Shown here: positions 1 through 64,000 of the stretch, piece after piece
Layout: every line of letters begins with the position of its first letter
Numbering within the stretch: the first letter of the stretch is position 1
IMG/VR virus record: IMGVR_UViG_3300025470_000020
Strand: one strand, 5' to 3'
Source: an uncultured virus (IMG/VR IMGVR_UViG_3300025470_000020)
Lineage: Duplodnaviria > Heunggongvirae > Uroviricota > Caudoviricetes
DNA: 64,000 nucleotides
The notes under the pieces: generated by a model
What the model was told of the DNA's origin: nothing
Database searches by the model: none
Seen by the model: the letters and a program-made list of their open reading frames with translations, nothing else
Program-made: the position numbers and the translations under genes

Positions 1-1124
1 TCCATAAACAATTTAACTTTATTATAGTTTGTTAAAGATAATTGTGATGTTCTTGTTGGAACATATTTTTCTAAAAAGATATCGTGTGAATAAGCATCAG
101 GTTTAGAACCAATATATGGAATATCTTTTTGATTTTTATTTGTTGTTGCCATTTTAAGAACGGCTTGTGGTGTTTCATATACCTTATCACCAAATCTATT
201 AGTTACTCCGTTAGTGATTGAATATTTGTTTAATTGTGTTGAGTTATTAAAGTAAGTATCGTAATTAAAATCTACAATGTTCCATCTCAATAATAGAGGA
301 TCGATTGTGATTAGTCTATTCGCAAATACACCTGTGTTAATAGCATTAAGAGTATCAAAAGCATCAACAATTTGATATGAATTAACACCATAGAATTTTT
401 GGTCTTGTGTTCCAGTTTTGTTATCTATATTTTTAGGTGCATAAGTGTATGTTCGTAAAGGGTCTTGCATGAATAGTGTTTGTAGTGAAAAGAAATGAAA
501 ACCTTGTGAGTCTTCAAATAACAACATATCTGAACCATAACTACCTGGTGTTGCTGATTGAGCATATGTTGATACCCAATTAATAGCTTCAAGTGGTTTA
601 AAGTTTGGAACAATAAAACTATAAACACCTTGCGTTTCTTCTATATCTACTACTTTATTATTTGGATCAACTTTAAGATAGTTTGTTAATATATCAGTAA
701 TAATATCTGATATTTTTTTATCTTTATAAGATTTACTTACTTTGTATTGTTCAGAAAGAACTAACTCATCAGAACAAAAATTGATAACATAACCTTCTGT
801 TGTTGAATTGCCTACGAGTTGTCTTGAAGATATTTTGTGAACACGGAATATTAAATCATTTATAAAATCATCTTCCGAAGCTTTAGTGAATGATATACGA
901 ATATATTCATTACCAATCATATGCAACTTTTCAATAAGACCTTGTGCATCTGAAATCTGTAAATAACCAGAAACACAATTACTAAAGATGTCTTCAAAGT
1001 AAGTTAATTCAACAAGTGAATTTTTTAAATCAAATGAACCGCCTGATGTTAATAATACAAGTGTTTTTAGATTATAGTCCTGAGCATACGTTACTCCAGG
1101 AGTTACAAGATTTGGATTTGCCAT
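1..1124 (-). CDS. baseplate hub protein, gp27-like (3' end runs off the window)
   Basis: Manually read frame from ATG 1124 (MANPNLVTPGVTYAQDYNLKTL...ELTYFEDIFSNCVSGYLQISDAQGLIEKL). It directly follows gp53, the usual position of this gene in T4-like phages. Confidence 0.6.
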   Translation of the reverse strand, partial: MANPNLVTPGVTYAQDYNLKTLVLLTSGGSFDLKNSLVELTYFEDIFSNCVSGYLQISDAQGLIEKLHMIGNEYIRISFTKASEDDFINDLIFRVHKISSRQLVGNSTTEGYVINFCSDELVLSEQYKVSKSYKDKKISDIITDILTNYLKVDPNNKVVDIEETQGVYSFIVPNFKPLEAINWVSTYAQSATPGSYGSDMLLFEDSQGFHFFSLQTLFMQDPLRTYTYAPKNIDNKTGTQDQKFYGVNSYQIVDAFDTLNAINTGVFANRLITIDPLLLRWNIVDFNYDTYFNNSTQLNKYSITNGVTNRFGDKVYETPQAVLKMATTNKNQKDIPYIGSKPDAYSHDIFLEKYVPTRTSQLSLTNYNKVKLFM

Positions 1125-1125
1125 A

Positions 1126-1773
1126 TTAACGACTCATCAATGATTTAAATTGTTTCTCAAAATCTCCAACAAAGGCAGAGTTTATAAGATTAATTGTTCT
1201 ATTAGATTCATTTTGTTCCACTTCCCAATCATATATGTAAACAACTTGTGTTGATACGGTATATGTTGCTGTATCAGTAACATTTCCATTTGTGTCATAG
1301 AATTGAACTGTTTCACTACCTTGAACTGTAGAGTTATACGTTGCTAAATCAATCACATAATTATTAGATGTTGTGGTTTGAGATGCTGTGTCATATGTTA
1401 CAACTGTTTTTCTATATTCGTATACTGTTGATTGAGTGTATGCCAAAGGTGTCACATTAGCCGTATTGGCTGCAGCCGCATATTTGTCATTGATGTAATC
1501 TGTAAATTCATTATAGGTTAATGGCCATTGCCATTGTGGGTCTATAATTTGATTAGCAAACAATACTAACCAATATCTGTATGGATCATTATAATATTTG
1601 TTAGCAATAATTTCTGGTGTATCACCATCTTTGATGTCATACTGATAAAATATAGCAGGATTATTAAGTAAACTTTGAACAATACTTGAACGTGCTAAAA
1701 GATTAACTGCAGCTATGTTTTTACCATAAGGGTCTTTAGTTACAATTAATGGTAATGTTCTAAAGTAATGCAT
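1126..1773 (-). CDS. 53: baseplate wedge subunit gp53
   Basis: YDIKDGDTPEIIANKYYNDP..YWLVLFAN.IIDPQWQWP LysM-like signature; synteny with gp48. Confidence 0.9.
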   Translation of the reverse strand: MHYFRTLPLIVTKDPYGKNIAAVNLLARSSIVQSLLNNPAIFYQYDIKDGDTPEIIANKYYNDPYRYWLVLFANQIIDPQWQWPLTYNEFTDYINDKYAAAANTANVTPLAYTQSTVYEYRKTVVTYDTASQTTTSNNYVIDLATYNSTVQGSETVQFYDTNGNVTDTATYTVSTQVVYIYDWEVEQNESNRTINLINSAFVGDFEKQFKSLMSR

Positions 1774-2834
1774 TATCTAACATCCTTATTATAAATGTCA
1801 CGGTGCATAATATTCATTTCTTTGAATTGTAATGTTAATCGTGTTTGAACAGGAAAACCATCTTGATAAGCAGCAAAACCATTTGGTGCATAATCTACAG
1901 TAATATTAGTTAATACAGAATCACCAACTTTATATAAGTTTAAATTTTCTGAAGCAGAATCACTTGATAAACTTGGACCTTTAGAACCACCAGATACGGT
2001 TGTTCCTGGATTTTGCATGATTGATGATACAATAGATGAAGCTGAACCGTCAAGATTAATAAATTTAAAACTTAAATTAAAGATTGAAGGCATAACAAAG
2101 TATTGACCTTCACCAGCCGCAGCTGCACCTGAAATTTGTGGTAATGAAGCGTATGTGAATGTGTCAATAATTGATTTGACCATATCTGCTTCTATTGTTG
2201 ATTTAGGTGTAAATATAAACTCTAATTGGTATTCACGAAGATTGATACCTTTATACAACAATTGTAATTGTGGATTGACTGCGTAACCTGTAGCTTTTAA
2301 TAAGATATCACCGCCTTGTTTTGATCCTGTCACAGCATTAAAAGCTGCACCACCGGCAGTTTCTACAAGGCCTGGAACTAAATTCTTACCACCTTTATAC
2401 ATATCGTAACCACCTTCAGCTGCACGACCTACTGTTCCTAATTCAGTAGTTAATTCAAAAGACTCGTAGTTTGATGAATAAGACATATTCAATGTGTCTG
2501 GCATGTATAATGTGATTGTTGCTACAATACCTGTTTTAGGCACATCTAGAGCTGCAACAACACCTTTTTTCTCAATTAGACCTTTAGGATTAACTGAAAT
2601 TTCGGGTTTTGATTCACCATTCAATGCTGCAACATCTTTTATAGTAAAAACAACACAATGTGCTTTAGTTGGATTAGTACCAATATCTTGTGGATACCAA
2701 TAGTTTTTACTTTGACCTTTTGGTGGTTGGTCTAATGCTTGAAGAGGACCGTTTGCACCTCTTGGTCTTGGACCAGTTTGTGCTGCCAAAATGTTTGCTT
2801 GAGCTATAAGTGGATTATTCGGTGAAGCTGCCAT
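1773..2834 (-). CDS. 48: baseplate tail-tube cap gp48
   Basis: ITLYMP, NPQLQLLYKG..LREYQLEFIFTPKS..EA and VLTNITVDYAP...FPVQTRLTLQFKE motifs. Confidence 0.85.
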   Translation of the reverse strand: MAASPNNPLIAQANILAAQTGPRPRGANGPLQALDQPPKGQSKNYWYPQDIGTNPTKAHCVVFTIKDVAALNGESKPEISVNPKGLIEKKGVVAALDVPKTGIVATITLYMPDTLNMSYSSNYESFELTTELGTVGRAAEGGYDMYKGGKNLVPGLVETAGGAAFNAVTGSKQGGDILLKATGYAVNPQLQLLYKGINLREYQLEFIFTPKSTIEADMVKSIIDTFTYASLPQISGAAAAGEGQYFVMPSIFNLSFKFINLDGSASSIVSSIMQNPGTTVSGGSKGPSLSSDSASENLNLYKVGDSVLTNITVDYAPNGFAAYQDGFPVQTRLTLQFKEMNIMHRDIYNKDVR

Positions 2835-2862
2835 TACATTCTCTGATTGGATTGATAATATA

Positions 2863-2870
2863 TATTTATA
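2863..2870 (-). promoter_or_regulatory. T4-type late promoter TATAAATA
   Basis: Exact TATAAATA on the minus strand, about 30 nt upstream of gp48. Confidence 0.75.
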
Positions 2871-3307
2871 TGGCTTATTCAGGACTATTCAAACCAAAGA
2901 ACCCACAAAAGTATGTGGGCGACCCGACCAATATCGTCTATCGTTCCTCGTGGGAGTGCAAGTTTATGTCTTGGTTAGATAGAAACCCAAGCATTATCTC
3001 TTGGGCATCTGAAGAGCTTATTATACCCTATAAGTCCCCGGTTGACAATAGAATGCATCGTTATTTTCCTGATTTTGTTGTAAAAGTCCAAAATAAAGAA
3101 GGTAAAACTAAAACAATGGTTCTTGAAGTTAAACCTAAAAAACAATCATTACCACCTGAACCAAGAAAACGAGTGACTAAACAATATATCAATGAAGTTA
3201 TGACCTATGGTGTCAATCAAGCTAAATGGCATGCAGCTAATGAATTCTGTTTAGATAGAGGTTGGGAGTTTAGGGTGCTAACTGAAAAAGATTTAGGAAT
3301 TGGCTAA
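2870..3307 (+). CDS. 4: head completion nuclease gp4 (TnsA-like)
   Basis: MAYSGLFKPKNPQKYVGDPTNIVYRSSWE...YFPDF...EVKP. Start corrected to ATG 2870. Confidence 0.92.
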   Translation: MAYSGLFKPKNPQKYVGDPTNIVYRSSWECKFMSWLDRNPSIISWASEELIIPYKSPVDNRMHRYFPDFVVKVQNKEGKTKTMVLEVKPKKQSLPPEPRKRVTKQYINEVMTYGVNQAKWHAANEFCLDRGWEFRVLTEKDLGIG

Positions 3308-3859
3308 ACCAATATATTCGTATAATCTATTCAATTCTATTAAATCTAATTCAAATTTTTCTGTATAAATTGGTTTAGATGGGCATCTTGTTTTAATCTC
3401 ATTGACTGTAAATAATTCAAATGATTTACCTGTTGTGTCTTGACATAAAGCTTGATAGTATCGTAAAGTTGAATCTTTTACTGCATTTTGACCACAAACT
3501 ACTGCAAACTTAATATCTGAATTAGTTGCTCTTTTGATGTCATTGAAATTAGCAACTGCTCTAACACAATGTGAGGCGTCAAAGTAACATTTAGCTTCAA
3601 TAGCAATCTTTAATTCATTATTTGTTCTTACTCTTATGTGCCTATCGACTTGAACATTATCTCTCTTTTCTGATAGACAATATGAGGTAAGGTAATCATT
3701 CTTTAATGATACTAGATTTGGATAGAGTTTAACAATATCATCTATCAGATGTTCAAATAAATTACCAGATGCAGCTGCTGCTTTTCTAGCACCTACTTCA
3801 CGATAGATTTGTTCTAATAAATTTAAATTGTGATTATAATTATCTATAATATTTTTCAT
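3293..3859 (-). CDS. PD-(D/E)XK restriction-endonuclease-like protein
   Basis: SGNLFE...VD...IAIEAK pattern. It lies on the opposite strand between gp4 and gp2 and has its own promoter. Confidence 0.55.
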   Translation of the reverse strand: MKNIIDNYNHNLNLLEQIYREVGARKAAAASGNLFEHLIDDIVKLYPNLVSLKNDYLTSYCLSEKRDNVQVDRHIRVRTNNELKIAIEAKCYFDASHCVRAVANFNDIKRATNSDIKFAVVCGQNAVKDSTLRYYQALCQDTTGKSFELFTVNEIKTRCPSKPIYTEKFELDLIELNRLYEYIGLANS

Positions 3860-3866
3860 ACATATG

Positions 3867-3895
3867 ATTATATATCGAATCAAATAAAAAGTCAA
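3867..3895 (-). promoter_or_regulatory. sigma70-type promoter TTGACT-N17-TATAAT
   Basis: Read directly; the -10 ends 7 nt before ATG 3859. Confidence 0.7.
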
Positions 3896-3917
3896 TGGAA
3901 AACGAATAAATACTACA

Positions 3918-4514
3918 ATGGCCTCTTTACTTACAAAATTATCAGCAGAAAAGTCTGCATCTGAAACACAAATGTTATCTCGTCAATCTATACAATGGTT
4001 GACCAATAAGATAGCAACATTAAGAAATATGAGGTCTGTACCTACTGCTATTAGTAGAGAACAATTCAGACAAGTAAACCAATTTAAATTGGGTCGTTTA
4101 TATTTCTTCTATTATGACCCAAAAGGTAAAGATGATTTACCATATTATGATAAGTTTCCACTTGTATTAGCATTAGAAAAATACAATGACGGATTTTTAG
4201 GGTTGAACCTACATTACTTGCCAATTAGATATAGAGTGGCATTTTTAGGTAAACTTTTGGATTTTGCGTCCATGAATGATAAAGATGAAATTACAAGGAT
4301 TCGTATCACTTACGATATTTTGAACGCCACGAAACACCTAAAAGAGTTTAGGCCATGTATTAAACAATATTTGATGAGTAATGTTAAGTCTAAAATACTT
4401 GCCGTTGAACCACATGAGTGGGAAGTGGCAACATTCTTACCTATTCATCAGTTCAAGAAAGCTAAAGCTGAAAAAGTATGGGAAGATTCAGTTAAAGAAA
4501 TTAAGGAGCAATAA
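3918..4514 (+). CDS. 2: DNA end protector protein gp2
   Basis: GRLYFFYYDPK.KDDLPYYDKFPLV...GFLGLNLHYL...CIKQYL; AATAAATA late-like promoter at 3905-3912. Confidence 0.92.
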   Translation: MASLLTKLSAEKSASETQMLSRQSIQWLTNKIATLRNMRSVPTAISREQFRQVNQFKLGRLYFFYYDPKGKDDLPYYDKFPLVLALEKYNDGFLGLNLHYLPIRYRVAFLGKLLDFASMNDKDEITRIRITYDILNATKHLKEFRPCIKQYLMSNVKSKILAVEPHEWEVATFLPIHQFKKAKAEKVWEDSVKEIKEQ

Positions 4515-4515
4515 A

Positions 4516-5154
4516 ATGGCATCAAACTTAAACGAGTTTCTATCTACCTTCACGTCGGATGTATCAAGGCCAAATAAGTTCTATGTTGTGGTCAATGTAC
4601 CTCCGTTTTTACTATCACAATATTCTAATATGCCTAGAGCACTTTCATTTCGTTGTGAAACGGCAGAAATTCCAGGTAGAACAATTAATACGATTGACCA
4701 AAAGTTTGGTTCTAATCCTATTGAGAAGTTTCCAAACCAATCATCATATAATGATTTAACATTAACATTTATTGTTTCAGATGACATGAGTGAAAAAGCT
4801 TTCTTTGATGCCTGGATGGATTTTATTAATCCTACAAGTAACTTTAATTTTAAATATAAAGTCGATTATGCTGTACCAATATACATCAATCAATATGATG
4901 TGACGGATCAATTGTCATTCCAAGTGGAATGTATTGATGCTTATCCTATAGCAATTAATCAATTAGATTTAGATTGGTCAAGTGATGGCCATCATAAATT
5001 AACGGTAGTATTTGCATATACATATTATAATACATACCCACAACAAGCAGGTGTATCATTACCAACAGATACAGCTCTTGGTATATCTTCACAACTACAA
5101 GGTGCGCCTTTCCCACCACCTCCACCACCTAATGGTGTTAATTTTGGGTTATAG
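4516..5154 (+). CDS. tail tube / baseplate tail-tube initiator (gp19/gp54 family)
   Basis: SRPNKFYV..LSFRCETAEIPGR...DAYPIAI...LTVVFAY. Start corrected to ATG 4516 after AAGGAG. Confidence 0.8.
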   Translation: MASNLNEFLSTFTSDVSRPNKFYVVVNVPPFLLSQYSNMPRALSFRCETAEIPGRTINTIDQKFGSNPIEKFPNQSSYNDLTLTFIVSDDMSEKAFFDAWMDFINPTSNFNFKYKVDYAVPIYINQYDVTDQLSFQVECIDAYPIAINQLDLDWSSDGHHKLTVVFAYTYYNTYPQQAGVSLPTDTALGISSQLQGAPFPPPPPPNGVNFGL

Positions 5155-5177
5155 ATTATTAATTAGGAGATAATATT

Positions 5178-5903
5178 ATGGCTTTGCCAAAAATTGATGT
5201 GCCGGTCTACCAAATTGATTTGCCTTTATCTAAAAAGCATATTAATTTTAGACCATTTTTAGTAAAAGAACAAAAGAATTTATTGATGGCAATGGAATCA
5301 TCTGATTCTGAAACCATTGAACAAAACATAAAACAAATTCTTACAAATTGCACCATATCAGAAAATATAGATATTGATTCATTACCAATTATTGATATTG
5401 AATACTACTTCTTGCAATTACGAGCAAGGTCTGTTGGTGAAATTATAGAAAACAAATATAAGTGTAATAATGTTGTAGAAGATAAAGAATGTGGTAATTT
5501 AATGGATGTAAAATTAAATATCTTTGATGTTAAAGTAGACATGAAAGAAGATTTAAAAGATGTCATTCAATTAACAGATAAAATTTCTGTCAAATTAAAC
5601 TACCCAAAATTCTCAGCAATCAAACGAGCATCAAAGTTTGAAAATTCAGCTGACATGGCATTTGATATGATTGCTAGTTCTATTGAATATGTTTACGATG
5701 GTGAACAATTCTATTACGCTAAAGAAACAGATCCTGGTGAGATGATTGATTTTATCGAATCACTTAATACTGAACAGTTTAGTAAATTGGAAGAATTCTT
5801 TGCTAATTTGCCAAAGATGAAACAAACTGTTGCTATGAAATGTAAGAAGTGTGGTTTTGGCCACAGCATAGATGTGGAGGGTCTGGAAAGTTTTTTCGGT
5901 TAG
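5178..5903 (+). CDS. 26: baseplate hub assembly protein gp26
   Basis: MALPKID.P...FRPFLVKEQK.LLMA...FLQLRARSVGE...C..C...EGLESFF. Confidence 0.9.
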   Translation: MALPKIDVPVYQIDLPLSKKHINFRPFLVKEQKNLLMAMESSDSETIEQNIKQILTNCTISENIDIDSLPIIDIEYYFLQLRARSVGEIIENKYKCNNVVEDKECGNLMDVKLNIFDVKVDMKEDLKDVIQLTDKISVKLNYPKFSAIKRASKFENSADMAFDMIASSIEYVYDGEQFYYAKETDPGEMIDFIESLNTEQFSKLEEFFANLPKMKQTVAMKCKKCGFGHSIDVEGLESFFG

Positions 5904-6091
5904 TTTTTTGTCATGACAACTTGAGTAATTATTACCGCACTAACTTTTCATTGATTCAGCATCACAAATATAGCCTGGCAGAGCTAGAGAATATGCTGCC
6001 TTGGGAGCGTGATATCTATGTCACCATGTTAATACAGCATATTGAAGAAGAAAACGAAAAGATTAAACAACGAAACGCTGCTAACAAATGA
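5849..6091 (+). CDS. 51: gp51-like baseplate hub assembly catalyst (probably reached by frameshift from gp26)
   Basis: NYYRTNFSLIQHHKYSLAELENMLPWERDIY signature; no convincing ATG or RBS of its own. Confidence 0.8.
   Translation: MWFWPQHRCGGSGKFFRLVFCHDNLSNYYRTNFSLIQHHKYSLAELENMLPWERDIYVTMLIQHIEEENEKIKQRNAANK
5891..5897 (+). other. candidate -1 slippery heptamer T TTT TTC
   Basis: X XXY YYZ heptamer in the gp26 reading frame, one codon before its stop. The -1 frame stays open into the gp51-like sequence. Confidence 0.6.
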
Positions 6092-7662
6092 TAACCAAAA
6101 AACTAGGCGAAGAAGTTTATGTTTGGGATCCTTTAGCCTTTATGGGTAAAGGATATTGGTTCATTCTTGGCAAAAATGGAAAGTATGGGCGTGCTGCTTC
6201 TAAAAAAGATGCTACAAAATTAGGTAAGATTAAACCTGAATCCAAAGCAGAAGTTCCTAAAAAAGATATCATTAAAGCTTCACCAATTTCAAATAATACA
6301 CCTATACCTGAAGTATCAGAAGAAACCAAAGAATCTGTAGAAAAAACTACCAAGAAATTTTCTCCTGAAAATATGGCAAAAGGTATTATGAAAGGAAAAA
6401 GTTTTTTATCACCTGAAGAACACACCAAACACGAAAAACTAAAAGCAAGAGCAAAGCCTAGAAAAGAAAATGTATTCAAAAAACATTTAGGTTTAATATA
6501 TGCTTTAGTTAAAACTAAAATTGAAGAAGATAAGTTGAAAATGGAATTAGCTAAAGATTTCCATAAACAACAAGAAAATGATGAACAAAAAAGACATGAA
6601 GAATTAGTTTCAGCTTTAGGTGGAAAAGGTGTAAGGCCTACATCTAAAGAAGATAAGAAAAAACAAAAAGAGAAAAAAGAAAGTAATACATTATTAAAAG
6701 CAATTATAGGATTTGTTACTGGTGGAATAGTTGGTCTACTTACTGATTCAAAAAAAAGTGTAGATAAAACAAGCCAAGATATAGATAAGAGTAAAAGTGA
6801 TGCTGATAAAATGAAAAGTGATTCTGCTGATTTGGATTCAAAAGAAGCGGAGAAGAAAAAAACAACAGTATCAACAAGAGAAGGTGCACCTGCACCTACA
6901 AAAGCGCCTGGCGCAGGTAGACCTCCATCAAGACCTCCATCTGGTGCACCAGCTGGTAAACCTTTACCACCATCTCAAGCAGAAAAAGCAATTGCAGGTG
7001 GTGATCCAGTTAAAGCTATGATTGTTCGACATGAAGGTGTTCGTATGGCACCTTATAAAGATAGTTTAGGATTATGGACAGTAGGTGTTGGTCATCTTAT
7101 TGGTGACGGTAAATCTCTACCATCTGAATGGAATAAAACATTTTCAGCAGAAGAAGTTAAAGACTTATTTGACCAAGATTATGAGTATCACAAAAAGGCT
7201 GCTGAAAAGATACCAGGTTATTCTAATGTTAAGGGGCCAGGACAAGGCGCATTGATTGATTTGACTTTTAATATGGGTCCAGTTTGGTATAAAAAATGGC
7301 CTACATTCACTAAAAAGTTATCTGGTGGTGACATTCAAGGTGCAGCTGGTGAATTAGAAAAGAGTAAATGGTACACACAAGTAGGTAAACGTGGTCCTGA
7401 TATTGTTGCTATGTTACAATCATCAGATAAAGGTGGTTCATCGTCAGCGGATGCAACACCAAGCAATAGAAATACAGGCGCACAATTAGCAAGTGCTTCA
7501 TCCACCAATAAAGATATGAAAGCTGACCAAGCATCATCTGGTCAAAACACAGTTATTGTAAATAATAATAACACAACAGTAGCAAAGAGCACCACAACAA
7601 AAACTAATGTAGTTCCACAAAAAAACGATAATTCAGTATTAACGCAGGCACAATATGGATAA
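6088..7662 (+). CDS. tape-measure/hub-like protein with GH24 (T4-lysozyme-like) domain
   Basis: RHEGVRMAPYKDSLGLWTVGVGHLI...ALIDLTFNMG...SKWYTQVGKRG lysozyme domain, coiled-coil N-half, position after gp26/51. Confidence 0.75.
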   Translation: MITKKLGEEVYVWDPLAFMGKGYWFILGKNGKYGRAASKKDATKLGKIKPESKAEVPKKDIIKASPISNNTPIPEVSEETKESVEKTTKKFSPENMAKGIMKGKSFLSPEEHTKHEKLKARAKPRKENVFKKHLGLIYALVKTKIEEDKLKMELAKDFHKQQENDEQKRHEELVSALGGKGVRPTSKEDKKKQKEKKESNTLLKAIIGFVTGGIVGLLTDSKKSVDKTSQDIDKSKSDADKMKSDSADLDSKEAEKKKTTVSTREGAPAPTKAPGAGRPPSRPPSGAPAGKPLPPSQAEKAIAGGDPVKAMIVRHEGVRMAPYKDSLGLWTVGVGHLIGDGKSLPSEWNKTFSAEEVKDLFDQDYEYHKKAAEKIPGYSNVKGPGQGALIDLTFNMGPVWYKKWPTFTKKLSGGDIQGAAGELEKSKWYTQVGKRGPDIVAMLQSSDKGGSSSADATPSNRNTGAQLASASSTNKDMKADQASSGQNTVIVNNNNTTVAKSTTTKTNVVPQKNDNSVLTQAQYG

Positions 7663-9340
7663 CCTTATAACTAAAAAATTAGATGGACATACTTGGGTTT
7701 GGGATCCTTTAGCCTTTATGGGTAAAGGTTATTGGTTTATGCTTGGTAAAAACGGCAACTATGGTCGTGCTGCTTCTAAAAAAGAAGCCGCTTCATTAGG
7801 CAAAATTGATAAAACAGAAACCGAACCAGCATCAGAAAAAGTCTATAAACAAGAAAAGGGTAAACCCGGAAAAGAATCTGAATTTGCTAAAGCAGGAGAA
7901 ATTAGAAAAAAAGGTTTCTCTAAAATGGTTGCTGAAAAATTAGCATCAGGCCAATCTTTAGGTAAATCATTAAAATCTACCATATCAGAAAAAACAAAAG
8001 CAAAAGCGGTTGGTATGAGAGAGAAGTTTAATCCAATGAATATTGCTAAAGGTATGTTTGGTGAAGCAGGCGCAATGTATGTTGGCAAAAAAATGGGCGC
8101 AAAAAAAGAAGATATTGAATATTTTTCTGATACAAAAATACCAAATAAGTTAGAAGACGAGAAAGCAAAGAAAAAGAAAAGTAAGGAACCTGAATCTGAA
8201 CCTACTGCTACTAAAGTTCCATCAGCAGGAAAAAGTAATGCTACTACCGAAAATATGTCTGACACCAAAACTATGAAAGGTTCAGCAGATACTATTATTG
8301 TAAAACTTTATGAATTACTTAAAAAGAATTTTGATGATAAAAAAACTCAAGATGAGTTAATGAAAGACTTTGAACAAGAAAGAAAAAATACTCAAGAAAA
8401 AAGACACAAAGAATTAATTGAAGCAATTAAAAGTAGAGGTGATGGTAAAGGTTTAGCTGAAAAAATTGGAGATAAAGTTAAAGAAGCAAAACAAGGATTC
8501 ATGGAAAAACTTATCTCTGGTTTAGGTAAAATGTTTGAGATATTTGAAGGTATTGGTGCATTTATTTCAATGATTGCACCATTATTAGCTGGTCTTGCTG
8601 AATTATTTGTACCAATACTTGCTGTTATAGCTGCTGTTATTGCCGTAGTTGCATTATTTAAACTAGGTAAATGGTTATGGAATAAATTCAAAGGTGCTGA
8701 CAAGAAAGCTGATGATGTAAAAAAAGATATACCAAAAGAAGTAGCATCAGGTGATACAGCAACAAAACAATCTTCTGCATCAGGCGGTGAAACACCATCA
8801 GCATCACCAACAAATTCAGGCGCAAATGGTGCATCAGGCTCAAACGGAAGTTCTGGTATGGCCGGAGCTGCAGGTTCAGACGGAAGTTCTGGTACATCTG
8901 GAGCTCCAGGTGCTTCACCTTCAGCAAGTTCTGCAGGTGCTCCAGGTTCCGCAGGAGCAGCTGGATCATCTTCAAGTGGTGCACCAGGATCAGCAGGAGC
9001 CGCTGGTTCACCAGGTGCCGCCGGAGCACCAGGTTCAGCGGGATCCGTTGGTTCTGTTGGTGCTGCTGGCGCAAGTGCAACTGCTTCACCTACATCGGCA
9101 CCAACGGCTACACCAACTGCATCGCCAAGTTCTTTAGGTTCTAAAATGACGGCTGCAACAAAAGAAAATAATGATGCTCAATTACAATCATCAGGTTCTT
9201 CAACACCTACTATTATTAATAATACATCTTCAAAAGGAATGGATATTGATCCTCCAGATGTTATGACTGGTAATTTTTCAGTGCGTAATGATGACTCAGC
9301 GTTTATGAGAGTGTTACGAATGAACACTCGAGCAGTATAA
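7655..9340 (+). CDS. tape-measure-like protein, paralog of the upstream gene, with hydrophobic segment and G/A/S-rich tract
   Basis: Shares about 45 N-terminal aa with the upstream ORF; hydrophobic stretch near aa 300-340; GAxGS repeats. Confidence 0.6.
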   Translation: MDNLITKKLDGHTWVWDPLAFMGKGYWFMLGKNGNYGRAASKKEAASLGKIDKTETEPASEKVYKQEKGKPGKESEFAKAGEIRKKGFSKMVAEKLASGQSLGKSLKSTISEKTKAKAVGMREKFNPMNIAKGMFGEAGAMYVGKKMGAKKEDIEYFSDTKIPNKLEDEKAKKKKSKEPESEPTATKVPSAGKSNATTENMSDTKTMKGSADTIIVKLYELLKKNFDDKKTQDELMKDFEQERKNTQEKRHKELIEAIKSRGDGKGLAEKIGDKVKEAKQGFMEKLISGLGKMFEIFEGIGAFISMIAPLLAGLAELFVPILAVIAAVIAVVALFKLGKWLWNKFKGADKKADDVKKDIPKEVASGDTATKQSSASGGETPSASPTNSGANGASGSNGSSGMAGAAGSDGSSGTSGAPGASPSASSAGAPGSAGAAGSSSSGAPGSAGAAGSPGAAGAPGSAGSVGSVGAAGASATASPTSAPTATPTASPSSLGSKMTAATKENNDAQLQSSGSSTPTIINNTSSKGMDIDPPDVMTGNFSVRNDDSAFMRVLRMNTRAV

Positions 9341-9364
9341 AAAAAAGGAGGCCGAAGCCTCCTT
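9341..9364 (-). terminator. Rho-independent terminator with cUUCGg loop
   Basis: Minus strand reads AAGGAGGC-TTCG-GCCTCCTT then a T-run; it sits between converging gp32 and tail genes. Confidence 0.9.
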
Positions 9365-9393
9365 CTAAAACTTTCCTTCTTTAAGGGAATGTT

Positions 9394-10278
9394 TTAATCT
9401 TCCATTGCTAAGTTCTCAAAATACTTCATATCATCATCATCTGAAATATCTGGTTCAATAGATGGTGCTGGTGTAGATTTAACTTGTTCTTTAATTTGTT
9501 CAACGGTTGTTTTAACTGCAACTGTTTCACCATTAAGACCTAACACCTTATCTAACCTAGTTTTCAATGCATCATAAGATTTGAATTCAGATTCTTTTAC
9601 TAAATCTTGTAAAGAATATTCTGATTTCCAGATTGTTTCTAACTTCTCATCATTATCTGATAACGGTGATGCTGAATCAAATTCTGATTTATCATAGTTT
9701 TGGAAACCATCTACTTTACGAATCTTGAGTTTAAAGTTAGCACCTTTCCATAAATCAAAAGGATTAATTGCTGTTTCATCTTCAAAGGCAGGATTCATAG
9801 CCTCTGTAATCTTATCAAAGATTTTTTTACCAAATCTGAATAACTTAATTTGGCCTTCATTCTCTGGATGTTTAGGATCAGATACGATATAAACATTAGC
9901 GATATAGTTTAACTTACGCTTTTGTTTACGAACCACATCTTTATTTGCTTCAATGCCAGAGTTCCATAGTGATGAATTATGTTCACAAACTGGACATTTT
10001 TGATTTGTTGTTGTAAGACAGTTATCAATGAACCAACCACCTGGTCCTTGGAAACCGTGTGAGAATACTTTTACCCAAGGCAAAGCATCTTCACCATCTT
10101 TTTCTGATGCAGGTAGAAAACGGATTGTTGCCATGCCGTTGCCTGCTTTATCTACTTCAGGACGCCAGAAATTATCTTGCTTTTCTGAACCACCTTCTGT
10201 ATTTGTATTGATTGCCTCGATAGCTTTTGATAGTTTATCAAGATTGCCTGATTGGCGTTTTAGATTTGCAAAACTCAT
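9394..10278 (-). CDS. 32: single-stranded DNA-binding protein gp32
   Basis: FWRPEVDKAGNGMATIRFLP, HGFQGPGGW, CPVCE, GANFKLKIRKV, NYDKSEF and an acidic tail. Confidence 0.97.
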   Translation of the reverse strand: MSFANLKRQSGNLDKLSKAIEAINTNTEGGSEKQDNFWRPEVDKAGNGMATIRFLPASEKDGEDALPWVKVFSHGFQGPGGWFIDNCLTTTNQKCPVCEHNSSLWNSGIEANKDVVRKQKRKLNYIANVYIVSDPKHPENEGQIKLFRFGKKIFDKITEAMNPAFEDETAINPFDLWKGANFKLKIRKVDGFQNYDKSEFDSASPLSDNDEKLETIWKSEYSLQDLVKESEFKSYDALKTRLDKVLGLNGETVAVKTTVEQIKEQVKSTPAPSIEPDISDDDDMKYFENLAMED

Positions 10279-10352
10279 ATTATTACCTTTCATATAAACG
10301 GAATATTAACGGAATATAACTTCTTATCCACAAACTACTCATAACCATACTT

Positions 10353-10964
10353 CTATTTATCACTACTTCCAATCTTATCTTTCAGAATAGTTTTAAACTT
10401 TTTCTTATCATAAGATAGAAACGGTGAATACTTCTCACACTTCATACGGAAGTTTGGCCATATTATATCATCTTCAATTTTTTCATTCCACATAACAAAG
10501 AATTTCATAATATCATTTAATATAACCAAAGTTTCCAATGAAATGTCTTCCTGCATTGTTGCCTTAAGCAACATTGGATAATCACCAGATGACACAGAAA
10601 GAAGTTCATTAGGTGTTTTTACTTTATCCAACAATAACATTATATCATTCTCAAAGGTATATGTCAAGCTTTGAGTAATCTTTTGCCATCTTTTATAATT
10701 GTCTTCTGCTTCAGGTGTAAGCAGTTCTCTAGCCCAATTACCTTTACCTACTATAAAATTAGAAACATAAAAGTTTTTCAATTCTTCTATTGAGTATTTT
10801 CTAGATAACTTATAGAAAGAAAATCTTTCTTTTTTGGTAGAGAATGTATTTTTGCTAACACTAGTCTTACCATGATATTTAAAATAATCATAGGAGTTTG
10901 ATGTAAAGTGCAACTTCAATGCATTATATAGAGCATAGGCTGCAAAGCCGGTGCCATCGTTCAT
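10353..10964 (-). CDS. 59: helicase loader gp59
   Basis: YALYNALKLHFT..YDYFKYHGK; synteny 33-59-32. Confidence 0.92.
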   Translation of the reverse strand: MNDGTGFAAYALYNALKLHFTSNSYDYFKYHGKTSVSKNTFSTKKERFSFYKLSRKYSIEELKNFYVSNFIVGKGNWARELLTPEAEDNYKRWQKITQSLTYTFENDIMLLLDKVKTPNELLSVSSGDYPMLLKATMQEDISLETLVILNDIMKFFVMWNEKIEDDIIWPNFRMKCEKYSPFLSYDKKKFKTILKDKIGSSDK

Positions 10965-11182
10965 ATTGGTAATCTAGCGGTTTTCTTTAATAAGTTTAAA
11001 TCTTCTGCTTCTGCTTTAATTTTTGCTTTGAGTGGTGGTGAAATGAGTGTTGCAGCCATTTCAACTTCTAATTGATTTTCTTTACAGTAATGACAGATAG
11101 CATCCATAACTGTTAGATTTTTTTCTGATGCAAACTTCTCAATCATAAAACTAAATTCTTTTATCTCATCTTTTGTCGGCAT
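10961..11182 (-). CDS. 33: late transcription co-activator gp33
   Basis: DAICHYC.EN.LEVE....LI...LKAKI..EA..LNLL.KTARLP. Confidence 0.92.
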   Translation of the reverse strand: MPTKDEIKEFSFMIEKFASEKNLTVMDAICHYCKENQLEVEMAATLISPPLKAKIKAEAEDLNLLKKTARLPI

Positions 11183-11339
11183 ATTCTCTCAACTTCATAA
11201 TTAATGTATCTAATTCACTTTCATGTATACTAAAACCTTTAGTATTTCTTGGTGGTAAACCAGAGTCAGGCGAATTAAACTCTGTTCTTAAAACTTTTAG
11301 GTATTCGCCTGCGTATGGTTTAATTTCAAATTCTATCAT
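11166..11339 (-). CDS. hypothetical protein (57 aa, below ORF-track cutoff)
   Basis: Manually read MIEFEIKPYAGEYLKVL...; overlaps both neighbouring genes. Confidence 0.6.
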   Translation of the reverse strand: MIEFEIKPYAGEYLKVLRTEFNSPDSGLPPRNTKGFSIHESELDTLIMKLREYADKR

Positions 11340-11869
11340 TATATACTTGCATAAAATATGTGATGGCCAATCTTTGTAATAATGCCATGTTTATTCCAAT
11401 GTGGATTAACATAGTCAGCATGATAAAACAAAGCATTTGATTTTTTAATCATATCATGTGATGTTGGCTTTGTCAAGGCTATATGAGCAATATACTTCGC
11501 TTCTTGCCATGTATATTCATCTAATTTAGTATTTACTTTAAAGCATGTCCATGTAAATTGACATACAGTTTCACCATAGGTTGTTTTCTTTTGATAAACA
11601 ACACCACAGATGCTACTAGGGAATTCAGGTTCTTTGGTTCGGTTTAGCGTCACTTGAGCAACTGCTAACTTACCTTCAAACGATTCATGGCCTGCCTCAT
11701 AATAAATGTTTTTAGCAAGGCAATCCATTTCTTTAGTGTATTCACTTTCAACTTGAATTGATTGTATTTCTCTACTTACTGATTTACTAAAACTTGGCAT
11801 AGTATACATGAATATTGATAAACATAATACTATTACTACTGCTGATACTACTGAATTATTCTTTCTCAA
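11339..11869 (-). CDS. cell wall hydrolase, SleB/Hydrolase_2 family
   Basis: CLAKNIYYEAGHE..EGKLAVAQVTLNR...ICGVVYQ..CQFTW..HADYVNP.W..IGHHIFY; N-terminal hydrophobic anchor. Confidence 0.9.
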   Translation of the reverse strand: MRKNNSVVSAVVIVLCLSIFMYTMPSFSKSVSREIQSIQVESEYTKEMDCLAKNIYYEAGHESFEGKLAVAQVTLNRTKEPEFPSSICGVVYQKKTTYGETVCQFTWTCFKVNTKLDEYTWQEAKYIAHIALTKPTSHDMIKKSNALFYHADYVNPHWNKHGIITKIGHHIFYASI

Positions 11870-11939
11870 GATATTTCTCCTTTTTGAATAATGTTGGCGC
11901 CCATTAAAACAGGCGCCAAGATAATCTCCAATTACGATT

Positions 11940-12203
11940 TTACTTTTTGATTTTTACTTCAGGTTGTGGAGTTTGTGAAACGAAATTATTAAGCACTTCT
12001 GCTTTTTTAATAATTGCATCTTCGGTTGGAAAATTAGGCAAATCTGGATGATTTGGTGATGTTGTGCCGGCAATTTGTGCCGCCGCAACTTCAGTTTGCC
12101 ATTGTTGTTGTAAGATATCCTTTTGTGAGTGAAAGTCATCTAACAACATATCTTTTGCCATTTTTAATAGCTCAAGACGAATTTCATACGGGGTCATGCT
12201 CAT
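11940..12203 (-). CDS. conserved hypothetical protein
   Basis: MTPYEIRLELLKMAKDML...FP....IIKKAE.LN.FVS; RBS AAGGAG. Confidence 0.75.
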   Translation of the reverse strand: MSMTPYEIRLELLKMAKDMLLDDFHSQKDILQQQWQTEVAAAQIAGTTSPNHPDLPNFPTEDAIIKKAEVLNNFVSQTPQPEVKIKK

Positions 12204-12230
12204 AGTATTTCTCCTTTTGTGTGTGTGTAA

Positions 12231-12259
12231 AAAAATGGGAGATTTTATAGGTTCTCCCA
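12231..12259 (-). terminator. putative terminator hairpin
   Basis: Minus strand TGGGAGA...TCTCCCA followed by a T-run. Confidence 0.55.
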
Positions 12260-12272
12260 AACCTTATATCTT

Positions 12273-12280
12273 TATTTATA
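12273..12280 (-). promoter_or_regulatory. T4-type late promoter TATAAATA
   Basis: Exact match in intergenic space. Confidence 0.6.
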
Positions 12281-12424
12281 TTACTTTGCAGCTTTTGGTG
12301 CAGGTTTTGCAGCAGATTTAACCGCGGGTGCTTTTGCAGGTTTAGCAGGAGCTTTATCAGCTGCTAAAGAAGCGAAAGTAGCGAAACCGAAAGCAATCAT
12401 TAATGCTAATGCTAACTTTTTCAT
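12281..12424 (-). CDS. small secreted Ala/Lys/Pro-rich protein (47 aa)
   Basis: MKKLALALMIAFGFATFASLAADKAPAKPAKAPAVKSAAKPAPKAAK; RBS AAGGAG and its own promoter. Confidence 0.8.
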   Translation of the reverse strand: MKKLALALMIAFGFATFASLAADKAPAKPAKAPAVKSAAKPAPKAAK

Positions 12425-12451
12425 ACCATTTCTCCTTTTTTATTATGAACC

Positions 12452-12480
12452 ATTATATAACACTTTCTCAAGTTTGTCAA
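12452..12480 (-). promoter_or_regulatory. sigma70-type promoter TTGACA-N17-TATAAT
   Basis: Perfect consensus hexamers. Confidence 0.85.
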
Positions 12481-12482
12481 CC

Positions 12483-12557
12483 TTAATTTTTAGGTGGTAC
12501 ACCAGTTTTAGAAGGTATGGTTGGTGCAGGTTTTTGTGGTTTATTTGGTGTTGCCAT
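12483..12557 (-). CDS. Pro/Lys-rich micro-ORF (24 aa)
   Basis: MATPNKPQKPAPTIPSKTGVPPKN; begins right after the upstream stop. Confidence 0.45.
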   Translation of the reverse strand: MATPNKPQKPAPTIPSKTGVPPKN

Positions 12558-12558
12558 A

Positions 12559-13023
12559 TTACTTAGCCTTTGGATCTACATATTTTTTATATGCATCAAT
12601 CCAGTTTGTTGAAATTGCTTTTTGTGCATCTGCTTGTGATATTTTACCAGCACACATTAAAGCGTGTAATTGATTTTCTAATTTATCTTTTTGATGAGCA
12701 TTTTTATCACCATCAAATGGTTGAGGCCATAAATTAGCAACATCATTTGAACCACCAAGTTCTAATGAGATAAGATGGTCAACTTCACAACCTTCTTTAC
12801 CTGAGCAATAGCCTTCATGATTTTTTACATTATAATTAGCATATACTTGTTTCTTTGTTGCTTCGGTTACATTTCTAACTGTAGTTGTTGTAAATCCTTT
12901 AGCACAAATAACTGCTGCTGTTAATTTTGGATCAGGTTTACCTGGTGTTACTTTTGCATTTGGTAAAATATCAGCGTGAGCAATGCCTGCTGATAATAAT
13001 GCTACGAATAATAACTTTTTCAT
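12559..13023 (-). CDS. HNH-type nuclease with N-terminal signal peptide
   Basis: MKKLLFVALLSAGIAHA signal; EVDHLISLELGGSN...NLWPQ...KDKLEN. Confidence 0.75.
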   Translation of the reverse strand: MKKLLFVALLSAGIAHADILPNAKVTPGKPDPKLTAAVICAKGFTTTTVRNVTEATKKQVYANYNVKNHEGYCSGKEGCEVDHLISLELGGSNDVANLWPQPFDGDKNAHQKDKLENQLHALMCAGKISQADAQKAISTNWIDAYKKYVDPKAK

Positions 13024-13676
13024 ATTTTTCCTTTATAAAAATTAATTGCCTTCACAAGACCTTCTATATAGTCTTCCGTTTTTTGCTTGTAGATAAAAGG
13101 TCCACCATTTTCTACTGCCATGATAATGACCAAATTATTTATTGGTTCACCTATCAATTCTTCATACATTAAGGCATATGCTGCTGTTTGCCAAAAGTAA
13201 TCTTGAATTTCTTCTAAATCTTTAACTCGTTTAGATGTTTTAAAGTCAATGACTGATAAATCTAATTCAAAGTCAGCAATACAATCAACACGACCTGCTA
13301 CACCTAACTTCTCTGACCATAATGCCTGTTCTTGATATCTAATGTTATCTATACGATTGAGATATGGCTTAATAGATAAAAACATTTCTTGAGCATCAGG
13401 CATAATTTCACCTAATGGTTCATTATTAAGATATCTCTCGCATAGTGTATGAACATTGGTACCACGATTAGATGCTTTCTTTGATATAGCATTAGCAACA
13501 TCATGACCAACCCTATCACGCCATCTCTGTATAGATTCTTTCTTTAAAGCACCTAATACAGTTGTGATTGATGGTAACTTCTGACCATTAGGTGAGATAT
13601 AAAATCTACCTTTAGATGTGGTTTCAGATTCTAAATTGGGTAATACTTTTGGCGGACAATAATTAAATGTTACCAT
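13020..13676 (-). CDS. PD-(D/E)XK exonuclease (Cas4/RecB-like phage exonuclease)
   Basis: PSITTVL...RGTNVH...AGRVDCIA....VIDFKTS...Q..AYA.M.EE. Confidence 0.9.
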   Translation of the reverse strand: MVTFNYCPPKVLPNLESETTSKGRFYISPNGQKLPSITTVLGALKKESIQRWRDRVGHDVANAISKKASNRGTNVHTLCERYLNNEPLGEIMPDAQEMFLSIKPYLNRIDNIRYQEQALWSEKLGVAGRVDCIADFELDLSVIDFKTSKRVKDLEEIQDYFWQTAAYALMYEELIGEPINNLVIIMAVENGGPFIYKQKTEDYIEGLVKAINFYKGKI

Positions 13677-13945
13677 TCTCTAGGTGCTTTTGTTTTGTGA
13701 CCATCTTTGATTGTGTTTTGACCAACTTGTTCTTTCATTCTACCAATAACATACTTCTCAAATGTAGAATCAGCCTTACCTGTGCCAGGTGTATTTAATC
13801 TCATACCGTCAGATAGAATAGGTGTGCCTGAATGATGCCTAATGTGTGTAGGATTATCAATTAAGTATTGGTCTAATTCTGTATAAGACATTTTCTTTTC
13901 AAATATCTCATCTGTTTCTGTATTCTTAAACTCATAGTTGGGCAT
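13670..13945 (-). CDS. FmdB-like small protein
   Basis: MPNYEFKNTET.E.FE..MS..ELD.YL..NP. Confidence 0.6.
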   Translation of the reverse strand: MPNYEFKNTETDEIFEKKMSYTELDQYLIDNPTHIRHHSGTPILSDGMRLNTPGTGKADSTFEKYVIGRMKEQVGQNTIKDGHKTKAPREW

Positions 13946-14495
13946 TATACCACTCCGGAATTGGTCTAGAATTAATTTTTCCTTGCCATGAAGCAAGATG
14001 TGTTTTATTGTTTATATAGTAATTTCTGTAGGACGCCAAAGAATTTCCTGCTATCTTCACCGCATCAGGCATAGCTGGTGTTGGTTCGGTAAAGTTAGCA
14101 TTAGGTATATTCTTTGGTGTGTTCCAAAATAACTTATCAACTAGTCCTATCTGTTCACACTTATGGACTTTACCATAACGATAGGTATATTCTTTACATA
14201 GTTCTTTGAGTAGTTTACTTAACCAGATATAGTTTGAATTACTATGGCGACACCAGATAGCGGATGGATGGTTGATGTGTGTTGCTGAATACAAAATAGT
14301 TTCACGGTCATCAGATAGAATCCAACGCTTAACATTACGATTAGTTTTTGATTTTACAGTTACTTCTTGGCCATCTAATACACGGTGGGCCGTGGATAAA
14401 AGCTGGGAATATTCTAAAATCATTTTTATACAATGTTTATCGTTGTGCATTTGCGCACAAACGGTTTCGTCTTTATCTAGGTAAAATATATTCAT
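13932..14495 (-). CDS. pyrimidine-dimer DNA glycosylase / endonuclease V-like protein
   Basis: MNIFYLD...CAQMHNDKH..KMILE..QLLSTAH...THINHPSAIW...EYTYRYGKVH...AMPD. Confidence 0.8.
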   Translation of the reverse strand: MNIFYLDKDETVCAQMHNDKHCIKMILEYSQLLSTAHRVLDGQEVTVKSKTNRNVKRWILSDDRETILYSATHINHPSAIWCRHSNSNYIWLSKLLKELCKEYTYRYGKVHKCEQIGLVDKLFWNTPKNIPNANFTEPTPAMPDAVKIAGNSLASYRNYYINNKTHLASWQGKINSRPIPEWYNAQL

Positions 14496-14502
14496 AATGT
14501 AA

Positions 14503-14531
14503 AGGATAACACAATACTGCTGTTATGTCAA
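14503..14531 (-). promoter_or_regulatory. sigma70-type promoter TTGACA-N17-TATCCT
   Basis: The -10 ends 7 nt before ATG 14495; no SD sequence. Confidence 0.6.
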
Positions 14532-14533
14532 GT

Positions 14534-14836
14534 TTATTTTCTAGCAAAAATATGTTTAATCTTTTCCCAAAGTGTTCTTTCTTCAGCAAGTAATTTATCT
14601 CCTGCTGTGTTTAATTCACCTTGTAATGTATTAACATTCTTTTTGAGAGCATTAACGATGGTAAGCAATTCTTTATGTTTTACTAATTCATTATTAATAT
14701 AACCAACAATATCATTAGAAACATTAGATAGTCCTGCATGAAATGCTGGTGCTTCTGGTGCAGCTGGTGCTGGTGTAGCTTCAGGTGCTGGTGTTGCTGT
14801 CACTTCAGGTGTTGCTTGTTGAATATCATCTGCCAT
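14534..14836 (-). CDS. hypothetical protein with Ala/Pro-rich N-terminus and coiled coil
   Basis: ORF with RBS AAGGAG. Confidence 0.75.
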   Translation of the reverse strand: MADDIQQATPEVTATPAPEATPAPAAPEAPAFHAGLSNVSNDIVGYINNELVKHKELLTIVNALKKNVNTLQGELNTAGDKLLAEERTLWEKIKHIFARK

Positions 14837-14854
14837 AATTTTCTCCTTAATTAA

Positions 14855-16174
14855 TTAATATTTCCAATCTTTACAATAACCAAGTTTGTGTAATTTTTTC
14901 AATGCATCATCACATTTATCACCGATATCGGTTCTATGATGTTCATCGTTACCAAACTTAACTTTATCGACAATATCATAAGCTTTATCTTTTGCCTCTG
15001 ATACTGTATCACCTACTCCTGTGCAAACAACAATATAACTACCTGCTGTTCCCCATTCATAGGCTTCTTCATCTAACACACCATCGACCATTTTAACTGT
15101 CTTTGATAGTTTCACTTCACAAGGATGAATAAATTTATAATCATCACCTTCTGCTTTCTCTGTTAAAACAGGGAAGTCTAGGTATGATTCTTCTTCGTTT
15201 TTGTTGTGTGGGAAATCTGAATTTGCCATTACAACACCAACACAAGTTTTAAAATCCACTTCTAATGTGTTTTTACCTTTAACACAATCTAAAATCCATT
15301 CTGCTGGGTCACCTTTATGTAAAGGTTGTTGAATATTCCACATAGGATATCCAGGTCTTGCTGTCCATTCCATTGGCCATGGTGTACCATCTTTCTCATC
15401 AATGATACAATTCATATCTAGCATACCAACATAACCAATCTTGTGTAAGGTGTCTGCCATTGGTTTGAGTAGCATATCTGCTAGTTTAGATTGTTTGGTG
15501 TAACGGATAACTGTTCCCATCTCTCCTGTGTTTACACCAAGGTCTTTGTTCATATGTTTCTTATGTTCAAAACCTTCTGCAAAGAATGGCATCCAACCTG
15601 CTGGGCCAAATATACCAGTCACACATAGTTCAATACCAGGTCTAAATTCTTGTAGAATAAACTTACCGGTACCGCCACCTTTTTCTTTATGTTTCATTAA
15701 GAAACCAATCATATCTGCCTCATCTTTGGCAACATATGATAATGTCTTGTCTTCTTCTTCACCTATTGGTTTAGAAACCCAACGACCACCATGTTCTTTT
15801 ACGAATTGAATGGCTGCATCATAATTACTGAATGGGTGTGATGGTATAACTTTACCACCAAAGTCTTCAATTACTTTTTGACCATACATACGGTCTAATT
15901 CTAGTTTAGCTGCTCGTTTACCTGGTCCAAATATAGGATAACCTTTCTTAATATACTCATCAATTTCATCCATCATTTCGAGGTTATCTGATGAGAATAT
16001 CAAATCGGCAACATCCATATACTTGCGCCAATTGGTAATCTTGTCTACAAGGCCTTCACCTATATGGGAAGACCTTGAGCCTTTGGTATACAATTTGACT
16101 GTGTGTCCGGCAGCAACACAGCGTAAGCACCAGTCTAAAGTTAATGCTGGTGGATCAAGAACGAGAATAAGCAT
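14855..16174 (-). CDS. PurD (GAR synthetase)-like ATP-grasp ligase
   Basis: FGPGKRAAKLELDR, EHKK...DLGVNTGEMG, EWTARPGYP, TVSEAKDKAY..V, RTDIG. It lacks the canonical N-terminal GxGGREH. Confidence 0.75.
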   Translation of the reverse strand: MLILVLDPPALTLDWCLRCVAAGHTVKLYTKGSRSSHIGEGLVDKITNWRKYMDVADLIFSSDNLEMMDEIDEYIKKGYPIFGPGKRAAKLELDRMYGQKVIEDFGGKVIPSHPFSNYDAAIQFVKEHGGRWVSKPIGEEEDKTLSYVAKDEADMIGFLMKHKEKGGGTGKFILQEFRPGIELCVTGIFGPAGWMPFFAEGFEHKKHMNKDLGVNTGEMGTVIRYTKQSKLADMLLKPMADTLHKIGYVGMLDMNCIIDEKDGTPWPMEWTARPGYPMWNIQQPLHKGDPAEWILDCVKGKNTLEVDFKTCVGVVMANSDFPHNKNEEESYLDFPVLTEKAEGDDYKFIHPCEVKLSKTVKMVDGVLDEEAYEWGTAGSYIVVCTGVGDTVSEAKDKAYDIVDKVKFGNDEHHRTDIGDKCDDALKKLHKLGYCKDWKY

Positions 16175-16216
16175 TTAAATTCCTAAGGTATGAGTTAATT
16201 TACCTTATTATTTAGT

Positions 16217-16480
16217 TTATTCCAATGTGCCTGCTTGTGCTTTTAAACTCTTAATTCTCTTTGCAATATCTTCTGATGATACAGTTTGCATTGCGAATTG
16301 TTTGAATTGGTCGTAAGAATCTCTGACCTTGATTGATGTTTTGCCGCCTACAGCAGCTGAATCAGAAATGAATAATGCACAACCACCATCACGGAGTGGA
16401 GCAATCTCAATCACTTCATCTAAATTTAAAATTACTTTACAATTTTTCTCAACTGATTCTACTTCAATAAATAACGCCAT
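16217..16480 (-). CDS. hypothetical protein
   Basis: ORF track; RBS GGAG. Confidence 0.75.
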   Translation of the reverse strand: MALFIEVESVEKNCKVILNLDEVIEIAPLRDGGCALFISDSAAVGGKTSIKVRDSYDQFKQFAMQTVSSEDIAKRIKSLKAQAGTLE

Positions 16481-16481
16481 T

Positions 16482-16628
16482 TTACTCTCCTTCAGGTTTA
16501 ATAATATCTTTAAGTTTAACGAATTTCATTTTTGCTGCTGACATCTCAGCTGACATCATCATCTTTTTCCAAATTGCTCTTTTCTCACCTTTAAGACTTG
16601 ATAGTAACCTTTTGGTAGATTTTGACAT
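16482..16628 (-). CDS. hypothetical basic protein (48 aa)
   Basis: Manually read MSNLPKRLLSSLKGEKRAIWKKMM... Confidence 0.55.
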   Translation of the reverse strand: MSKSTKRLLSSLKGEKRAIWKKMMMSAEMSAAKMKFVKLKDIIKPEGE

Positions 16629-16645
16629 ATTATAATTTGAACCCA

Positions 16646-16909
16646 TTATCTTCCTCTTGTTTCTGTTTTATCACAATCAGATAACCTGACCAATAAAACA
16701 TCTGTTGTATTTAGTGGCTTGACAAAATAACATTCATTATTGACCGACCATACTAAATGATTTTGAATACCTTTTTCAAAGGTGCCATTGAAACCACCTT
16801 TAGGTATTAAATAATAAGCTATATTTAAAAGAATAATTGCAAGAAATATTCCAATAATTAACAAGTTCGATGCAATCCATCTTGATACATTTTTAACTGT
16901 TGTTACCAT
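16646..16909 (-). CDS. hypothetical membrane protein
   Basis: N-terminal TM segment. Confidence 0.7.
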   Translation of the reverse strand: MVTTVKNVSRWIASNLLIIGIFLAIILLNIAYYLIPKGGFNGTFEKGIQNHLVWSVNNECYFVKPLNTTDVLLVRLSDCDKTETRGR

Positions 16910-17154
16910 TATAATACTCCATACTTATATGAACCATACAGTATAACACCAATAATAGATAATGTCAATACAATATAACCCAATCTTACCGACTTCATAC
17001 GATAATATTCAACTTCAAATTCAATCATTTCTTTTTGTGCTTGAAGCATATCATTCATTGTGCCTCTTGTATAATCATCAGCATACATTCTAATGGTTTC
17101 ATTTTGAAGCGCAAGATGTTTTTTCGCCTGTAGATAACGATAAAAAGAAAGCAT
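16909..17154 (-). CDS. hypothetical membrane protein
   Basis: C-terminal TM; coupled to neighbours. Confidence 0.7.
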   Translation of the reverse strand: MLSFYRYLQAKKHLALQNETIRMYADDYTRGTMNDMLQAQKEMIEFEVEYYRMKSVRLGYIVLTLSIIGVILYGSYKYGVL

Positions 17155-17274
17155 TATTTAACCAATTCTGTATGTTTATGCTGTAAACTTTTACGCAAGA
17201 TTTTGAACCAAAGTTTTTTTTCTTTTTTGGTATTGTGTCTAACACAAGCACGATACATTTTTCTAATTAATTTT

Positions 17275-17544
17275 TTAACTTTCATAGAATAACCTTTTCC
17301 AACTTACATGACGGCAAACTTCTTGTTTTGCTTTTGCCAAAGAATCAAACTTATTACCCATAATATATATCGATTTTGGGCCATAGACCAAAATATCACC
17401 AATCATTGTTTCAAATCGATATCTAGTTTTACCTTTGCTATCAACTTCTTTAGTTTTACAATGATAATTATCTACAATACCACCAAAGATTAAAGTTTCC
17501 CTTAACTCGTCTGATACTATCTTGCGCATAAAGGCATTATTCAT
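17275..17544 (-). CDS. hypothetical protein
   Basis: ORF track; tightly packed operon. Confidence 0.7.
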   Translation of the reverse strand: MNNAFMRKIVSDELRETLIFGGIVDNYHCKTKEVDSKGKTRYRFETMIGDILVYGPKSIYIMGNKFDSLAKAKQEVCRHVSWKRLFYES

Positions 17545-17825
17545 TAGTGCACCACATGAAGATGAGGTTTTTGTTTTCTGATATCAGGTAATGATTGAAT
17601 AGTTTCAATTGCTTTAGATAAAAGCATTGATGCTTCTTTTTCACAACCTGCAGCTTCAGCAAACATAACTATTCTTGCTGTAATGATAGCAATAACATTT
17701 AAAGCATTATCAATCTCATGTTTATCAATCATATCAGCTATAAAGGTATCGATATCAATTGAAATAGTATTCAATTGTTCATCTGTTAAATTATTCAGCA
17801 TCTTCATCTTCCATTGCTGATACAA
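17544..17825 (-). CDS. hypothetical protein
   Basis: ORF track; start may be 17801. Confidence 0.65.
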   Translation of the reverse strand: MYQQWKMKMLNNLTDEQLNTISIDIDTFIADMIDKHEIDNALNVIAIITARIVMFAEAAGCEKEASMLLSKAIETIQSLPDIRKQKPHLHVVH

Positions 17826-18139
17826 AAACCGATACTGCTAATAATAAAGCACCTAAGCCTATACGCCAATCAGCTAAAAAGATTAAAATAAATCCAATCA
17901 ATGCTGCTAATAACGGTAAAAATTTAATTTTGATTACTTCCATAATATTCTCCTAATAATTTCTTGAGTAACCATTATTGGTTATCATTTTTGCTTCAAT
18001 AACTGCTTCGTAAATACCATCAGCACACAATGGGATTATTTTATTTTGAAGTGGTAACATAAAACATTTTACCACATCATCATAATAAATTAAACTTTCT
18101 ATATCAATATTTTCCATAATTTCCTCACTTTAACATACC

Positions 18140-18167
18140 ATTATAACACATCTGGACCAAAAGTCAA
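18140..18167 (-). promoter_or_regulatory. early-type promoter (TGC)TTGACT-N16-TATAAT(GG)
   Basis: Same consensus as the 24.9-29.4 kb promoter family. Confidence 0.8.
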
Positions 18168-18175
18168 GCACTATT

Positions 18176-18406
18176 TTAGCTCGTGGAATCGTCTAGGACG
18201 ATTAATTTACCAATACCGACATATTCATCTACGGCATGCTTTAATTGTGTCTTGGAAGTGCTTGGAAGAACAAATGTATACTCAAATTTTGCGTCCACAC
18301 CCTTGTCCGTTAGTGTTTCATTGAGATACTTTACCGCTTGGTAAGCATCATCAAATTCTTTTCTACCATTATTATTATTCAGGTTCGGTTTAGCGATATA
18401 TTTCAT
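18176..18406 (-). CDS. hypothetical protein
   Basis: ORF track. Confidence 0.7.
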   Translation of the reverse strand: MKYIAKPNLNNNNGRKEFDDAYQAVKYLNETLTDKGVDAKFEYTFVLPSTSKTQLKHAVDEYVGIGKLIVLDDSTS

Positions 18407-18630
18407 TATTGTGCTTTCTTATATGCTGCTGCAATTAGTTTATGAACGGTTGCAATTGGTTCTTTAACCATCCAACCTTGTTGTGTTGTTGAATAGATGT
18501 TGGTTACGGTTTCAACTTTCTTTGTGCCAACCACAACATCAGTTTCAAACACGGTTAGAATGTGATTCACATTGACCAAAAGAATTTTGCCTTTGTGTTC
18601 TGGTGCTGCATTGGTTAATTTAATAATCAT
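18406..18630 (-). CDS. hypothetical protein (FlbD-like small beta domain)
   Basis: MIIKLT....ILLVNVNHILTV.ET...VKEP pattern. Confidence 0.55.
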   Translation of the reverse strand: MIIKLTNAAPEHKGKILLVNVNHILTVFETDVVVGTKKVETVTNIYSTTQQGWMVKEPIATVHKLIAAAYKKAQ

Positions 18631-19004
18631 TTTTTATCTTTCTTTTGTTGTTTAAGAATTTCTTTAAGTTCTTTAGGTGATTCTAATCCTGTTGGGACAT
18701 AAGGAGAATCATAATTGTTTACATCACCTTTTTTTACAAAATCAGTTGGTTTCATACCTTCAAATGGTTTCCAATCAGATGCTAACCATTCTTTACAACC
18801 TTGTTCATACTTACTGAACAACTTTTCAAATCTTATTCGATATGATGTGCTCAAAGCATACAATGTTGTTATTGCTTGGTCTTCATTGATTTCACCATCA
18901 TGTAAATTATTGGCAAGCTCTTCAACTTCATCGACCAGATTCCAACATTTTAAAATGTTTTGTTCTAAATCATACATATCAAACGGTTCTTTACTTTTTG
19001 CCAT
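18627..19004 (-). CDS. conserved hypothetical protein
   Basis: DLEQNILKCW...Y..RFEKLF..YE. Confidence 0.7.
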   Translation of the reverse strand: MAKSKEPFDMYDLEQNILKCWNLVDEVEELANNLHDGEINEDQAITTLYALSTSYRIRFEKLFSKYEQGCKEWLASDWKPFEGMKPTDFVKKGDVNNYDSPYVPTGLESPKELKEILKQQKKDKK

Positions 19005-19290
19005 ACATTTTCTCCAATTCAATTAATCTTTTTGCTTTTGCATAGATGACAGGGTGTCGGTGATTAAGGTGTGCGCCTGTTGTACCAGACCAATCTCTAA
19101 ACTCCCAATCAAAGTAACCTATCTTCTTGCAATCTGGATTATCATTCTGTAATTTCTCTAACTCATTAGCCCAATCTTGCCATTGATGGTCTGATATTAC
19201 AGGAGAATCCAATTCATAATAAAGGCAGGAGTGAAGCAACATCTGTCCTCTCCTGCGTCTAATTAACTCTTTAATGCTATCGCTTGTCAT
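18991..19290 (-). CDS. stand-alone NAD-dependent DNA ligase N-terminal (Ia)-like domain (T4 nrdA.1-like)
   Basis: HSCLYYELDSPVISDHQW...EL..LQ resembles the LigA YY..D.P.ISD.EYD motif. Confidence 0.65.
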   Translation of the reverse strand: MTSDSIKELIRRRRGQMLLHSCLYYELDSPVISDHQWQDWANELEKLQNDNPDCKKIGYFDWEFRDWSGTTGAHLNHRHPVIYAKAKRLIELEKMYGKK

Positions 19291-19356
19291 TGAAATAATC
19301 ACAATCAATATAAGCTGCAATCAATAGCAATACGATAAAACCGATAAGGAAAAACA

Positions 19357-20514
19357 TTATAGAGTTTCCTCACCGATTACATCAGATTTTGGTGCTTCAG
19401 CATTCAATGGTGATTCTACTTTAGCATCAACTTTAGCATACAAGTCAAGGAAAGCATTTTTAGTTTCCTCATCAAAGCGGTTCACACATAATGTTATTGC
19501 TTTCATTCTATCGTTAAAGATTTCATAAGCCTTAGCGATATGAACCAATCTACGGGTTGAAATGATTTCGTCTGTAGCACCTTGGTCAAATGATTGGCGA
19601 ACCACATCTGCCCATTGGCATAGATTGTCCACAAATTCTGAATCTTTGATTAAAGGTGTTAAGATTTTCTTTTCTGTTTTAACATCAGGATATTCTTGTT
19701 CAACTGTAATTGGGAATCTTTCCAAGAAAGCGTCATCAAGAATTTGTGATAGATACTTACCTTCATCTGAACCACGACCTTTTGTATTAGCAGTAGCGAT
19801 GATAGTAAAGCCATCTTTAGGTAAAACTACTTCACCAGATTTTTTATTGTAATATGGTTTGCCTTCTAAAATGCCTTGTAAACACATAAGTTTATTTGAA
19901 CCACGGTCTACTTCGTCAATGAGTAATACAGCACCACGTTTCATAGCAGTCAAAACTGGACCGTCACGATTAACCACATTACCGTTTACTAAAGTAGGAC
20001 CGCCAAGTAAGTCTGATTCATCTGTTTCGATTGAGATATTAACACGGATACATTCACGGTTCAATTCAGCACATACTTGTTCAACCATTAATGTTTTACC
20101 GTTACCAGAAAGACCGGTAACAAATACAGGATAGAATAATTTTGAATTGATAATACCTTTTAAGTCTTTGAAAAAACCAAATGGTACATAATCTTTATAT
20201 ACCACAGGAATAGCTGGTTCAGATTCATCAATCAATTTAGGTTGTCTGAAAGCTACCACAGCCATATCAACTGTAGCAGGTTCTTGAAAGTTTGGTTGTG
20301 GTTCGGCAACTTGTTTCTTAACCACTTTTTCGCCTGATGATGGTAACTTATACTCACCACGACCAGTTCGATATTCTGATTTAGTTACCAACCAGTAAGG
20401 ATATGGCACATCTGCTTCATCTACCACTTTAGAAATCATATCACGGTCTAAAACGGCATTTGTACCAAATAAACTTTCTGCTGCCATAATAAATTGTTTT
20501 GCGTTTTTGTTCAT
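19357..20514 (-). CDS. cobS: MoxR/CbbQ-family AAA+ ATPase (phage CobS-like)
   Basis: Walker A GLSGNGKT, Walker B LLIDEVD, ATANTKGRG, LDDAFLERF, ISTRRLVHI. Confidence 0.9.
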   Translation of the reverse strand: MNKNAKQFIMAAESLFGTNAVLDRDMISKVVDEADVPYPYWLVTKSEYRTGRGEYKLPSSGEKVVKKQVAEPQPNFQEPATVDMAVVAFRQPKLIDESEPAIPVVYKDYVPFGFFKDLKGIINSKLFYPVFVTGLSGNGKTLMVEQVCAELNRECIRVNISIETDESDLLGGPTLVNGNVVNRDGPVLTAMKRGAVLLIDEVDRGSNKLMCLQGILEGKPYYNKKSGEVVLPKDGFTIIATANTKGRGSDEGKYLSQILDDAFLERFPITVEQEYPDVKTEKKILTPLIKDSEFVDNLCQWADVVRQSFDQGATDEIISTRRLVHIAKAYEIFNDRMKAITLCVNRFDEETKNAFLDLYAKVDAKVESPLNAEAPKSDVIGEETL

Positions 20515-20549
20515 AATGTTATTTGCCTCTCATATTTAATTGTGAGACC

Positions 20550-20577
20550 ATTATAACACAACTGGAGAAAAAATCAA
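20550..20577 (-). promoter_or_regulatory. early-type promoter TTGATT-N16-TATAAT
   Basis: Upstream of cobS; followed by GGTCTCA. Confidence 0.7.
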
Positions 20578-20586
20578 TACCAAATG

Positions 20587-20823
20587 CTAATATGTACCAT
20601 CATTATAATAATCACTACCATCTGGTATTAATGCTCGAATGGTAAACCAATATCGTAGGTAATTGGTAAGTAATTTTGAATAGATAAAGTCCTCTCGAAT
20701 GATATCGTAGGATTCTTTAAACATTAGACCTTCGTAGGATTGGTCAAACGGGTCTGGTGGGTATCTAAAGTTCTCGCCTGCGTAGGCAACAAAAACTTCT
20801 TCAAGTAATTCTGGTGAAATCAT
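20587..20823 (-). CDS. hypothetical protein
   Basis: ORF track. Confidence 0.6.
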   Translation of the reverse strand: MISPELLEEVFVAYAGENFRYPPDPFDQSYEGLMFKESYDIIREDFIYSKLLTNYLRYWFTIRALIPDGSDYYNDGTY

Positions 20824-21018
20824 AATATCTCTACATCAATAATTTGTTTTGCTAACTTAACTGGTCTGTCTTCAAATGACATAACCGATTCTGCCTCTGC
20901 TCTACTGTAATACGGACCATCATGATATACAGGTTTGCCATTTTGTTCTGTCATGATATAATACACATTCATTTTTTCAGGTCTTGCCATATTAGCCATA
21001 GTTTTTTCCTTTTCTTTT

Positions 21019-21204
21019 TTATTTAGCGTATTTTTTATAGTGGTCTAATACCTTTTCTAAAGCTGGCACTATTTCAGCGTCTGCTAAAACTGGATGGTCA
21101 AAGTCTTCAATACCATTTAACACAGCATGCTTGTATTGTAGAATACTTTCTTTTTCGTATGCTAATGAATCAATAATGATTTGTTTTAATTCTGGTTTAC
21201 TCAT
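21019..21204 (-). CDS. hypothetical protein
   Basis: ORF track. Confidence 0.6.
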   Translation of the reverse strand: MSKPELKQIIIDSLAYEKESILQYKHAVLNGIEDFDHPVLADAEIVPALEKVLDHYKKYAK

Positions 21205-21367
21205 TTATCCATTTCTCCGCTTCTTCTTCTGCATCTACTTGTTTATAGAATAATTCACTTCTTTGAAATTCTTCTTTGATATAATACATTACTTCAATCT
21301 CGCCTCCGTATTTTGTTACATTGGCAGTTTTTATTCCCTTACTGAATGTTTTAAGTATCATATTTTT

Positions 21368-21553
21368 TTAATAACTTCCTGTAAAATGTTCATTCAACAT
21401 CATGTCTTGTAGTTTTTCAAACGATTGCATATAGATGCCGTTATTAACAACTAAACCACCTAATGGCACATAACCATCTTCCAACTTTTGTGAACATTCG
21501 TTTTGAAAATCTTCTAATTGTTCATTCTTTACTACGATATAACGGTTACTCAT
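21368..21553 (-). CDS. DUF1737-like small protein
   Basis: Y..V.......F......L.DGY.P.GG......YMQ pattern; RBS AAGGAG. Confidence 0.6.
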   Translation of the reverse strand: MSNRYIVVKNEQLEDFQNECSQKLEDGYVPLGGLVVNNGIYMQSFEKLQDMMLNEHFTGSY

Positions 21554-21566
21554 ATTTTCTCCTTAA

Positions 21567-22211
21567 TTAATCCCATAATGCTGTATAATATTTACCAAAC
21601 AATCTTAAACCATTTTGAATACGAGCCCAATGTTTATCGTGGCCTTTTTTATCAAATTTAAGTGTATGCTTAGGACCTTTTTTCAATTTAGCACCACCAT
21701 CAGGCAAATCAATCCATATATGGTCAATATTACCTGACCAAAATTTGTCAGCCCAATCTTCTTTGTTTAATTCGGTGAAAGCCCAAATCATTTCAGATAA
21801 AACATAATCCCAACGCTTAAACCAATTACCATCGCCAGCTTCAGCCAAGATATTCTTTTTAGCCTTTTGTGCGGACTTCGTTGTGCTTCGTAAGTTTGAT
21901 GGCACATCAACATCATCAATATGAGGCGCACCGTGTTTCGTTTTCTTTAACTGAATAAGCATAGGCAGAATGATATGGGTCAAAGTATTATCCATTGACC
22001 ATGTATCCCATGGATCAATCTTGACATATCGAATATCACGGTTGATAAAGTTTCTAACAGCAAAAAGGGCATTACAGAATGGTTCTAATACATCATGCCA
22101 AAATTTTACCATTGGTTCTTTGTATTCAATCTCTCGCCAGAAGATTATCTTCTCAACGATAGTGTAAGGTGATAACCAATTGTCTTTTGGTCGATTTTGG
22201 TATATAAACAT
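21567..22211 (-). CDS. conserved hypothetical protein
   Basis: DPWDTWSMD.TL..II.PML.QL....HGAP...GLRLFGKYY..LWD. Confidence 0.75.
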   Translation of the reverse strand: MFIYQNRPKDNWLSPYTIVEKIIFWREIEYKEPMVKFWHDVLEPFCNALFAVRNFINRDIRYVKIDPWDTWSMDNTLTHIILPMLIQLKKTKHGAPHIDDVDVPSNLRSTTKSAQKAKKNILAEAGDGNWFKRWDYVLSEMIWAFTELNKEDWADKFWSGNIDHIWIDLPDGGAKLKKGPKHTLKFDKKGHDKHWARIQNGLRLFGKYYTALWD

Positions 22212-22341
22212 TTATTTTTTCTCCTTACAATTATCAAAGTATATCCAAGGATAATTGGCAGCAAAAGTTACATCTATGCCTAATTTATTAAGTCTATTTG
22301 TAAATGCTTTTATTTGATAATCATTCATTTGTTTTTCTTAA

Positions 22342-23115
22342 TTATACTTCTATATATTTCAATTTAAATAGGTCATGTTGATATTCTTTTGGATAAGCTC
22401 TTGGGTTACAAATCACTCTTGTTTCACTAATTGTATAATCGAAAGGATCGTGAGTGTGCCCATGAACCCATAACTTAACATCTTTAAATAAGTTCATAAG
22501 ATAATCCAGATTACTATGAAAACCACCGTTCATTATGCTGTCATTTTCATATCGTGGGTGAACAGAATTACGGCTAGGTGAATGGTGTGTTATAACAACT
22601 TTTTTACCTGATAAACTTTCAAGCATTGTTGCAATAAAATCTATACTCTTATTATGTTCTTTAACTGATTGTTCAGGTGAATACTTAATATAATTTTCAC
22701 CATCAAAGTATTTAATAATTCTCCAATCAGGCATTGAAGGCTTAATTAATTCCATTGTATACTTATCAGAATTATTCATATTAGTCCACATGGTTGAACC
22801 AATAAAATTAATATCACCAATTTTGGCCGCTTGATTATTAAGAACACGAATATTATCCAAGTGTTTTAACTTATCTGTGATATCTTTTACCGTGTCATTG
22901 TATAGATAATTATAATGCTCGTGATTACCAACCACATATACAATATCTCTAAACTTTTTTGATATATCTTCAAAAAAATCTATTTTAAAATGCTTTGCTG
23001 AACATATATCGCCAGCTAAAATCAATACATCAGCATTCTCATCATTATTTAATGTGAGGTCTCTATGTTCTAAATGTAAATCACTTGCAATCGCTAACTT
23101 CACAATGTTTTCCAA
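22342..23115 (-). CDS. calcineurin-like metallophosphoesterase
   Basis: SDLHLE, LAGD, GNHE, THHSP and HGHTH motifs. Confidence 0.9.
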   Translation of the reverse strand: MENIVKLAIASDLHLEHRDLTLNNDENADVLILAGDICSAKHFKIDFFEDISKKFRDIVYVVGNHEHYNYLYNDTVKDITDKLKHLDNIRVLNNQAAKIGDINFIGSTMWTNMNNSDKYTMELIKPSMPDWRIIKYFDGENYIKYSPEQSVKEHNKSIDFIATMLESLSGKKVVITHHSPSRNSVHPRYENDSIMNGGFHSNLDYLMNLFKDVKLWVHGHTHDPFDYTISETRVICNPRAYPKEYQHDLFKLKYIEV

Positions 23116-23140
23116 TTCTATTATTAGCCAATAAGATATC

Positions 23141-23272
23141 GGGCAGTATTTAGCCGCCCTCCTGCCAAGTATCGCAGAGATTGCTTACCAAACTCGGTAG
23201 TCCAATTGGCTCGTTACGGTCGATTAACTCGATCCAGTCTGCTCTGGTTACAGGCCTTAACCTACCTGTAAT
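23141..23272 (-). ncRNA. candidate structured RNA (unassigned)
   Basis: GC-rich ORF-free intergenic segment with several nested stems (TTACAGG/CCTGTAA, CAGAG/CTCTG, TACC/GGTA, GGGCGG/CTGCCC). Confidence 0.4.
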
Positions 23273-23276
23273 TAGG

Positions 23277-23471
23277 TTATTTTTTGATTGTATAGTTTTT
23301 AAATATACTGATTAGAATTGATACTGCTAACCAATTTCGCCATGTATAATCAATATACAAGGCAGGAAAGATTGTATCCCATGCCCATATAACAACCAAT
23401 GACCAACATAAGCATAATACTACTAATACTACTGCTGCTGTTATTGCCAATGCCCATTCTATATCTTTCAT
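23277..23471 (-). CDS. hypothetical membrane protein
   Basis: Two hydrophobic segments. Confidence 0.65.
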   Translation of the reverse strand: MKDIEWALAITAAVVLVVLCLCWSLVVIWAWDTIFPALYIDYTWRNWLAVSILISIFKNYTIKK

Positions 23472-24007
23472 TATTGATCCTCCGCCATCATTTCTTTCCA
23501 ATCCTCAGCTATTTGTTCTAGATTGAAATCTTCAACCAGATGCTGAGGTATATTACTCAAGTCCTCATAATCAAGTTCATACGATGCGTCCTGACCGTCA
23601 TAGTATTCACCGACAAATGACATACCTTCTTCAATGTATGTAGCAGAAACATCCCAGCCATGTTCAAACATCCAATGATATAAGTTCGTTGGTGGTGCCC
23701 ATGCCGTTTCACAACTAAAGGTTATGGTGTCACCTTCTCTACGCCAATTATTAGCATCGGCATTCCATTTTGTTCCCCAATTACTGACTGACCAGCTATA
23801 CCAATCAGGTGCACCATACTTCTCTTGCATCTCAGCGGCTAATGCCTCATTACGGTTAGGTGATTCTACATCAACCAATTCTTGTGGGCATGGCATAAAG
23901 AAATCAAACCAATTCTTGCCTTCACCATTCTTTAGAAAAGTTTCTAACCTGTCCATCTTTTCAGGTGTTGCTGTAATGCTAACACTATTTGAGCACCAAT
24001 TTGGCAT
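23471..24007 (-). CDS. YubB/Api92-like ferredoxin-fold (DUF1281-type) protein
   Basis: MPNWCSN...WYSW...NWGTKW...TAWAPP...Y.EEG..F.G. Confidence 0.8.
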   Translation of the reverse strand: MPNWCSNSVSITATPEKMDRLETFLKNGEGKNWFDFFMPCPQELVDVESPNRNEALAAEMQEKYGAPDWYSWSVSNWGTKWNADANNWRREGDTITFSCETAWAPPTNLYHWMFEHGWDVSATYIEEGMSFVGEYYDGQDASYELDYEDLSNIPQHLVEDFNLEQIAEDWKEMMAEDQ

Positions 24008-24008
24008 C

Positions 24009-24413
24009 TTAATTGCCCTCCACTAATTTATAAGGTTTCTTCCAATCGCCGATATTCACATCAACATAATAGGCAGTATTAAAATAATCTATTTGAGCAT
24101 TACTTTCATCATACCAATCAGCTGACTTCATCGCTTTGAATACGGTCTCTAAAAATTCTTTCGCCTTGCCAGAAAAGTGCTGATGATACCAATAAGGGTT
24201 CACATCAACATAACCAGCATCCAAATGAAAGCGATAATCGTTGCCTGTATTTGCTTTAATGTTAGATAGAAAGTCAATCGAGCCTTCTTTAATTGATAGT
24301 TTAATCGTGCTATGGTTTCTAACCGATAATGAACCTTTGATGCCATACTTCTTGAGTATAGGTTTCAAGTTCTCTGCAATTACTTTCTTTTTAGATTGAT
24401 TCATGTAAGCCAT
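24009..24413 (-). CDS. conserved hypothetical phage early protein
   Basis: MAYMNQ..K..I...LK..LKKYG.KGSLSV...D.S..Q.DYF..AYY..VNIG.W.KPY. Confidence 0.75.
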   Translation of the reverse strand: MAYMNQSKKKVIAENLKPILKKYGIKGSLSVRNHSTIKLSIKEGSIDFLSNIKANTGNDYRFHLDAGYVDVNPYWYHQHFSGKAKEFLETVFKAMKSADWYDESNAQIDYFNTAYYVDVNIGDWKKPYKLVEGN

Positions 24414-24434
24414 TTTACTTCTCCCGTTTAGTTT

Positions 24435-24502
24435 ATTTTTAAAGCACACTCGGCATTAAGCCTTTGCTACCAAGAAATTGGATTGGAATGTGCTTTAAAA
24501 AT
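24435..24502. repeat. 14-bp perfect inverted repeat
   Basis: ATTTTTAAAGCACA (24435-24448) and TGTGCTTTAAAAAT (24489-24502). Confidence 0.85.
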
Positions 24503-24530
24503 GGCAGTTTCTTTAATGACTGAGCTGCCA
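24497..24530 (-). terminator. putative Rho-independent terminator
   Basis: Minus strand TGGCAG...CTGCCA followed by TTTTT, downstream of the 24543-24917 ORF. Confidence 0.55.
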
Positions 24531-24542
24531 AAAGTCTTAACA

Positions 24543-24917
24543 TTAAGCAGCGAGAGCTACTTTTTTGTCTTGTGCTACTGGTTTTACCTTAGCAGGTTCA
24601 GCAGCCTTTACCTCAACCTTAGCGGTTGTTGTAACCTTAGCTTTAACTTGCTTGTAACGACCGTTAGCATCAAAAGCATCTGGATTAACCAATTGATAAC
24701 CAGTCACCTTACGACCATCTTTTACAACCTTAACAATGCCACCGTCACGGCGAATATTGTAAATATTGGTTGATAAGCGATATAACACCGCTTCTTGGTC
24801 TGTGCCTTTGAATACTGCTTTGATTTCGTCAGGCGATACTACTTTGCCAGATAAAAGCACTTGCGTGATTTTCTCGTGGCGATTAGTTTTGCCTTTTCTG
24901 ATTTTTAATGTTGCCAT
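24543..24917 (-). CDS. basic winged-HTH-like DNA-binding protein
   Basis: Lys/Arg-rich; YRLSTNIYNIRRDGG.V....DGRKVTGYQL; Ala/Lys-rich tail. Confidence 0.6.
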   Translation of the reverse strand: MATLKIRKGKTNRHEKITQVLLSGKVVSPDEIKAVFKGTDQEAVLYRLSTNIYNIRRDGGIVKVVKDGRKVTGYQLVNPDAFDANGRYKQVKAKVTTTAKVEVKAAEPAKVKPVAQDKKVALAA

Positions 24918-24968
24918 AATATAATACTCCTCAAAATTAATAATAAACTACTCATACTACAATGTACC

Positions 24969-24996
24969 ATTATACACTTTCCACTATAAAAGTCAA
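24969..24996 (-). promoter_or_regulatory. early promoter family TTGACT-N16-TATAAT
   Basis: Minus strand ATGCTTGACTTTT...TATAATGG. Confidence 0.85.
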
Positions 24997-25012
24997 GCAT
25001 TATTTTGGTACT

Positions 25013-25243
25013 TTACCTCATGTATACCGAAAATCTATCGGCAAACATTCTTACGCAATCTTGGTACCTTTGGTTAGGCGACCTTCGATCCAACGGGTTA
25101 GTTCTGCTACCTCTGAACCTCACCCGAATTTTTTTACCTTGAGATTTGAAATAAGCCCTTACCTCATCCAATCGGCGTATTGGTATATTCTTATAACGGG
25201 CTTCTTCACCTTCTACTCTAAATGGTTTTAAGTTCATATTCAC
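25013..25243 (-). CDS. hypothetical basic protein
   Basis: ORF track; RBS GGAG. Confidence 0.7.
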   Translation of the reverse strand: MNMNLKPFRVEGEEARYKNIPIRRLDEVRAYFKSQGKKIRVRFRGSRTNPLDRRSPNQRYQDCVRMFADRFSVYMR

Positions 25244-25245
25244 TC

Positions 25246-25491
25246 CTATGGTCTATAATAAGAATTAGTCCAATTGCCTTCGGGTTCTTCCTCGTAAGCA
25301 AGCGCCTGTATAATATCGTCAAGCACTTCCAACTTGTCCATTGGCATTCTATCACCGTTTAAAAATATCTCACTTCTAACCAGTTCTAAAATAGTCTTTA
25401 CCTCAACCTCGGTTAGTTCTATCTTACGAAGCGAACCGTCATCCAAGTTTCTGGTCTCACCAGTTCTAGTATTCAATGAAAACGCTACCAT
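25246..25491 (-). CDS. hypothetical protein
   Basis: RBS GGAGGT; its own promoter. Confidence 0.75.
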   Translation of the reverse strand: MVAFSLNTRTGETRNLDDGSLRKIELTEVEVKTILELVRSEIFLNGDRMPMDKLEVLDDIIQALAYEEEPEGNWTNSYYRP

Positions 25492-25518
25492 ACTTACCTC
25501 CCTAATTTCAATACAACC

Positions 25519-25546
25519 ATTATATCACATCCATACCAAAAGTCAA
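25519..25546 (-). promoter_or_regulatory. early promoter family TTGACT-N16-TATAAT
   Basis: Read directly. Confidence 0.85.
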
Positions 25547-25558
25547 GCATTATTTAGC

Positions 25559-25945
25559 CTATTCGGTATCGATCCATACTCTACCAAAAATCAATTCGCC
25601 ACCGTTCTTTTTAATAACATAGAAGTCATTAGGAAAATCAATGATATTGCCTAAGTCCTCACGGATTTCGTCCTGATTGATATCCTCAACCTTGATACAA
25701 CCGATTGAACCAGAATCCACAGCATATTCACGACCTTCTTGGTCATTGTAAACACCATCACCATAAGCTGTACCAAAGATAGCAAACTTACGACCATCTT
25801 TTAATGAAAATACACCTTCGCCTGGGTCACCATTGGTTGGATCGAACATTATATTACATGCTTCGTCCCATTCATTGTGCATAACATAGCATAGGTCTCC
25901 CACATAATACTTACCTGCCGGCATCTTATCAACTATCATAATCAA
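25559..25945 (-). CDS. conserved hypothetical protein
   Basis: MPAGKYYVGDLCYV...TAYGDG.Y....VDSG.IG.I. Confidence 0.8.
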   Translation of the reverse strand: MIMIVDKMPAGKYYVGDLCYVMHNEWDEACNIMFDPTNGDPGEGVFSLKDGRKFAIFGTAYGDGVYNDQEGREYAVDSGSIGCIKVEDINQDEIREDLGNIIDFPNDFYVIKKNGGELIFGRVWIDTE

Positions 25946-26108
25946 ATAACCTTCCTATCTTATTAACGATATCCTCATTATAATAATCTGGATCAATGTT
26001 CCGTATAGCATAAAACATATACTCCAACTCATCATAATCCAATTGAACCGTTACCTCTGGTGCATCAGTAGATAACCTCTTTACCTCAAAAATAGTCTTA
26101 CCAGTCAT
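25929..26108 (-). CDS. hypothetical protein (59 aa)
   Basis: Manually read MTGKTIFEVKRLSTDAPEVTVQLDYDELEYM...; RBS GAGGT. Confidence 0.65.
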   Translation of the reverse strand: MTGKTIFEVKRLSTDAPEVTVQLDYDELEYMFYAIRNIDPDYYNEDIVNKIGRLFDYDS

Positions 26109-26140
26109 ATTACTTTACCTCACTTATTATTAATGTTACC

Positions 26141-26168
26141 ATTATATCATATTTGGATAGAATGTCAA
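26141..26168 (-). promoter_or_regulatory. early promoter family TTGACA-N16-TATAAT
   Basis: Read directly. Confidence 0.85.
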
Positions 26169-26186
26169 GCATTATTTGGATACTTT

Positions 26187-26283
26187 TACCTCATTAAAAC
26201 CTGTATAGTACCTCAATAGTCTTACCTCAAGTACCTCAATGATACCTCACGGACTTAGCGAGGCGCCTGCGTGTAATACCTCG
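26187..26283. repeat. cluster of TACCTC(A) direct repeats
   Basis: Copies at 26187, 26209, 26223, 26232, 26243 and 26277 in non-coding DNA. Confidence 0.85.
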
Positions 26284-26385
26284 CCATGGCCTTCGCTGGC
26301 CAGTGCTCCTGTATTGGTGTTAGTTTCTCAGCACGATACCGAAAGTTCCAGAGGTATCCTGAGGAACTTCCGAGCACCTCTGATA

Positions 26386-26532
26386 TTATTTTGTGATAGC
26401 CTTTACATATTCCTTGAAGCCTGCTACTGCTGACTTCTTATCACAAAAATAGAAGCGCATGGATACCAATTGATTATTAATGATATCGGACACCTCTATA
26501 ACACCCGTATTTGGGTTCCGTGTTATAGTCAT
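26386..26532 (-). CDS. hypothetical protein (48 aa)
   Basis: MTITRNPNTGVIEVSDIINNQLVSMRFYF...; RBS TAAGGAG and its own promoter. Confidence 0.75.
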   Translation of the reverse strand: MTITRNPNTGVIEVSDIINNQLVSMRFYFCDKKSAVAGFKEYVKAITK

Positions 26533-26558
26533 TCTTATCTCCTTATTATTAAACTGCT

Positions 26559-26586
26559 ATTATACATGAAATGGCAAAAATGTCAA
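26559..26586 (-). promoter_or_regulatory. early promoter family TTGACA-N16-TATAAT
   Basis: Read directly. Confidence 0.85.
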
Positions 26587-26656
26587 GCACTTTCGAGCGG
26601 ACTATACTATAAGAATAGCACGCAACCTCTGCTCTCCTCTCCAACCGGTAAATACC

Positions 26657-26684
26657 ATTATACACGATCCAATAAAAAAGTCAA
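26657..26684 (-). promoter_or_regulatory. early promoter family TTGACT-N16-TATAAT
   Basis: Read directly; no ORF before the next promoter. Confidence 0.8.
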
Positions 26685-26715
26685 GCACTTTTTGGGGTGC
26701 CTGACTTCTATTTGA

Positions 26716-27432
26716 TTAAGCAGCTAGTGCGATTGGTATGGTTTTCTTGACAAAACCACTGGTGTCCTTCTTAGCCTTGCCCTTCGCCTTGAGACCGGCA
26801 ATAACACCCTTAGGATCAAGGAAGCGAAGGTCGGTGTCATCAGCATTAATCACAGGGAGACCTAGGTACTGCTCTGGTAAGCCCTTATCAAATACTGCTG
26901 CTACATTATAACCTTGCTCGATAGCACGGTAAACATCGTGGTCGTTTCCGTCAGCAGCAGAAAAGGTTAGGTTATAATTGAATGGTACAGTGCGACCGAC
27001 TATTTTGGTGTAATCATAGAATTGGACAGTAGGAAATGCTTCCATCATGTTGCGGTATTGTCCTACTCTGATTTTCTCCCATGCGATATCACTGGTGCCG
27101 TTTAAACGGAATACAGGGATTAATCCCTTCTTTTCAGCATATTTGATGGTGCTCTGTATTTCAAGTGCTAGCTCTTCCATGAATTGCTCACGAGCTTCAA
27201 AAAAGCGCTTGGTTTTACGGATACGGGCTTGCTGAATTACATTGGTATTTTCGCCCTTCTTGAATATACCACCACGGCCTGCTGTATTCAAGCAAGCAGC
27301 TTTACAGCCTGCGGTTGCCTTAGGACAGGTTTGGTGGCCTGATAAGTCAGCAGGTGCTAAATGGAGGATACTGGTTAGGTAGCCCTTCTTTTCGCCCTTC
27401 ATGATTTTTGGATTGCCTCTAGTCAATAACAT
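26716..27432 (-). CDS. GP88-family Cys-rich (radical-SAM-like) protein
   Basis: CPKATAGCKAACL..AGRG, RLNGTSDI.W, QFYDYTK, Y.LTFS, D..DLRFLD. Confidence 0.75.
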   Translation of the reverse strand: MLLTRGNPKIMKGEKKGYLTSILHLAPADLSGHQTCPKATAGCKAACLNTAGRGGIFKKGENTNVIQQARIRKTKRFFEAREQFMEELALEIQSTIKYAEKKGLIPVFRLNGTSDIAWEKIRVGQYRNMMEAFPTVQFYDYTKIVGRTVPFNYNLTFSAADGNDHDVYRAIEQGYNVAAVFDKGLPEQYLGLPVINADDTDLRFLDPKGVIAGLKAKGKAKKDTSGFVKKTIPIALAA

Positions 27433-27459
27433 TTATATCTCCTTATTAATTCAAGTACC

Positions 27460-27487
27460 ATTCTACACTAATTGGCAGGAAAGTCAA
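27460..27487 (-). promoter_or_regulatory. early promoter family TTGACT-N16-TAGAAT
   Basis: Read directly. Confidence 0.8.
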
Positions 27488-27548
27488 GCACTATTTTTGG
27501 TCATAAAACGGTCATATTGGAGCTAGCACGCAGGGGCGGTGTGGAACC

Positions 27549-27576
27549 ATTATATCATATCCAAGGGGAAAGTCAA
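27549..27576 (-). promoter_or_regulatory. early promoter family, left half of a back-to-back pair
   Basis: TTGACT-N16-TATAAT. Confidence 0.85.
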
Positions 27577-27600
27577 GCACTATTTGGGGCTAAAAAATGC

Positions 27601-27628
27601 TTGACTTTTGGTAGGAATCATGTATAAT
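27601..27628 (+). promoter_or_regulatory. early promoter family, right half of a back-to-back pair
   Basis: TTGACT-N16-TATAAT. Confidence 0.85.
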
Positions 27629-27656
27629 GGTAACATAATGACAAAGGAGATAAAAA

Positions 27657-27842
27657 ATGCAATTATACCACTTTCATGTATTGAATAACATCTATGATGT
27701 GGAGGCACCCGATGCTGGCTCAGCCATGCAATGGATGAACCGTCAGGTTATGGATGCCTTAAACATGGGGCCATATGCTTGGATGGATATGCCTATGCTT
27801 GAAAATTCATACTATTGTAGCCCTGGCGATTATTTCAATTAA
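27657..27842 (+). CDS. hypothetical protein
   Basis: RBS AAGGAG; its stop overlaps the next promoter repeat. Confidence 0.75.
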   Translation: MQLYHFHVLNNIYDVEAPDAGSAMQWMNRQVMDALNMGPYAWMDMPMLENSYYCSPGDYFN

Positions 27843-27845
27843 TGC

Positions 27846-27873
27846 TTGACTTTTTTGCCAGTTCTGATATAAT
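27846..27873 (+). promoter_or_regulatory. early promoter family TTGACT-N16-TATAAT
   Basis: Read directly. Confidence 0.85.
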
Positions 27874-27900
27874 GGTAACATAATGAATAAGGAGAAAAAT

Positions 27901-28224
27901 ATGACGGTTTTAGGATTTTGTAAGGTTTTAGGTGAGGTTATCGAGGACAATTATGCTGCCAAGTGGACTCATAATGTATTGAAGATTGATATCCAAGAAG
28001 GCAAGCGCTTTTATAAGCTTGTCCGCCATGACTATGATGTGGAGACAGGCCAATTGGTTAAGTTTTCAGGCTCTGTCCACTGCTTCGTGGAGAAGGCGAC
28101 TGGCGATATCTATAAGGCAGCTAGCTTTAAAGCCCCTGCCAAGGGTGTCCGTTTCAATATCGTTAAGGATCTAGAATTATTGAAGGAAATCGCTGATTGG
28201 GCAGGTGGCTATCTATACCGCTAA
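27901..28224 (+). CDS. conserved phage early hypothetical protein
   Basis: GKRFYKLV...SVHCFVEKATGDIYKAASFKAPAKGVRFNI...ADWAGGYLY; RBS TAAGGAG. Confidence 0.8.
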   Translation: MTVLGFCKVLGEVIEDNYAAKWTHNVLKIDIQEGKRFYKLVRHDYDVETGQLVKFSGSVHCFVEKATGDIYKAASFKAPAKGVRFNIVKDLELLKEIADWAGGYLYR

Positions 28225-28232
28225 AATAATGC

Positions 28233-28260
28233 TTGACTTTTGGTATGGATATGTTAGGAT
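28233..28260 (+). promoter_or_regulatory. early promoter family TTGACT-N16-TAGGAT
   Basis: Read directly. Confidence 0.75.
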
Positions 28261-28269
28261 GGCTACACT

Positions 28270-28356
28270 ATGAATAATTTAATAACACTTTTAATAGGGC
28301 TCTGGATCGGACTAGTAATAATAACCATCGGGCTCTATATTTTGGAGAGAAAATAA
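28270..28356 (+). CDS. single-TM micro-protein (28 aa), near-leaderless
   Basis: MNNLITLLIGLWIGLVIITIGLYILERK; ATG 9 nt after the -10 box. Confidence 0.6.
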   Translation: MNNLITLLIGLWIGLVIITIGLYILERK

Positions 28357-28357
28357 A

Positions 28358-28561
28358 ATGGCTAAGTTTACAGTAAGGCTACCAAAATTGGTAGAGTTTA
28401 TCGAGACCGAGGTTCATACAATCGAGGCTGACTCTGCTGAAGAGGCAATGGAAATAGTAATGAATTCTAGTGGAGATCCAAATGTCCTCTATGAGGAAGA
28501 CGGATGGGAAACTAGGGAAGTGTGGTATCATGATATGGAAGCAGAGGAGATTAAAGCATGA
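28358..28561 (+). CDS. small acidic hypothetical protein
   Basis: TIEADSAEEAME motif; RBS GGAG. Confidence 0.75.
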   Translation: MAKFTVRLPKLVEFIETEVHTIEADSAEEAMEIVMNSSGDPNVLYEEDGWETREVWYHDMEAEEIKA

Positions 28562-28851
28562 GCAAATTATTAGCAGTTCTATTATTATCAGTCTCCATCG
28601 GGGCTCAGGCTCACGATGGGTTCAGAGGCGGATATGGCGGTGGGTACCATCATGGCGGTGGTAACAATTGGATCGCTCCAGCTATTATAGGGGGCATCGT
28701 AGGATATGAGCTTAATCGCTCTTATGGATACAATGCTAATCCCTACGTTGGCCAGTTCGGTCGAGGTTGCCGCCCCATCTATCAGACCGTATGGGCTCCA
28801 AACGGATTCGGTGGAGTGGTTCCGTTTCAGCAGTATTTGGGCTGTAATTAA
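28558..28851 (+). CDS. secreted Gly-rich protein
   Basis: Signal peptide MSKLLAVLLLSVSIGAQA; G/H-rich tract; WIAPAIIGGIVGY. Confidence 0.75.
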   Translation: MSKLLAVLLLSVSIGAQAHDGFRGGYGGGYHHGGGNNWIAPAIIGGIVGYELNRSYGYNANPYVGQFGRGCRPIYQTVWAPNGFGGVVPFQQYLGCN

Positions 28852-28858
28852 GCCCCCT

Positions 28859-28886
28859 ATTATATCACATCTGGCAATAAAGTCAA
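28859..28886 (-). promoter_or_regulatory. early promoter family, antisense-facing
   Basis: TTGACT-N16-TATAAT pointing back into the plus-strand genes. Confidence 0.75.
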
Positions 28887-28911
28887 GCCCCCTAGGCCCC
28901 CTAGATTTCGC

Positions 28912-28939
28912 TTGACTTTTTCATTGGTTTCTGTATAAT
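28912..28939 (+). promoter_or_regulatory. early promoter family TTGACT-N16-TATAAT
   Basis: Read directly; no ORF before the next promoter. Confidence 0.8.
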
Positions 28940-29019
28940 GGACACCATTGGTAAGGCAGCAATTAATCTGGTCTTCTAATCCACCCCTGGTCGTCTTCCA
29001 TAGGGGGCTAAAATTCTGC

Positions 29020-29047
29020 TTGACATTCCATCCATTTTCTGTATAAT
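29020..29047 (+). promoter_or_regulatory. early promoter family TTGACA-N16-TATAAT
   Basis: Read directly. Confidence 0.85.
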
Positions 29048-29075
29048 GGAACATAATTGATAAGGAGATAAAAAA

Positions 29076-29405
29076 ATGAGTATGTTAGTAATCGATACGC
29101 AAGACCAAGAAAATTATGCCGCCCACCAAGGTTTCACTGGTGACTACCGCTGGAAAATGAAGGGTGGTCAATCCTACAAAATCACTAACATTCCACAAGG
29201 CGTGGACCCAGCTGAGGTTGTGGAGATGGTTCGCTTGGACATCGAGGAGAATAACAATTTCTTCCGCTCAGACATTATCGGATACTCCCTCCAAGCGGAT
29301 GACTGGATGTCTCCATTTGAAAAGAGCCAGCTCGAATACGAAGGCGAGATCCGCTATGCCGAACCCACCATTGATTATCGAGATTATTTAGCAGAAATCG
29401 CTTAA
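29076..29405 (+). CDS. conserved hypothetical protein
   Basis: LVI.TQ..ENY.AH......WK.KGG..Y...FEKSQLEYEG.I; RBS TAAGGAG. Confidence 0.8.
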   Translation: MSMLVIDTQDQENYAAHQGFTGDYRWKMKGGQSYKITNIPQGVDPAEVVEMVRLDIEENNNFFRSDIIGYSLQADDWMSPFEKSQLEYEGEIRYAEPTIDYRDYLAEIA

Positions 29406-29411
29406 TAATGC

Positions 29412-29439
29412 TTGACTTTTGGCATGGATGTGTTATCCT
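29412..29439 (+). promoter_or_regulatory. early promoter family TTGACT-N16-TATCCT
   Basis: Read directly. Confidence 0.75.
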
Positions 29440-29466
29440 AGCCATACAATTAAAAAGGAGAAAAAT

Positions 29467-29736
29467 ATGACTGAAAAAGAAAAATTAGATTGGGAATTAC
29501 AAGCTTACGGATGCTCTAAAGCGTCCCTTATGAGAATGGTAAAAGAGCAAGCCTTCCCAGGCACAGAGCTCATGTTCGCAGCTGGTATCCTATCAGATGC
29601 ACAGGAAATCATCAGCGCTGAATTCAACGAGGACGGCTGGGTATCTCCAGACCAAGCGAATCAAGCTAGACAGTTCCTCAATCGTGCTAAATGCATCATG
29701 TTCAACTTGATGGAATCCAGAAAGGAGCCTGTATGA
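29467..29736 (+). CDS. hypothetical protein
   Basis: RBS AAGGAG; ILSDAQE...ARQFLNRAK. Confidence 0.75.
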   Translation: MTEKEKLDWELQAYGCSKASLMRMVKEQAFPGTELMFAAGILSDAQEIISAEFNEDGWVSPDQANQARQFLNRAKCIMFNLMESRKEPV

Positions 29737-30029
29737 GAATCGAAAAGCTATCTTCAGCAGGAGGCACTTCCCTCCAAGGCGAAGTCTATACGGACTATGA
29801 TACACTGGTGGCAGCCTTCGGTGAACCATCCTACGGTCCAGATGAGGACCCATCCGATAAGGTGACCTGTGAATGGGTGCTAGAAATCGATGGCACGGTG
29901 GTGACCATATACGACTGGAAGGAATACGGTGATACCCCTAGGCACTATTATGACTGGCACATTGGCGGGTATGATAGAAGAGCAGTGGACAAGGTTGAAT
30001 CAATAATTAGGGAGGTAGAAAATGCTTAA
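29733..30029 (+). CDS. conserved hypothetical protein
   Basis: GTSLQG...Y..LV..FGEP...DKV..EW....TIYDWK...WHIGG. Confidence 0.8.
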   Translation: MRIEKLSSAGGTSLQGEVYTDYDTLVAAFGEPSYGPDEDPSDKVTCEWVLEIDGTVVTIYDWKEYGDTPRHYYDWHIGGYDRRAVDKVESIIREVENA

Positions 30030-30153
30030 AGGACTATTAATTGGTATTGTATTAGGATTGGTAATAAAATATGCTGTATCGGACTCTAGGTGGTTTCAGC
30101 ATGATGAATTCGCTGAGTTCAAATCAACGAGCTCATTCGAGCAGTTCAAATAG
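30022..30153 (+). CDS. small membrane-anchored protein (43 aa)
   Basis: MLKGLLIGIVLGLVIKY...; RBS GGAGGT. Confidence 0.65.
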   Translation: MLKGLLIGIVLGLVIKYAVSDSRWFQHDEFAEFKSTSSFEQFK

Positions 30154-30185
30154 TTTTATCGGCGTCTAGTCAGCGCCACTCTCCG

Positions 30186-30215
30186 GAGGTGTCCATTGGG
30201 GCACCTCTTTTTTTT
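30186..30215 (+). terminator. Rho-independent terminator closing the plus-strand early block
   Basis: GAGGTGTCC-ATTG-GGGCACCTC followed by T8. Confidence 0.85.
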
Positions 30216-30299
30216 GGAGGCGGCTTAAGAATCGCTATGTGTCCTATAAAAAAAAGCCATCCATGGTCGGACTCTGAATTCAGTAACTTTTTTTCTAGC

Positions 30300-30599
30300 C
30301 TATTTTTTTGTGGAATCGAAATTTTTTCCGGAGGGTTTTCGTGTTCCCTTAATTTTTTCCTGGAGGTCTATAATCTCCAAGTCTTTATCGGCTAATTGAA
30401 CCTTGAGCGTTTGAATCACTTCATTAGACATTATCAGTTTAGTTTCTAATTCATCTACAGACTTTACCACGGAGTCTATTCTAGTCACTTCATCAATATA
30501 ATTATTATGATATTCTGAGCCATAGTACCAAATCATCGCTATTAATATAACGATTAATCCCAATAATACGTCATCTTTACCTATTTTAATTTTGTCCAT
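30300..30599 (-). CDS. hypothetical membrane-anchored coiled-coil protein
   Basis: ORF track; N-terminal TM. Confidence 0.65.
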   Translation of the reverse strand: MDKIKIGKDDVLLGLIVILIAMIWYYGSEYHNNYIDEVTRIDSVVKSVDELETKLIMSNEVIQTLKVQLADKDLEIIDLQEKIKGTRKPSGKNFDSTKK

Positions 30600-30841
30600 C
30601 TGTATCCTCTTTCAATCTCTTCTTTAGTCCAACCATCATATTTTATCAGATTTCTCTTCCATCTCTTATAATCTGATAGTAAGTAAGCAAAAGTACCACC
30701 AGGAAACTTAGGAACTTCTTCTTTTATCATAGCATCTTTTTTATCGTGTTCAAGCCATAAAATATACACAACACATACAATAAAAAAGGCGGATATCAGA
30801 GGCCAAGGTAGATTATAATTGAATATATTAAAATTATCCAT
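30581..30841 (-). CDS. hypothetical membrane protein
   Basis: ORF track; TM segment. Confidence 0.65.
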   Translation of the reverse strand: MDNFNIFNYNLPWPLISAFFIVCVVYILWLEHDKKDAMIKEEVPKFPGGTFAYLLSDYKRWKRNLIKYDGWTKEEIERGYRWTKLK

Positions 30842-31052
30842 TTTTATCCTCTAGAAATTTAAGTCGCTTTCTTAAAAAACTCACATCTTCTTGTAGAGAT
30901 ACCACTTGATTTGTCTTGATATACAGTTCATGACGGACTTCATCATCTATTTTTTCAAATAATTTCTGCCTATCTTTACTTTTCCAATCATGGGTTACAT
31001 TAATACCTATCAGGATACCCATGATAAAGAAAACTATGCACATAACAATCAT
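30834..31052 (-). CDS. hypothetical membrane-anchored protein
   Basis: ORF track; RBS GGAG. Confidence 0.65.
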   Translation of the reverse strand: MIVMCIVFFIMGILIGINVTHDWKSKDRQKLFEKIDDEVRHELYIKTNQVVSLQEDVSFLRKRLKFLEDKNG

Positions 31053-31070
31053 ATATTCTTCTCCAAATTA

Positions 31071-31334
31071 TCACAAGCCAATCACAAATCTTGATGAATC
31101 ATACTTATGAATATGCTTACAGTCTAATTTTTTGATATATTTCTTGTAAGCATCTGGTTCCATGTAAAATTGTAAGACATCTTTTAAGGACATAGCGAGT
31201 TTTATCTCTTCCTTGTCTTCTTTATACTTGAGAGCGACTTCGAGTTGTCTTTGGAGTTCTCCCACGATGATGCATTCCATCTGGATATCTGTAAGTTGTA
31301 TAGAAAATGTGTTAGAAATGTGTTTGGAAGTCAT
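31071..31334 (-). CDS. hypothetical protein
   Basis: Start corrected to MTSKH at 31334. Confidence 0.6.
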   Translation of the reverse strand: MTSKHISNTFSIQLTDIQMECIIVGELQRQLEVALKYKEDKEEIKLAMSLKDVLQFYMEPDAYKKYIKKLDCKHIHKYDSSRFVIGL

Positions 31335-31505
31335 ATTTTTGTCTTTTAAAAGTCTTTTTTGAATCCCGGAGTGCAACGGACAAATTCTCCAGTCTGAATT
31401 TGACTGGAATCCTTTGAGGTTATGCACGTTTTCTCAAGAGATGAGCATCCGGTAAGTAGGAGGAATAGGAAAATCGTTGGAAACGCTGGAAAAACTGTAA
31501 GGAAT

Positions 31506-31694
31506 TTAGATTGAAACATATTTTTTAGTTTTGACTAGTGAATTCTTGTTTAGTTTATCGATTTCTTCTTTGGTTAGCGTAGAATGAGAGCTATCGCACC
31601 ATCCATTTGGGTCTTTTGTCTTTCCACAGCCGCATTTTCCGATTTCTGCTAGTTCAGAAAGTCTTTTTTTGTCCCAATCAGCTATTTTTTTCAT
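31506..31694 (-). CDS. CDGSH-type iron-sulfur domain protein
   Basis: C-G-C-G-K-T-K-D-P-N-G-W-C-D-S-S-H. Confidence 0.75.
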   Translation of the reverse strand: MKKIADWDKKRLSELAEIGKCGCGKTKDPNGWCDSSHSTLTKEEIDKLNKNSLVKTKKYVSI

Positions 31695-31695
31695 A

Positions 31696-32019
31696 TTAGT
31701 GTAGTTTAGGGAATGCTCGTAGGTTGTCTTCGTGTCTTACGATATCAGTTTCTTCAACAAAATCATCAAATATCATAACCACATTTTCTTCGGTGACAAT
31801 CCAATAGTCTTCGTCTTCAAATTTAGTTTGTGAAGCAGTTTGCCAGTTAGGAAGAATAGCATCACCTACTCTAACCTCTTTAACAGTATTACCTACAGCA
31901 ACCACACGGCCTTTTTGTGCCTCGGCTGGGTCATTAGATGATAGGATAATACCAGATTGTGTCTTTAAGTTTCTTTCAATCAGTTTTACAATAATTTTAT
32001 CGCCAATCGGTCTTAACAT
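31696..32019 (-). CDS. groES: co-chaperonin GroES (Cpn10)
   Basis: LRPIGDKIIV...KTQSGIIL...GRVVAVG....V.VGD. Confidence 0.9.
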   Translation of the reverse strand: MLRPIGDKIIVKLIERNLKTQSGIILSSNDPAEAQKGRVVAVGNTVKEVRVGDAILPNWQTASQTKFEDEDYWIVTEENVVMIFDDFVEETDIVRHEDNLRAFPKLH

Positions 32020-32034
32020 AATAATCCTTAAATT

Positions 32035-32337
32035 TTAAAAAAATATATTTCGTTGTATTAACTTACTTCTACCTTCTGGTGTCTTCTTTAACTTCTTAAT
32101 GACATGGTGTGTCTTTTTAATCTGTAACTTTAACCATCTTGTATTACTCCATTGTCTAGCAGAATAGTCTTTATCTGGTTGTGGTGCAAAACCATACAAA
32201 GCCCTATGAATATCCTTGTATTCTTCTTGAAGCGATTCTGTAGTATCTAAATTCATCCAAAACATTCGTGCTATCCTAACAAAAATTAAGTAAAAAGTCA
32301 ATCTAATACGTCTAATTATACCGTAACATTTCTTCAT
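32035..32337 (-). CDS. hypothetical protein
   Basis: ORF track. Confidence 0.6.
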   Translation of the reverse strand: MKKCYGIIRRIRLTFYLIFVRIARMFWMNLDTTESLQEEYKDIHRALYGFAPQPDKDYSARQWSNTRWLKLQIKKTHHVIKKLKKTPEGRSKLIQRNIFF

Positions 32338-33142
32338 ATGTGTAATTCCTTTCCATATATGTCGATGGATTATCTAGGTAAGATTTTTCTAAATCACCTG
32401 GTCGTCTTGGTTGATAGTTTATTTTAAAATCAGTATTATGTATACGTTTAAACTCATTAACTATCTCCAAGGTCGTCCTAGTGTCTCCATAGGCAAGGTT
32501 TTCTATCTTATTTGATGGTTTATCAATGGCTTTGATGATAGAAAGGCAAATATCCATAACATGGACATACTCTCTCACACAAGTACCGTCTTTAGTATCA
32601 TAGTCATTACCATAGAGATTAAACTCACCTGTCCTGGTCGCTTGGATGAGATTATGGAACAATCCATCGGGATTAGTAGGTTGAATTCCATGTTCTGAAC
32701 CAATAACATTATAAAATCTAAAAGTGGTATAGTTATCACAATATCCGGCAACTATATCTTCTGCCACTCTCTTTGAATAACCATAAGGTGAATTTGGATT
32801 TGAAGCGGCACCTGTAGATGCAAAAACAAAATTGTTATAACTCAACTCTTTAATTATGTTTGTTGTACCATTGATATTAGTATCATAATACAATATAGGT
32901 TGTCTTACAGAATCGCCTACACGAACCAATGCAGCTAAATGAACGATTGTGTCATAGTGTTCTAATCTTGCAGCAGAATGCCTTATCATATCACTTGAAC
33001 GAATATCAATCAAATATCGTTTACTCTTTGGTACAATTTCTTTATCTAACAGATGAAGTTCAATATCACCTCTATGGCGCAATAAAGAAACTAAATGTTG
33101 TCCAATATAGCCAGATGAACCTGTAATCAAAACTTTCTTCAT
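32312..33142 (-). CDS. NAD-dependent epimerase/dehydratase (GalE-like)
   Basis: TGSSGYIG, HLAA, YGYSK, DGTCVREYVHVMD, RRPGD. Confidence 0.9.
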   Translation of the reverse strand: MKKVLITGSSGYIGQHLVSLLRHRGDIELHLLDKEIVPKSKRYLIDIRSSDMIRHSAARLEHYDTIVHLAALVRVGDSVRQPILYYDTNINGTTNIIKELSYNNFVFASTGAASNPNSPYGYSKRVAEDIVAGYCDNYTTFRFYNVIGSEHGIQPTNPDGLFHNLIQATRTGEFNLYGNDYDTKDGTCVREYVHVMDICLSIIKAIDKPSNKIENLAYGDTRTTLEIVNEFKRIHNTDFKINYQPRRPGDLEKSYLDNPSTYMERNYTYEEMLRYN

Positions 33143-33257
33143 TGAAACACTACTCTCTTTAGTTCATCAATCTTTTGTTTTATGACCGGCTTAATTGGAT
33201 TACTTTCAGAAGTAAAACAATATATCGTCTGTAAGAATTTTAATAAATCATGTGGGT

Positions 33258-33512
33258 TCATAGGTTCTTAATCTTTGACCAAAGTTTTAATTTTTCTCTT
33301 TTTGCTTTTCTTGCTTCATTAATATTAGAATCTGATACAATACAATTCTCTACCAATAAATCAATCATACAAAGGACATCACCAATCTCATGTTCTAAAT
33401 TTTCTTTAGCATTATGTATGTCGAATCCAAATCTATGTATTTTAGATATCGCTTGAATAACTTCAGCACATTCTTCTTGTGTGATATTTAATATTTCGGT
33501 AGTTTGTGTCAT
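33258..33512 (-). CDS. MazG-like nucleotide pyrophosphohydrolase
   Basis: QEECAEVIQAISK..RFG....LEHEIGDVL. Confidence 0.75.
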   Translation of the reverse strand: MTQTTEILNITQEECAEVIQAISKIHRFGFDIHNAKENLEHEIGDVLCMIDLLVENCIVSDSNINEARKAKREKLKLWSKIKNL

Positions 33513-33513
33513 A

Positions 33514-33738
33514 TTAACAATCAGCTGGGCCAACTAAATTTTCATTTAATAAACTAGGGCCAGCTTGACCTAGAACAAAATCTTCAGCAATCATTTCAGC
33601 ATCGTCTTCTGAATATGTTGTTCGTTTTTGAATTAGTTTCTCATCAAGATAAAAATTAATAAGAAAACCATTACCTGTATATTCTACCTCTGCTCGGCGT
33701 CTTTCGTCATCCGAATAAAATTTTGATAATTCCACCAT
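33514..33738 (-). CDS. hypothetical protein
   Basis: ORF track; AE..AEDFV motif; RBS AGGAG. Confidence 0.7.
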   Translation of the reverse strand: MVELSKFYSDDERRRAEVEYTGNGFLINFYLDEKLIQKRTTYSEDDAEMIAEDFVLGQAGPSLLNENLVGPADC

Positions 33739-33746
33739 TATTTCTC

Positions 33747-35858
33747 CTATGCAATCATTTCAATAAATCTATTTAGCACTACACGGTTAGATAATCTATT
33801 ACCAGCATACTTACTAAACGCTGATACTAAACCTCTTGTTGTAGCATTTTCTTTAACCACAAATTCTACATCATCATCAGTATCCATACCTTCAGCTCGG
33901 AGTAAATAATACTCATCATATCCTGCTGATGTCGCTATAGCATACTTATTCTTACGGAAGTTTAATCTAATCTTATCATGGTCAGCAGCGGCTGAAAAGA
34001 AATCATATGAATTGCGATTAAACTCTCTACCATTAAGAATATAGAAACCTACGATATTAGAATTTGTTCTAGCTTTAAGCATCTTTATATATGTAGTTGT
34101 TAATTCACGACCATATCTATCAGGAGCATATTCTTGATTTTTGGTAACAGGATCAACAATCACCATTTTTTGACTTCTGAAATCATCACCGTTTGCAGGA
34201 TCGTATGCATCTGCTCTGAAACCGCCATGCTCATTCATTTCATTAACCACACGATTCAATGCATGGCCATCACCATCTGTTAAGAACACGGTATTCACAA
34301 TTTGAAGTTTATAATCTTTTTGAAATTGTGGCACTAACTTCATAGCAGCCATAATACATTCACTAAATGGTGTACCGCCTAATTCAAAGAATCTAGGTCT
34401 ATTAGAGAATCTACCAGCTGACATTTTAGCAAGAGCAGCACCAGCATAAGTAAATTCTGCTGATGACATTTTACTTGATAAGATATTCAATAGGTTCATT
34501 CTCTCACAAGCGATATCACCAACTTTAGGTGTAGGACGATAACCGCCATATGTTGTATTGGCATCATAATCATCATATTCTGATGTAAAGGTATATACTT
34601 CAAAAGGAATACTTACCTTACGGCAGAATAATGCTAGATTAATTACTTGTTTTACGGTACTTTCTAAATGATTAGCCATTGAACCAGACCAATCAAGGAA
34701 CATTACAAGACCGTGAGATTTACCATCAGGAACAATAGTTGCCTTTTTGAATATATCTTCACTAAACTTATATGAGAAAATTCTACTCATGTTAAGTTCG
34801 CCTGTTTTGGCAATAGATGCTCGTTTTAATTGTTCAGCATTCTTTTTAAGTTCAAATTCTTTAGCAAGATATGATACAACCTTAGCAGCATCTTTACGGA
34901 TCTTTTGATACTTGTCCATATTGATACCACGACTTTCATATTCCATTTTTTCTTGGTATTTACGATATCTATCCCATAATGCTTTATGACCAATAATACA
35001 TTTTGTTAAGTCATAATCAGGAATGTTACCGTAATAGTATGATGAACCATCAGAAGCAAATAGTTTCTTTTGATTCTTCATATAGTTTTCATCAGTATGT
35101 GATGAATATTCAGAACCTGCTGATGTACCTGCTTTATCATCTAAAGGTTTGCCTGATTGGTCAGGATCGTTTTGGTTCACTTCGTCATTACCTTCACCTT
35201 CTAAATCATAATTGGATGCGTCATCAGAATTACCATCTTCATCATTGTCTTCTTCGTATTCTTCGTTATCATCCATTTCCATTTTAAGTTTATCTTTGGC
35301 TTCTTTTTGCATCTTCATGTATTCCATGACTTCTTTAGCCACTTCGATAACATCATCATAAGATTCGGTTGATTCTACTTTTTTAAGTAATGATTGTTCA
35401 TCATCATTGAATTTGATACCAAGTGTTGGACCGCCTTTTGAAAACATATTGATACGGTCAATAAAATTCATTTCATTAACATCAACATCATTGATACCAA
35501 AGAAATCTTTTTTAATTAGGTCTTGATAACCTTTTACAAAAGAGCTACGAATACCAGGATATTTGTTTTTGATTTTTCTTTCGATACGAACATCTTCAAG
35601 GACATTCATAAGTGACATTGGTATTTCAAGTTCATTAGCTTTTAACATACCTTCGCTAGGTGTGTATAAAGCATGGCCTACTTCGTGACCCATGAAAAGG
35701 TCATATAGGTAACCTGATATATTCTTATCAAGCACAGGTACGGTTAAAACACGGTTCTTAACATCAAAAGATGCCGTATCAACATTGCGTTGCTCTACGA
35801 TAAGATTTTCTGTTGCCATTAACTTGGCAAGAAGTGATTTTGACTGCACTAGTTCCAT
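33747..35858 (-). CDS. HExxH peptidase plus vWA domain protein (CobT-like partner of CobS)
   Basis: HEVGH..., N..ED.RIE, acidic linker, MIDAS DWSGSM...GGTP...LTDG. Confidence 0.85.
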   Translation of the reverse strand: MELVQSKSLLAKLMATENLIVEQRNVDTASFDVKNRVLTVPVLDKNISGYLYDLFMGHEVGHALYTPSEGMLKANELEIPMSLMNVLEDVRIERKIKNKYPGIRSSFVKGYQDLIKKDFFGINDVDVNEMNFIDRINMFSKGGPTLGIKFNDDEQSLLKKVESTESYDDVIEVAKEVMEYMKMQKEAKDKLKMEMDDNEEYEEDNDEDGNSDDASNYDLEGEGNDEVNQNDPDQSGKPLDDKAGTSAGSEYSSHTDENYMKNQKKLFASDGSSYYYGNIPDYDLTKCIIGHKALWDRYRKYQEKMEYESRGINMDKYQKIRKDAAKVVSYLAKEFELKKNAEQLKRASIAKTGELNMSRIFSYKFSEDIFKKATIVPDGKSHGLVMFLDWSGSMANHLESTVKQVINLALFCRKVSIPFEVYTFTSEYDDYDANTTYGGYRPTPKVGDIACERMNLLNILSSKMSSAEFTYAGAALAKMSAGRFSNRPRFFELGGTPFSECIMAAMKLVPQFQKDYKLQIVNTVFLTDGDGHALNRVVNEMNEHGGFRADAYDPANGDDFRSQKMVIVDPVTKNQEYAPDRYGRELTTTYIKMLKARTNSNIVGFYILNGREFNRNSYDFFSAAADHDKIRLNFRKNKYAIATSAGYDEYYLLRAEGMDTDDDVEFVVKENATTRGLVSAFSKYAGNRLSNRVVLNRFIEMIA

Positions 35859-35885
35859 ATAAACCTTTCTAATTAATATGAGACC

Positions 35886-35914
35886 ATTATACTACAAGAA
35901 TACTTGCCAGTCAA
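35886..35914 (-). promoter_or_regulatory. sigma70-type promoter TTGACT-N17-TATAAT
   Basis: Upstream of the vWA gene; followed by GGTCTCA. Confidence 0.8.
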
Positions 35915-35950
35915 GCACTTTATTTGGCATTTGTTGTTTTTTTACAACAA

Positions 35951-36628
35951 CTATTGGTATACCTCAAGCTCATATGATTGCTCACGGTATTGTTTGAATG
36001 TCTTTTGGTATCTTTTAATAAGTGGTGATAATTCTTCATAATTGATACCAAATTCTTCAATTAAAAATTTCTTTGGTTCGGTAGATAGGTATGCTTGAAT
36101 TTCATCCATAATAACTTTGGTATTATAACCAAGTTTTATTAAATGCTTACGAATGATTTGGTATTGTTTCTTATGCTTACTCAATAGCCTATGTGTTAAA
36201 ATGTCCATATCAACCTTATATAAGGTTTCAGTATAATAATGAGCATGCGCCATTTCATGCCTATATGCAGTCTTATCCGTCTTTAATGAACCAATGACAT
36301 AAAACTTTTCATTCCAATTGACCTTCTCTTTGATTTTATCAATTAGTTCTTTTTCTTTAGGTGTCCATTCTTTTTGTGGATTTAATTTAATCCATTCTTT
36401 AAGAATATAATCCGGAAAGTTAAAGCCTGTCCAAAAATTGAAGTAATTTAAATTACCCATGTTATCCATAGATTCAATTAAGAAATCATATACCGAAAAC
36501 TTTTTGCCTACTAGGCCTTCTAATGGTGATTCATAATATTCTTGAATACGGAAAAAGGTTGTAGTAATCTCTTTGCGAGTATCAAATTCAAAATGAATAA
36601 TATTACTACTTGGTTTATAGGCTATCAT
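35951..36628 (-). CDS. hypothetical HExxH (zincin-like) protein
   Basis: FFRIQEYYESP...W.GFNFP...HEMAH...DEIQAY. Confidence 0.65.
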   Translation of the reverse strand: MIAYKPSSNIIHFEFDTRKEITTTFFRIQEYYESPLEGLVGKKFSVYDFLIESMDNMGNLNYFNFWTGFNFPDYILKEWIKLNPQKEWTPKEKELIDKIKEKVNWNEKFYVIGSLKTDKTAYRHEMAHAHYYTETLYKVDMDILTHRLLSKHKKQYQIIRKHLIKLGYNTKVIMDEIQAYLSTEPKKFLIEEFGINYEELSPLIKRYQKTFKQYREQSYELEVYQ

Positions 36629-36960
36629 CTTCGCATCCTTGAAATGTCTTCAGCGTCTTTTTGTTGAAATACAGGAACACTATTACTCTTGTGCATAGTA
36701 GCAACACCTAACATGGCATCACCTGTATATTGAACAGGGGCTTTCTTTGTAGCTACACCAACTTCCATATTTAAAGATGGATAGTGTGGTGTTTCTCTAC
36801 GAAATGGTGGGATTTTTTTGAGTTCACGAGTGGCAACAATCTGTTTTGGAGCATGAGATTTTAACCATGCTACATATTGTTCGTGTTTTTGTTTGTTTGG
36901 TTTCTTTGGTTTAGACTTGGGTGTTCTCATGTGTATAATCATAGTATAATCCTTCATCAT
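36625..36960 (-). CDS. conserved hypothetical protein of T4-like phages
   Basis: YTG..M.GVATMHKSN.VPVF....A.DISRMRR. Confidence 0.75.
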   Translation of the reverse strand: MMKDYTMIIHMRTPKSKPKKPNKQKHEQYVAWLKSHAPKQIVATRELKKIPPFRRETPHYPSLNMEVGVATKKAPVQYTGDAMLGVATMHKSNSVPVFQQKDAEDISRMRR

Positions 36961-36972
36961 TTTTATACTACC

Positions 36973-37001
36973 ATTATATCATAGATTTAGCTCTTTGTCA
37001 A
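36973..37001 (-). promoter_or_regulatory. sigma70-type promoter TTGACA-N17-TATAAT
   Basis: Perfect consensus. Confidence 0.8.
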
Positions 37002-37108
37002 GAGCTATTTGGTATTATTATCATCAAAACGGAGCATACCTACTTATACCTAAAAATAGAGATAAAATCAATAATCTTTTGGTATATTTGGATATTACTC
37101 CTTGGCTT

Positions 37109-37531
37109 TCATGGAAGAAGGTTAGGGAATGCCTCTTTTACAAAATCATAAGTCAAACCTCTTACACCTAAATCTTTTCTAAAGATGCCAATGATAACTT
37201 CTGCTTCACGAGGTTCAATAGATTCTAATAATTGTAATAATAATTGTTTTCTTTTTTCAGGTGTTAGATTAGCAGCACCAGGATCTCCTTTTCTAAAGAG
37301 ATACATTTTACGAATTTCCGTTGATAATTGATTGCGTGAAATACCAGGTAATGTATCAGGTACAATATAATCTTCTGGCATTGAATCGTAATACCATTGA
37401 TAATCTGGATGATATGCTAATTGGAAGACACCAACTAGAGTTTGTGATAGGTTCTTTTGTATGACAGCCATTCTTTCTTCTTTGGTGTTGGCTTCTTCAA
37501 ATTCATCAAGCACTTCATAGATATTTTTCAT
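37109..37531 (-). CDS. conserved hypothetical protein adjacent to rnh
   Basis: LLQLLESIEPREAE...GLT...VKEAFP.LLP. Confidence 0.75.
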   Translation of the reverse strand: MKNIYEVLDEFEEANTKEERMAVIQKNLSQTLVGVFQLAYHPDYQWYYDSMPEDYIVPDTLPGISRNQLSTEIRKMYLFRKGDPGAANLTPEKRKQLLLQLLESIEPREAEVIIGIFRKDLGVRGLTYDFVKEAFPNLLP

Positions 37532-38380
37532 TTAAAACTCCTCAATTACTTCCATTAGATTTTTTAGTTTATGTTCCATAAAATAATTTATCAATTTACT
37601 TTTAGGTGCTGGTTTAATTTCATCATATGTATTTATGATACGTTCTTGGACATCTTTAGGTATCATTGTTAAGTCAATCAATGTTCTATTTCTAGCATAG
37701 TTGGCTTTATCAGTTTCAGAATAATCTTCCACGTTTTCATTCAAATACTTCTCCATGACTTTTTGAGTGATAGGTTTTTGTCTTAAATCACGGACAAAAC
37801 AATCTGATGGAGAAAACATATTAGGAATACCATCACCCTTATCACCACGAATAACCTTTTCTTTTAAATCAAGTATGGGGTTATCTGATTTAACATATTT
37901 CTTTTGTGATGGATTATATTGTTTAACATTTGCACCATATTGTTGTAATTGCAAGAAGTCACCATCACTTGATAATATCAATATCTTTTGATGTGGTGCA
38001 AATCTAGGTACCAAGGTACCAATGATGTCATCTGCTTCAGCACCTTCAACATCAATCACTTTATATGGAAAGTTTGTTTTAAGTTCTTCTTTGAATTTAG
38101 ATAACATATCAAAGATTAAATGCCAATCTAAATCAGATTTCTCTCTGGTCTTCTTACGACCTGCCTTGTAGAATGGAAATACTTCTTTACGCCAATACTT
38201 TCTATTATCACAGCATAATATGACTTCACCATATTCACCTTTGAAGTTCTTAACATGAGTTCTGATGATGTTTAATACCATATGCCGAATTAGATTTTCT
38301 TCTAACTTGGTATTCTTTTGATTTGCTATTTGTGCCATAAGACCTGCTAACAGCACCTGATTTAAGTCCACGAGTATCAT
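37532..38380 (-). CDS. rnh: RNase H / 5'-3' exonuclease (T4 rnh)
   Basis: ILVDLNQ, YWRK..FP.YK..RKK.R, EADDIIG, SSDGDF.QL, GDKGDGIPN. Confidence 0.95.
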   Translation of the reverse strand: MILVDLNQVLLAGLMAQIANQKNTKLEENLIRHMVLNIIRTHVKNFKGEYGEVILCCDNRKYWRKEVFPFYKAGRKKTREKSDLDWHLIFDMLSKFKEELKTNFPYKVIDVEGAEADDIIGTLVPRFAPHQKILILSSDGDFLQLQQYGANVKQYNPSQKKYVKSDNPILDLKEKVIRGDKGDGIPNMFSPSDCFVRDLRQKPITQKVMEKYLNENVEDYSETDKANYARNRTLIDLTMIPKDVQERIINTYDEIKPAPKSKLINYFMEHKLKNLMEVIEEF

Positions 38381-38409
38381 AATATAATCCTATAAGATTC
38401 AATATAGCA

Positions 38410-38438
38410 AGGATACTATACTTTTATTACTTTGTCAA
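38410..38438 (-). promoter_or_regulatory. sigma70-type promoter TTGACA-N17-TATCCT
   Basis: Upstream of rnh. Confidence 0.55.
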
Positions 38439-38849
38439 CCTGATTTTAGCTTTACCGGTAAGTTTCTTTCTAAACTTCTTATCTTTTCTTAAAAATTTGC
38501 CATCTTCAATTATGCGGTTACAATCTTCAATAATCTTTTCCCACCATGTTATACACTTACGCATCTGTGTTTTGGTATAACAACTATACGCTTCTTTAAT
38601 TTGTTCGTCTTCTGATACCAATGCTTCGTTCCATGCTTTAATTTGTTCTTGAGCATGATATACAATAGCTTTAGCGTGCATAGGTTTAACGCCTATGTTG
38701 TATAGGAAAGAATAATTCTTTATATCAGCCCAATCTTTGATATAATTATCAAATAGACCTTCAACTTCACCCAATAGTTCGTGGGTCTTGTTGGCAGTCC
38801 TTTCTTGTATCGTTGGACCTGAATATTCTTCTTTAATTTCTTCTGTCAT
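38427..38849 (-). CDS. hypothetical protein
   Basis: TIQER...DEQIKEAYS motif. Confidence 0.7.
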   Translation of the reverse strand: MTEEIKEEYSGPTIQERTANKTHELLGEVEGLFDNYIKDWADIKNYSFLYNIGVKPMHAKAIVYHAQEQIKAWNEALVSEDEQIKEAYSCYTKTQMRKCITWWEKIIEDCNRIIEDGKFLRKDKKFRKKLTGKAKIRLTK

Positions 38850-39217
38850 TCTGGTAACTCTGTTTTTTTAAGTGCTGCATACGCTTCATCAACAAATTCG
38901 TGTGATGTAGTTGATTTCTTTGCTACTACACCATACCAACCACCTGATAATAATTTTGAAACATAATAGTATGGGTCTAATAGTATGCCTTCAAATAAAT
39001 CTAAATCTTTAGTGAGGCCTTCTTTATCCTCTCTATACAATATAATTTGATACATTTGACCTAATTCATAGGTTTCATACACACCTGGATTATTATACAT
39101 GAATCCTTCAAAATGAATAGTTGAGCTACCATCCTTTTCTTTAGGTGATGCTACAAAATAAAAGGCATCATGGTCGCCTTTTTTAAATTCTCTCAATGTT
39201 TCTGGTATATCGCTCAA
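38846..39217 (-). CDS. hypothetical protein
   Basis: ORF track. Confidence 0.7.
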   Translation of the reverse strand: MSDIPETLREFKKGDHDAFYFVASPKEKDGSSTIHFEGFMYNNPGVYETYELGQMYQIILYREDKEGLTKDLDLFEGILLDPYYYVSKLLSGGWYGVVAKKSTTSHEFVDEAYAALKKTELPE

Positions 39218-39623
39218 TGTAATCCTTTATATGTGATTTTCTAACTCGACACATTATCCATGTATTATAGTAATCATCACTTAATATTACATCACGAATA
39301 AATTGTTCTTTAGTTTCCAGATAACTACATTCACCTTTTGATTTACATAGGTGAATAATCTCTCTACTAAAATTTTCAAGACCTAATTGTAACACATCTT
39401 GCTTCAATATGTCACTACTTCCATAGTAAGTTTGCCAATCGGAAAAAGCTTTATACTTTTTCTTTTTGCCTTTTACTTGTTTTGTTTTAGCAGAATAGAA
39501 GAATTTTTTACCAATGTATTTCTTATTGTTTGTTATATTTGTTATAAGATATACAAATCCGTAATTATCTTCTATCTGCTCTTCTGTAAAGTCTTTACCT
39601 TTATATTGCCAATTTAGTCCCAT
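39183..39623 (-). CDS. GIY-YIG endonuclease (EndoII/DenA-like)
   Basis: GFVYLITN...KKYIGKK...SDW..YYGS...FSREI...YYN.WI. Confidence 0.85.
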   Translation of the reverse strand: MGLNWQYKGKDFTEEQIEDNYGFVYLITNITNNKKYIGKKFFYSAKTKQVKGKKKKYKAFSDWQTYYGSSDILKQDVLQLGLENFSREIIHLCKSKGECSYLETKEQFIRDVILSDDYYNTWIMCRVRKSHIKDYIERYTRNIERI

Positions 39624-39802
39624 TGTCCGTCATCATCTTCTGTAGTTTCTTCATCTATATATTCTTCTTGAATATCTTCGATTACTTCACCACAGAATGG
39701 ACAATATTCTGGTAGTTCTTTTGATACTAATTCATTTACGAATTGAATGCCGTAAGATGAATCACAGTTAAGGCATTCGCCTACTAAAGTTTTGTTTGTC
39801 AT
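39614..39802 (-). CDS. zinc-ribbon protein
   Basis: CxxC...CPFCG plus an acidic tail. Confidence 0.75.
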   Translation of the reverse strand: MTNKTLVGECLNCDSSYGIQFVNELVSKELPEYCPFCGEVIEDIQEEYIDEETTEDDDGQWD

Positions 39803-39811
39803 TTGAGTTCC

Positions 39812-40795
39812 TTAATGAGCCCAAACATCACTCCAATCACCAGACAATGCGCCTTTTGCGTAATCTGTTGCTCTGTTCTCAAAGAAGTTGGTGTGCGTTG
39901 GTGCGTTAATCATCTCCTCTACCCATGGTAAAGGATTCCTTTTCACTTTAAACACACCTTTTAAACCTAATGAGATTAATCGGCGGTCTGCTATATAACG
40001 AATATACTTCTTAACATCTTCTGATGTTAATTCTTCCATTTGACCCATATCAAATGCTAGGTCAATAAACTTATCTTCAAGTTCAACCATTCTTTCAGCA
40101 ATGGTGTAAATTCTGCTCTTTAAATCGTCTGTCCATATTTCACGATTTTCTTCTATATATGTTCTGAATAATTTAATCATGGATTCACAATGTTGTGTTT
40201 CATCTACAATAGACCATGTAACAATTTGGCCCATGCCTTTCATTTTACCATGACGTGGAAAGTTCAATAGCATAATGAATGATGAAAACAATTGCATACC
40301 TTCTGTAAATGCTGAAAACACAGCAATATGTGTTGCGGTATTTTCTTTTGTGGTATTCTGTGCTGATATATCTAAAACATAATCATGTTTCTCTTTCATT
40401 TCAGCATATTCTAAAAATTCATTGTATGTTGTTTCAGGTAAACCTAAAGTTTCAATCAGATGTGAGTAAGCTGCAACATGAAGTGCTTCACGAGCTGCAA
40501 AGCCCATCAACATCATTCTAACTTCTGGTTGTGGAAAGTATGGCAAATAATTCTTAACATAGCCACCTGCAACATCAATGTCACCTTGTGTAAAGAATCT
40601 AAAAATATGTGTTAAGAATTGTTTTTCTTCGTTTGTTAATTTCTTTTTCCAGTCTTTCACGTCTTCCATCATTGGTACTTCTGTATGTAACCAATGTGAT
40701 TGTTCGTGCTTTAACCATGCGTCATAAGCCCATGGATAATTGAAAGGCTTAAAATATGTTCTATTTGATGCTAAATCTTTTACTTTGCTATCCAT
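39812..40795 (-). CDS. nrdB: ribonucleotide reductase class Ia beta subunit
   Basis: FFTQGDIDV, REALH..AYS, EGMQLFSSF, DETQH, NFFE.R.TDY. Confidence 0.97.
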   Translation of the reverse strand: MDSKVKDLASNRTYFKPFNYPWAYDAWLKHEQSHWLHTEVPMMEDVKDWKKKLTNEEKQFLTHIFRFFTQGDIDVAGGYVKNYLPYFPQPEVRMMLMGFAAREALHVAAYSHLIETLGLPETTYNEFLEYAEMKEKHDYVLDISAQNTTKENTATHIAVFSAFTEGMQLFSSFIMLLNFPRHGKMKGMGQIVTWSIVDETQHCESMIKLFRTYIEENREIWTDDLKSRIYTIAERMVELEDKFIDLAFDMGQMEELTSEDVKKYIRYIADRRLISLGLKGVFKVKRNPLPWVEEMINAPTHTNFFENRATDYAKGALSGDWSDVWAH

Positions 40796-41547
40796 TAAAT
40801 TTCCTTTTGCCAAAAAACTATTTCCCATTTACCATCTAAATGTTCAACAAGTGCTGAACAGCTCTCGACCCAATCACCATCGTTCATGTATACCATATCA
40901 TTAACTCTTTTAATTTCTGGTTTATGAATATGACCACAAATAACGCCATCAAATCCTCTTTTCTTGCAATACTGTGCTAAGTTATCTTCAAAATGAAACA
41001 TAAAGTCCATTGATTTCTTAACTTTATGTTTTAAATACTGACTCAAAGACCAATAACCAAATCCTAATTTATGTCTAAACCAATTGAATTTATTATTAAG
41101 GTCTAATACAAAATCATAGGCTTTATCACCAAGAAAACAAATCCAAGGTGCTAGTCTTGTAATACCATCAAACATATCACCATGTATAACCAAATAGTGT
41201 TTACCGTCAATACCAATGTGTTCTGCTTGATTTACTATATCAATTACACCAAAGTTTAGACCGTATGGAATCATTGGTCGTAAAAACTCATCATGATTTC
41301 CTGTTATGTATGTAACCTTTGTTCCTCTTTTAGCATGACCTAATATTCTACGAACAACATTAGAATGGCTTTGTTTCCATCTCCATTTATTCTGTTGTAT
41401 CTTCCATGCATCAATAATATCACCTATAAGATATAGGTTATCGCATGTGTGGTGTTTTAGGAAGTTATTAACATATTCGGCTTTACAATCTTTTGTACCT
41501 AAATGTATATCAGAAATGAATATGCTTTTGTAATGTTTTTTTTTCAT
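40795..41547 (-). CDS. LpxH/LpxH2-like metallophosphoesterase (UDP-2,3-diacylglucosamine diphosphatase family)
   Basis: ISDIHLG, GDIID.W, GNHD, HGD.FD, CGHIH, Y.NDGDWVES..ALVE..DG. Confidence 0.8.
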   Translation of the reverse strand: MKKKHYKSIFISDIHLGTKDCKAEYVNNFLKHHTCDNLYLIGDIIDAWKIQQNKWRWKQSHSNVVRRILGHAKRGTKVTYITGNHDEFLRPMIPYGLNFGVIDIVNQAEHIGIDGKHYLVIHGDMFDGITRLAPWICFLGDKAYDFVLDLNNKFNWFRHKLGFGYWSLSQYLKHKVKKSMDFMFHFEDNLAQYCKKRGFDGVICGHIHKPEIKRVNDMVYMNDGDWVESCSALVEHLDGKWEIVFWQKEI

Positions 41548-41789
41548 TTAAAAAACCAAATATATGTTGCTATTATGTTTACTATAAAGAAATAAGAATT
41601 CTGTAATAATAAAGGAAGATTCTTGTGTGTTCTTGCAAAGTCATACACTAATATTCCATGAGCAATAACAAAACCAGGAAAAGACCATTTCAACCATGGC
41701 ATTTTTAATGCTACTGATGTTCCTGCTATGATGAATATTGTTAATGCTATCCATTTAATATCAAATTTTTTCATTACCAGTGCCACCAT
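41544..41789 (-). CDS. small membrane protein (3 TM)
   Basis: Hydrophobic throughout. Confidence 0.65.
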   Translation of the reverse strand: MVALVMKKFDIKWIALTIFIIAGTSVALKMPWLKWSFPGFVIAHGILVYDFARTHKNLPLLLQNSYFFIVNIIATYIWFFK

Positions 41790-41862
41790 ATATTCACAAT
41801 AATATGAATACAGGTTATCATCTCAACTGCTCTCATAATCCACCATACATATTTGTTATTCA

Positions 41863-43653
41863 TTAACCTTCACAAGCTATACAATCATTTCCTTGAGCGA
41901 TTTGCGTCATATCAATTTCTTTAATAACTTGTCTTTCAATTCGTTTAGATACTTTATCTGCTTTACCAATCTTTTCTGAACGGCAATAGTATAAAGTCTT
42001 TAATCCTTTTTTCCATGCCATGAAATGTATAGCATGAACATATTTAATGTTAGCATCAGGTCTAAAGAATAAGTTTAGTGATTGAGCTTGGTCAATATAT
42101 TGTTGTCTATCAGCAGCTAATTCAATAACCCAGCGTTGGTCAATTTCCATTGCTGTCTTGAATACTGCTTTATCATTCTCCGACATCCATTCTAAATGTT
42201 GGACTGAACCATCATTAGCAATAATAGATGACCATGTGTCATCATACCAATTTTCTGGTTTATCTTTTGATACTCTGATGAGTAATTCATCTAACCAACG
42301 GTTCTTATTTAAGAATGAACCGCTTAAAGTATCTTGTCTATATGCATTAGCACGATAAGGCTCAATACTAGGGCTAGTGTTACCCATAATGATTGAACTA
42401 CTAGCGTTAGGAGCAATAGCCATAAGATGACTAAAGCGGTTACCCGTACCTTCGGCGTCAGGTGCTTCTCCACGTTCTTTACCCAATTTTTTATTTGCAT
42501 TATCTAATCCTTCTCTGATATGTTTGAAGATCCTATTGTTAGCAACTTTCGCCATAACGCCCTCAAAAGCAATACCATTGCGCTGTAAATAAGCATGCCA
42601 TCCAAGAGCACCAATACCAATACTTCTCTCTCGCTGAGCGGAGTATCTAGCACGACTAATAGTGTCAGGAGCGTTATCAATAAAATATGTAAGAACATTA
42701 TCCAACATTTCAGCAACGTCATGCAAGAAATTGGCATCTTTATTCCACTCATCATAGGTCTCCAAATTAAGTGATGATAAACAACATACAGCTGTTCGTT
42801 GTTCATTTGTTGGTAATATGATTTCAGAGCAAAGATTTGATTGGTGGACTTTTAATCCTTTATCTTTTAACCATTGAGGTAAATGTTCATTACTGGTGTC
42901 AATATAGTGAATGTATGGTTCACCTGTGTGCATCCGTAATTCAATAATCATTTGCCACAGCATCTTTGCTGAAACTACTTCTCTGACTTCACCTGAATGT
43001 GGATCTTTTAATTCCCAAGAATCATCTACATTAGGGTCTAACATTGACTTTTCAACAAGAGTCATGAAGTCATTGGTAATATTTATTCCATGGTGAAGAT
43101 TCAAACATCTTACGTTTGGATCACCTGTAGGTTTTCTCATCTCCAAGAACGGAATGATATCAGGATGAGATATGTTTAGATAGGCAGCATAAGAACCTCT
43201 TCGTGTTCTTCCTTGACGATAGGCTAGTGAGGACGCATCATAGATTTTAAGATGAGGCATAACACCAGTTGATTTATCATCAGCAGAGCGAATACCAAAA
43301 CCGATACCAACACCGCCACCATACATTGATAACCAATTTGTTTCAGATAGATTATCTACTAGACCTTGTGATGTATCTTCAATATAATTTAAGAAACATG
43401 AAATTGGCATTCCTTTTTTAGAACGACCAAAAGATAAAATAGGAGTAGCATATGATAACCAATGCTTTGAAGCATAATCATATAATCTTTGTGCGTGTTC
43501 TGGATTTGATGCAAATGATTTAGATACAAATGCGAATCTGTGTTGTGGAGATTCTTCATCTTCTCTCATGTATGATTCTTTTAATCTTTTTATTCCCAAC
43601 TCATCAAATAATTTATCTCGTTGTAAATCAATTTCAATTCCTAGATAGTTCAT
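41863..43653 (-). CDS. nrdA: ribonucleotide reductase class Ia alpha subunit
   Basis: ATPIL, PISCFL, SNLCSEI, CCLSSLN, AIAPNASS, QAQSLN, KTLYY, C-terminal CIACEG. Confidence 0.97.
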   Translation of the reverse strand: MNYLGIEIDLQRDKLFDELGIKRLKESYMREDEESPQHRFAFVSKSFASNPEHAQRLYDYASKHWLSYATPILSFGRSKKGMPISCFLNYIEDTSQGLVDNLSETNWLSMYGGGVGIGFGIRSADDKSTGVMPHLKIYDASSLAYRQGRTRRGSYAAYLNISHPDIIPFLEMRKPTGDPNVRCLNLHHGINITNDFMTLVEKSMLDPNVDDSWELKDPHSGEVREVVSAKMLWQMIIELRMHTGEPYIHYIDTSNEHLPQWLKDKGLKVHQSNLCSEIILPTNEQRTAVCCLSSLNLETYDEWNKDANFLHDVAEMLDNVLTYFIDNAPDTISRARYSAQRERSIGIGALGWHAYLQRNGIAFEGVMAKVANNRIFKHIREGLDNANKKLGKERGEAPDAEGTGNRFSHLMAIAPNASSSIIMGNTSPSIEPYRANAYRQDTLSGSFLNKNRWLDELLIRVSKDKPENWYDDTWSSIIANDGSVQHLEWMSENDKAVFKTAMEIDQRWVIELAADRQQYIDQAQSLNLFFRPDANIKYVHAIHFMAWKKGLKTLYYCRSEKIGKADKVSKRIERQVIKEIDMTQIAQGNDCIACEG

Positions 43654-44135
43654 GTATTCGCCTTTTCTCCGTATTTCCAAATTTCGTTTTTGTATTCTTC
43701 TGACCAGTAATCGTAATATTTTGTTTTCTTTAAACTCTCACGAGCACTTAATAATTTATCTCTTGATTGGGCAAGTATTATTGGATAATGACCATTACCT
43801 GTGTTTACTCCATTAATAAAACCAGGATCTGCTGGATGGTCTTTTAAAAAGATTAAGTCATCTCTTTTTGCCTGTAGCTTACTTATTAAATCTAATAGCT
43901 CATCATTCGTGAATTTATTAATCGTATTAACAAAAATAATTAGCTCAAAATCATAAATAGAATTAAAAGTTTTTATGTATGAGAGTATATATGATTCCGG
44001 TTCTTCATTAAACTCGGTTACAAAAACTTTTTTATCTTGAAATGCTTTTTTAGCAAATGGACATATTTGAAATCCACCAAGTTCATCTCTTTTCTCGGAG
44101 ATTCTTTTTATCCAATTAGCTAGTTCTTTTTCCAA
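43650..44135 (-). CDS. hypothetical protein (DUF1415-like)
   Basis: ICPFAK...DHP...L..ARE.L....YYDYW. Confidence 0.6.
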   Translation of the reverse strand: MEKELANWIKRISEKRDELGGFQICPFAKKAFQDKKVFVTEFNEEPESYILSYIKTFNSIYDFELIIFVNTINKFTNDELLDLISKLQAKRDDLIFLKDHPADPGFINGVNTGNGHYPIILAQSRDKLLSARESLKKTKYYDYWSEEYKNEIWKYGEKANT

Positions 44136-45133
44136 TTTACAAACTCCATTTTTGCTCGTAGGTTTTGGAAAGTATTGTCTTTAATAATATCTAGCAATTC
44201 ATCTTGTGTAAATCCAGATTTGATAATATCATTAACATCTTTTTCTGTTATATATTTTGGCCAAATAACGACATTGAAATGCTCGTCAATTGATTTCTCC
44301 ATCTTCTTTACAATTTCTTTATTTCTTGGTTCATTATCATATATCAATACGACTTTACTCTTGTCAAATGTGTCCAAAATTGATTCCAGATTAGAATCCG
44401 CAGTTGCTACACAGTTGTCTATAAACAATGAATCAATTGGACCTTCTACAACATAGATTGGTAGTAAATCATTAATTACTCTATCAAGACCATACACCTT
44501 TTTATTATTATCTTGAAGTTTACAAGTAATATATCTTAATTTAGATTCACCTAATGCTCTTCCTTGGAAAGCAATTAGATTTTTATCTTTATCATAAAAT
44601 GGAATGACCAATCGTTTATCATTATCAATTAAATCTTTTTCTAAACCCAAATCTTTTACAAATGATTTAAAGTCTTCCGCATAATATAGTTGTGTGTGAA
44701 AGTGTTTTGGTATTTGTCTGCCAATAACATATTTTTTGGCAAAATGTTCATCTGGTAATGAATCGATGGATGGTAAATTGATTGATTTTTTAAATGTTGG
44801 TGTTGCCGTTTTGAATTCTTCAAATTGTGGTTTTGGATAATTGTTGTTGCCTGTTTCTCCATTTTTATATCTTTCCATTGTGTATTCAGCAACAAGAGAT
44901 GGATCAACTTGCTTTAGAAAATTGTAGAATGTGGTACTAACACCACAATTATGGCACATATAGAAATAATCATTCTTCTTTCTAAACACATAGCCACGAG
45001 ATTTAGTTTTGTTTTTTGTAGAATCGCCACATAGAGGACATCTGAAATTATAAAGGTCGTCCTTCTTTTTGGTAAACCTTATTAATTTTGGCGATGCACG
45101 AAGCAGGAATTGTCTGTCAATAAAAATACTCAT
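44120..45133 (-). CDS. 61: DNA primase gp61
   Basis: CPLCGDS...CHNCG zinc finger; FQGRAL; VEGPIDSLF; DNEPRN; KDVND. Confidence 0.96.
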   Translation of the reverse strand: MSIFIDRQFLLRASPKLIRFTKKKDDLYNFRCPLCGDSTKNKTKSRGYVFRKKNDYFYMCHNCGVSTTFYNFLKQVDPSLVAEYTMERYKNGETGNNNYPKPQFEEFKTATPTFKKSINLPSIDSLPDEHFAKKYVIGRQIPKHFHTQLYYAEDFKSFVKDLGLEKDLIDNDKRLVIPFYDKDKNLIAFQGRALGESKLRYITCKLQDNNKKVYGLDRVINDLLPIYVVEGPIDSLFIDNCVATADSNLESILDTFDKSKVVLIYDNEPRNKEIVKKMEKSIDEHFNVVIWPKYITEKDVNDIIKSGFTQDELLDIIKDNTFQNLRAKMEFVNWKKN

Positions 45134-45142
45134 AATGTAAGG

Positions 45143-45171
45143 ATAATACTATAAAACTACTTGGATGTCAA
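45143..45171 (-). promoter_or_regulatory. sigma70-type promoter TTGACA-N17-TATTAT
   Basis: The -10 ends 9 nt before the primase ATG; no SD sequence. Confidence 0.5.
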
Positions 45172-45172
45172 G

Positions 45173-45592
45173 TTATTTTGAAATTTGTGATAGAATTTCT
45201 AATCCGTGAGATAATAACCATGATACTACAATGATACCACCAACAATCATCCATTTCCATTGTAGAAGTTTGTCTAATTGTTCTTTTTCTTTAGATTGAT
45301 GGTCTTGAATACATTTACGAAGCCCTTTAATTTCTTCCATGATTCTTAATTCTGTATTTTGTACCTTATCAAGAACAGTATCAATTCTATCATGAATTTC
45401 TTTTACATCGGCTTCTGTTTCTAATCTTCTATGTTCCATGTCGGTATAAACCTTTGCGATATGTCTGTCGTGTTGTTCGTTTAATCTCGAAATCACGGTA
45501 TCCATCTTGGAACAAAGTTGAGTAAGTGTGCTTACTTGTTCTTTCAGCACACCTACATCTATTTTAGTACCAAGTAAATCGTTGTTATCCAT
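45173..45592 (-). CDS. coiled-coil protein with C-terminal TM (lysis-cassette associated)
   Basis: LLQWKWMIVGG C-terminal anchor. Confidence 0.6.
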   Translation of the reverse strand: MDNNDLLGTKIDVGVLKEQVSTLTQLCSKMDTVISRLNEQHDRHIAKVYTDMEHRRLETEADVKEIHDRIDTVLDKVQNTELRIMEEIKGLRKCIQDHQSKEKEQLDKLLQWKWMIVGGIIVVSWLLSHGLEILSQISK

Positions 45593-45870
45593 TATTTTTC
45601 TGGATCAGGTTCTGCATCTGGTACTGCATCAGGTTCTGGTGCTTCTGGTTCAGTATCTTTTTTCGCCCATACAGCTGCACCATGAGCACCAGCTAACATA
45701 CCGATTGCTTGTGCAAAATCTTTTAGACCAAATAGATTTGATGTGTAAGCGTTATAACCTGCACCAACAATAACAACCAATGTTGTTAATAACCAAGACC
45801 AACGAGCAATATCGTGTGTCTTATTGTCTTTACCTGTAACCAAATGTGTAATAAAATCTGGCATTGCCAT
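45592..45870 (-). CDS. putative holin (2 TM)
   Basis: Two hydrophobic helices; next to the endolysin. Confidence 0.55.
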   Translation of the reverse strand: MAMPDFITHLVTGKDNKTHDIARWSWLLTTLVVIVGAGYNAYTSNLFGLKDFAQAIGMLAGAHGAAVWAKKDTEPEAPEPDAVPDAEPDPEK

Positions 45871-45871
45871 A

Positions 45872-46480
45872 TTAACCTCCTAATATATTCAAAGCATGTT
45901 GATAGTTTGTTCGTCTTTCTTCTAATCCTAAAGTACCACCATTGATAACTTTTGATATTTTATCAATGTCACCGGTATCAGCTAAAGCATTTAAATTGTG
46001 TGTCTTCCAAAACCAGCAAGCCGATTCTGTAGCACCATCAAATGTCAATAAGTATTCTGGTAATTCTTCAATATCTTTACCTATTGATTCAGCAAATTTT
46101 TCATAATTAACTTTGCCTGTAATTTGAATTAAACCTTTACCTGCAAATTTCCAACCATCACCACTAGATTCGTCACCATTACCCATACGACCAGCGTAAG
46201 CACGATTAGCAATCTTTTCTTGATTGTGTTCGTATTGTTTAGCAATATCTAATGTAGCAAAATGTGAAGGCCACACTTTAACTAATGATTCTGCTTTGTA
46301 ATTTAAATTCTCTTTAATTCTTGTAAAATTAGCAGATTCAACTGAACATTCACCAATAAAGGCTGCAATTCTTTTATTTGTATTAATTCCGTATTGTGGT
46401 AAAAATTTGTTGAGTGATTCAAACCATCCATCAACTGAAGTATTTCCCACTAGTATTTTTTTTAATTGCTCAAGTGTCAT
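45872..46480 (-). CDS. GH19 endolysin
   Basis: RIAAFIG...ES..F....ENLNY...IANRAY..RMGNG...DGWKF.G.GLIQITG..NY...INGG..GL.ER. Confidence 0.92.
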   Translation of the reverse strand: MTLEQLKKILVGNTSVDGWFESLNKFLPQYGINTNKRIAAFIGECSVESANFTRIKENLNYKAESLVKVWPSHFATLDIAKQYEHNQEKIANRAYAGRMGNGDESSGDGWKFAGKGLIQITGKVNYEKFAESIGKDIEELPEYLLTFDGATESACWFWKTHNLNALADTGDIDKISKVINGGTLGLEERRTNYQHALNILGG

Positions 46481-47061
46481 TAGTGTAATTTCCTTTGTTC
46501 ATCTACCCAATATTGTAAAGCTTTTAATTGTTCTGCTATTTGATTATATAAACTATAATTTTCTACTACTGTTTGTTCTGCTGTAGAGAGTGCAACTCCG
46601 GAGGAGGTACCATCAATTCTTTTGGAGGTGTCGGGAACGGTGCCTTTAGCAGCGCTGTCGTGCAACTCGACAAAAGACTTAGGCAAATCACACATAGTAT
46701 CGTCTTTGGTATTAATAGTTTTTTTAAGTGCTTCATTTTTAGCTCTCACATCATTAAGTTGTCTAGTAAAATCTTGTTGTACCTTATTAGTTACATCTTT
46801 TTGTTCAGCTACAGTTTTCTTCAATTCTTCTTCAGCATGAACAATTGCATCTTGGCGTCCTTTTATATAGATACCGTGAGCAAGAATCACAATAGTGATT
46901 ATTCTTAAAGGCAACCTATAACCGTAAGGAATAAGTTGCAACATTTCAAAAGTCATTTCTAGAATAGCTAGAAAGACACCAAAACAAATAATTGCTATAG
47001 GAACCCAAGTAGGTATGTAACCTAATATCCAATTATATGATAGAAACTCAGGAAAGAACAT
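46480..47061 (-). CDS. putative spanin-like (Rz-type) membrane protein
   Basis: N-terminal TMs, coiled coil, C..P..FV.LHD.AA; adjacent to the endolysin. Confidence 0.55.
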   Translation of the reverse strand: MFFPEFLSYNWILGYIPTWVPIAIICFGVFLAILEMTFEMLQLIPYGYRLPLRIITIVILAHGIYIKGRQDAIVHAEEELKKTVAEQKDVTNKVQQDFTRQLNDVRAKNEALKKTINTKDDTMCDLPKSFVELHDSAAKGTVPDTSKRIDGTSSGVALSTAEQTVVENYSLYNQIAEQLKALQYWVDEQRKLH

Positions 47062-47063
47062 AA

Positions 47064-47255
47064 TTATTTCCTTCTACCAATACCCATCATAACTGGATTA
47101 TGTGTATTTCTTTTCCTTTTTCTTAAATCAACGCCAGGTTCTCCGCCTTTACCGCCTGTACCTGCAATTGCACCACCGCCAACTACATTAGTTGGACCAG
47201 CACTACCTACAGCACCTGCACCCATTTCTTTGATATATTCTTTAAATGATTTCAT
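47064..47255 (-). CDS. small putative internal head protein
   Basis: N-terminal MKSFKEYIKE; PTN..G.G.IAG. Confidence 0.65.
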   Translation of the reverse strand: MKSFKEYIKEMGAGAVGSAGPTNVVGGGAIAGTGGKGGEPGVDLRKRKRNTHNPVMMGIGRRK

Positions 47256-47638
47256 AGATTCCTTAATTTTTCAGCAACAGTCATGTCTACAGGTATTTCA
47301 GATGTATTAATTGATTTGCCATTAATACCTTCTATTAAGTCTGGTAATATATTTACATACAATAAAAATGTTTTCAATATATCATAATCTCGTTCATCTA
47401 TCTTGTAGAATAATATTCTTGCGGTCACTTTTGGACCAAAAACATTATTCAACAAAATAATATGATTTAGAATTAATCGTTCTTTAAGAGATTTATTGGT
47501 TTTATATCTACGAAATAATCGTTTAAGATATTTTGTTCTCTTAATATCTCCTTCAAATTCTGACATAATGTAATTAGGTGCATTATAGCACTTCATAGCA
47601 TATATCAAAAAGTTTTCTTCTGTCAAATTATCAATCAT
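47252..47638 (-). CDS. conserved hypothetical protein of T4-like phages
   Basis: LTEENFL.YAMK.Y...EF..D.KR.KY.KRL...LKERLILNHII.L.NVFG. Confidence 0.8.
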   Translation of the reverse strand: MIDNLTEENFLIYAMKCYNAPNYIMSEFEGDIKRTKYLKRLFRRYKTNKSLKERLILNHIILLNNVFGPKVTARILFYKIDERDYDILKTFLLYVNILPDLIEGINGKSINTSEIPVDMTVAEKLRNL

Positions 47639-47650
47639 AATATAATTTAA

Positions 47651-48133
47651 CTATTTTCTATAATCTAATTCGCTTTTAGGTCCTAAAACGTCAATGTCAT
47701 CATCATCTTCGTCATCAGCTTCAAGCATATTTTCTAATTCATCACCGTTTACAATAACAGCATAAGCTTCATATAAACCAGATTCAACAACTTCATAACT
47801 ATAATACAAATAATATTCTTCTTCATAAGGCAATTGTGGTGCAGATTCCTTACCCGAAAGGTCTGCACCAAATTGTGTTATAGCAACAACTTCTTCGCCT
47901 TCTATATCATTTTTAAATATTACCTTAGGTAATGTAATGTTATAGAGTGTTAATACTTTTCCAACTTTTAACCAGCCAGCATAAGGATTAATAAAATTAG
48001 TAACTAATTCAGATGATAGGTTTCTATTGATTTCGTTGCGAGTAGATTCCTTATCAAGGTCTACTTTCTCTTTATCAAGAGTTATTACAGGAAAATTTAA
48101 TTCCTCAACAACGAAATCATGAAACTTAATCAT
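47651..48133 (-). CDS. hypothetical acidic protein
   Basis: ORF track; MIKFHDFVVEE N-terminus. Confidence 0.7.
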   Translation of the reverse strand: MIKFHDFVVEELNFPVITLDKEKVDLDKESTRNEINRNLSSELVTNFINPYAGWLKVGKVLTLYNITLPKVIFKNDIEGEEVVAITQFGADLSGKESAPQLPYEEEYYLYYSYEVVESGLYEAYAVIVNGDELENMLEADDEDDDDIDVLGPKSELDYRK

Positions 48134-48756
48134 TATAAACCAGTTACAATAGAACCAAAGCTTGTGTTACCTGAACTTGTATTTGAAGCAGTAGCATTCG
48201 CTAAAGCAACTAATGTTTCTTTTAAGTAACGAACTGTACCGTCGCTGTTCACTTTCTTTTGAATATGAACCCAACCAGCAGTCATATTACCTACGTTTGC
48301 AATTGCGTTATTACCATTTGCTGTGCGAGATGCTGTAACTAAAATAGTATCTAGGAAATAAGTATTTGCACCTGCTGTTGTTCCATAATTGATAGCATTG
48401 TCAAATTCAACACCAAAACCTACGTTTACTGTATTGAATAAGTTTTGTGTTAATGTAATTGTGTTACCACTAACTGATGCTACTGTTGTATTTGATGCAA
48501 AGAAACCTGGATAACCATTACCTGCTGTGCCGCCAGGTAGTGCAAATCCGTTTGCCATGAAATAAACATATTGACCTGAAGTTACACCAGCATTGGCTAC
48601 ATTGTTTTGTGCGCCATCGTTGTAACTAACTCTAATTACGTTATTTCCTGCTGTATTACCAGATGAAACTATAAATTGTAAAACTTCTCTTGTTTGACGT
48701 AAATAGTCAAACTTTGGTTTTTGATTACCAGTATCGGTATTTCCCCATGTTGGCAT
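48133..48756 (-). CDS. putative virion structural protein
   Basis: MPTWGNTD...AGWV......G.VRY..ETLVAL; GATAAATA late-like promoter at 48795-48802. Confidence 0.7.
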   Translation of the reverse strand: MPTWGNTDTGNQKPKFDYLRQTREVLQFIVSSGNTAGNNVIRVSYNDGAQNNVANAGVTSGQYVYFMANGFALPGGTAGNGYPGFFASNTTVASVSGNTITLTQNLFNTVNVGFGVEFDNAINYGTTAGANTYFLDTILVTASRTANGNNAIANVGNMTAGWVHIQKKVNSDGTVRYLKETLVALANATASNTSSGNTSFGSIVTGL

Positions 48757-48806
48757 TTCTTTTCTCCTTTTAACCTCGGGTTAGTTATGTTAAGTATTTA
48801 TCTAAT

Positions 48807-50006
48807 CTAGCCTCTTGGTGCTTCTTTAGGCTTGTCTTTCTTGTCATCTTTTTTGTCGTCTTTCTTCTTTGTTGGATCTGGTTGATTAGGACGACTTCTC
48901 ATCAATGGATCAAGTTCTACTGTATCTCTTTTCTCACCTGTTAGTGTAGTACCGCCAGATAATGTGCCTGCAGCTTCAGATTTCTTTTCACCATTATTAT
49001 TTTCTGCATTCTTATCTTCTTGCTTTTCAAATTTAGGTTTTTTACCATAAGATGCTACAGATTTATCTTCTTTTTCCCAATCATGCATATCTTCTTTCAT
49101 AGCTCTTTTTTTAACTACACCTAAAATTAATTGAGCTTTTCTAGATAATTTTTTTGTAACAGATTCTGCGCCACCGTTTGCTCCATCTGCTGGTGAAATT
49201 GTTGCTGATTTTGTATCACCTATTAAGTCTTCTTGTATTTCAAACTGTTCTCTGTGTGGAAAACTAGAATCTTCTGGTTCTTTTGTTACATCTAAAGTAT
49301 CAGCATCTTCACCTTTAGCATGAGATAATCTAATTTTATATGATAATACAGCATTAGCTTTACCGCCTTTAACTCTACCAGCTAAAGTGTCTGTAGTCAA
49401 TTCTTCAGCATCAATGCTAGTGCGATTTTCATCTGCGTCTTTATTTAATTTTGAAGCCATTACTGAAGCTGCTATTTCTGTAGTGTATTCAACTTCTTCT
49501 TTAGAAATTCTAATCTTATAACTCTTAAACTCGTTTGGTTTACCACCTTTGACACGACCACGAAGCATATCTGTGGTCTTTTCATCAGGATGAGCTGCTT
49601 CACTTGTTGGTTTTTTCATAGTAACAACCTTTGATGAATTTGTATGAACAGGTTTAATTTCGTGATGTTTACTAACCTTTTCTAAATCTTTTTCTCTTTG
49701 TGCTGTAGGTGAATGAACATCTTTAGAACGAGCATCACCAGCATATCGGCTAGTTGTCATATCTTCCATTTGAGTGCCTGATTGATGGTCTCTTAACCAT
49801 TTCTTAAATTCATTAGATTTAGCATAAGCATCTTTTGTATCAACGGCAGCAAATTTAGGATTAATTCCTCTAGATGATAAGAATTTATCTAGCATAGCTG
49901 TTTCATTGATATTAGATTTTACTGACCAAGGATCAGATGGATTTTTTCCAAATCTGCTTGCTGGTGCAATATTCTTTTTAATTACATCTTTTAGTGTTTT
50001 AGCCAT
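48807..50006 (-). CDS. charged putative internal head protein with internal repeat
   Basis: TTD.L.GRVKGGK.N...SYKIR.S occurs twice; GTTLTG C-terminal motif. Confidence 0.65.
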   Translation of the reverse strand: MAKTLKDVIKKNIAPASRFGKNPSDPWSVKSNINETAMLDKFLSSRGINPKFAAVDTKDAYAKSNEFKKWLRDHQSGTQMEDMTTSRYAGDARSKDVHSPTAQREKDLEKVSKHHEIKPVHTNSSKVVTMKKPTSEAAHPDEKTTDMLRGRVKGGKPNEFKSYKIRISKEEVEYTTEIAASVMASKLNKDADENRTSIDAEELTTDTLAGRVKGGKANAVLSYKIRLSHAKGEDADTLDVTKEPEDSSFPHREQFEIQEDLIGDTKSATISPADGANGGAESVTKKLSRKAQLILGVVKKRAMKEDMHDWEKEDKSVASYGKKPKFEKQEDKNAENNNGEKKSEAAGTLSGGTTLTGEKRDTVELDPLMRSRPNQPDPTKKKDDKKDDKKDKPKEAPRG

Positions 50007-50016
50007 GTTGTTCTCT

Positions 50017-52038
50017 TTAGTTAGAAATTTTACCCATCATTGTTTCTTGTTTTACTTTTTTTAGTGCTTGTTTAGCAATATCTTTAACTCTAGACATTGG
50101 TGTATGTTTAGCACCAGACTTATCTGTTACAGTACCAGGTGATTTTTTCCATGGTGATTCTTTTTGCCATGAACCTTCTGCTTCTTCTTTAGCAACTTGT
50201 GATGCTGTTTTATGACCAGCAATAACTGCTAAATCTTTACCTGAAATGCCATGTTCTTTGCCTACTGCATTGTAGTCTGCTGAAGTAAATTCTTTATGAC
50301 TTTTGTATCCTTTTTTATCAGCATGGTTCATCATTGAAGTGTAGATATCTTTCATTTTGCCTTCATTGATTTCAACTTCAGTTTCTTCTTTAGCAACTTG
50401 TGATGCTGTTTTATGACCAGCAATTACTGCTAAATCTTTACCTGAAATACCATGTTCTTTACCTACAGCAGTATAATCAGCTGGTGTAAATTCTTTATGG
50501 CTCTTATAACCTTTTTTATCAGCATGCATCATCATTGAAGTGTAGATATCTTTCATCTTGCCTTCATCAATATATTCTACATCTTCTTTAGCTAACTTAT
50601 CAATAGCTAAATCATGGCCTTTTTCTCTTTTCCATGCACCACTTTGGTACTTTTTAGAAAGACTAGACCATGTTTCTTTTTTTCTTGGACTTCTAGCTGT
50701 ATTAGATTTAGCAAGAAAATCTCTAGCTACTGTTTGTTTAATACGAGCATCATGAGAGGCTTTCTTAGCATATGATGCTAAAGTTTTTGGATCCAACTCA
50801 TCAAGTTGTTCTACTTCTTCTTGCATTCTACCGTCATGAACTTTCATTACTCGTTCAATCTTACGAACTCTTAAACCAGCAAATGGACCTTTACCCATAG
50901 CTTTGTTTGCTGTTTCAATAGCATGACCGTCATGTTCAGCATCGATTAATAATTTAGCCATCCAGTTACCATCATTGTCTTCGTAGTGAGCAACATGAGT
51001 ATAATCACCATCATCTTTACCTTCATCGATTAAATCAAATTCAATATCTTCTTGATAATGGTCACATCCATCATCTACTTGATGTTTGTCGTGATGTTTT
51101 TTAAAATCAGACACTCTCTTTTTATGCTCTCCTTTTTCTTTATGGCGTAAATGTTTTAATTCACCCATAACTTCTTCTTGTGTTACTTGCTCTAATTCTT
51201 TAGATGTGAAATAAGCTTGTGGAGTAGGTTTACCTAATTTGTCATCTGTTTTGATATCTACAGGACCTGGATTAGTAGTAATCTTTTGTCTTTCTTTTGT
51301 TTCACCTTTATTTTCTGTATTAGGTTTAGTAATGTCTGCATCTTCTTTCATCGCTTGCTTAGTAGCAGTAGCATACATTACATTTTTCCAATTTTTACCA
51401 TACTTTGCTTTAAACTGAGCAGTTTTATCTTTCATGCTCATTACAATTTTTTCTCTTTTCTTCATTTGAGCATCAGACATTTCTTCTTCACCAAGATTGT
51501 TATCGGTGAATACGTCAGGAGCACCTGCTAAAGGACCTTTTGCTTCTAACATTGATTTTAATTTCTTAGCAAAAGATAATTCTTCTTTATGCATTGATTT
51601 TTCATGACCCTTAACTTCTTTTCTAGCAATATCTTTAACTTTAGCATAGTCACAATCAACTTTACCATCTTCTGTAACCTTAACTGGATATTTTTTGCCT
51701 TTGAATTCAAAATGTGATTGGCCTGCTTTGTGAGCAGCATGTGCAGCCATGCGTAAGCCAGATTCATCCATTTCAGCTTCATCTAATTTAACTTCTTCAT
51801 CCATTTCATCATCTTTTTGTTTAGCACCACCGTAAGCATGACCAGCAACCTTACGGGTAGCAGATGGAGAATGTCCTTTTTCTGCCTTTTCAGCATCTTG
51901 TTTATCTCGTAATGCGTCTAGTTTCTTTTTACGAGCAATAGCCTCTGGATCAGGTTTAGCTGGTTCAACTTTAGCCTCTCCTAATACTTGGTTAACGGCA
52001 TCAATCATTGATTGGGTTACTTTATCTTTTTGAAACAT
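50017..52038 (-). CDS. large charged putative internal head (poly)protein
   Basis: Modules separated by xxE/EE motifs; tandem duplication; start corrected to 52038 after AAGGAG. Confidence 0.7.
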   Translation of the reverse strand: MFQKDKVTQSMIDAVNQVLGEAKVEPAKPDPEAIARKKKLDALRDKQDAEKAEKGHSPSATRKVAGHAYGGAKQKDDEMDEEVKLDEAEMDESGLRMAAHAAHKAGQSHFEFKGKKYPVKVTEDGKVDCDYAKVKDIARKEVKGHEKSMHKEELSFAKKLKSMLEAKGPLAGAPDVFTDNNLGEEEMSDAQMKKREKIVMSMKDKTAQFKAKYGKNWKNVMYATATKQAMKEDADITKPNTENKGETKERQKITTNPGPVDIKTDDKLGKPTPQAYFTSKELEQVTQEEVMGELKHLRHKEKGEHKKRVSDFKKHHDKHQVDDGCDHYQEDIEFDLIDEGKDDGDYTHVAHYEDNDGNWMAKLLIDAEHDGHAIETANKAMGKGPFAGLRVRKIERVMKVHDGRMQEEVEQLDELDPKTLASYAKKASHDARIKQTVARDFLAKSNTARSPRKKETWSSLSKKYQSGAWKREKGHDLAIDKLAKEDVEYIDEGKMKDIYTSMMMHADKKGYKSHKEFTPADYTAVGKEHGISGKDLAVIAGHKTASQVAKEETEVEINEGKMKDIYTSMMNHADKKGYKSHKEFTSADYNAVGKEHGISGKDLAVIAGHKTASQVAKEEAEGSWQKESPWKKSPGTVTDKSGAKHTPMSRVKDIAKQALKKVKQETMMGKISN
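50182..50567. repeat. two ~185-bp direct repeats (201-bp period)
   Basis: 50182-50366 and 50383-50567 encode EGKMKDIYTSMM.HADKKGYKSHKEFT...SQVAKEE twice. Confidence 0.9.
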
Positions 52039-52051
52039 TTTTATTTCTCCT

Positions 52052-52747
52052 TTATCTGCATTTCCACTTGCGTAATGCGAGTGCTTTTCTTGTTGGTTTA
52101 CCATCTGGTTTTTTCATTGGTCCAGGCATTCCACCCATTCTAGCACAGAATGATTTTCTGCGTTTAGCGGCTTTACTTCCTGGTTTTACTTTGCCTGTAA
52201 CGGCCTTTTTTAATTTAGATCCTGGATTCTCTCTACGATAAGAAGCAATTCCTTTTGCATTTAAACCACCTGTAGGACTTTTACCTTCTTTTCTGCGCCA
52301 AGCGGCAGTTTCGTATAGTTCTTCATCTGAAACATCTTCAAGATTTTCCCAAAGAATATCTGGATCAATATTACTTTCTTCTGCGATGCCATCAACTACT
52401 TCTTCTAAAATATCAAACAATTCTTCAAGTTCTTCTGTTGTAGGCTTAACTTGTAATCTCTTAAATGCGTTATCAACACCTTTTTGTCTTTTTGGTACTA
52501 ATTTACCATACATATCAGGTTGATAGCCAGTCTTTTTTAATTGGTCTGTTGTAACTTTATCCAAATATCTCTTAACTGTTTCTTTGTCTATTTCATTTAC
52601 TTGTTCTACTTCTTCAGGTACACAGTTTGGTACTGTTCTACCATTCTTTTGTTTAGTACCAATTGCTGTATAACCTTTCCAACAAGCCTTTTTTAAGGCA
52701 CCTGTAGGTTTCTTAACTTCGTCAAGATATTGTTTAAATTTTAGCAT
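52052..52747 (-). CDS. putative internal head protein (DUF6321-like C-terminus)
   Basis: MLKFKQYLDE; CWKGY...G.K.K.G..VPNCV; AWRRKEGK...GGLN.KG...RRKSFCARM...KWKC. Confidence 0.75.
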   Translation of the reverse strand: MLKFKQYLDEVKKPTGALKKACWKGYTAIGTKQKNGRTVPNCVPEEVEQVNEIDKETVKRYLDKVTTDQLKKTGYQPDMYGKLVPKRQKGVDNAFKRLQVKPTTEELEELFDILEEVVDGIAEESNIDPDILWENLEDVSDEELYETAAWRRKEGKSPTGGLNAKGIASYRRENPGSKLKKAVTGKVKPGSKAAKRRKSFCARMGGMPGPMKKPDGKPTRKALALRKWKCR

Positions 52748-54650
52748 TTTTCTTCTTCTTCTTTAATGAATAGTCATTTTGTATATGTCTAATAGGGTCT
52801 TTATAACTGTCCATACGTTCTTTATTGTCTGAACCGCCCAAGACACCACCAACACCAGATTCTACATCATTTTGAAAGCCATTAAACTCTTTAATGCTTT
52901 TTCTAAATTTATTAAACGGTTTCTTTTCTGCTAATGGATTAGGTTCTAATTTAGCACCTAGCATTGCTGTACCGTTCTGACTTGCGTTACTATATTCTCT
53001 ATCTTCGCTATATGTTTGGTCGCCAAGTCCGGCACCTGCTGCGGCACCTTGACCACCTGCTCTTGTATCGTATGTTCTTCCTAAGCCTGGTGGTTGAGTC
53101 ACTCGACCAGCACTTAATGAACTATTACCTCTTTTTAACTTCTTGTTCTTATCATTGTCATAATTAAAGTTTGGTTCTTTTGGTGGTTTATTCCAAGTTA
53201 ATGTTGGTGCTGCTTCATTATAAGCACCAGACCAAGAACCACCCGAATGACCTTGACCGTTTGGGTCTTTTCTAGGTAATACATTACCTTTAATTTGGTC
53301 ACCTTTTAGTGTATTGTCACTTGTAACACTAAATCTACTTGTGCGATTATCTCTTTTAATATCTGCAGGACCTTTTGCTTTATAGAAAGCATTATATTTA
53401 CCTACAGTTTTAAGTTGAATACCTTTGGCATCTTTTTCATTGAATAATTCATTAACTTTTTCATTCAAGTTAATGTTTCTCAAATACCAATCATCAACTG
53501 TTTCGTTTATCGCCTTAGCATCTAAAAATATCTTTGTTGATTGATAGATGTCATTGATATCTTCTTCTTTTGTATCAATATAACCTGTATTATCAAAGGC
53601 AACAAAGTTGTTAAATGCCTCAATGAAATATTTAGTATTTTCTTGAGATTTACTCCACTTATCCTGTCTAATAGATTCAACCATCATTCTGGATAGTAAA
53701 GTATTTCTTTCTTTAGATACTTCGTTAGTTGTATTGACAAAAATCATCATGGTTTCGTAACCAAGTTCTTCTAATTCTTCTTTGATATGATTGATTTTTT
53801 CTAAATCATCAGCTGGACCGTTGATAATTAATGGACCTCTTGTTCTGACTGCTTCATTTCTAGGATTCATTGATTTCATAGCAAGTTTTTGTTTATCGTT
53901 AAGAATATCTACCACTTGTGTAAAGTTTAATTCAGTAATCTTTGATTCAGCAATAGCTTCACGAATAACAATATCTTTACCTGAACCTGGACCACCAGTC
54001 ACAAATATTGCTTTAAACATACCTCTATCGAATTGTTCATTAAGACCCATGCCTCTACGAACATCTTTCATTAATTCTCTAGCGTGATGGTCAGGAACAT
54101 GAGATGGAACACCTTGTCTAAATGATGAGAAATCATTGTTCTTAGCGTGTTCTCTCATCTTTGTACCAGACATACCTTCTGCACCTTCCGAATCTGGATC
54201 ACGATGGCCTGCTGACTTAACTTCTATCTTTTTGAAATTGAAGTAACCGTGTTGTCCTTCTTTACCATTGTATTTGTGTAATAAGTCCTGATATTCTTTA
54301 ACTCTATCAGAACCAGCAACCATAATCAAATGGTCGTGTCCTTGAGCATGCAATTTAGCAGCATGATGTAATATAGTTGGATGGTCTTTTGAAGATGTTT
54401 CAAAATTAGTACCAGGTGAATATCTTTTTAAATGTTTAAGTTTTTGTTGGCCTGATAATGGATTTCTTTTTGAATCTTGTGTATGAGTAACAATAACTTT
54501 ATGTTTAGCTTTGTTTTTATCTGCTATTTCTCTAACCTTATCAATAAGTTTTAGATGACCTGATGTAGGAGGATTCATACGACCAAAACCTACCACCACA
54601 GGTTTATGTGTCGATTGTTTTTCTTCTACTAATTCTAAAAAGGTCTTCAT
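52734..54650 (-). CDS. HxGH-type nucleotidyl(cytidyl)transferase fused to a P-loop kinase-like domain
   Basis: FGRMNPPTSGH..L, GSDRV, SAG.RDPD..G..GMS.TKMR; then FKAIFVTGGPGSGKD. Confidence 0.8.
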   Translation of the reverse strand: MKTFLELVEEKQSTHKPVVVGFGRMNPPTSGHLKLIDKVREIADKNKAKHKVIVTHTQDSKRNPLSGQQKLKHLKRYSPGTNFETSSKDHPTILHHAAKLHAQGHDHLIMVAGSDRVKEYQDLLHKYNGKEGQHGYFNFKKIEVKSAGHRDPDSEGAEGMSGTKMREHAKNNDFSSFRQGVPSHVPDHHARELMKDVRRGMGLNEQFDRGMFKAIFVTGGPGSGKDIVIREAIAESKITELNFTQVVDILNDKQKLAMKSMNPRNEAVRTRGPLIINGPADDLEKINHIKEELEELGYETMMIFVNTTNEVSKERNTLLSRMMVESIRQDKWSKSQENTKYFIEAFNNFVAFDNTGYIDTKEEDINDIYQSTKIFLDAKAINETVDDWYLRNINLNEKVNELFNEKDAKGIQLKTVGKYNAFYKAKGPADIKRDNRTSRFSVTSDNTLKGDQIKGNVLPRKDPNGQGHSGGSWSGAYNEAAPTLTWNKPPKEPNFNYDNDKNKKLKRGNSSLSAGRVTQPPGLGRTYDTRAGGQGAAAGAGLGDQTYSEDREYSNASQNGTAMLGAKLEPNPLAEKKPFNKFRKSIKEFNGFQNDVESGVGGVLGGSDNKERMDSYKDPIRHIQNDYSLKKKKKNAKI

Positions 54651-55828
54651 TTTCTCACTTTTAAAAGGTTGGCTTTACTAAATTCTGCTCTATTAACTAA
54701 TTTTGTTGGTTCACCAGCATGATTGATAACAAACCCTTCTGGATTTGTTCTCTTTTTACCAATATGGTGTTCTAAACCGCCCTCATGTTGGTTTAAATTA
54801 TTAACTAATATATCTTTTGCTTGCTGTAAATGATGATGCATTTTCAACAAATTATTATAGTGTTCTTTATTGTTATCTATATGGTCTGCATGCTTATTAG
54901 CTTCACTTGCTTTACGAGATTGTGCTGCTGGTGTTTTTAACTTATCAATCTCTTTTTTATACTTACTAGCTATATGCTTTTTAAGTCCTTCAGCAGATGG
55001 AGTTTCACCTGTTCTGACTGTATGATTTATATATGTTGCTAAATGCCCAGCATCTCCTTGATGTGGTTGTGTAGCTTTATACATTGTTGATTTATGTTCA
55101 TCATGTATTGCTTTTGCTGCGGCCATATGAGAATTAAATTCTTTTTGGTCATTTTCTGAATAATGGACTTGTTTAGTATCGTGATTGGCTGATTTGTGCC
55201 ATACATCTGGATGTTGTGCGAAGTTATGTAAATCTGGATGTGGGTCTGCTTTCATTGAAGCAATATTGTCACCATGATATTGTGTGTGAACAATAACACC
55301 CATTTTAGATTTTCTAATCTTATTTGCTTCTTCACCTTTTCCTGTATATGTAATGGTATTAGGAGTGAAAGAAACACCGTTTTTAGTTTCTTTTTTATCA
55401 GTTGAACCAAACATCATATCACCTTGATAAACGCCTGTTTTAGGTGATACTTTTTTGAGATGATTTAAAGCGTCATGGAGTTTGTCCATAAGACCAGGCG
55501 CATGGCCGTGATTCTTTTCTATATCCTTATGGGTATAATTCAACTTTGGATTTTTATTGAATGCTGATTTGGATGCTACAAAGAATTTACCTGTTTCTGG
55601 ATGATGACCAAAAACAACAGCAGGCGAACCATCATATTTCATTGTTAATGCTGAACTGTGACCGCCAGATTTTATGTGTTCGTGCGCTTGATTTAATGCA
55701 TTGAAGGCGTGAGTAAAACCTTTGCCACCATGTAATAAAGGCCTGTCTTCAGCATGATGAATGTGCTTAAGTTTGCCTTCTGGTGATGGCTCGTATTCTT
55801 CTTTTAAAAACGTCTTGAATGTTATCAT
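54647..55828 (-). CDS. DUF6267-like protein with ATP-dependent ligase-type motifs
   Basis: HIHHAED, KYDG, YQGD, PEGFV, KLV.R.EFS..N; start 55828 (MITFKTFLKEE). Confidence 0.7.
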   Translation of the reverse strand: MITFKTFLKEEYEPSPEGKLKHIHHAEDRPLLHGGKGFTHAFNALNQAHEHIKSGGHSSALTMKYDGSPAVVFGHHPETGKFFVASKSAFNKNPKLNYTHKDIEKNHGHAPGLMDKLHDALNHLKKVSPKTGVYQGDMMFGSTDKKETKNGVSFTPNTITYTGKGEEANKIRKSKMGVIVHTQYHGDNIASMKADPHPDLHNFAQHPDVWHKSANHDTKQVHYSENDQKEFNSHMAAAKAIHDEHKSTMYKATQPHQGDAGHLATYINHTVRTGETPSAEGLKKHIASKYKKEIDKLKTPAAQSRKASEANKHADHIDNNKEHYNNLLKMHHHLQQAKDILVNNLNQHEGGLEHHIGKKRTNPEGFVINHAGEPTKLVNRAEFSKANLLKVRK

Positions 55829-55875
55829 TAAATCTTTCTGACTGCAACACACTATGGTTGCCTGTAACGATTACC

Positions 55876-55883
55876 TATTTATA
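55876..55883 (-). promoter_or_regulatory. T4-type late promoter TATAAATA
   Basis: Exact match heading the 55.8-47 kb block. Confidence 0.75.
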
Positions 55884-55924
55884 CAACTTTGATGCTTTTG
55901 CTTTTGGAACGCTAGAATTGTTGG

Positions 55925-56395
55925 CTATGATATATAGATATCGGAAAATTGAGTTTTGGTAATAATAGATACAAAATCCGAACAAATTCCATAACAATCA
56001 GGATTATATCCTTTAGAGATATCATTGTTCCATTCAGGTAAAACACAAATACTATTCTTGGTTAATGGTTTATCTGGATAAGTCCAAATATAACCTTTAG
56101 AAGTTAAAGTGAAGTTATCTTCTTGATGCCAAAAGAAATTTAATTTTGAATCGGCACCCAATACATATAGAGCATCTAAATTTTTTGCGTGAATCCAAAA
56201 TCTAGAATCTTCTAAAAAACTATATTCAACTTTGTATGTTGGACTATCATGGCCAAGATACCATTGATTATCTACAAACCAAACATCAACTTCAACATCA
56301 AATCCTTTAATTAAAGCTTGATTGATTTGAGTAGGACTATTTTCTTTATCTTTATCTGGACCATCAAAAAGACCACGATGTGCAATATATTTCAT
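55925..56395 (-). CDS. glycerophosphodiester phosphodiesterase-like protein
   Basis: IAHRG...ENSP...GFDVEVDVW...LGHD...WIHAKN...FWHQ.D...GICSD. Confidence 0.8.
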   Translation of the reverse strand: MKYIAHRGLFDGPDKDKENSPTQINQALIKGFDVEVDVWFVDNQWYLGHDSPTYKVEYSFLEDSRFWIHAKNLDALYVLGADSKLNFFWHQEDNFTLTSKGYIWTYPDKPLTKNSICVLPEWNNDISKGYNPDCYGICSDFVSIITKTQFSDIYIS

Positions 56396-57093
56396 TTTAT
56401 AATATAAGCGGTTGGCGCTTTAATACCGGTTGTATGTAATGTTAGACCCATTTCTTTAATAAAATCATCTGCACCATTCGATTCACTCCAACTATGATAA
56501 GCATATTCATCAAATACAATTACTCCGCCAGTTACAATATTATTCCAAAATGTTTTGAGTGCTGCATATGTTGGTTTATCTAGGTCCATATCCAAATACA
56601 ATATACTGATTCTTAAACCTGGTTTTTCTTCTACTGTATTTTGTGAGGTTTCAATGATATCACCTTTAATCAACTCAAACTTTGATGAATCAAAACCAGC
56701 ATTAATAATTTTATTTTGAATTCCTTCATACGAAACATCATCTACAATTAAATTTTTATCTCTTGTAAAAACTTGCTTCATTGTATCTTTATCTACACCA
56801 GTTTTCATATCATCAACAAAACTTGGATCAAAAAAATCATAACCCATTACTTTCTTGATACTATTAGGTTCGTTCATGGCCAATATTTTTAACCATGCCA
56901 AGATTCCTGAACCTTTGAAAACTCCACACTCAACAATATCGCCAGGTAGATGTTTTGTCATTTCATAGAAATACATTTTACTGTATAACTTATTAAACAC
57001 AACTCTATCATTACTAAACATAAAGTTATTGTAACTGTCATACATATTTTGATTTTTTTGGATATCGGAATTGTCGTTGTATAGATTTGTCAT
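56392..57093 (-). CDS. TylF/MycF-family methyltransferase
   Basis: PGDIVECGVFKG...LIKGD...LYLD.DL..PT...GGVIVFDEY. Confidence 0.85.
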   Translation of the reverse strand: MTNLYNDNSDIQKNQNMYDSYNNFMFSNDRVVFNKLYSKMYFYEMTKHLPGDIVECGVFKGSGILAWLKILAMNEPNSIKKVMGYDFFDPSFVDDMKTGVDKDTMKQVFTRDKNLIVDDVSYEGIQNKIINAGFDSSKFELIKGDIIETSQNTVEEKPGLRISILYLDMDLDKPTYAALKTFWNNIVTGGVIVFDEYAYHSWSESNGADDFIKEMGLTLHTTGIKAPTAYIIK

Positions 57094-57803
57094 AGCACTA
57101 GTTCTGTTCCATTCTTTCTTAATAGATGTTTAATTGAATTACGGACCAATTTGGTTATATTATTATGTTTAAGTGCGTTTTGTAATATGCCATGTGGAGG
57201 ACATAGATGACTATCTTCGTAGATAGGATTATAAAACTCATTAAACATAAAATCGGACATCTTAATCATGTTATCTCTTGAAGTGAAAAAGAATTGGTCA
57301 CCAGGTAAAGCATCAGCTGGGCTAGTACCGTGATGATAACCCATTTCATTTTCTTGAATATCTAATATAATAGGTTCGTCTTGATACACCAAATCAAATC
57401 GAGTGCGGACTAAAATATCATACTTAAAATTGTTTTGGTTCTCGTAATGTTGAACCATTTCTGTTGCAATTTTAAACTTACGATATTGACCATACGACTG
57501 ATAAGCATTTTCTGGTATGTTCAATTTAATTTCTCGCAGTTCATTCTTAATTATTTCGTCTACTTGAGAAAATTGTTCAATGTTTGCCAATTTAACATTT
57601 ACGTCAGATAATCCTTCAATCCATGTCTGTTCGGTAATAAGTTCATCTTGTGTATCAGTCACACCCCATCCTCTAGGATGATATCCATATCGTAAATCGT
57701 ATGAACAAATAAATGTATCAATATCTCCAAATTGTTTTAGAAAACTTGGCTTTGTTTCGTTCCAAGTTCTATAATTTCCAACAATCATTACCGCTGTTTT
57801 CAT
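57090..57803 (-). CDS. putative glycosyltransferase-like protein
   Basis: KTAV..VG..R...YD..VRTRFD...DQFF. Confidence 0.6.
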   Translation of the reverse strand: MKTAVMIVGNYRTWNETKPSFLKQFGDIDTFICSYDLRYGYHPRGWGVTDTQDELITEQTWIEGLSDVNVKLANIEQFSQVDEIIKNELREIKLNIPENAYQSYGQYRKFKIATEMVQHYENQNNFKYDILVRTRFDLVYQDEPIILDIQENEMGYHHGTSPADALPGDQFFFTSRDNMIKMSDFMFNEFYNPIYEDSHLCPPHGILQNALKHNNITKLVRNSIKHLLRKNGTELVL

Positions 57804-59179
57804 TTGTAATGCTCCAAAAAGTAATTTAAATCTTCTGGAGTACCAATACCCCACATTTTCTTAATATTTTTAACACGAATCTTTTTGCCATCACCAATAG
57901 CTTCATTGAATACAGGACAAACATAAAATTCATTATTAGTGCGAATATTCTTTTCAATCATCTGTTCTGCATACTTAACATAGTCAGAACCTTTTTTCCA
58001 ATAATAGATACCAACTGTTGCCATATTAGAAATAGGTTTCTTCTCTGCAACTTCAGATACAAAACCATCTTCACCTAACTTAGCATAAGACCATTTAGGA
58101 TGAGTGGCTTCAAAAGTAATAATGCCTCCATCGATAGAATCAGCAGTAAAGGCATATAAACATTCATTTGAATTCCATTCAACAAACTGGTCAGAGTTTG
58201 CCATCAATAGAGGTTCGTCACTATTAATTAATTCTTTAGCTAGTAACGTGGTACATGCAGCGCCTTCGGTCAAACCATCAACTTGTATAATATCACAACC
58301 GGGCGCAATCAAATTTAAAACTGATTGTAAATTATATTTCTCGTAATGTTCTTTTTGGCAAATAAAAATAAAATGTGCATCTACATTTAGATTATCCACT
58401 ACAACTTGAATCATTGGTTTACCTTTGACTTCAATCAATGGTTTAGGGAAAGTATAACCTGCTGAAGCAAATCTACTACCGGCACCTGCCATAGGAATCA
58501 ATACATTCATCTTCTTATTTCTCCAAGGTATGGATTTTATACGACCACTATCTTCAAATTCTTCAATATAGCTTAAAAAATCTTCCACATTCAAATCATA
58601 AGCATCTTTTACTGGATACAAATGTGCACCAGAGTTAAATGCGCCTTCACGGCCAATATGTGAATCTTCCACAATGATAGTATCTTTAGGTAGAGCTTTC
58701 ATCATTGTCATACATTTCCAATACATTTCAGGAAATGGTTTTGGATTAAACACATCTTCGTTGCTTACATAATAATCAACATAATTTAAAATATCCATAC
58801 ATAATAAAGATGTCTTTACTGTTTCACGAATACTGTTGGACGCTACTGCAATCTTCCATCCTTTAGAATTCAGATTATGCATTATTTTAAGAATATCAGG
58901 ATTCTTTGGTGCTGTATGAATTAAATCAAATGTTTGTTTTTGTTTTTCTTTCCAAATTTCATCATACCAATCAATATGCAAACCTTTTTCTTGAGTAAGC
59001 ATCTGTAATTTTTTTGTAGTGTTTAGTCCGTCATATTTTGATAAATGTTCTTCACGGGTAATAATATAGTTGTATGAATCGGTTACTGTATGTATAGCAC
59101 GATTGAGAGCTTCATAATGTAGCTCTCTACTGTCCATTAAAACACCATCAAGGTCAAATATAACTAACTTTACTGCCAT
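57800..59179 (-). CDS. HAD phosphatase fused to sugar-phosphate nucleotidyltransferase
   Basis: IFDLDGVL...KP.P...VEDS..G; then IPMAGAGSRF...PKPLI...AEKKPIS...GTPEDL. Confidence 0.9.
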   Translation of the reverse strand: MAVKLVIFDLDGVLMDSRELHYEALNRAIHTVTDSYNYIITREEHLSKYDGLNTTKKLQMLTQEKGLHIDWYDEIWKEKQKQTFDLIHTAPKNPDILKIMHNLNSKGWKIAVASNSIRETVKTSLLCMDILNYVDYYVSNEDVFNPKPFPEMYWKCMTMMKALPKDTIIVEDSHIGREGAFNSGAHLYPVKDAYDLNVEDFLSYIEEFEDSGRIKSIPWRNKKMNVLIPMAGAGSRFASAGYTFPKPLIEVKGKPMIQVVVDNLNVDAHFIFICQKEHYEKYNLQSVLNLIAPGCDIIQVDGLTEGAACTTLLAKELINSDEPLLMANSDQFVEWNSNECLYAFTADSIDGGIITFEATHPKWSYAKLGEDGFVSEVAEKKPISNMATVGIYYWKKGSDYVKYAEQMIEKNIRTNNEFYVCPVFNEAIGDGKKIRVKNIKKMWGIGTPEDLNYFLEHYK

Positions 59180-59880
59180 GTTGTTCCTTCTAAATCTAGC
59201 CAATACTTAACTATTTTACCTTTGCCTTCTAAAAGATAGAATGGTAAACAATGCATTAAACCCCGACCAGAATTATAGTATAACAGATTTGCTGGTGCTC
59301 TGTCAAGCGACCAAGCAAAATGGCTAGTACCTGTGTCACCACCAATGAATGTTTCGGCAGTCATAATGTGGTATAAATTTTGGTCAAAATTGGTAGAGTA
59401 TCTCCAGCCTTCAAACTCACAGGCTTTGGCAAAATGGTCATGCACACAAATTACCTTTTCATAATCCTTATATTCATTCGTTGAATACTTTGCAATAATT
59501 TCCTCAAAGACGTGGCGAGGCCAATTACGATATACATTATATGGAGCATCAAAGATTGGACAAACTACAATCTTCTTTTGCATAGGTTCATTATTTGGTA
59601 TAATAACATTGTCACCAATGATATCACGGAAATCCCAAAGATTGACTCTTCGCCACGCTAATTCTTTATCACCAGGTTCAGTAGAAAAATAATCTGTATT
59701 CTTTAACATAAACTGGTAAAACTTCTGCACATAATCGGCAGAATTAACTGAGCCTTGTTTCATATGAAACTTAATTTCTGGTGTTTGTTTTCTTAAATGT
59801 GCTATAACATTTGCAACACCAATTAAATCACCATTACGAAGTGGACCACCAAACACTCCTTCAATAATATTGATAATCAC
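59170..59880 (-). CDS. GT9-like glycosyltransferase
   Basis: GD...RNWP...FIGGDTGTSH.A. Confidence 0.65.
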   Translation of the reverse strand: MIINIIEGVFGGPLRNGDLIGVANVIAHLRKQTPEIKFHMKQGSVNSADYVQKFYQFMLKNTDYFSTEPGDKELAWRRVNLWDFRDIIGDNVIIPNNEPMQKKIVVCPIFDAPYNVYRNWPRHVFEEIIAKYSTNEYKDYEKVICVHDHFAKACEFEGWRYSTNFDQNLYHIMTAETFIGGDTGTSHFAWSLDRAPANLLYYNSGRGLMHCLPFYLLEGKGKIVKYWLDLEGTTWQ

Positions 59881-60620
59881 AATAAACTTTCTAATTCATT
59901 ATTATGCACTAGTTTAGATTTACGGTCCAAATAGAAATGTTTTTTAAATACTTGATTAATATCTTTACCATTATCCCAATAACAATTATCACCTTTTCTG
60001 AATTCAGGATTCCAATCTTCTGCTTTCCATACAACATAAGAGGAAACATTTAATAAGTCTGCAAGAACGGCCACACCAGTAAAATTAGTAATGAAAGGTT
60101 TCTTTAGATTTTTAATGATGTATGCGTTAGTCAATAATGAATTTTCATACGATAAGAATTTAAAATCTTTTAAATGAGATAGAACAGCAGTTGCTCTTCT
60201 ATCATCTGTGCCTGGTGCATCCCATCGGTCACCACAGTAATAAGCATCTTCAATTTCAATATCTAATTCAGGTACTTTAATTTCTACATCATCATCAACT
60301 TCAAATTCTAAATTAGGATAGTTATCTCTCAACCAGTTTTCATAACGACAAGTTTCAATTGGTCGATTTGGATTACTTTGTTCTTCTCTAGTCCAAGAAC
60401 TGAGGTTAATGATACTGCCATACACAAAAACATCACTATCAAACTCAACTGAAGAAAAGATATCTTGATAATTCAAAAACTCTTTGATACCTTTAAATTT
60501 ATTCAAATCTCTTTTAACAATGAGGTCAAATTTTCCATATTGTTTATAAAGACCAGACAAAACAGGAAAGCCATTTAAAAAATCACCTAAGTTGGCAGTT
60601 GAGCTAAGATATACTTGCAT
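59877..60620 (-). CDS. GT9-like / hypothetical glycosyltransferase
   Basis: NLGD....PVL...FITNFTGVAVLA; cluster context. Confidence 0.5.
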   Translation of the reverse strand: MQVYLSSTANLGDFLNGFPVLSGLYKQYGKFDLIVKRDLNKFKGIKEFLNYQDIFSSVEFDSDVFVYGSIINLSSWTREEQSNPNRPIETCRYENWLRDNYPNLEFEVDDDVEIKVPELDIEIEDAYYCGDRWDAPGTDDRRATAVLSHLKDFKFLSYENSLLTNAYIIKNLKKPFITNFTGVAVLADLLNVSSYVVWKAEDWNPEFRKGDNCYWDNGKDINQVFKKHFYLDRKSKLVHNNELESLL

Positions 60621-60622
60621 GA

Positions 60623-61246
60623 TTATCTCTTTTTTGCAATAATAGTTAAAATGTTTGGAAGGTATGAAACCGGTTTACGAATTTCATCCTCATGATTACA
60701 GATATACATTGGTATGAATCCTGCTTTGTCTATCAATGTAATTAATCCATGAGAATCAAAATGATGGAAGTGTTCATTTTCTTTACGGTGTTTCCATGTT
60801 CTAAACCATTCAGCACCCATTCTTTCGTGCATCCATGGTAATGATATCATAACATATTTTGTGTTAATTGAACCGAGAAACTCATGGATATTTGGAGAAG
60901 GAATATGTTCAATAGAATCAAAGAATGTAATGACATCAACTTCAACATCTTTGACATTAGCCACAAACTCCACATCATTTGGGAGAGGATAGTTTGATAT
61001 ATCATGTCCAAAACATTTCTTACCATTCATGTGAGCATACTTCAGAAATGCTCCATCACCATAACCAAAGTCACATATAGAATCAAACTTAACATATTTT
61101 GAAAGTAAATCAAAACGTAATTTGGACATACTAAAGTCCATTTTAGTATAATACTGCATATAGTTAGTATCATACTTCATAATTTCACCGGTAGGTTTAC
61201 TTTGAAACCAATGTCCAGGTTCTATCAATTCATAATTATCAATCAT
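60623..61246 (-). CDS. class I SAM-dependent methyltransferase
   Basis: DFGYGDGAFL, G.DIS, VITFFDSIEH, EHFHHF. Confidence 0.85.
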   Translation of the reverse strand: MIDNYELIEPGHWFQSKPTGEIMKYDTNYMQYYTKMDFSMSKLRFDLLSKYVKFDSICDFGYGDGAFLKYAHMNGKKCFGHDISNYPLPNDVEFVANVKDVEVDVITFFDSIEHIPSPNIHEFLGSINTKYVMISLPWMHERMGAEWFRTWKHRKENEHFHHFDSHGLITLIDKAGFIPMYICNHEDEIRKPVSYLPNILTIIAKKR

Positions 61247-61247
61247 A

Positions 61248-62063
61248 TTAAACTTTATTATTAAATTTATTAAACAATACAAATGGATCGTGACCAAGCT
61301 GATGGTCAGGAATCTGATGCAATTCAAATACCTTAGGTTCATTTATATATGACTGTAGCCATAGACCTTGGTCATCATCAACTAAACCTTTTTCTTGTAA
61401 ATCAACAAAAGATTGTGTCATTAGGTCGGACATTTTTTGCCACATATCTTTATGAGCCACCACTTTTGCACCCAAGATATAAACATCATTATTAAGAACA
61501 GCGTGGTCTATTGGTTTATCATCATATGGTTTGTAATTGAATAGGTGAATTTTTGTTTCATCAAAATCATATTCCCATATTTTACTAGCAGGAATATTAT
61601 TTTCACTACGGCAATAACCAAAATCAATCCATGCAACCATATCATTTTGTGTATAATTATATTTGACAGCCATATTTGCAAAGTATGCTTTCAGATTAGT
61701 CACAAGAACATAATCAGGATTCCAATATTCTGGATTTCTTACTTGTTGAGGATTAACTTTCTTTTGGAATTCAGGATCTTTTTGAACATTAATGATTAAA
61801 TCTCTCATATTAGAAAAATGACTATTCACATCAATTGGAATAATTTTTGTTGTGTCTAAACGGTCTTTACATATATCAATTACCTTATGTTTTAAATCAT
61901 CTGACGTGAAAACAGTAATGTCATTTTCCAATTTGCATAGATTACTAAATCTTTCTAGATAAGTATCAGTTGTTCTATGCAAATAATGCGGTAGTCCTTT
62001 ATCTGGTGTCCATTCACCACGACCAATATCAAAGAAAGCCGTTACTATTGAAATTTTACTCAT
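61248..62063 (-). CDS. HtrL/YibB (WlaTC)-family glycosyltransferase-like protein
   Basis: IVTAFFDIGRG.W...Y...F..L...AWIDFGY.R...DDDQ. Confidence 0.8.
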   Translation of the reverse strand: MSKISIVTAFFDIGRGEWTPDKGLPHYLHRTTDTYLERFSNLCKLENDITVFTSDDLKHKVIDICKDRLDTTKIIPIDVNSHFSNMRDLIINVQKDPEFQKKVNPQQVRNPEYWNPDYVLVTNLKAYFANMAVKYNYTQNDMVAWIDFGYCRSENNIPASKIWEYDFDETKIHLFNYKPYDDKPIDHAVLNNDVYILGAKVVAHKDMWQKMSDLMTQSFVDLQEKGLVDDDQGLWLQSYINEPKVFELHQIPDHQLGHDPFVLFNKFNNKV

Positions 62064-62905
62064 TATGCAGTCCTGTAAACAAACATCTGTGATTCATCAT
62101 CTTGTCCATATGTTACACGAACAAACTCTTTCCATTGTGGAACTCTATCATATTGATGAACAATAGCAAATGGTTTATCTTTGTAATACACGATACCATC
62201 TTTTACTGTTGGTTCATCACATAATAAATTTGGTCTAAATCTGTTAATCTTTGAAGGGTCAGCAACTGTGCCGGCTTCACAAGCCCAATCGACTGTCTTA
62301 AAAACTATATCTTTAAATGGTTGTGTATTGATTAACACATTGAATACTGCTTGGTCGACAATTGGAATAGGTCTATTAACTCCGTTGGTGAAAATATGAA
62401 ACACCATATCTTTTACATATTCTGCTTGACCACCAAATGTTCCAACATTAAAGATTTCTTTATCTTTGAATAATTCATAAACATATGGACCGTATGCTTG
62501 TTTGAGATTTTCATCACCCCAAGATTCATCTTCATATTTTAATCCTTCTGAAGCAATAACAAGTTTATGGTTTCCACTTTCAATAAAATCAATTGGGTTT
62601 GTTTGAAAGTAAACATCTTTGACATCTGTTGTTACGACATATCTATAATTCGTCCATGTTGCTTGTAGATAATCATAGATGGCTAAAAATCTTGCTACAT
62701 GAATAGGAACATTATCTAAATCCGGCATAGGGATTAATATAAAGTTTCTTTTTTCTAATTCTATTATTGTATTATTATCAGTTTTACCAACAACTAAAAT
62801 TTTATCGCCTGTAAAACCACACTTATCAATTGATTCACACCAAGGTTTTAATTGATTGTAGTTATAGTTTGTAAATGCACCAATGATTAAATCTTTTTGC
62901 GCCAT
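62063..62905 (-). CDS. putative glycosyltransferase
   Basis: TDVKDVYFQ.NP...N.G...G...DQA.FN...IVHQYDR. Confidence 0.75.
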   Translation of the reverse strand: MAQKDLIIGAFTNYNYNQLKPWCESIDKCGFTGDKILVVGKTDNNTIIELEKRNFILIPMPDLDNVPIHVARFLAIYDYLQATWTNYRYVVTTDVKDVYFQTNPIDFIESGNHKLVIASEGLKYEDESWGDENLKQAYGPYVYELFKDKEIFNVGTFGGQAEYVKDMVFHIFTNGVNRPIPIVDQAVFNVLINTQPFKDIVFKTVDWACEAGTVADPSKINRFRPNLLCDEPTVKDGIVYYKDKPFAIVHQYDRVPQWKEFVRVTYGQDDESQMFVYRTA

Positions 62906-63603
62906 GGGAAATCTCCATTATATTTGTTTGTCATAATATTATTACCGTATTCAAAGAATTCTTTCTTTACTGAACCTGCATTACCATCAACTTGATATTT
63001 TACTGTATACTCACCTGTGCAATCAAATTTAGGAAAGTGTTGTGCCATAGCTTGAAAGAATATTCTATCTTGACCCCAACCGCCATGCCATGCTGATGCT
63101 ATTTTTGTTGCTACACTTGTTTTGATACAATAACAATTAGTATCTATGTGATTATAATCTCCACTAAAAACAGGCCATTTACCTAGTGATTCACAATCAT
63201 CTCGACATGAATAATTTCCATCTTTGTCATAGATTTCTCGTAATGAGTATGACCAGTCTAGGTCTTTTTCTTTAATAGTATCGATACAAGATTTAACGTG
63301 ATTAGGTTTTAATGATACATCTTGGTCAAGATATAATACATATTCTGTATCTATTAGATGACTGAATGCAGCATAGACTCGATGGCCATAGAAACCATTG
63401 GCACCAACATTGATTGGTAAATAACAAACTTTTAGATTTTTGTTACCAAGATAATCACTTACAATAACACTAGATGGACCTTTAAATTCTTGACCATCAA
63501 TTACAACATAAACTGTTGTTGGGTAAGTTTGATTTAAAGCAGATTCAATAGCATTCCTACAAACAGGATTACCTGTTATAGGTATAATCACGGTAGCACT
63601 CAT
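62887..63603 (-). CDS. GT2-family glycosyltransferase
   Basis: VIIP.......AIES.LNQTY...YLDQD. Confidence 0.85.
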   Translation of the reverse strand: MSATVIIPITGNPVCRNAIESALNQTYPTTVYVVIDGQEFKGPSSVIVSDYLGNKNLKVCYLPINVGANGFYGHRVYAAFSHLIDTEYVLYLDQDVSLKPNHVKSCIDTIKEKDLDWSYSLREIYDKDGNYSCRDDCESLGKWPVFSGDYNHIDTNCYCIKTSVATKIASAWHGGWGQDRIFFQAMAQHFPKFDCTGEYTVKYQVDGNAGSVKKEFFEYGNNIMTNKYNGDFPWRKKI

Positions 63604-63605
63604 AA

Positions 63606-63884
63606 TTAATCTCTAGTTAGTTTTAAAATTCGTTCTATTTGTTTCTCTATGATAGGTGTTCTGTTAGGCCAATATATGTATTCTTTATCGCCTGTAGAAT
63701 GGAGTTTTGTAAGGAAAGGAATAATAATTTTTTCAACTTCATTCAATCTTGCTTTATAATCATCTGCTGTTTGTGCTGTATTCTTTATGACAGAATTATA
63801 TTCTTCTTCTGATACTGCTGAAAATCCATAATCATTATCAGATTCATATTGTTTTGCTAACTTATCAAAATCAATTAATGCCAT
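63606..63884 (-). CDS. conserved hypothetical protein
   Basis: DYGFSAV.EEE...IIP.L..L....KEYIYWPNR. Confidence 0.75.
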   Translation of the reverse strand: MALIDFDKLAKQYESDNDYGFSAVSEEEYNSVIKNTAQTADDYKARLNEVEKIIIPFLTKLHSTGDKEYIYWPNRTPIIEKQIERILKLTRD

Positions 63885-64000
63885 TATTTGTTTATCTCTA
63901 TTTTAATATCATGTAGTAAATTATATAGGTCTAATAAATCCACGATGGAACTAAAGTTATTACGGAAGAATTTAGTAATCTCATTCTTTTCATATTCACG
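63884..64000 (-). CDS. 3' end of a truncated CDS
   Basis: Open frame ...REYEKNEITKFFRNNFSSIVDLLDLYNLLHDIKIEINK*. Confidence 0.55.
   Translation of the reverse strand, partial: REYEKNEITKFFRNNFSSIVDLLDLYNLLHDIKIEINK

Follow-up and report, generated by a model that had tools for sequence, protein, structure and literature searches.

The window analyzed here, a 64-kb stretch of DNA, matches a 280,146-bp metagenome contig at 100%, and its source is an uncultured T4-like jumbo phage of about 280 kb from a lake; T4-like genes present in the window are those for gp32, gp59, gp33, gp53, baseplate, RNase H, and SegE. The genes of the region of interest are all on the minus strand. In the direction of transcription, they comprise promoter P26586 with ORF48 (26386–26586, with ORF48 at 26386–26532; from a promoter and ORF scan), a non-coding gap (26109–26385) with the early promoter cassette P26168 (26124–26179; −35 TTGACA at 26168–26163 and −10 TATAAT at 26146–26141), the orphan genes ORF59 (25929–26122 with its ribosome-binding site, RBS; ORF at 25929–26108) and ORF81 (25246–25501 with its RBS), ORF76 (25013–25243), which encodes a small basic protein conserved in relatives, and ORF124 (24543–24917), driven by the early promoter P24996 (24969–24996), found by promoter and repeat search.

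The hexamer TACCTC occurs 15 times on the plus strand between 24609 and 26282, and our recount coincided exactly with the coordinates given by an earlier, sequence-only reading (24609 to 26277). Its estimate of a chance expectation well below one copy was likewise correct: a shuffle of the whole window predicts 17.14 copies on both strands, equivalent to 0.22 per strand in 1,675 nt, for which the Poisson probability of at least 15 copies is around 1e-22. The window contains 26 copies on both strands, and the 11 outside the cluster are spread over 62.3 kb (5 on the plus and 6 on the minus strand). Relative to the other 48,851 nt of minus-sense DNA, and within the 64-kb window alone, GAGGTA is found 15 times vs. 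0.16 expected, and TGAGGTA 11 times vs. 0.05 expected. With all local genes on the minus strand, the mRNA-sense form of the motif is GAGGTA, a polarity shared by 15/15 copies; this gene orientation, the mRNA-sense form and the extension to TGAGGTA in 11/15 copies had been missed before. The motif extends to TGAGGTAA, that is, a TGA stop, the Shine-Dalgarno (SD) core GAGG and a TAA stop, and the base after GAGGT is A in 15/18 cases. An extended form previously placed at 25390, 26091, and 26215, AATAGTCTT(T)ACC, was found at these positions and only on the plus strand, and the 10-mer TGAGGTAAAG has five occurrences, one of them the RBS of ORF59. As had been noticed, copies occupy both coding and non-coding DNA (six intergenic, two RBSs, six inside coding sequence, and one over the stop codon of ORF76), and their density rises toward 26.2 kb, with six copies within 26187–26282.

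Of the six copies in the non-coding gap, five make up an array of TGAGGTA units in irregular tandem (26187–26249, minus strand; motif positions read from the sequence), whose TACCTC starts on the plus strand are 26243, 26232, 26223, 26209, and 26187, giving start-to-start spacings of 11, 9, 14, and 22 nt around a 7-bp core. The outlying sixth copy, CGAGGTA (26277–26283, minus strand), forms the 5′ arm of a predicted hairpin within a GC-richer structured spacer with three predicted hairpins (26255–26385, minus strand), which separates the ORF48 stop codon from the array. The minus-sense fold of 26170–26390 has a predicted energy of −66.7 kcal/mol (z = −2.6); the spacer has no match in Rfam, and scanning the window for Rfam families and tRNAs gave no hits. 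Array units are sense-oriented downstream of P26586 and ORF48, and a search of the minus strand of 26109–26385 gave no terminator-like site; the hairpins and the array would both be included in a read-through transcript of P26586 and ORF48. About 25 nt separate the end of the last unit from the −35 box of P26168. Most of the array is upstream of this promoter and could be transcribed only through the putative read-through from P26586, which speaks against a reading in RNA. Two other roles for the units were dropped. One was an antisense RNA from the plus strand, with UACCUC repeats mimicking the anti-SD; the plus-strand fold has z = −3.5, but this strand shows only a promoter-like match at 9 of 12 positions and a weak terminator-like site, and no conserved promoter module points in that direction, so the idea was set aside; the units as promoters, with TATCAT as −10 box, were inconsistent from unit to unit.

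Only two copies work as RBSs, 25495 (ORF81) and 26116 (ORF59), as had been concluded from the sequence; AAGGAGA, and not GAGGTA, is the RBS that this phage normally uses. ORF59 is preceded by TGAGGTAAAG at 26113–26122 and contains two further copies in frame (26082 and 26052); its first approximately 19 codons resemble array units, and they look array-derived. ORF81 has the arrangement GGGAGGTAAGT-ATG, and its in-frame doublet GAGGTT-GAGGTA (25399) equals an array unit at 16/17 positions; a 17-mer is common, at 16/17 positions, to two unrelated genes (repeat family D7). In local alignments, array units matched ORF81 at 16/17 positions and the 5′ end of ORF59 at 18/21, each scoring 27, whereas the null maximum was 26 in 200 shuffles. 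Neither ORF59 nor ORF81 has relatives in IMG/VR. ORF76, with 18 homologs and no known family matched, contains copy 25160, which reads Glu-Val, copy 25108, in another frame, and copy 25014, which overlaps the stop codon and has its center about 55 nt upstream of where P24996 is inferred to start. Homolog and structure comparison divided the ORF124 product into a conserved winged-helix domain (57–92% identical across relatives), of a generic fold (best PDB E = 0.05; Fur, MarR, and PadR types), and a variable tail rich in Lys, Val, and Ala, in which copy 24609 is read as VEVK.

Five of the six copies inside coding sequence are read as Glu-Val codon pairs. Two of the three frames of TGAGGTAA are closed by its TGA and TAA, which leaves Glu-Val as the only reading open to a copy in coding sequence, and this constraint accounts for the five in-frame copies. 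Coding copies nevertheless number seven vs. a mean of 2.4 in a synonymous-codon shuffle, where 1 of 5,000 shuffles reached seven, and simple copying does not fully explain this excess. Some of the coding copies coincide with residues that are variable among homologs or that homologs share by chance.

The setting is a hyperplastic early-promoter region, with at least 13 conserved early promoter modules in the window and 11 sigma-70 promoter sites scoring 11–12 of 12 in 23000–30500. A conserved AAATARTGC lies upstream of TTGAC in each module, repeat families D1–D4 contain a promoter, P24996 and P26168 have in common the upstream element TGAGGTAAAGTA, and TGAGGTAAA(A)GTA appears on either side of the P26168 cassette. 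Strains differ by indels of whole cassettes, with joints at the cassette borders, and strain L206 has two promoter cassettes more than the window. This organization resembles PeSL (promoter-early stem-loop) cassettes, described in T4-type phages as composed of a promoter, a stem-loop and an SD (PMC2839356, PMC4122927). The likeness to the published descriptions includes the many near-identical sigma-70 early modules with an AT-rich upstream part and a 3′ SD, placed beside orphan genes (PMC2839356), and the insertion or deletion of whole cassettes between close strains (PMC2839356, PMC4122927). Conversely, a stem over the −35 box with z ≤ −2.2 was clear in only 5 of 12 folded modules (26684, 27576, 28886, 28912, and 25546), and neither P26168 nor P24996, the modules beside the motif, had a clearly stable stem-loop there; additionally, the tandem amplification of the SD part seen here does not figure in those parts of the PeSL descriptions on which we draw (PMC2839356).

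Two metagenome strains, L206 and L207, 92–97% identical to the window, have 33 extra nt at 26250, corresponding to three more units of 11–12 nt (eight units vs. five in the window), with spacings, counted by hand from the alignment, of 12, 11, 11, 11, 9, 14, and 22 bp. Extra letters at the array were seen in contigs of three of the four sequencing runs compared, and L207 has 17 sense and no antisense copies of the motif. The three additional units suggest that the array grows by slippage. Heptamers are perfect in all five units of the window and in all eight of L206 and L207, while the spacers between them differ in length (2–15 nt) and sequence. Between strains, the array accumulated no substitutions in 104 nt vs. 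about 2.9 expected (P ~ 0.055), an underpowered test in which no clear purifying selection was detected.

Outside this lineage the cluster was not found at the loci compared. Its carriers are all 92–100% identical, and none of 78 non-identical GP88 loci (GP88 protein 63–76% identical) has more than two copies in 150 nt, so that a conserved function, for which the syntenic position in relatives had been suggested as a test, is not borne out. Among 113 loci of relatives (893 kb), non-coding SD-like arrays occur only in the window phage and in contigs L050 and L053, where a comparable array fills an intercistronic gap. GenBank phage records returned no megablast match and, by blastn, two short chance hits only, whereas a pattern scan of IMG/VR (three TGAGGTA, 2–16 nt apart) retrieved at least 120 stretches; among the matches listed, most are coding tandem repeats from giant viruses and phages, and a few are RBS-like tandem leaders. 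In another clade, four contigs (L241–L244) carry 4–6 AGGTA units with a 12-nt period that span the gap between two same-strand genes, the final unit being a working RBS; 11 more distant homologs of the gene lack the array, and L244 has one decayed unit. By eye, divergence in these arrays is about as rapid as in the coding DNA on their flanks. The motif cluster is confirmed as real and restricted to one lineage, and any function for it is only putative.

Several of these observations could be explained if the array were a functionless by-product, an RBS unit recently expanded in the manner of a microsatellite, with the dispersed copies as debris of recombination and duplication plus chance Glu-Val pairs, and with only the two RBSs being read. 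Confinement to one lineage, with no such cluster at the GP88 loci, the scarcity of non-coding SD-like arrays among the relatives, the polymorphic copy number, the non-significant excess of conservation between strains, the decayed unit of L244, the coding copies at variable or chance-shared residues, and the gain and loss of whole promoter cassettes all agree with this scenario, which we regard as possible, if doubtful. It is less easily reconciled with heptamers that remain perfect between variable spacers, with the prevalence of A after GAGGT, with coding copies in excess of the synonymous shuffle and with a 17-mer common to two unrelated genes.

The spacing of the units brings up a second alternative, that of iterons acting in DNA, in which a phage or host protein would bind direct 7-bp repeats with a period of about 11 bp, either regulating early promoters or nucleating an origin- or centromere-like complex. 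Iteron units are usually 11–22 bp long, in the parC site of plasmid R1 a promoter is flanked on either side by 11-bp iterons, and direct repeats of 7 + 4 bp make up the pho boxes; the array resembles all of them in having direct repeats with a short conserved core and a period of about 11 bp, flanking a promoter. Moreover, the spacings of the eight-unit allele approximate one or two helical turns, the P26168 cassette has TGAGGTAAA(A)GTA on either side, a copy is centered at about −55/−56 of both P26168 and P24996 (by arithmetic from the −35 and −10 coordinates), the conservation of the flanking T and A exceeds the needs of SD pairing, and 0.1–1.3 kb downstream lies the gene of a winged-helix protein whose tail is basic. 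However, tandem slippage of an 11-nt unit would by itself yield an 11-nt period, and the spacing here is irregular. The sequence-only reading had linked the motif to the neighboring helix-turn-helix protein, a link not supported, given the lack of any GAGGTA cluster within 3 kb of the gene at 27/27 non-identical loci of ORF124-type winged-helix relatives. Nor was any initiator, ParR/ParM-like or other dedicated binding protein recognized nearby, since Pfam and PHROGs showed no Rep, ParR/ParB, or repressor families among the 12 ORFs scanned in 23471–27432, where the winged helix of ORF124 was the sole fold of a DNA-binding type to be detected, and the translations of ORF59, ORF81, and ORF128 are acidic. 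Additionally, the core is identical to that of working RBSs and is strictly sense even inside genes, the comparable array of L050 and L053 fills an intercistronic gap, the repeats are not at the same place in the 78 GP88 or 27 ORF124 loci, and there is no skew switch. Taken together, iterons appear unlikely.

A polar DNA signal on the scale of the genome, such as a Chi-like site, a pac site or an injection-stop signal, was another of the initial suggestions, to which the uniform orientation and local clustering of the copies would conform. We consider it extremely improbable: the motif is confined to 1.7 kb of 64 kb, with a same-strand rate elsewhere of 5 in 62.3 kb, and there is no terminase nearby. 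There is also no GC-skew switch at the cluster, a match that had been proposed for checking; the skew only follows the direction of transcription. Of the two initial options, a DNA-binding signal or a motif acting in RNA, the Chi-like and packaging part of the first has no support and the second fits best, because all copies are in the mRNA sense, have an SD core, include two working RBSs and have counterparts in another clade in arrays that end in an RBS.

Each of the five array units has a GAGGT core, and none has an ATG or GTG 5–10 nt downstream. With the canonical anti-SD, the conserved T before GAGG and the A after GAGGT are mismatches, which suggests that something other than 16S rRNA reads the motif, or that the stop codons are what counts, bearing in mind that the canonical sequence used for judging SD pairing may differ from the 16S of the host. 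Motif copies were predicted to be no more accessible in RNA than the average 6-mer (p = 0.30) and slightly more accessible than G-rich 6-mers (p = 0.016); values were low at the intergenic copies, 0.002–0.05 for five of the six and 0.10 for the sixth, which counts against reading by the ribosome.

A reader other than the ribosome could be an RNA-binding protein or nuclease (RegA/RegB-like or CsrA-type) for which the copies would be a set of operators or a sponge. Conservation beyond the SD core, together with the location of sites at RBSs and within a delimited set of early genes, would be in keeping with such a protein. CsrA, like RegB, requires a GGA triplet. The T4 nuclease RegB offers a precedent for a tetranucleotide embedded in the SD and read in early mRNAs, its targets being, in the account cited, GGAG in the SD regions of early genes (PMC3014915), and a short SD-embedded motif in early genes is also what we find here, its reading in RNA being putative. 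GAGGUA lacks the GGA that, according to the same source, RegB requires (PMC3014915). In addition, no RegB-like gene was seen in the window, no RegA/RegB family was recognized among about 90 window ORFs scanned vs. Pfam, and no candidate reader was identified, which makes this possibility very unlikely.

We therefore favor, tentatively and at something short of an even chance, that the cluster is a family of repeats derived from an RBS that acts, if at all, in RNA. The unit TGAGGTAA is a compact stop-SD-stop module (TGA, SD core GAGG(T), TAA) that doubles as the working RBS of the orphan early genes ORF59 and ORF81. It lies in a region built from repeated sigma-70 promoter cassettes, would have been amplified in tandem within the lineage, probably by replication slippage, to five units in the window and eight in the two strains, and could have been copied locally into neighboring genes or captured by them. 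Since every copy is in the mRNA sense, any activity would be in early transcripts, where the copies could serve as extra 30S-binding sites, in standby or as stabilizers; alternatively, they may be frame-closing stop/restart pads between ORF48 and ORF59.

There are precedents for activity of SD sequences apart from initiation. Phage SP82 has an mRNA stabilizer of the SD-without-start kind, and Agaisse and Lereclus reportedly described in 1996 a STAB-SD-type stabilizer in Bacillus. A review covers such elements in Bacillus, including STAB-SD, and states that a strong SD without a start codon can stabilize mRNA (PMC3997798); 5′-UTRs with several SD-like sequences are also reported, in the work cited, as enriched among efficiently translated mRNAs (PMC5389652). 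The array would be similar to STAB-SD in being an SD-like sequence in untranslated RNA that does not start translation, its own transcription being putative. It differs in that STAB-SDs, as presented in that review, are single elements near the 5′ end in Firmicutes (PMC3997798), whereas here 5–8 units are found after an ORF and before a promoter, with an SD match of only 5 nt.

A bolder and distinctly improbable extension is that of a lineage-specific RNA regulon, in which the stop-SD-stop units, lined up on a subset of transcripts of early orphan genes, would trap 30S subunits or a dedicated phage RNA-binding protein, re-allocating host ribosomes or timing translation, with the number of units (five vs. 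eight) tuned by slippage as a dial similar to a contingency locus. Even if functionless, the array is a record of slippage, and of the turnover of cassettes, in the hyperplastic region of this uncultured T4-like phage (about 280 kb). It also cautions that a strand-polarized cluster of motifs in the early region of a phage can consist of debris from RBSs and be neither an origin nor a packaging signal. If the units are read in RNA, they would constitute an SD element that is naturally present in several copies, their number varying among phage strains that occur together, and early gene expression would have in it a dial that is simple and evolvable; the case would also illustrate how regulatory pieces of the PeSL type are amplified, and even absorbed into new orphan genes.

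Over both strands, the window has 26 copies of TACCTC, and a recount returned the 15 plus-strand copies of the sequence-only reading at the same coordinates, from 24609 to 26277; outside the cluster, the remaining 62.3 kb holds five copies on the plus strand and six on the minus strand. As that reading had it, chance would supply well under one copy: 0.22 copies per strand over 1,675 nt, a figure scaled from the whole-window shuffle expectation of 17.1 for both strands; the Poisson P is ~1e-22. Because all genes from 9.4 to 27.4 kb are on the minus strand, the motif is GAGGTA in the mRNA sense; against a baseline of the window's other minus-sense DNA (48,851 nt), we observed 15 GAGGTA vs. 0.16 expected, 11 TGAGGTA vs. 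0.05 and 23 GAGG vs. 2.0. The TGAGGTA extension is present in 11 of the 15 cluster copies, five share the 10-mer TGAGGTAAAG, and the extended form previously described is found at 25390, 26091 and 26215. Read directly, TGAGGTAA consists of a TGA stop, the SD core GAGG and a TAA stop. Separately, the heptamer GAAGGGC has four copies in 26284–27600 (0.01 expected; noted at 26716–27432, minus strand), an interval that is mostly the GP88 gene (PF17338).

The copies lie in both coding and non-coding DNA, as had been noted, with six inside coding sequences and six, in minus sense, in the non-coding gap 26109–26385. Five of the latter are perfect TGAGGTA units (26243, 26232, 26223, 26209, and 26187; spacings of 11, 9, 14, and 22 nt), forming an array that ends ~25 nt before the −35 of the predicted early promoter P26168; the sixth, CGAGGTA at 26277, forms an arm of a predicted hairpin. 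Upstream, the array is preceded by three predicted hairpins and then by ORF48 with its own promoter. Only two copies serve as RBSs, the number originally allowed: 26116 (ORF59) and 25495 (ORF81), of two genes without relatives in IMG/VR. Of the copies within coding sequences, five read Glu-Val in frame (24609, 25160, 25399, 26052, and 26082) and the sixth, 25108, falls in a different frame. The copy at 25014 overlaps the ORF76 stop codon. By arithmetic from promoter coordinates, it is placed near −55 of P24996, as the last array unit is with respect to promoter P26168, and the two sequences are almost identical. This common ~−55 position at two promoters, together with the ~11 bp period and the flanking of P26168 by copies on both sides, would speak for DNA-level iterons, a live alternative of lower probability.

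With two of the three TGAGGTAA frames closed, Glu-Val is the only reading open to a coding copy; the in-frame pattern thus follows from the motif itself and is no separate evidence. Glu-Val dipeptides number seven in 473 codons of the five focal genes vs. 77 in 17,413 elsewhere, and GAG-GTA is used for 5/7 of these pairs vs. 3/77. Shuffling synonymous codons within the focal genes gave a mean of 2.4 copies vs. the seven observed, a number reached in one of 5,000 shuffles. Sequence comparison indicates that local copying accounts for part of this excess: array units match ORF81 at 16 of 17 aligned positions and the 5′ end of ORF59 at 18 of 21 (one gap), each alignment scoring 27 (maximum of 26 in 200 shuffles), and ORF124 and ORF81 share a 17-mer at 16/17 positions (repeat family D7). 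Some coding copies look incidental: that of ORF124 falls in a variable Lys/Val-rich tail, and those of ORF76 at residues variable among its 18 homologs.

The HTH protein encoded by ORF124 (24543–24917, minus strand) had been put forward as a partner for the motif, a link that finds no support: its winged-helix domain is conserved (57–92% identity) in relatives lacking the motif. Its predicted structure shows a winged helix (pLDDT 68) and a basic, disordered tail; the closest matches among PDB folds were domains of Fur, MarR, and PadR (E ≥ 0.05). The first 88 residues are 57–92% identical among >1,100 database relatives, and the variable Lys/Val/Ala-rich tail looks histone H1-like. ORF76 (25013–25243, minus strand) is one of a family of small and strongly basic proteins with motifs YKNIPI, RYRGSRTNPLDR, and FADRFSVY, without a Pfam or PHROG family, and may bind nucleic acid; some of its 18 homologs are on contigs of 264–342 kb.

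The array is retained, with 33 extra nt, in the closely related metagenome strain loci L207 (97% identical over 24341–26399) and L206 (92–93%). The insertion comprises three more 11–12-nt units, for eight vs. five in the window, and contigs from three of the four sequencing runs compared had extra letters at the array. L207 keeps 14 of the 15 window copies and has 17 in total, all in sense; the one lost is the ORF59 RBS, split by a small hairpin insertion. In the variant strains (L206, 2215–2250; L207, aligned to 26109–26124), this ~14-nt GC hairpin separates GAGG from the ORF59 start codon, an arrangement that we take to be reminiscent of the split RBS of T4 gene 38. Substitutions between the window and L206 were 0/104 in the array, 2/147 in ORF48, 6/101 in the hairpins, 3/180 in ORF59, and 14/328 in ORF128; for the array, ~2.9 were expected (P ~0.055, short of significance). 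That the array is a functionless repeat is a live alternative, if a less probable one than a role in RNA.

The phage is T4-like, and the genes of the window include those for gp32, gp59, gp33, gp53, RNase H, SegE, ribonucleotide reductase and a baseplate protein of T4 type; an identical 4-kb piece occurs in a 280,146-bp metagenome contig. A divergent early-promoter cluster spans 24.9–29.1 kb, where GC content rises to 0.37–0.45, most small genes have no known function and 11 sites, within a repeated module of ~50 nt, match the sigma-70 consensus at 11–12 of 12 positions. Strain L206 has two additional promoter cassettes between GP88 and ORF48, and in contigs from other lake samples, breaks or new joints coincide with cassette borders. 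These cassettes, unknown small genes and strain differences fit the PeSL picture of hyperplastic regions of T4-type phages (PMC2839356, PMC4122927), although only ~5 of the 12 window modules folded gave a clearly stable stem-loop. Divergent early promoters stand back-to-back at 27576/27601 and 28886/28912, their opposed −35 elements forming palindromic stems of 10–13 bp. Downstream of four conserved early promoters come short, ORF-less leaders that are GC-rich and structured, at 26590–26656, 27490–27548, and 28850–28858 onward (minus strand) and at 28942–29010 (plus strand); one runs antisense into ORF 28558–28851, and a relative of the 28942–29010 leader lies behind an extra promoter cassette in L206 (1352–1420). 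These leaders, candidate early small RNAs, have no match in Rfam; searches of the window against Rfam and for tRNAs were likewise negative. A SegE-type GIY-YIG homing endonuclease gene (39183–39623, minus strand) lies between the RNR genes and neighboring small ORFs.

Among 80 IMG/VR loci with the adjacent GP88 protein, two match the window exactly. In the remaining 78 (63–76% protein identity), GAGGTA never exceeds two copies per 150 nt, even if a few contain up to nine sense copies in ~10 kb. Likewise, of 29 loci with ORF124 homologs two were identical and 27 lacked any cluster. Across 113 such loci (893 kb), non-coding SD-like arrays appeared only in this phage and in L050/L053. In the clade of the latter, the space separating two genes on one strand is filled by 4–6 AGGTA units, repeated every 12 nt, of which the last serves as the working RBS. 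The downstream gene was found in 23 loci, and the region upstream of it was examined in 15 of them: four carry the array, in L244 with a decayed unit, and the 11 more distant ones have none.

We favor, tentatively, an RNA-level role: every copy is in sense, the core is that of an SD, the sequence is that of working RBSs, and the parallel arrays end in an RBS. Against it, the array lies upstream of a promoter, with transcription no more than putative, predicted accessibility of the copies is poor, the usual RBS of this phage is AAGGAGA, and the conserved flanking T and A do not pair with the canonical anti-SD. An RNA-level role would be consistent with published observations that extra SD-like sequences go with efficient 5′-UTRs (PMC5389652) and that an SD without start codon can stabilize mRNA (PMC3997798). 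RegB-type cleavage, which needs GGA (PMC3014915), is excluded because GAGGUA lacks it. A specific RNA-binding reader seems improbable. A Chi/pac-type signal is more improbable still; the GC-skew switch contemplated for the cluster does not exist at 26 kb, where skew just follows transcription direction. Our firmest statement is that the unit is RBS-derived and was most likely multiplied through slippage and local copying; the region around it undergoes turnover by recombination of cassettes.

Follow-up and report, generated by a model that had tools for sequence, protein, structure and literature searches.

A divergent array of promoter-led gene cassettes in a probable early region of an uncultured freshwater T4-like myovirus

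Introduction

The 64-kb stretch of DNA examined here (the window) derives from an uncultured freshwater T4-like myovirus and raises the question of why a block of about 5 kb carries the same promoter 14 times, and whether these promoters are sites of gene exchange. Core genes of T4-like phages in the window comprise those for a gp32-type SSB, the tail tube cap, CobS/CobT, ribonucleotide reductase and primase, and further genes of this kind encode gp53, a baseplate protein, gp59, the gp33 late coactivator and a SegE endonuclease. Cyanomyoviruses are the nearest cultured relatives (35% identity in CobT); the clade of the phage itself is uncultured and freshwater. Three copies of a late-type box, TATAAATA, lie 13-36 nt upstream of a gene start each, and a T4-like late mode is thus present alongside host-type promoters.

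Results

A promoter module recurs along two divergent arms

The recurrent unit is a module of about 75 nt, in which an A-rich stretch is followed by TGCTTGACTTT, a spacer of 16 nt in all copies, TATAATGG, a short leader, a Shine-Dalgarno (SD) sequence and an ATG. All 14 copies listed in an earlier, sequence-only reading of the block were recovered where it had placed them; they amount to one per 375 bp. The string GCTTGACWTT occurs exactly 15 times in the 64 kb, namely in these 14 copies and at 18160-18169(-). The strict pattern TTGACWTTT-N10-16-TATAAT gave 9 matches against 0.03 expected, a number reached by 0/100 shuffles. An HMM built from the 14 copies found 15 sites in the window (27.6-41.9 bits; next best window site 14.2 bits), and its best score on 77 loci of relatives was 22.7 bits. 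The match to TTGACA/TATAAT extends over 11-12 of 12 positions in 11/14 copies and over 10 in one copy; two copies possess weak -10 boxes (28232, TAGGAT; 29411, TATCCT). Exact TATAATGG is found in nine copies and TGCTTGAC in twelve of the 14, and the AT-rich upstream region has the consensus AAAtA.TG ahead of CTTGAC.

The modules occupy both strands around two back-to-back junctions. The two divergent arms part at 27577(-)/27600(+), which confirms the divergence proposed at about 27585; the leftward arm continues into the main leftward gene stream, and the rightward arm stops at a terminator. This proposed T8 terminator could be verified as a hairpin (30185-30208) followed by T8, and a terminator scan yielded this hairpin plus a few weak sites only. 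The modules are listed below with the genes that they are predicted to drive.

18133..18180 (-): 15th promoter module, 18168(-), outside the block; 38.5 bits; SD/ATG at 18117
24963..25009 (-): promoter module 24997(-), TTGACT-16-TATAAT, drives 24543..24917; 33.8 bits; SD and ATG 51 nt past the -10 box
25513..25559 (-): promoter module 25547(-), drives 25246..25491 and 25013..25243; 37.3 bits; SD/ATG at 25491
26132..26179 (-): promoter module 26169(-), drives 25929..26108 and 25559..25945; 35.1 bits; consensus 12/12
26549..26599 (-): promoter module 26587(-), drives 26386..26532; 32.1 bits; consensus 12/12
26594..26652 (-): 'empty' unit flanked by the tandem promoters 26685 and 26587, 59 nt in the window; cassette-turnover site
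26653..26698 (-): promoter module 26685(-), followed by the next promoter with just a 7-codon frame and no ORF in between; 40.7 bits
27452..27500 (-): promoter module 27488(-), TAGAAT -10 box, drives the GP88 gene; 36.8 bits; ortholog in the close relative L260 87% identical
27542..27590 (-): promoter module 27577(-), leftward member of the divergent pair, 'empty'; 41.9 bits
27587..27638 (+): promoter module 27600(+), rightward member of the divergent pair, drives 27657..27842; 36.9 bits
27836..27883 (+): promoter module 27845(+), drives the DUF7717 gene 27901..28224; 37.3 bits
28220..28270 (+): promoter module 28232(+), TAGGAT, abuts the ATG of 28270..28356 (ATG about 9 nt past the -10 box), after which genes 28358..28561 and 28558..28851 follow; 35.3 bits
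28856..28890 (-): promoter 28887(-), antisense into gene 28558..28851; 27.6 bits; no SD/ORF within 370 nt
28899..28946 (+): promoter module 28911(+), 'empty' unit; 30.0 bits; next promoter 108 nt on
29006..29053 (+): promoter module 29019(+), drives 29076..29405; 29.3 bits
29399..29449 (+): promoter module 29411(+), TATCCT, drives 29467..29736, 29733..30029 and 30022..30153; 31.6 bits
30185..30216 (+): intrinsic terminator, 10-pair stem with 6 G-C pairs, then T8; closes the rightward arm

Nine of the 14 copies drive small ORFs, with an SD and a start codon 26-51 nt past the -10 box, and to this extent the proposed succession of promoter, TAAGGAG and short ORF stands; it does not apply to the copy that abuts an ATG, to the antisense copy, or to the three 'empty' tandem copies (26685, 27577 and 28911), which are followed only by the next promoter. 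The 'empty' unit of 27577(-) contains a conserved motif, CCAC.CC.CCCCTGCGTG, common to L260 and the distant relative G002. Likewise, the proposed start of the promoter at the stop codon of the previous gene describes part of the set: a stop precedes TGCTTGAC by 0-13 nt in 5/14 copies and by 26 nt in a sixth.

Genes of the block

The CobT-GP88 interval is a hyperplastic region with few genes common to relatives. The sole widely conserved gene of the block encodes a GP88-family protein, and in 21/78 CobT loci GP88 occurs downstream of CobT and co-oriented with it. Sixteen small genes, nine of them acidic, are present in the island; some genes of the block are as follows.

26716..27432 (-): GP88-family gene, 238 aa; PF17338, E = 3e-45
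27657..27867 (+): cassette of a 61-aa gene and the following promoter; absent from L260
27901..28224 (+): DUF7717 gene; PF24835, E = 4e-26
28270..28356 (+): membrane peptide gene, 28 aa; conserved in L260
28358..28561 (+): acidic gene, 67 aa; presence or absence varies in close relatives, with no promoter at the junctions
29076..29405 (+): acidic gene, 109 aa; downstream of module 29019

Relative to L260, dN/dS was 0.08-0.43 in 13/14 genes compared (0.08 for GP88), the 28-aa gene being without synonymous change; the shared genes are therefore real and under purifying selection. Among the 18 proteins scanned, GP88 and DUF7717 gave the only curated Pfam matches, and family, structure and fold searches assigned a function to none of the island proteins. 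The host-takeover module of phage SPO1 consists of small early genes clustered behind strong early promoters; in this comparison, homology came to light for none of the island proteins. By analogy with T4, unmodified host RNA polymerase would read the modules of the block on phage entry, and we infer a putative early timing and a possible role in host takeover or anti-defence for its genes.

Relatives differ by whole cassettes

L260 shares 87.6% identity with the window over 6796 nt in a global alignment. Both this relative and the metagenome variants are assemblies, and assemblers can err at repeats. L260 and variants of 95-97% identity from other lake metagenomes differ from the window by whole cassettes, and some junctions fall inside the module, as the sequence-only reading had led us to expect; gene content is not fixed in these genomes, and neither content nor order is in G002.

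The joint at 26594..26652 exists in three states in three lineages (empty, doubled empty and filled cassette). L260 carries 83 additional nt with an extra tandem promoter unit (at 26578), the contigs of all three variant runs X12, X15 and X24 hold about 360 nt that include a further promoter copy, and the contigs of run X11, a close match to the window, do not have such a filled joint. The stretch 27657-27867 is missing in L260 (alignment gap 27656-27900, its placement being ambiguous within the repeated module), where a 27600-type promoter and leader are fused to the homolog of the next gene, joined exactly within the shared leader and SD. About 75 nt in L260 take the place of the stretch 28865-29402, which is bounded on its right side by module 29411. 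At the 29411 position, L260 has a promoter that is 93% like window module 27600 and that, from GCTTGAC to ATG, is identical to another L260 promoter, a likeness that indicates a putative module exchange.

Three of the four array indels of at least 50 nt relative to L260 touch a module. Modules make up about a quarter of the array, and we estimate that this proportion, from four events, is not statistically distinguishable from chance. The fourth, a swap at gene 28358..28561, which is absent from L260, has promoter-free junctions, as do the two large indels outside the array, over the 4.5 kb on its right side. A variant from run X24 (record 24) skips 200 nt at this gene, and its junction has 3 nt in common. 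Illegitimate or microhomology events of the ordinary kind thus remodel the region too. The proposal of a shuffled cassette array is upheld in that relatives differ by cassettes, some with junctions in the module, and not for these promoter-free events.

In G002, a distant syntenic relative (amino-acid identity of 43% in CobT and 65% in GP88), 17-19 such modules occupy 13 kb with the same divergent junction ahead of GP88; just five genes are held in common with the window, in a different order. Three further loci (L140, L164 and L122) have homologs of 27883, 29076, 29467 and 25559, combined differently in the arms on either side of two divergent promoters. Among 160 loci with GP88 homologs, at least 8 module matches were found only in the window's own phage (3 loci) and in L260, and 130 loci have none. 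With module-rich loci so few, dense arrays are lineage-specific and not general in the clade.

The sequence-only reading had regarded the promoter itself as the homology unit. As such it is weak: identity at non-core positions is about 40% among the modules of the window, 40-44% across genomes and 47.5% among the modules of G002, and the longest exact run between two modules has a median of 11 nt and a maximum of 27 nt (105 pairs); some indels, as seen above, are promoter-free. Orthologous modules pair by position at 80-93% identity. Judged from these comparisons, the modules share only a functional consensus, without concerted evolution.

We consider it likely that the block is a hyperplastic early region that is built from standard modules, turns over by whole cassettes, and owes the likeness of its promoters to selection for polymerase fit. 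Genes, with or without their module, would be subject to insertion, deletion and replacement and would pass from one arm, or one phage, to another; many, not all, junctions would lie in short identical patches of the modules, and 'empty' tandem promoters would be scars of cassette events. Likeness among the modules would stem from selection on each of them to suit one and the same polymerase, and not from recent copying of one module from another.

An explanation to which we give a minor chance is that the promoters are alike solely because every small early gene requires a strong host-type promoter of its own, and have no role in recombination, all indels having arisen by ordinary illegitimate recombination in a region tolerant of change. 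The low non-core identity within and between genomes and the pairing of orthologs by position agree with it, as do the promoter-free junctions of 3/6 large indels relative to L260 and the general TTGAC-N17-TATAATGG consensus found in relatives ahead of core genes, CobT among them. It accounts poorly for the L260 module of 27600 that is joined to the next gene inside the shared leader/SD, for the apparent module exchange at the 29411 position, and for the three states at 26594-26652.

Base composition of the block

The impression that the block is GC-richer than its surroundings was correct: its GC content is 41.7% vs 33.3% elsewhere, and GC3 is 0.425 (15 ORFs) vs 0.235 (90 ORFs; Mann-Whitney p = 3e-9). 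On either side of the block, genes show GC3 values in between (0.31-0.39), and the GC3 excess of the array is seen in G002 too. Higher GC3 fits an origin of the genes in a pool to which GC-richer lake phages also have access; the same excess could reflect early genes tuned to the host codon pool. As a tentative extension, the array may be a hub at which T4-like phages of the same lakes, some AT-rich (about 33% GC) and some GC-richer (up to 45-49%), exchange genes, with the module as a portable adapter and the GC3 excess as a mark of recent gene arrival. If so, the adapter would let a newly arrived gene be expressed immediately in either kind of phage, and the GC3 excess would record how recently the array genes arrived. 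A phage locus of 45% GC (L229) carries a homolog of gene 24543 at 80% amino-acid identity, and the GC content of GP88 loci ranges widely; both observations fit such a hub without proving it.

Integration of the block in one piece, as a foreign GC-rich island or mobile element in an AT-rich phage, would likewise account for its base composition and for a rightward arm that is inverted relative to its neighbours and has its own terminator. We regard this as very unlikely: no integrase, transposase or recombinase family was detected among the 18 proteins scanned and no flanking repeat was found, GP88 keeps its place and strand in the 21 CobT loci, G002 and L260 share the layout with other genes, the flanks are intermediate in GC3, and content changes cassette-wise.

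Likewise very unlikely is the idea that the array works chiefly by drawing off host RNA polymerase, as a sink or decoy, its promoters mattering more than its genes. Near-consensus promoters at the density given above, 4/14 of them without an ORF (the three 'empty' copies and the antisense one), speak for it. Against it stand the purifying selection on the downstream genes and the 'empty' unit that is filled in variants and hence scar-like; transcripts of the 'empty' units fold no better than shuffles (z 1.01, 0.14 and -0.34).

A Mot box is spaced about 12 nt from the -10 box. That TGCTT, which precedes and overlaps the -35 in 12/14 copies, is a MotA-type box and the modules are T4-style middle promoters is scarcely credible, given the full TTGAC(T/A) -35, the 18 nt from the end of TGCTT to the -10, and no MotA/AsiA family match in G001, G002 and G005 (records 17-43% complete, in which the control had no match either), even though PMC4122927 reports PmSL elements that contain a Mot box in phage nt-1.

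Discussion

The modules of the block extend promoter-cassette shuffling, known in cultured enterobacterial and vibrio T4-type phages, to a freshwater clade nearer to cyanophage-type myoviruses. Practical yields are a defined, predicted strong-promoter consensus for a lake host, and the 16 small genes as candidates for early host-directed functions. A specialist would find none of these results surprising.

T4 early promoters and the module are both of the host-polymerase type and are conserved at more positions than is usual for bacterial promoters, the extra positions being an upstream A-tract and bases flanking the -35 and -10; early-type promoters plus a gp33-dependent late mode are also common to T4 and this phage. 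The module consensus, TGCTTGACTTT / TATAATGG, differs from the T4 form, as judged in part from strings quoted in PMC4122927.

The closest counterparts are the PeSLs (promoter-early stem-loops) known in the T4-type phages RB49/phi1, PST/T4 and nt-1/KVP40, for which modular shuffling has already been published (Arbiol 2010, Comeau 2014). According to these reports (PMC2839356; PMC4122927), PeSLs, like the module, join a sigma-70 promoter of near-perfect sequence to an AT-rich stretch, an SD and an ATG; they lie beside ORFans in hyperplastic regions of T4-like genomes, close relatives differ by insertion, deletion or replacement at or near them, and 'degraded' or tandem elements mark hot spots, all of which recurs here, the siting of indels at the elements only tentatively. 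The PeSL likeness drawn by the sequence-only reading is apt in these respects and fails for the stem-loop: PeSLs are described with a stem-loop/terminator upstream of the promoter, which the module lacks (1/15 folded 60-nt upstream regions at z < -2), so that the stem-loop is evidently dispensable for such arrays. The spacer is 17 nt in PeSLs vs 16 nt here, and mini-circle formation between neighbouring elements is given there as a PeSL feature. For cyanophage S-PM2, PMC4503421 reports a low PeSL density. Unlike PeSLs, the modules occupy both strands around two back-to-back junctions, with distinctly higher GC3 and in an uncultured freshwater clade. The array is PeSL-like modular shuffling, a variant of a published gene-shuffling region and not a new kind.

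Anatomy and layout of the promoter modules

Direct reading of the sequence confirmed that all 14 coordinates at which the sequence-only reading had placed a recurring promoter element are copies of the motif. Within the 64 kb of the window, the string GCTTGACWTT is found at these 14 sites and at 18160-18169(-), 15 times in all. The pattern TTGACWTTT-N10-16-TATAAT has nine matches against 0.03 expected, and nine or more were found in 0 of 100 shuffles. With a profile built from the 14 copies, 15 sites scored 27.6-41.9 bits, while the next-best site of the window reached 14.2 bits and the top score in 77 loci of relatives was 22.7 bits. Each module is about 75 nt long and is composed of an A-rich stretch, (A/G)TGCTTGAC(T/A)TT, a spacer with the loose consensus GG.ATGGAT.TG, TATAATGG, a leader, an SD site and an ATG. 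The spacer measures 16 nt in all copies, and the sigma-70 hexamers are matched at 11-12 of 12 positions in 11 of the 14.

Nine of the 14 modules drive an ORF with an SD site, and in five of the 14 the stop codon of the preceding gene lies 0-13 nt upstream of TGCTTGAC. Module 28232 adjoins the ATG of a conserved 28-aa membrane peptide, and modules 26685, 27577 and 28911 have nothing downstream but the next promoter, 89-108 nt away; structured RNA in these empty units was ruled out (z = 1.01, 0.14 and -0.34). Two back-to-back junctions are present, 27577(-)/27600(+) and 28887(-)/28911(+). The rightward arm extends from 27600 to 30216 and ends, as had been proposed for the right border of the block, in a terminator, a 10-pair hairpin followed by T8 (30185-30216). 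The leftward arm runs on into the leftward-transcribed genome.

Module 28887 is oriented antisense, into gene 28558..28851. From this promoter (28800-28890(-)), an RNA antisense to that signal-peptide, Gly-rich gene would be produced; the first 54 nt of the predicted transcript fold with z = -3.06, and the element is entirely missing in L260, a close relative of the window recovered as a metagenome contig. On the minus strand of a 215-nt GC-rich non-coding spacer (26170-26385), which has no Rfam match, the SD-like repeat TGAGGTA occurs five times; contigs of sequencing run X15 have 745 nt in place of 410 for the stretch 26243-26652, and the spacer may be debris of repeated cassette junctions. 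At the divergent junction, the -10 box of the first leftward module is immediately followed by CCAC.CC.CCCCTGCGTG (27520-27545(-)), which is kept in the window and L260, is present in two copies in the distant syntenic relative G002, and is also listed for locus L177 (7830-7850 and 7975-7990). In locus L082, a promoter is followed by the similar GCGCCTGCGTGACGCC. The element could be an operator or a leader element, its copies being too few for covariation. The motif YTGCGTGY showed no excess (3 copies in the window, 2.5 expected) and is at most a cross-genome curiosity.

Cassette turnover between close relatives

Searches of IMG/VR and the metagenome collection returned no close variants besides L259 and L260. 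L260 is 87.6% identical to the window over 6796 aligned nt, its GP88 (encoded at 26716..27432(-) in the window; 238 aa, PF17338) has 93% amino-acid identity, and dN/dS is 0.08-0.43 in 13 of 14 shared genes that were compared. The two differ by six events of at least 50 nt.

Events of at least 50 nt that distinguish L260 from the window (window coordinates)
Event 1: 26578, extra 83-nt tandem promoter unit in L260
Event 2: 27657-27867, one gene and the next module missing in L260
Event 3: 28358..28561, gene missing in L260; junctions at start codons, no promoter
Event 4: 28865-29402, replaced by about 75 nt in L260; right end at the upstream edge of module 29411
Event 5: 30626-30743, deleted in L260; outside the array, no module
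Event 6: 30842-31077, deleted in L260 together with gene 30834..31052; outside the array, no module

In event 2, the next gene's homolog directly follows a 27600-type promoter and its leader in L260. Event 4 takes out the second divergent pair, an empty unit, and gene 29076..29405 with promoter 29019. At the 29411 position, L260 has a promoter that is identical, from GCTTGAC to the ATG, to the first rightward promoter of that contig and 93% like window module 27600.

Whole-cassette differences were also seen in contigs of runs X12, X15 and X24, which come from other lake data sets, were aligned to the window and are mostly 90-99% alike. All three have about 360 nt between the tandem promoters 26685 and 26587, compared to 59 nt in the window, and this stretch includes a 34-nt piece matching the 27845 promoter on the opposite strand. 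In X24, gene 28358..28561 is also missing, and 22 nt just 3' of the SD site and ATG of module 29411 are exchanged for 190 different letters. Contigs close to the window in run X11 contain no joint between 26685 and 26587. The variants are assemblies, and repeats are prone to assembler error; the window modules, however, have at most 27 exact nt in common. The 95-97% variants are known only as contigs aligned to the window, without their inserted sequence. The island is thus a cassette array with changing gene content, as had been suggested from the sequence, and its cassettes turn over.

The promoter as a proposed homology unit

The sequence-only reading had further proposed that the promoter itself is the homology unit, which would place gain and loss breakpoints within the promoter repeat. 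Modules are involved in some of the events. A module was touched by three of the four array events in the L260 comparison, but not by the remaining one or by either of the two outside the array. Since modules make up about a quarter of the array, three of four is not significant by itself, and the weight rests on the sequence detail of events 1 and 2 rather than on the event count.

We compared 40 modules (15 from the window, 8 from L260 and 17 from G002) over 33 non-core positions. Within genomes, identity was 0.40 (window) and 0.475 (G002); window modules were 0.40 identical to those of G002 and 0.44 to those of L260. Orthologous modules, which pair by position, reached 0.80-0.93. Because identity within the window is no higher than between genomes (0.40 vs 0.40-0.44) and modules pair by position, there is no sign of concerted evolution, which we rejected; judged by these identities, the likeness of the modules reflects a functional consensus. 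Over 105 pairs of window modules, the longest exact run in common was 11 nt in the median and 27 nt at most. Patches shorter than 50 bp suffice for recombination in T4, as argued in PMC2839356, and recombination at module patches is possible. Modules are nevertheless poor substrates, and promoter-free events occur alongside. Promoter-mediated recombination is plausible for some events but not for all.

Composition and possible exchange with other phages

The impression that the block is GC-richer than its flanks was borne out, with 41.7% GC compared to 33.3% for the rest of the window. GC3 is 0.425 in the block (15 ORFs) and 0.235 elsewhere (90 ORFs; p = 3e-9). The GC3 of GP88 is 0.43 in the window and 0.23-0.34 in nine syntenic relatives, where it is close to that of their own CobT. 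The 161 GP88 loci have GC3 values of 0.22-0.62 (5th-95th percentile) and a locus GC of up to 0.49. Given this contrast and the wide range of the GP88 loci, the GC excess of the array is consistent with exchange involving GC-richer phages; that early genes are tuned in their codons is a conceivable alternative.

The GP88 proteins most like that of the window (71-76% amino-acid identity) are found in a differently arranged phage group (L220, L293, L246, L238 and others, at about 6001-7600), in which a homolog of window gene 36625..36960 comes after GP88, instead of the neighbours that GP88 has in the window. Since GP88 of the closest group has other neighbours, it has moved between contexts. In a 45%-GC phage locus (L229 10763-12185), a CobS homolog with 75% amino-acid identity is directly followed by an 80%-identical homolog of 24543..24917, a pairing that suggests recent exchange over a 12-point GC gap.

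Loci found by the promoter pattern (L140; L164 with L104 and L117; L122) contain homologs of the island genes at 27883, 29076, 29467 and 25559, with 37-69% identity and arranged around a divergent promoter pair. In L140 and L164, 29076 stands next to 29467, as in the window, and 25559 shares an arm with these two genes, with 27883 on the other arm. For five of 15 island proteins, the fetched loci yielded no homolog.

Occurrence of arrays among relatives

We fetched 78 CobT loci, of which the non-own ones have 49-60% amino-acid identity over the whole protein, with a few short fragments up to 74%. These non-own loci possess scattered co-directional TTGAC-N17-TATAATGG promoters 5' of core genes, and a dense array of the island-variant module was present in none of them. 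Of the 78 loci, 21 have a GP88-family gene downstream of CobT and on its strand. In nine CobT loci, the CobT-GP88 interval holds small, mostly co-directional ORFs, and a four-ORF run on the opposite strand was seen only in L040. In L017 (15918), L043 (15706), L068 (15246) and L024 (17200), a promoter has a terminator-like hairpin and T-run about 20 nt further on, 5' of a conserved small gene whose product starts MN..LS..ELK.LL; this may be an attenuator or give a very short RNA.

Among 160 GP88-homolog loci (1.32 Mb), 130 have no module match, 26 have one to three and four have at least eight, the latter being three of the window's own phage and L260. The strict module pattern was found in 84 stretches across IMG/VR, with at least three per record only in the window's own phage and G002. 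This 57-kb record has core genes syntenic with the window and protein identities of 70% (exonuclease), 65% (GP88) and 43% (CobT). Within 13 kb it carries 19 modules by a loose and 17 by a strict pattern, with a divergent junction just 5' of GP88, as in the window, and a GC3 of 0.38 in the array compared to 0.26 in the core. The two have only five array or flank genes in common, in a different order.

Phage type, transcription and island proteins

The window encodes a gp32-type SSB, a tail tube cap, CobS, CobT, ribonucleotide reductase, a primase, gp53, a T4 baseplate protein, gp59, the gp33 late coactivator, Cpn10 and a SegE-type endonuclease, and this T4-like core gene set identifies it as a T4-like myovirus. 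Its CobT is at most 35% identical to that of cyanomyoviruses. Sequencing runs containing the stretch derive from freshwater and lake metagenomes. No cultured phage gave a near DNA match to the island, and the flank was matched only over 232 nt of ribonucleotide reductase. The window contains no tRNAs, and Rfam searches of 23000-31500 at E up to 5 returned only two sub-threshold sR38 rows. The SegE-type enzyme, a GIY-YIG homing endonuclease (39183-39623(-)), is encoded beside the ribonucleotide reductase small-subunit gene, and an ORF with a TnsA-like endonuclease N-domain (2810-3307(+)) is found on the opposite strand within the baseplate cluster. Auxiliary genes encode a GARS (PurD-like) ATP-grasp protein (14855-16174(-)), a Cpn10/GroES-like co-chaperonin (31696-32019(-)) and a MazG-like pyrophosphohydrolase (33258-33533(-)).

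Only three copies of the T4-type late box TATAAATA are present in the 64 kb of AT-rich DNA (2863-2870, 12273-12280 and 55876-55883, all on the minus strand), each 13-36 nt 5' of a gene start (2834, 12260 and 55852). Together with gp33, these sites point to a T4-style late mode. By analogy with T4, the sigma-70-type sites would be early promoters. No MotA/AsiA family match was obtained in the records G001, G002 and G005, which are 17-43% complete and in which the control was also unmatched. At 14495-14532(-) and 45133-45172(-), two TTGACAT-N17-TATCCT promoters stand 7 nt ahead of ...TTACATTATGA, with which gene 13932..14495 and the primase gene 44120..45133, respectively, begin; these starts could be leaderless or share a common translational operator. 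The TATCCT variant of the -10 box also occurs in module 29411.

Family, structure and fold searches yielded no function for any island protein. Only GP88 and DUF7717 (27901..28224(+), PF24835) exceeded the curated Pfam cut-off among 18 proteins, and five of 18 matched PHROGs, in five families all of unknown function. NCBIfam matched none of 15, a PDB sequence search with the 124-aa protein gave no match below E = 0.04, and the ESM Atlas placed two of two proteins in phage-only 'hypothetical' clusters. For the 29076 family, a confident model (pLDDT 91) with a 14-row alignment was searched against PDB and BFVD without a fold match at E <= 0.001. Small acidic proteins (pI 4.1-4.8) account for nine of 16, which is compatible with an early host-directed role without being evidence for it. 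The island genes are only inferred to be early and to serve host takeover.

Comparison with PeSLs

In PeSLs of T4-type phages, as described in PMC4122927 and PMC2839356, a stem-loop terminator directly precedes an element composed of an AT-rich stretch, a sigma-70-like early promoter, an SD site and an ATG. PeSLs cluster in hyperplastic regions, beside indels that separate close relatives. Their density is low in cyanophage S-PM2, according to PMC4503421. The proposed resemblance extends to the promoter, the AT-rich stretch, the SD site and ATG, and the hyperplastic setting, but not to the upstream stem-loop, since only one of 15 upstream regions had z < -2 relative to shuffles. Because the stem-loop is missing, the array is not a strict member of this class, yet it seems to work like a PeSL array.
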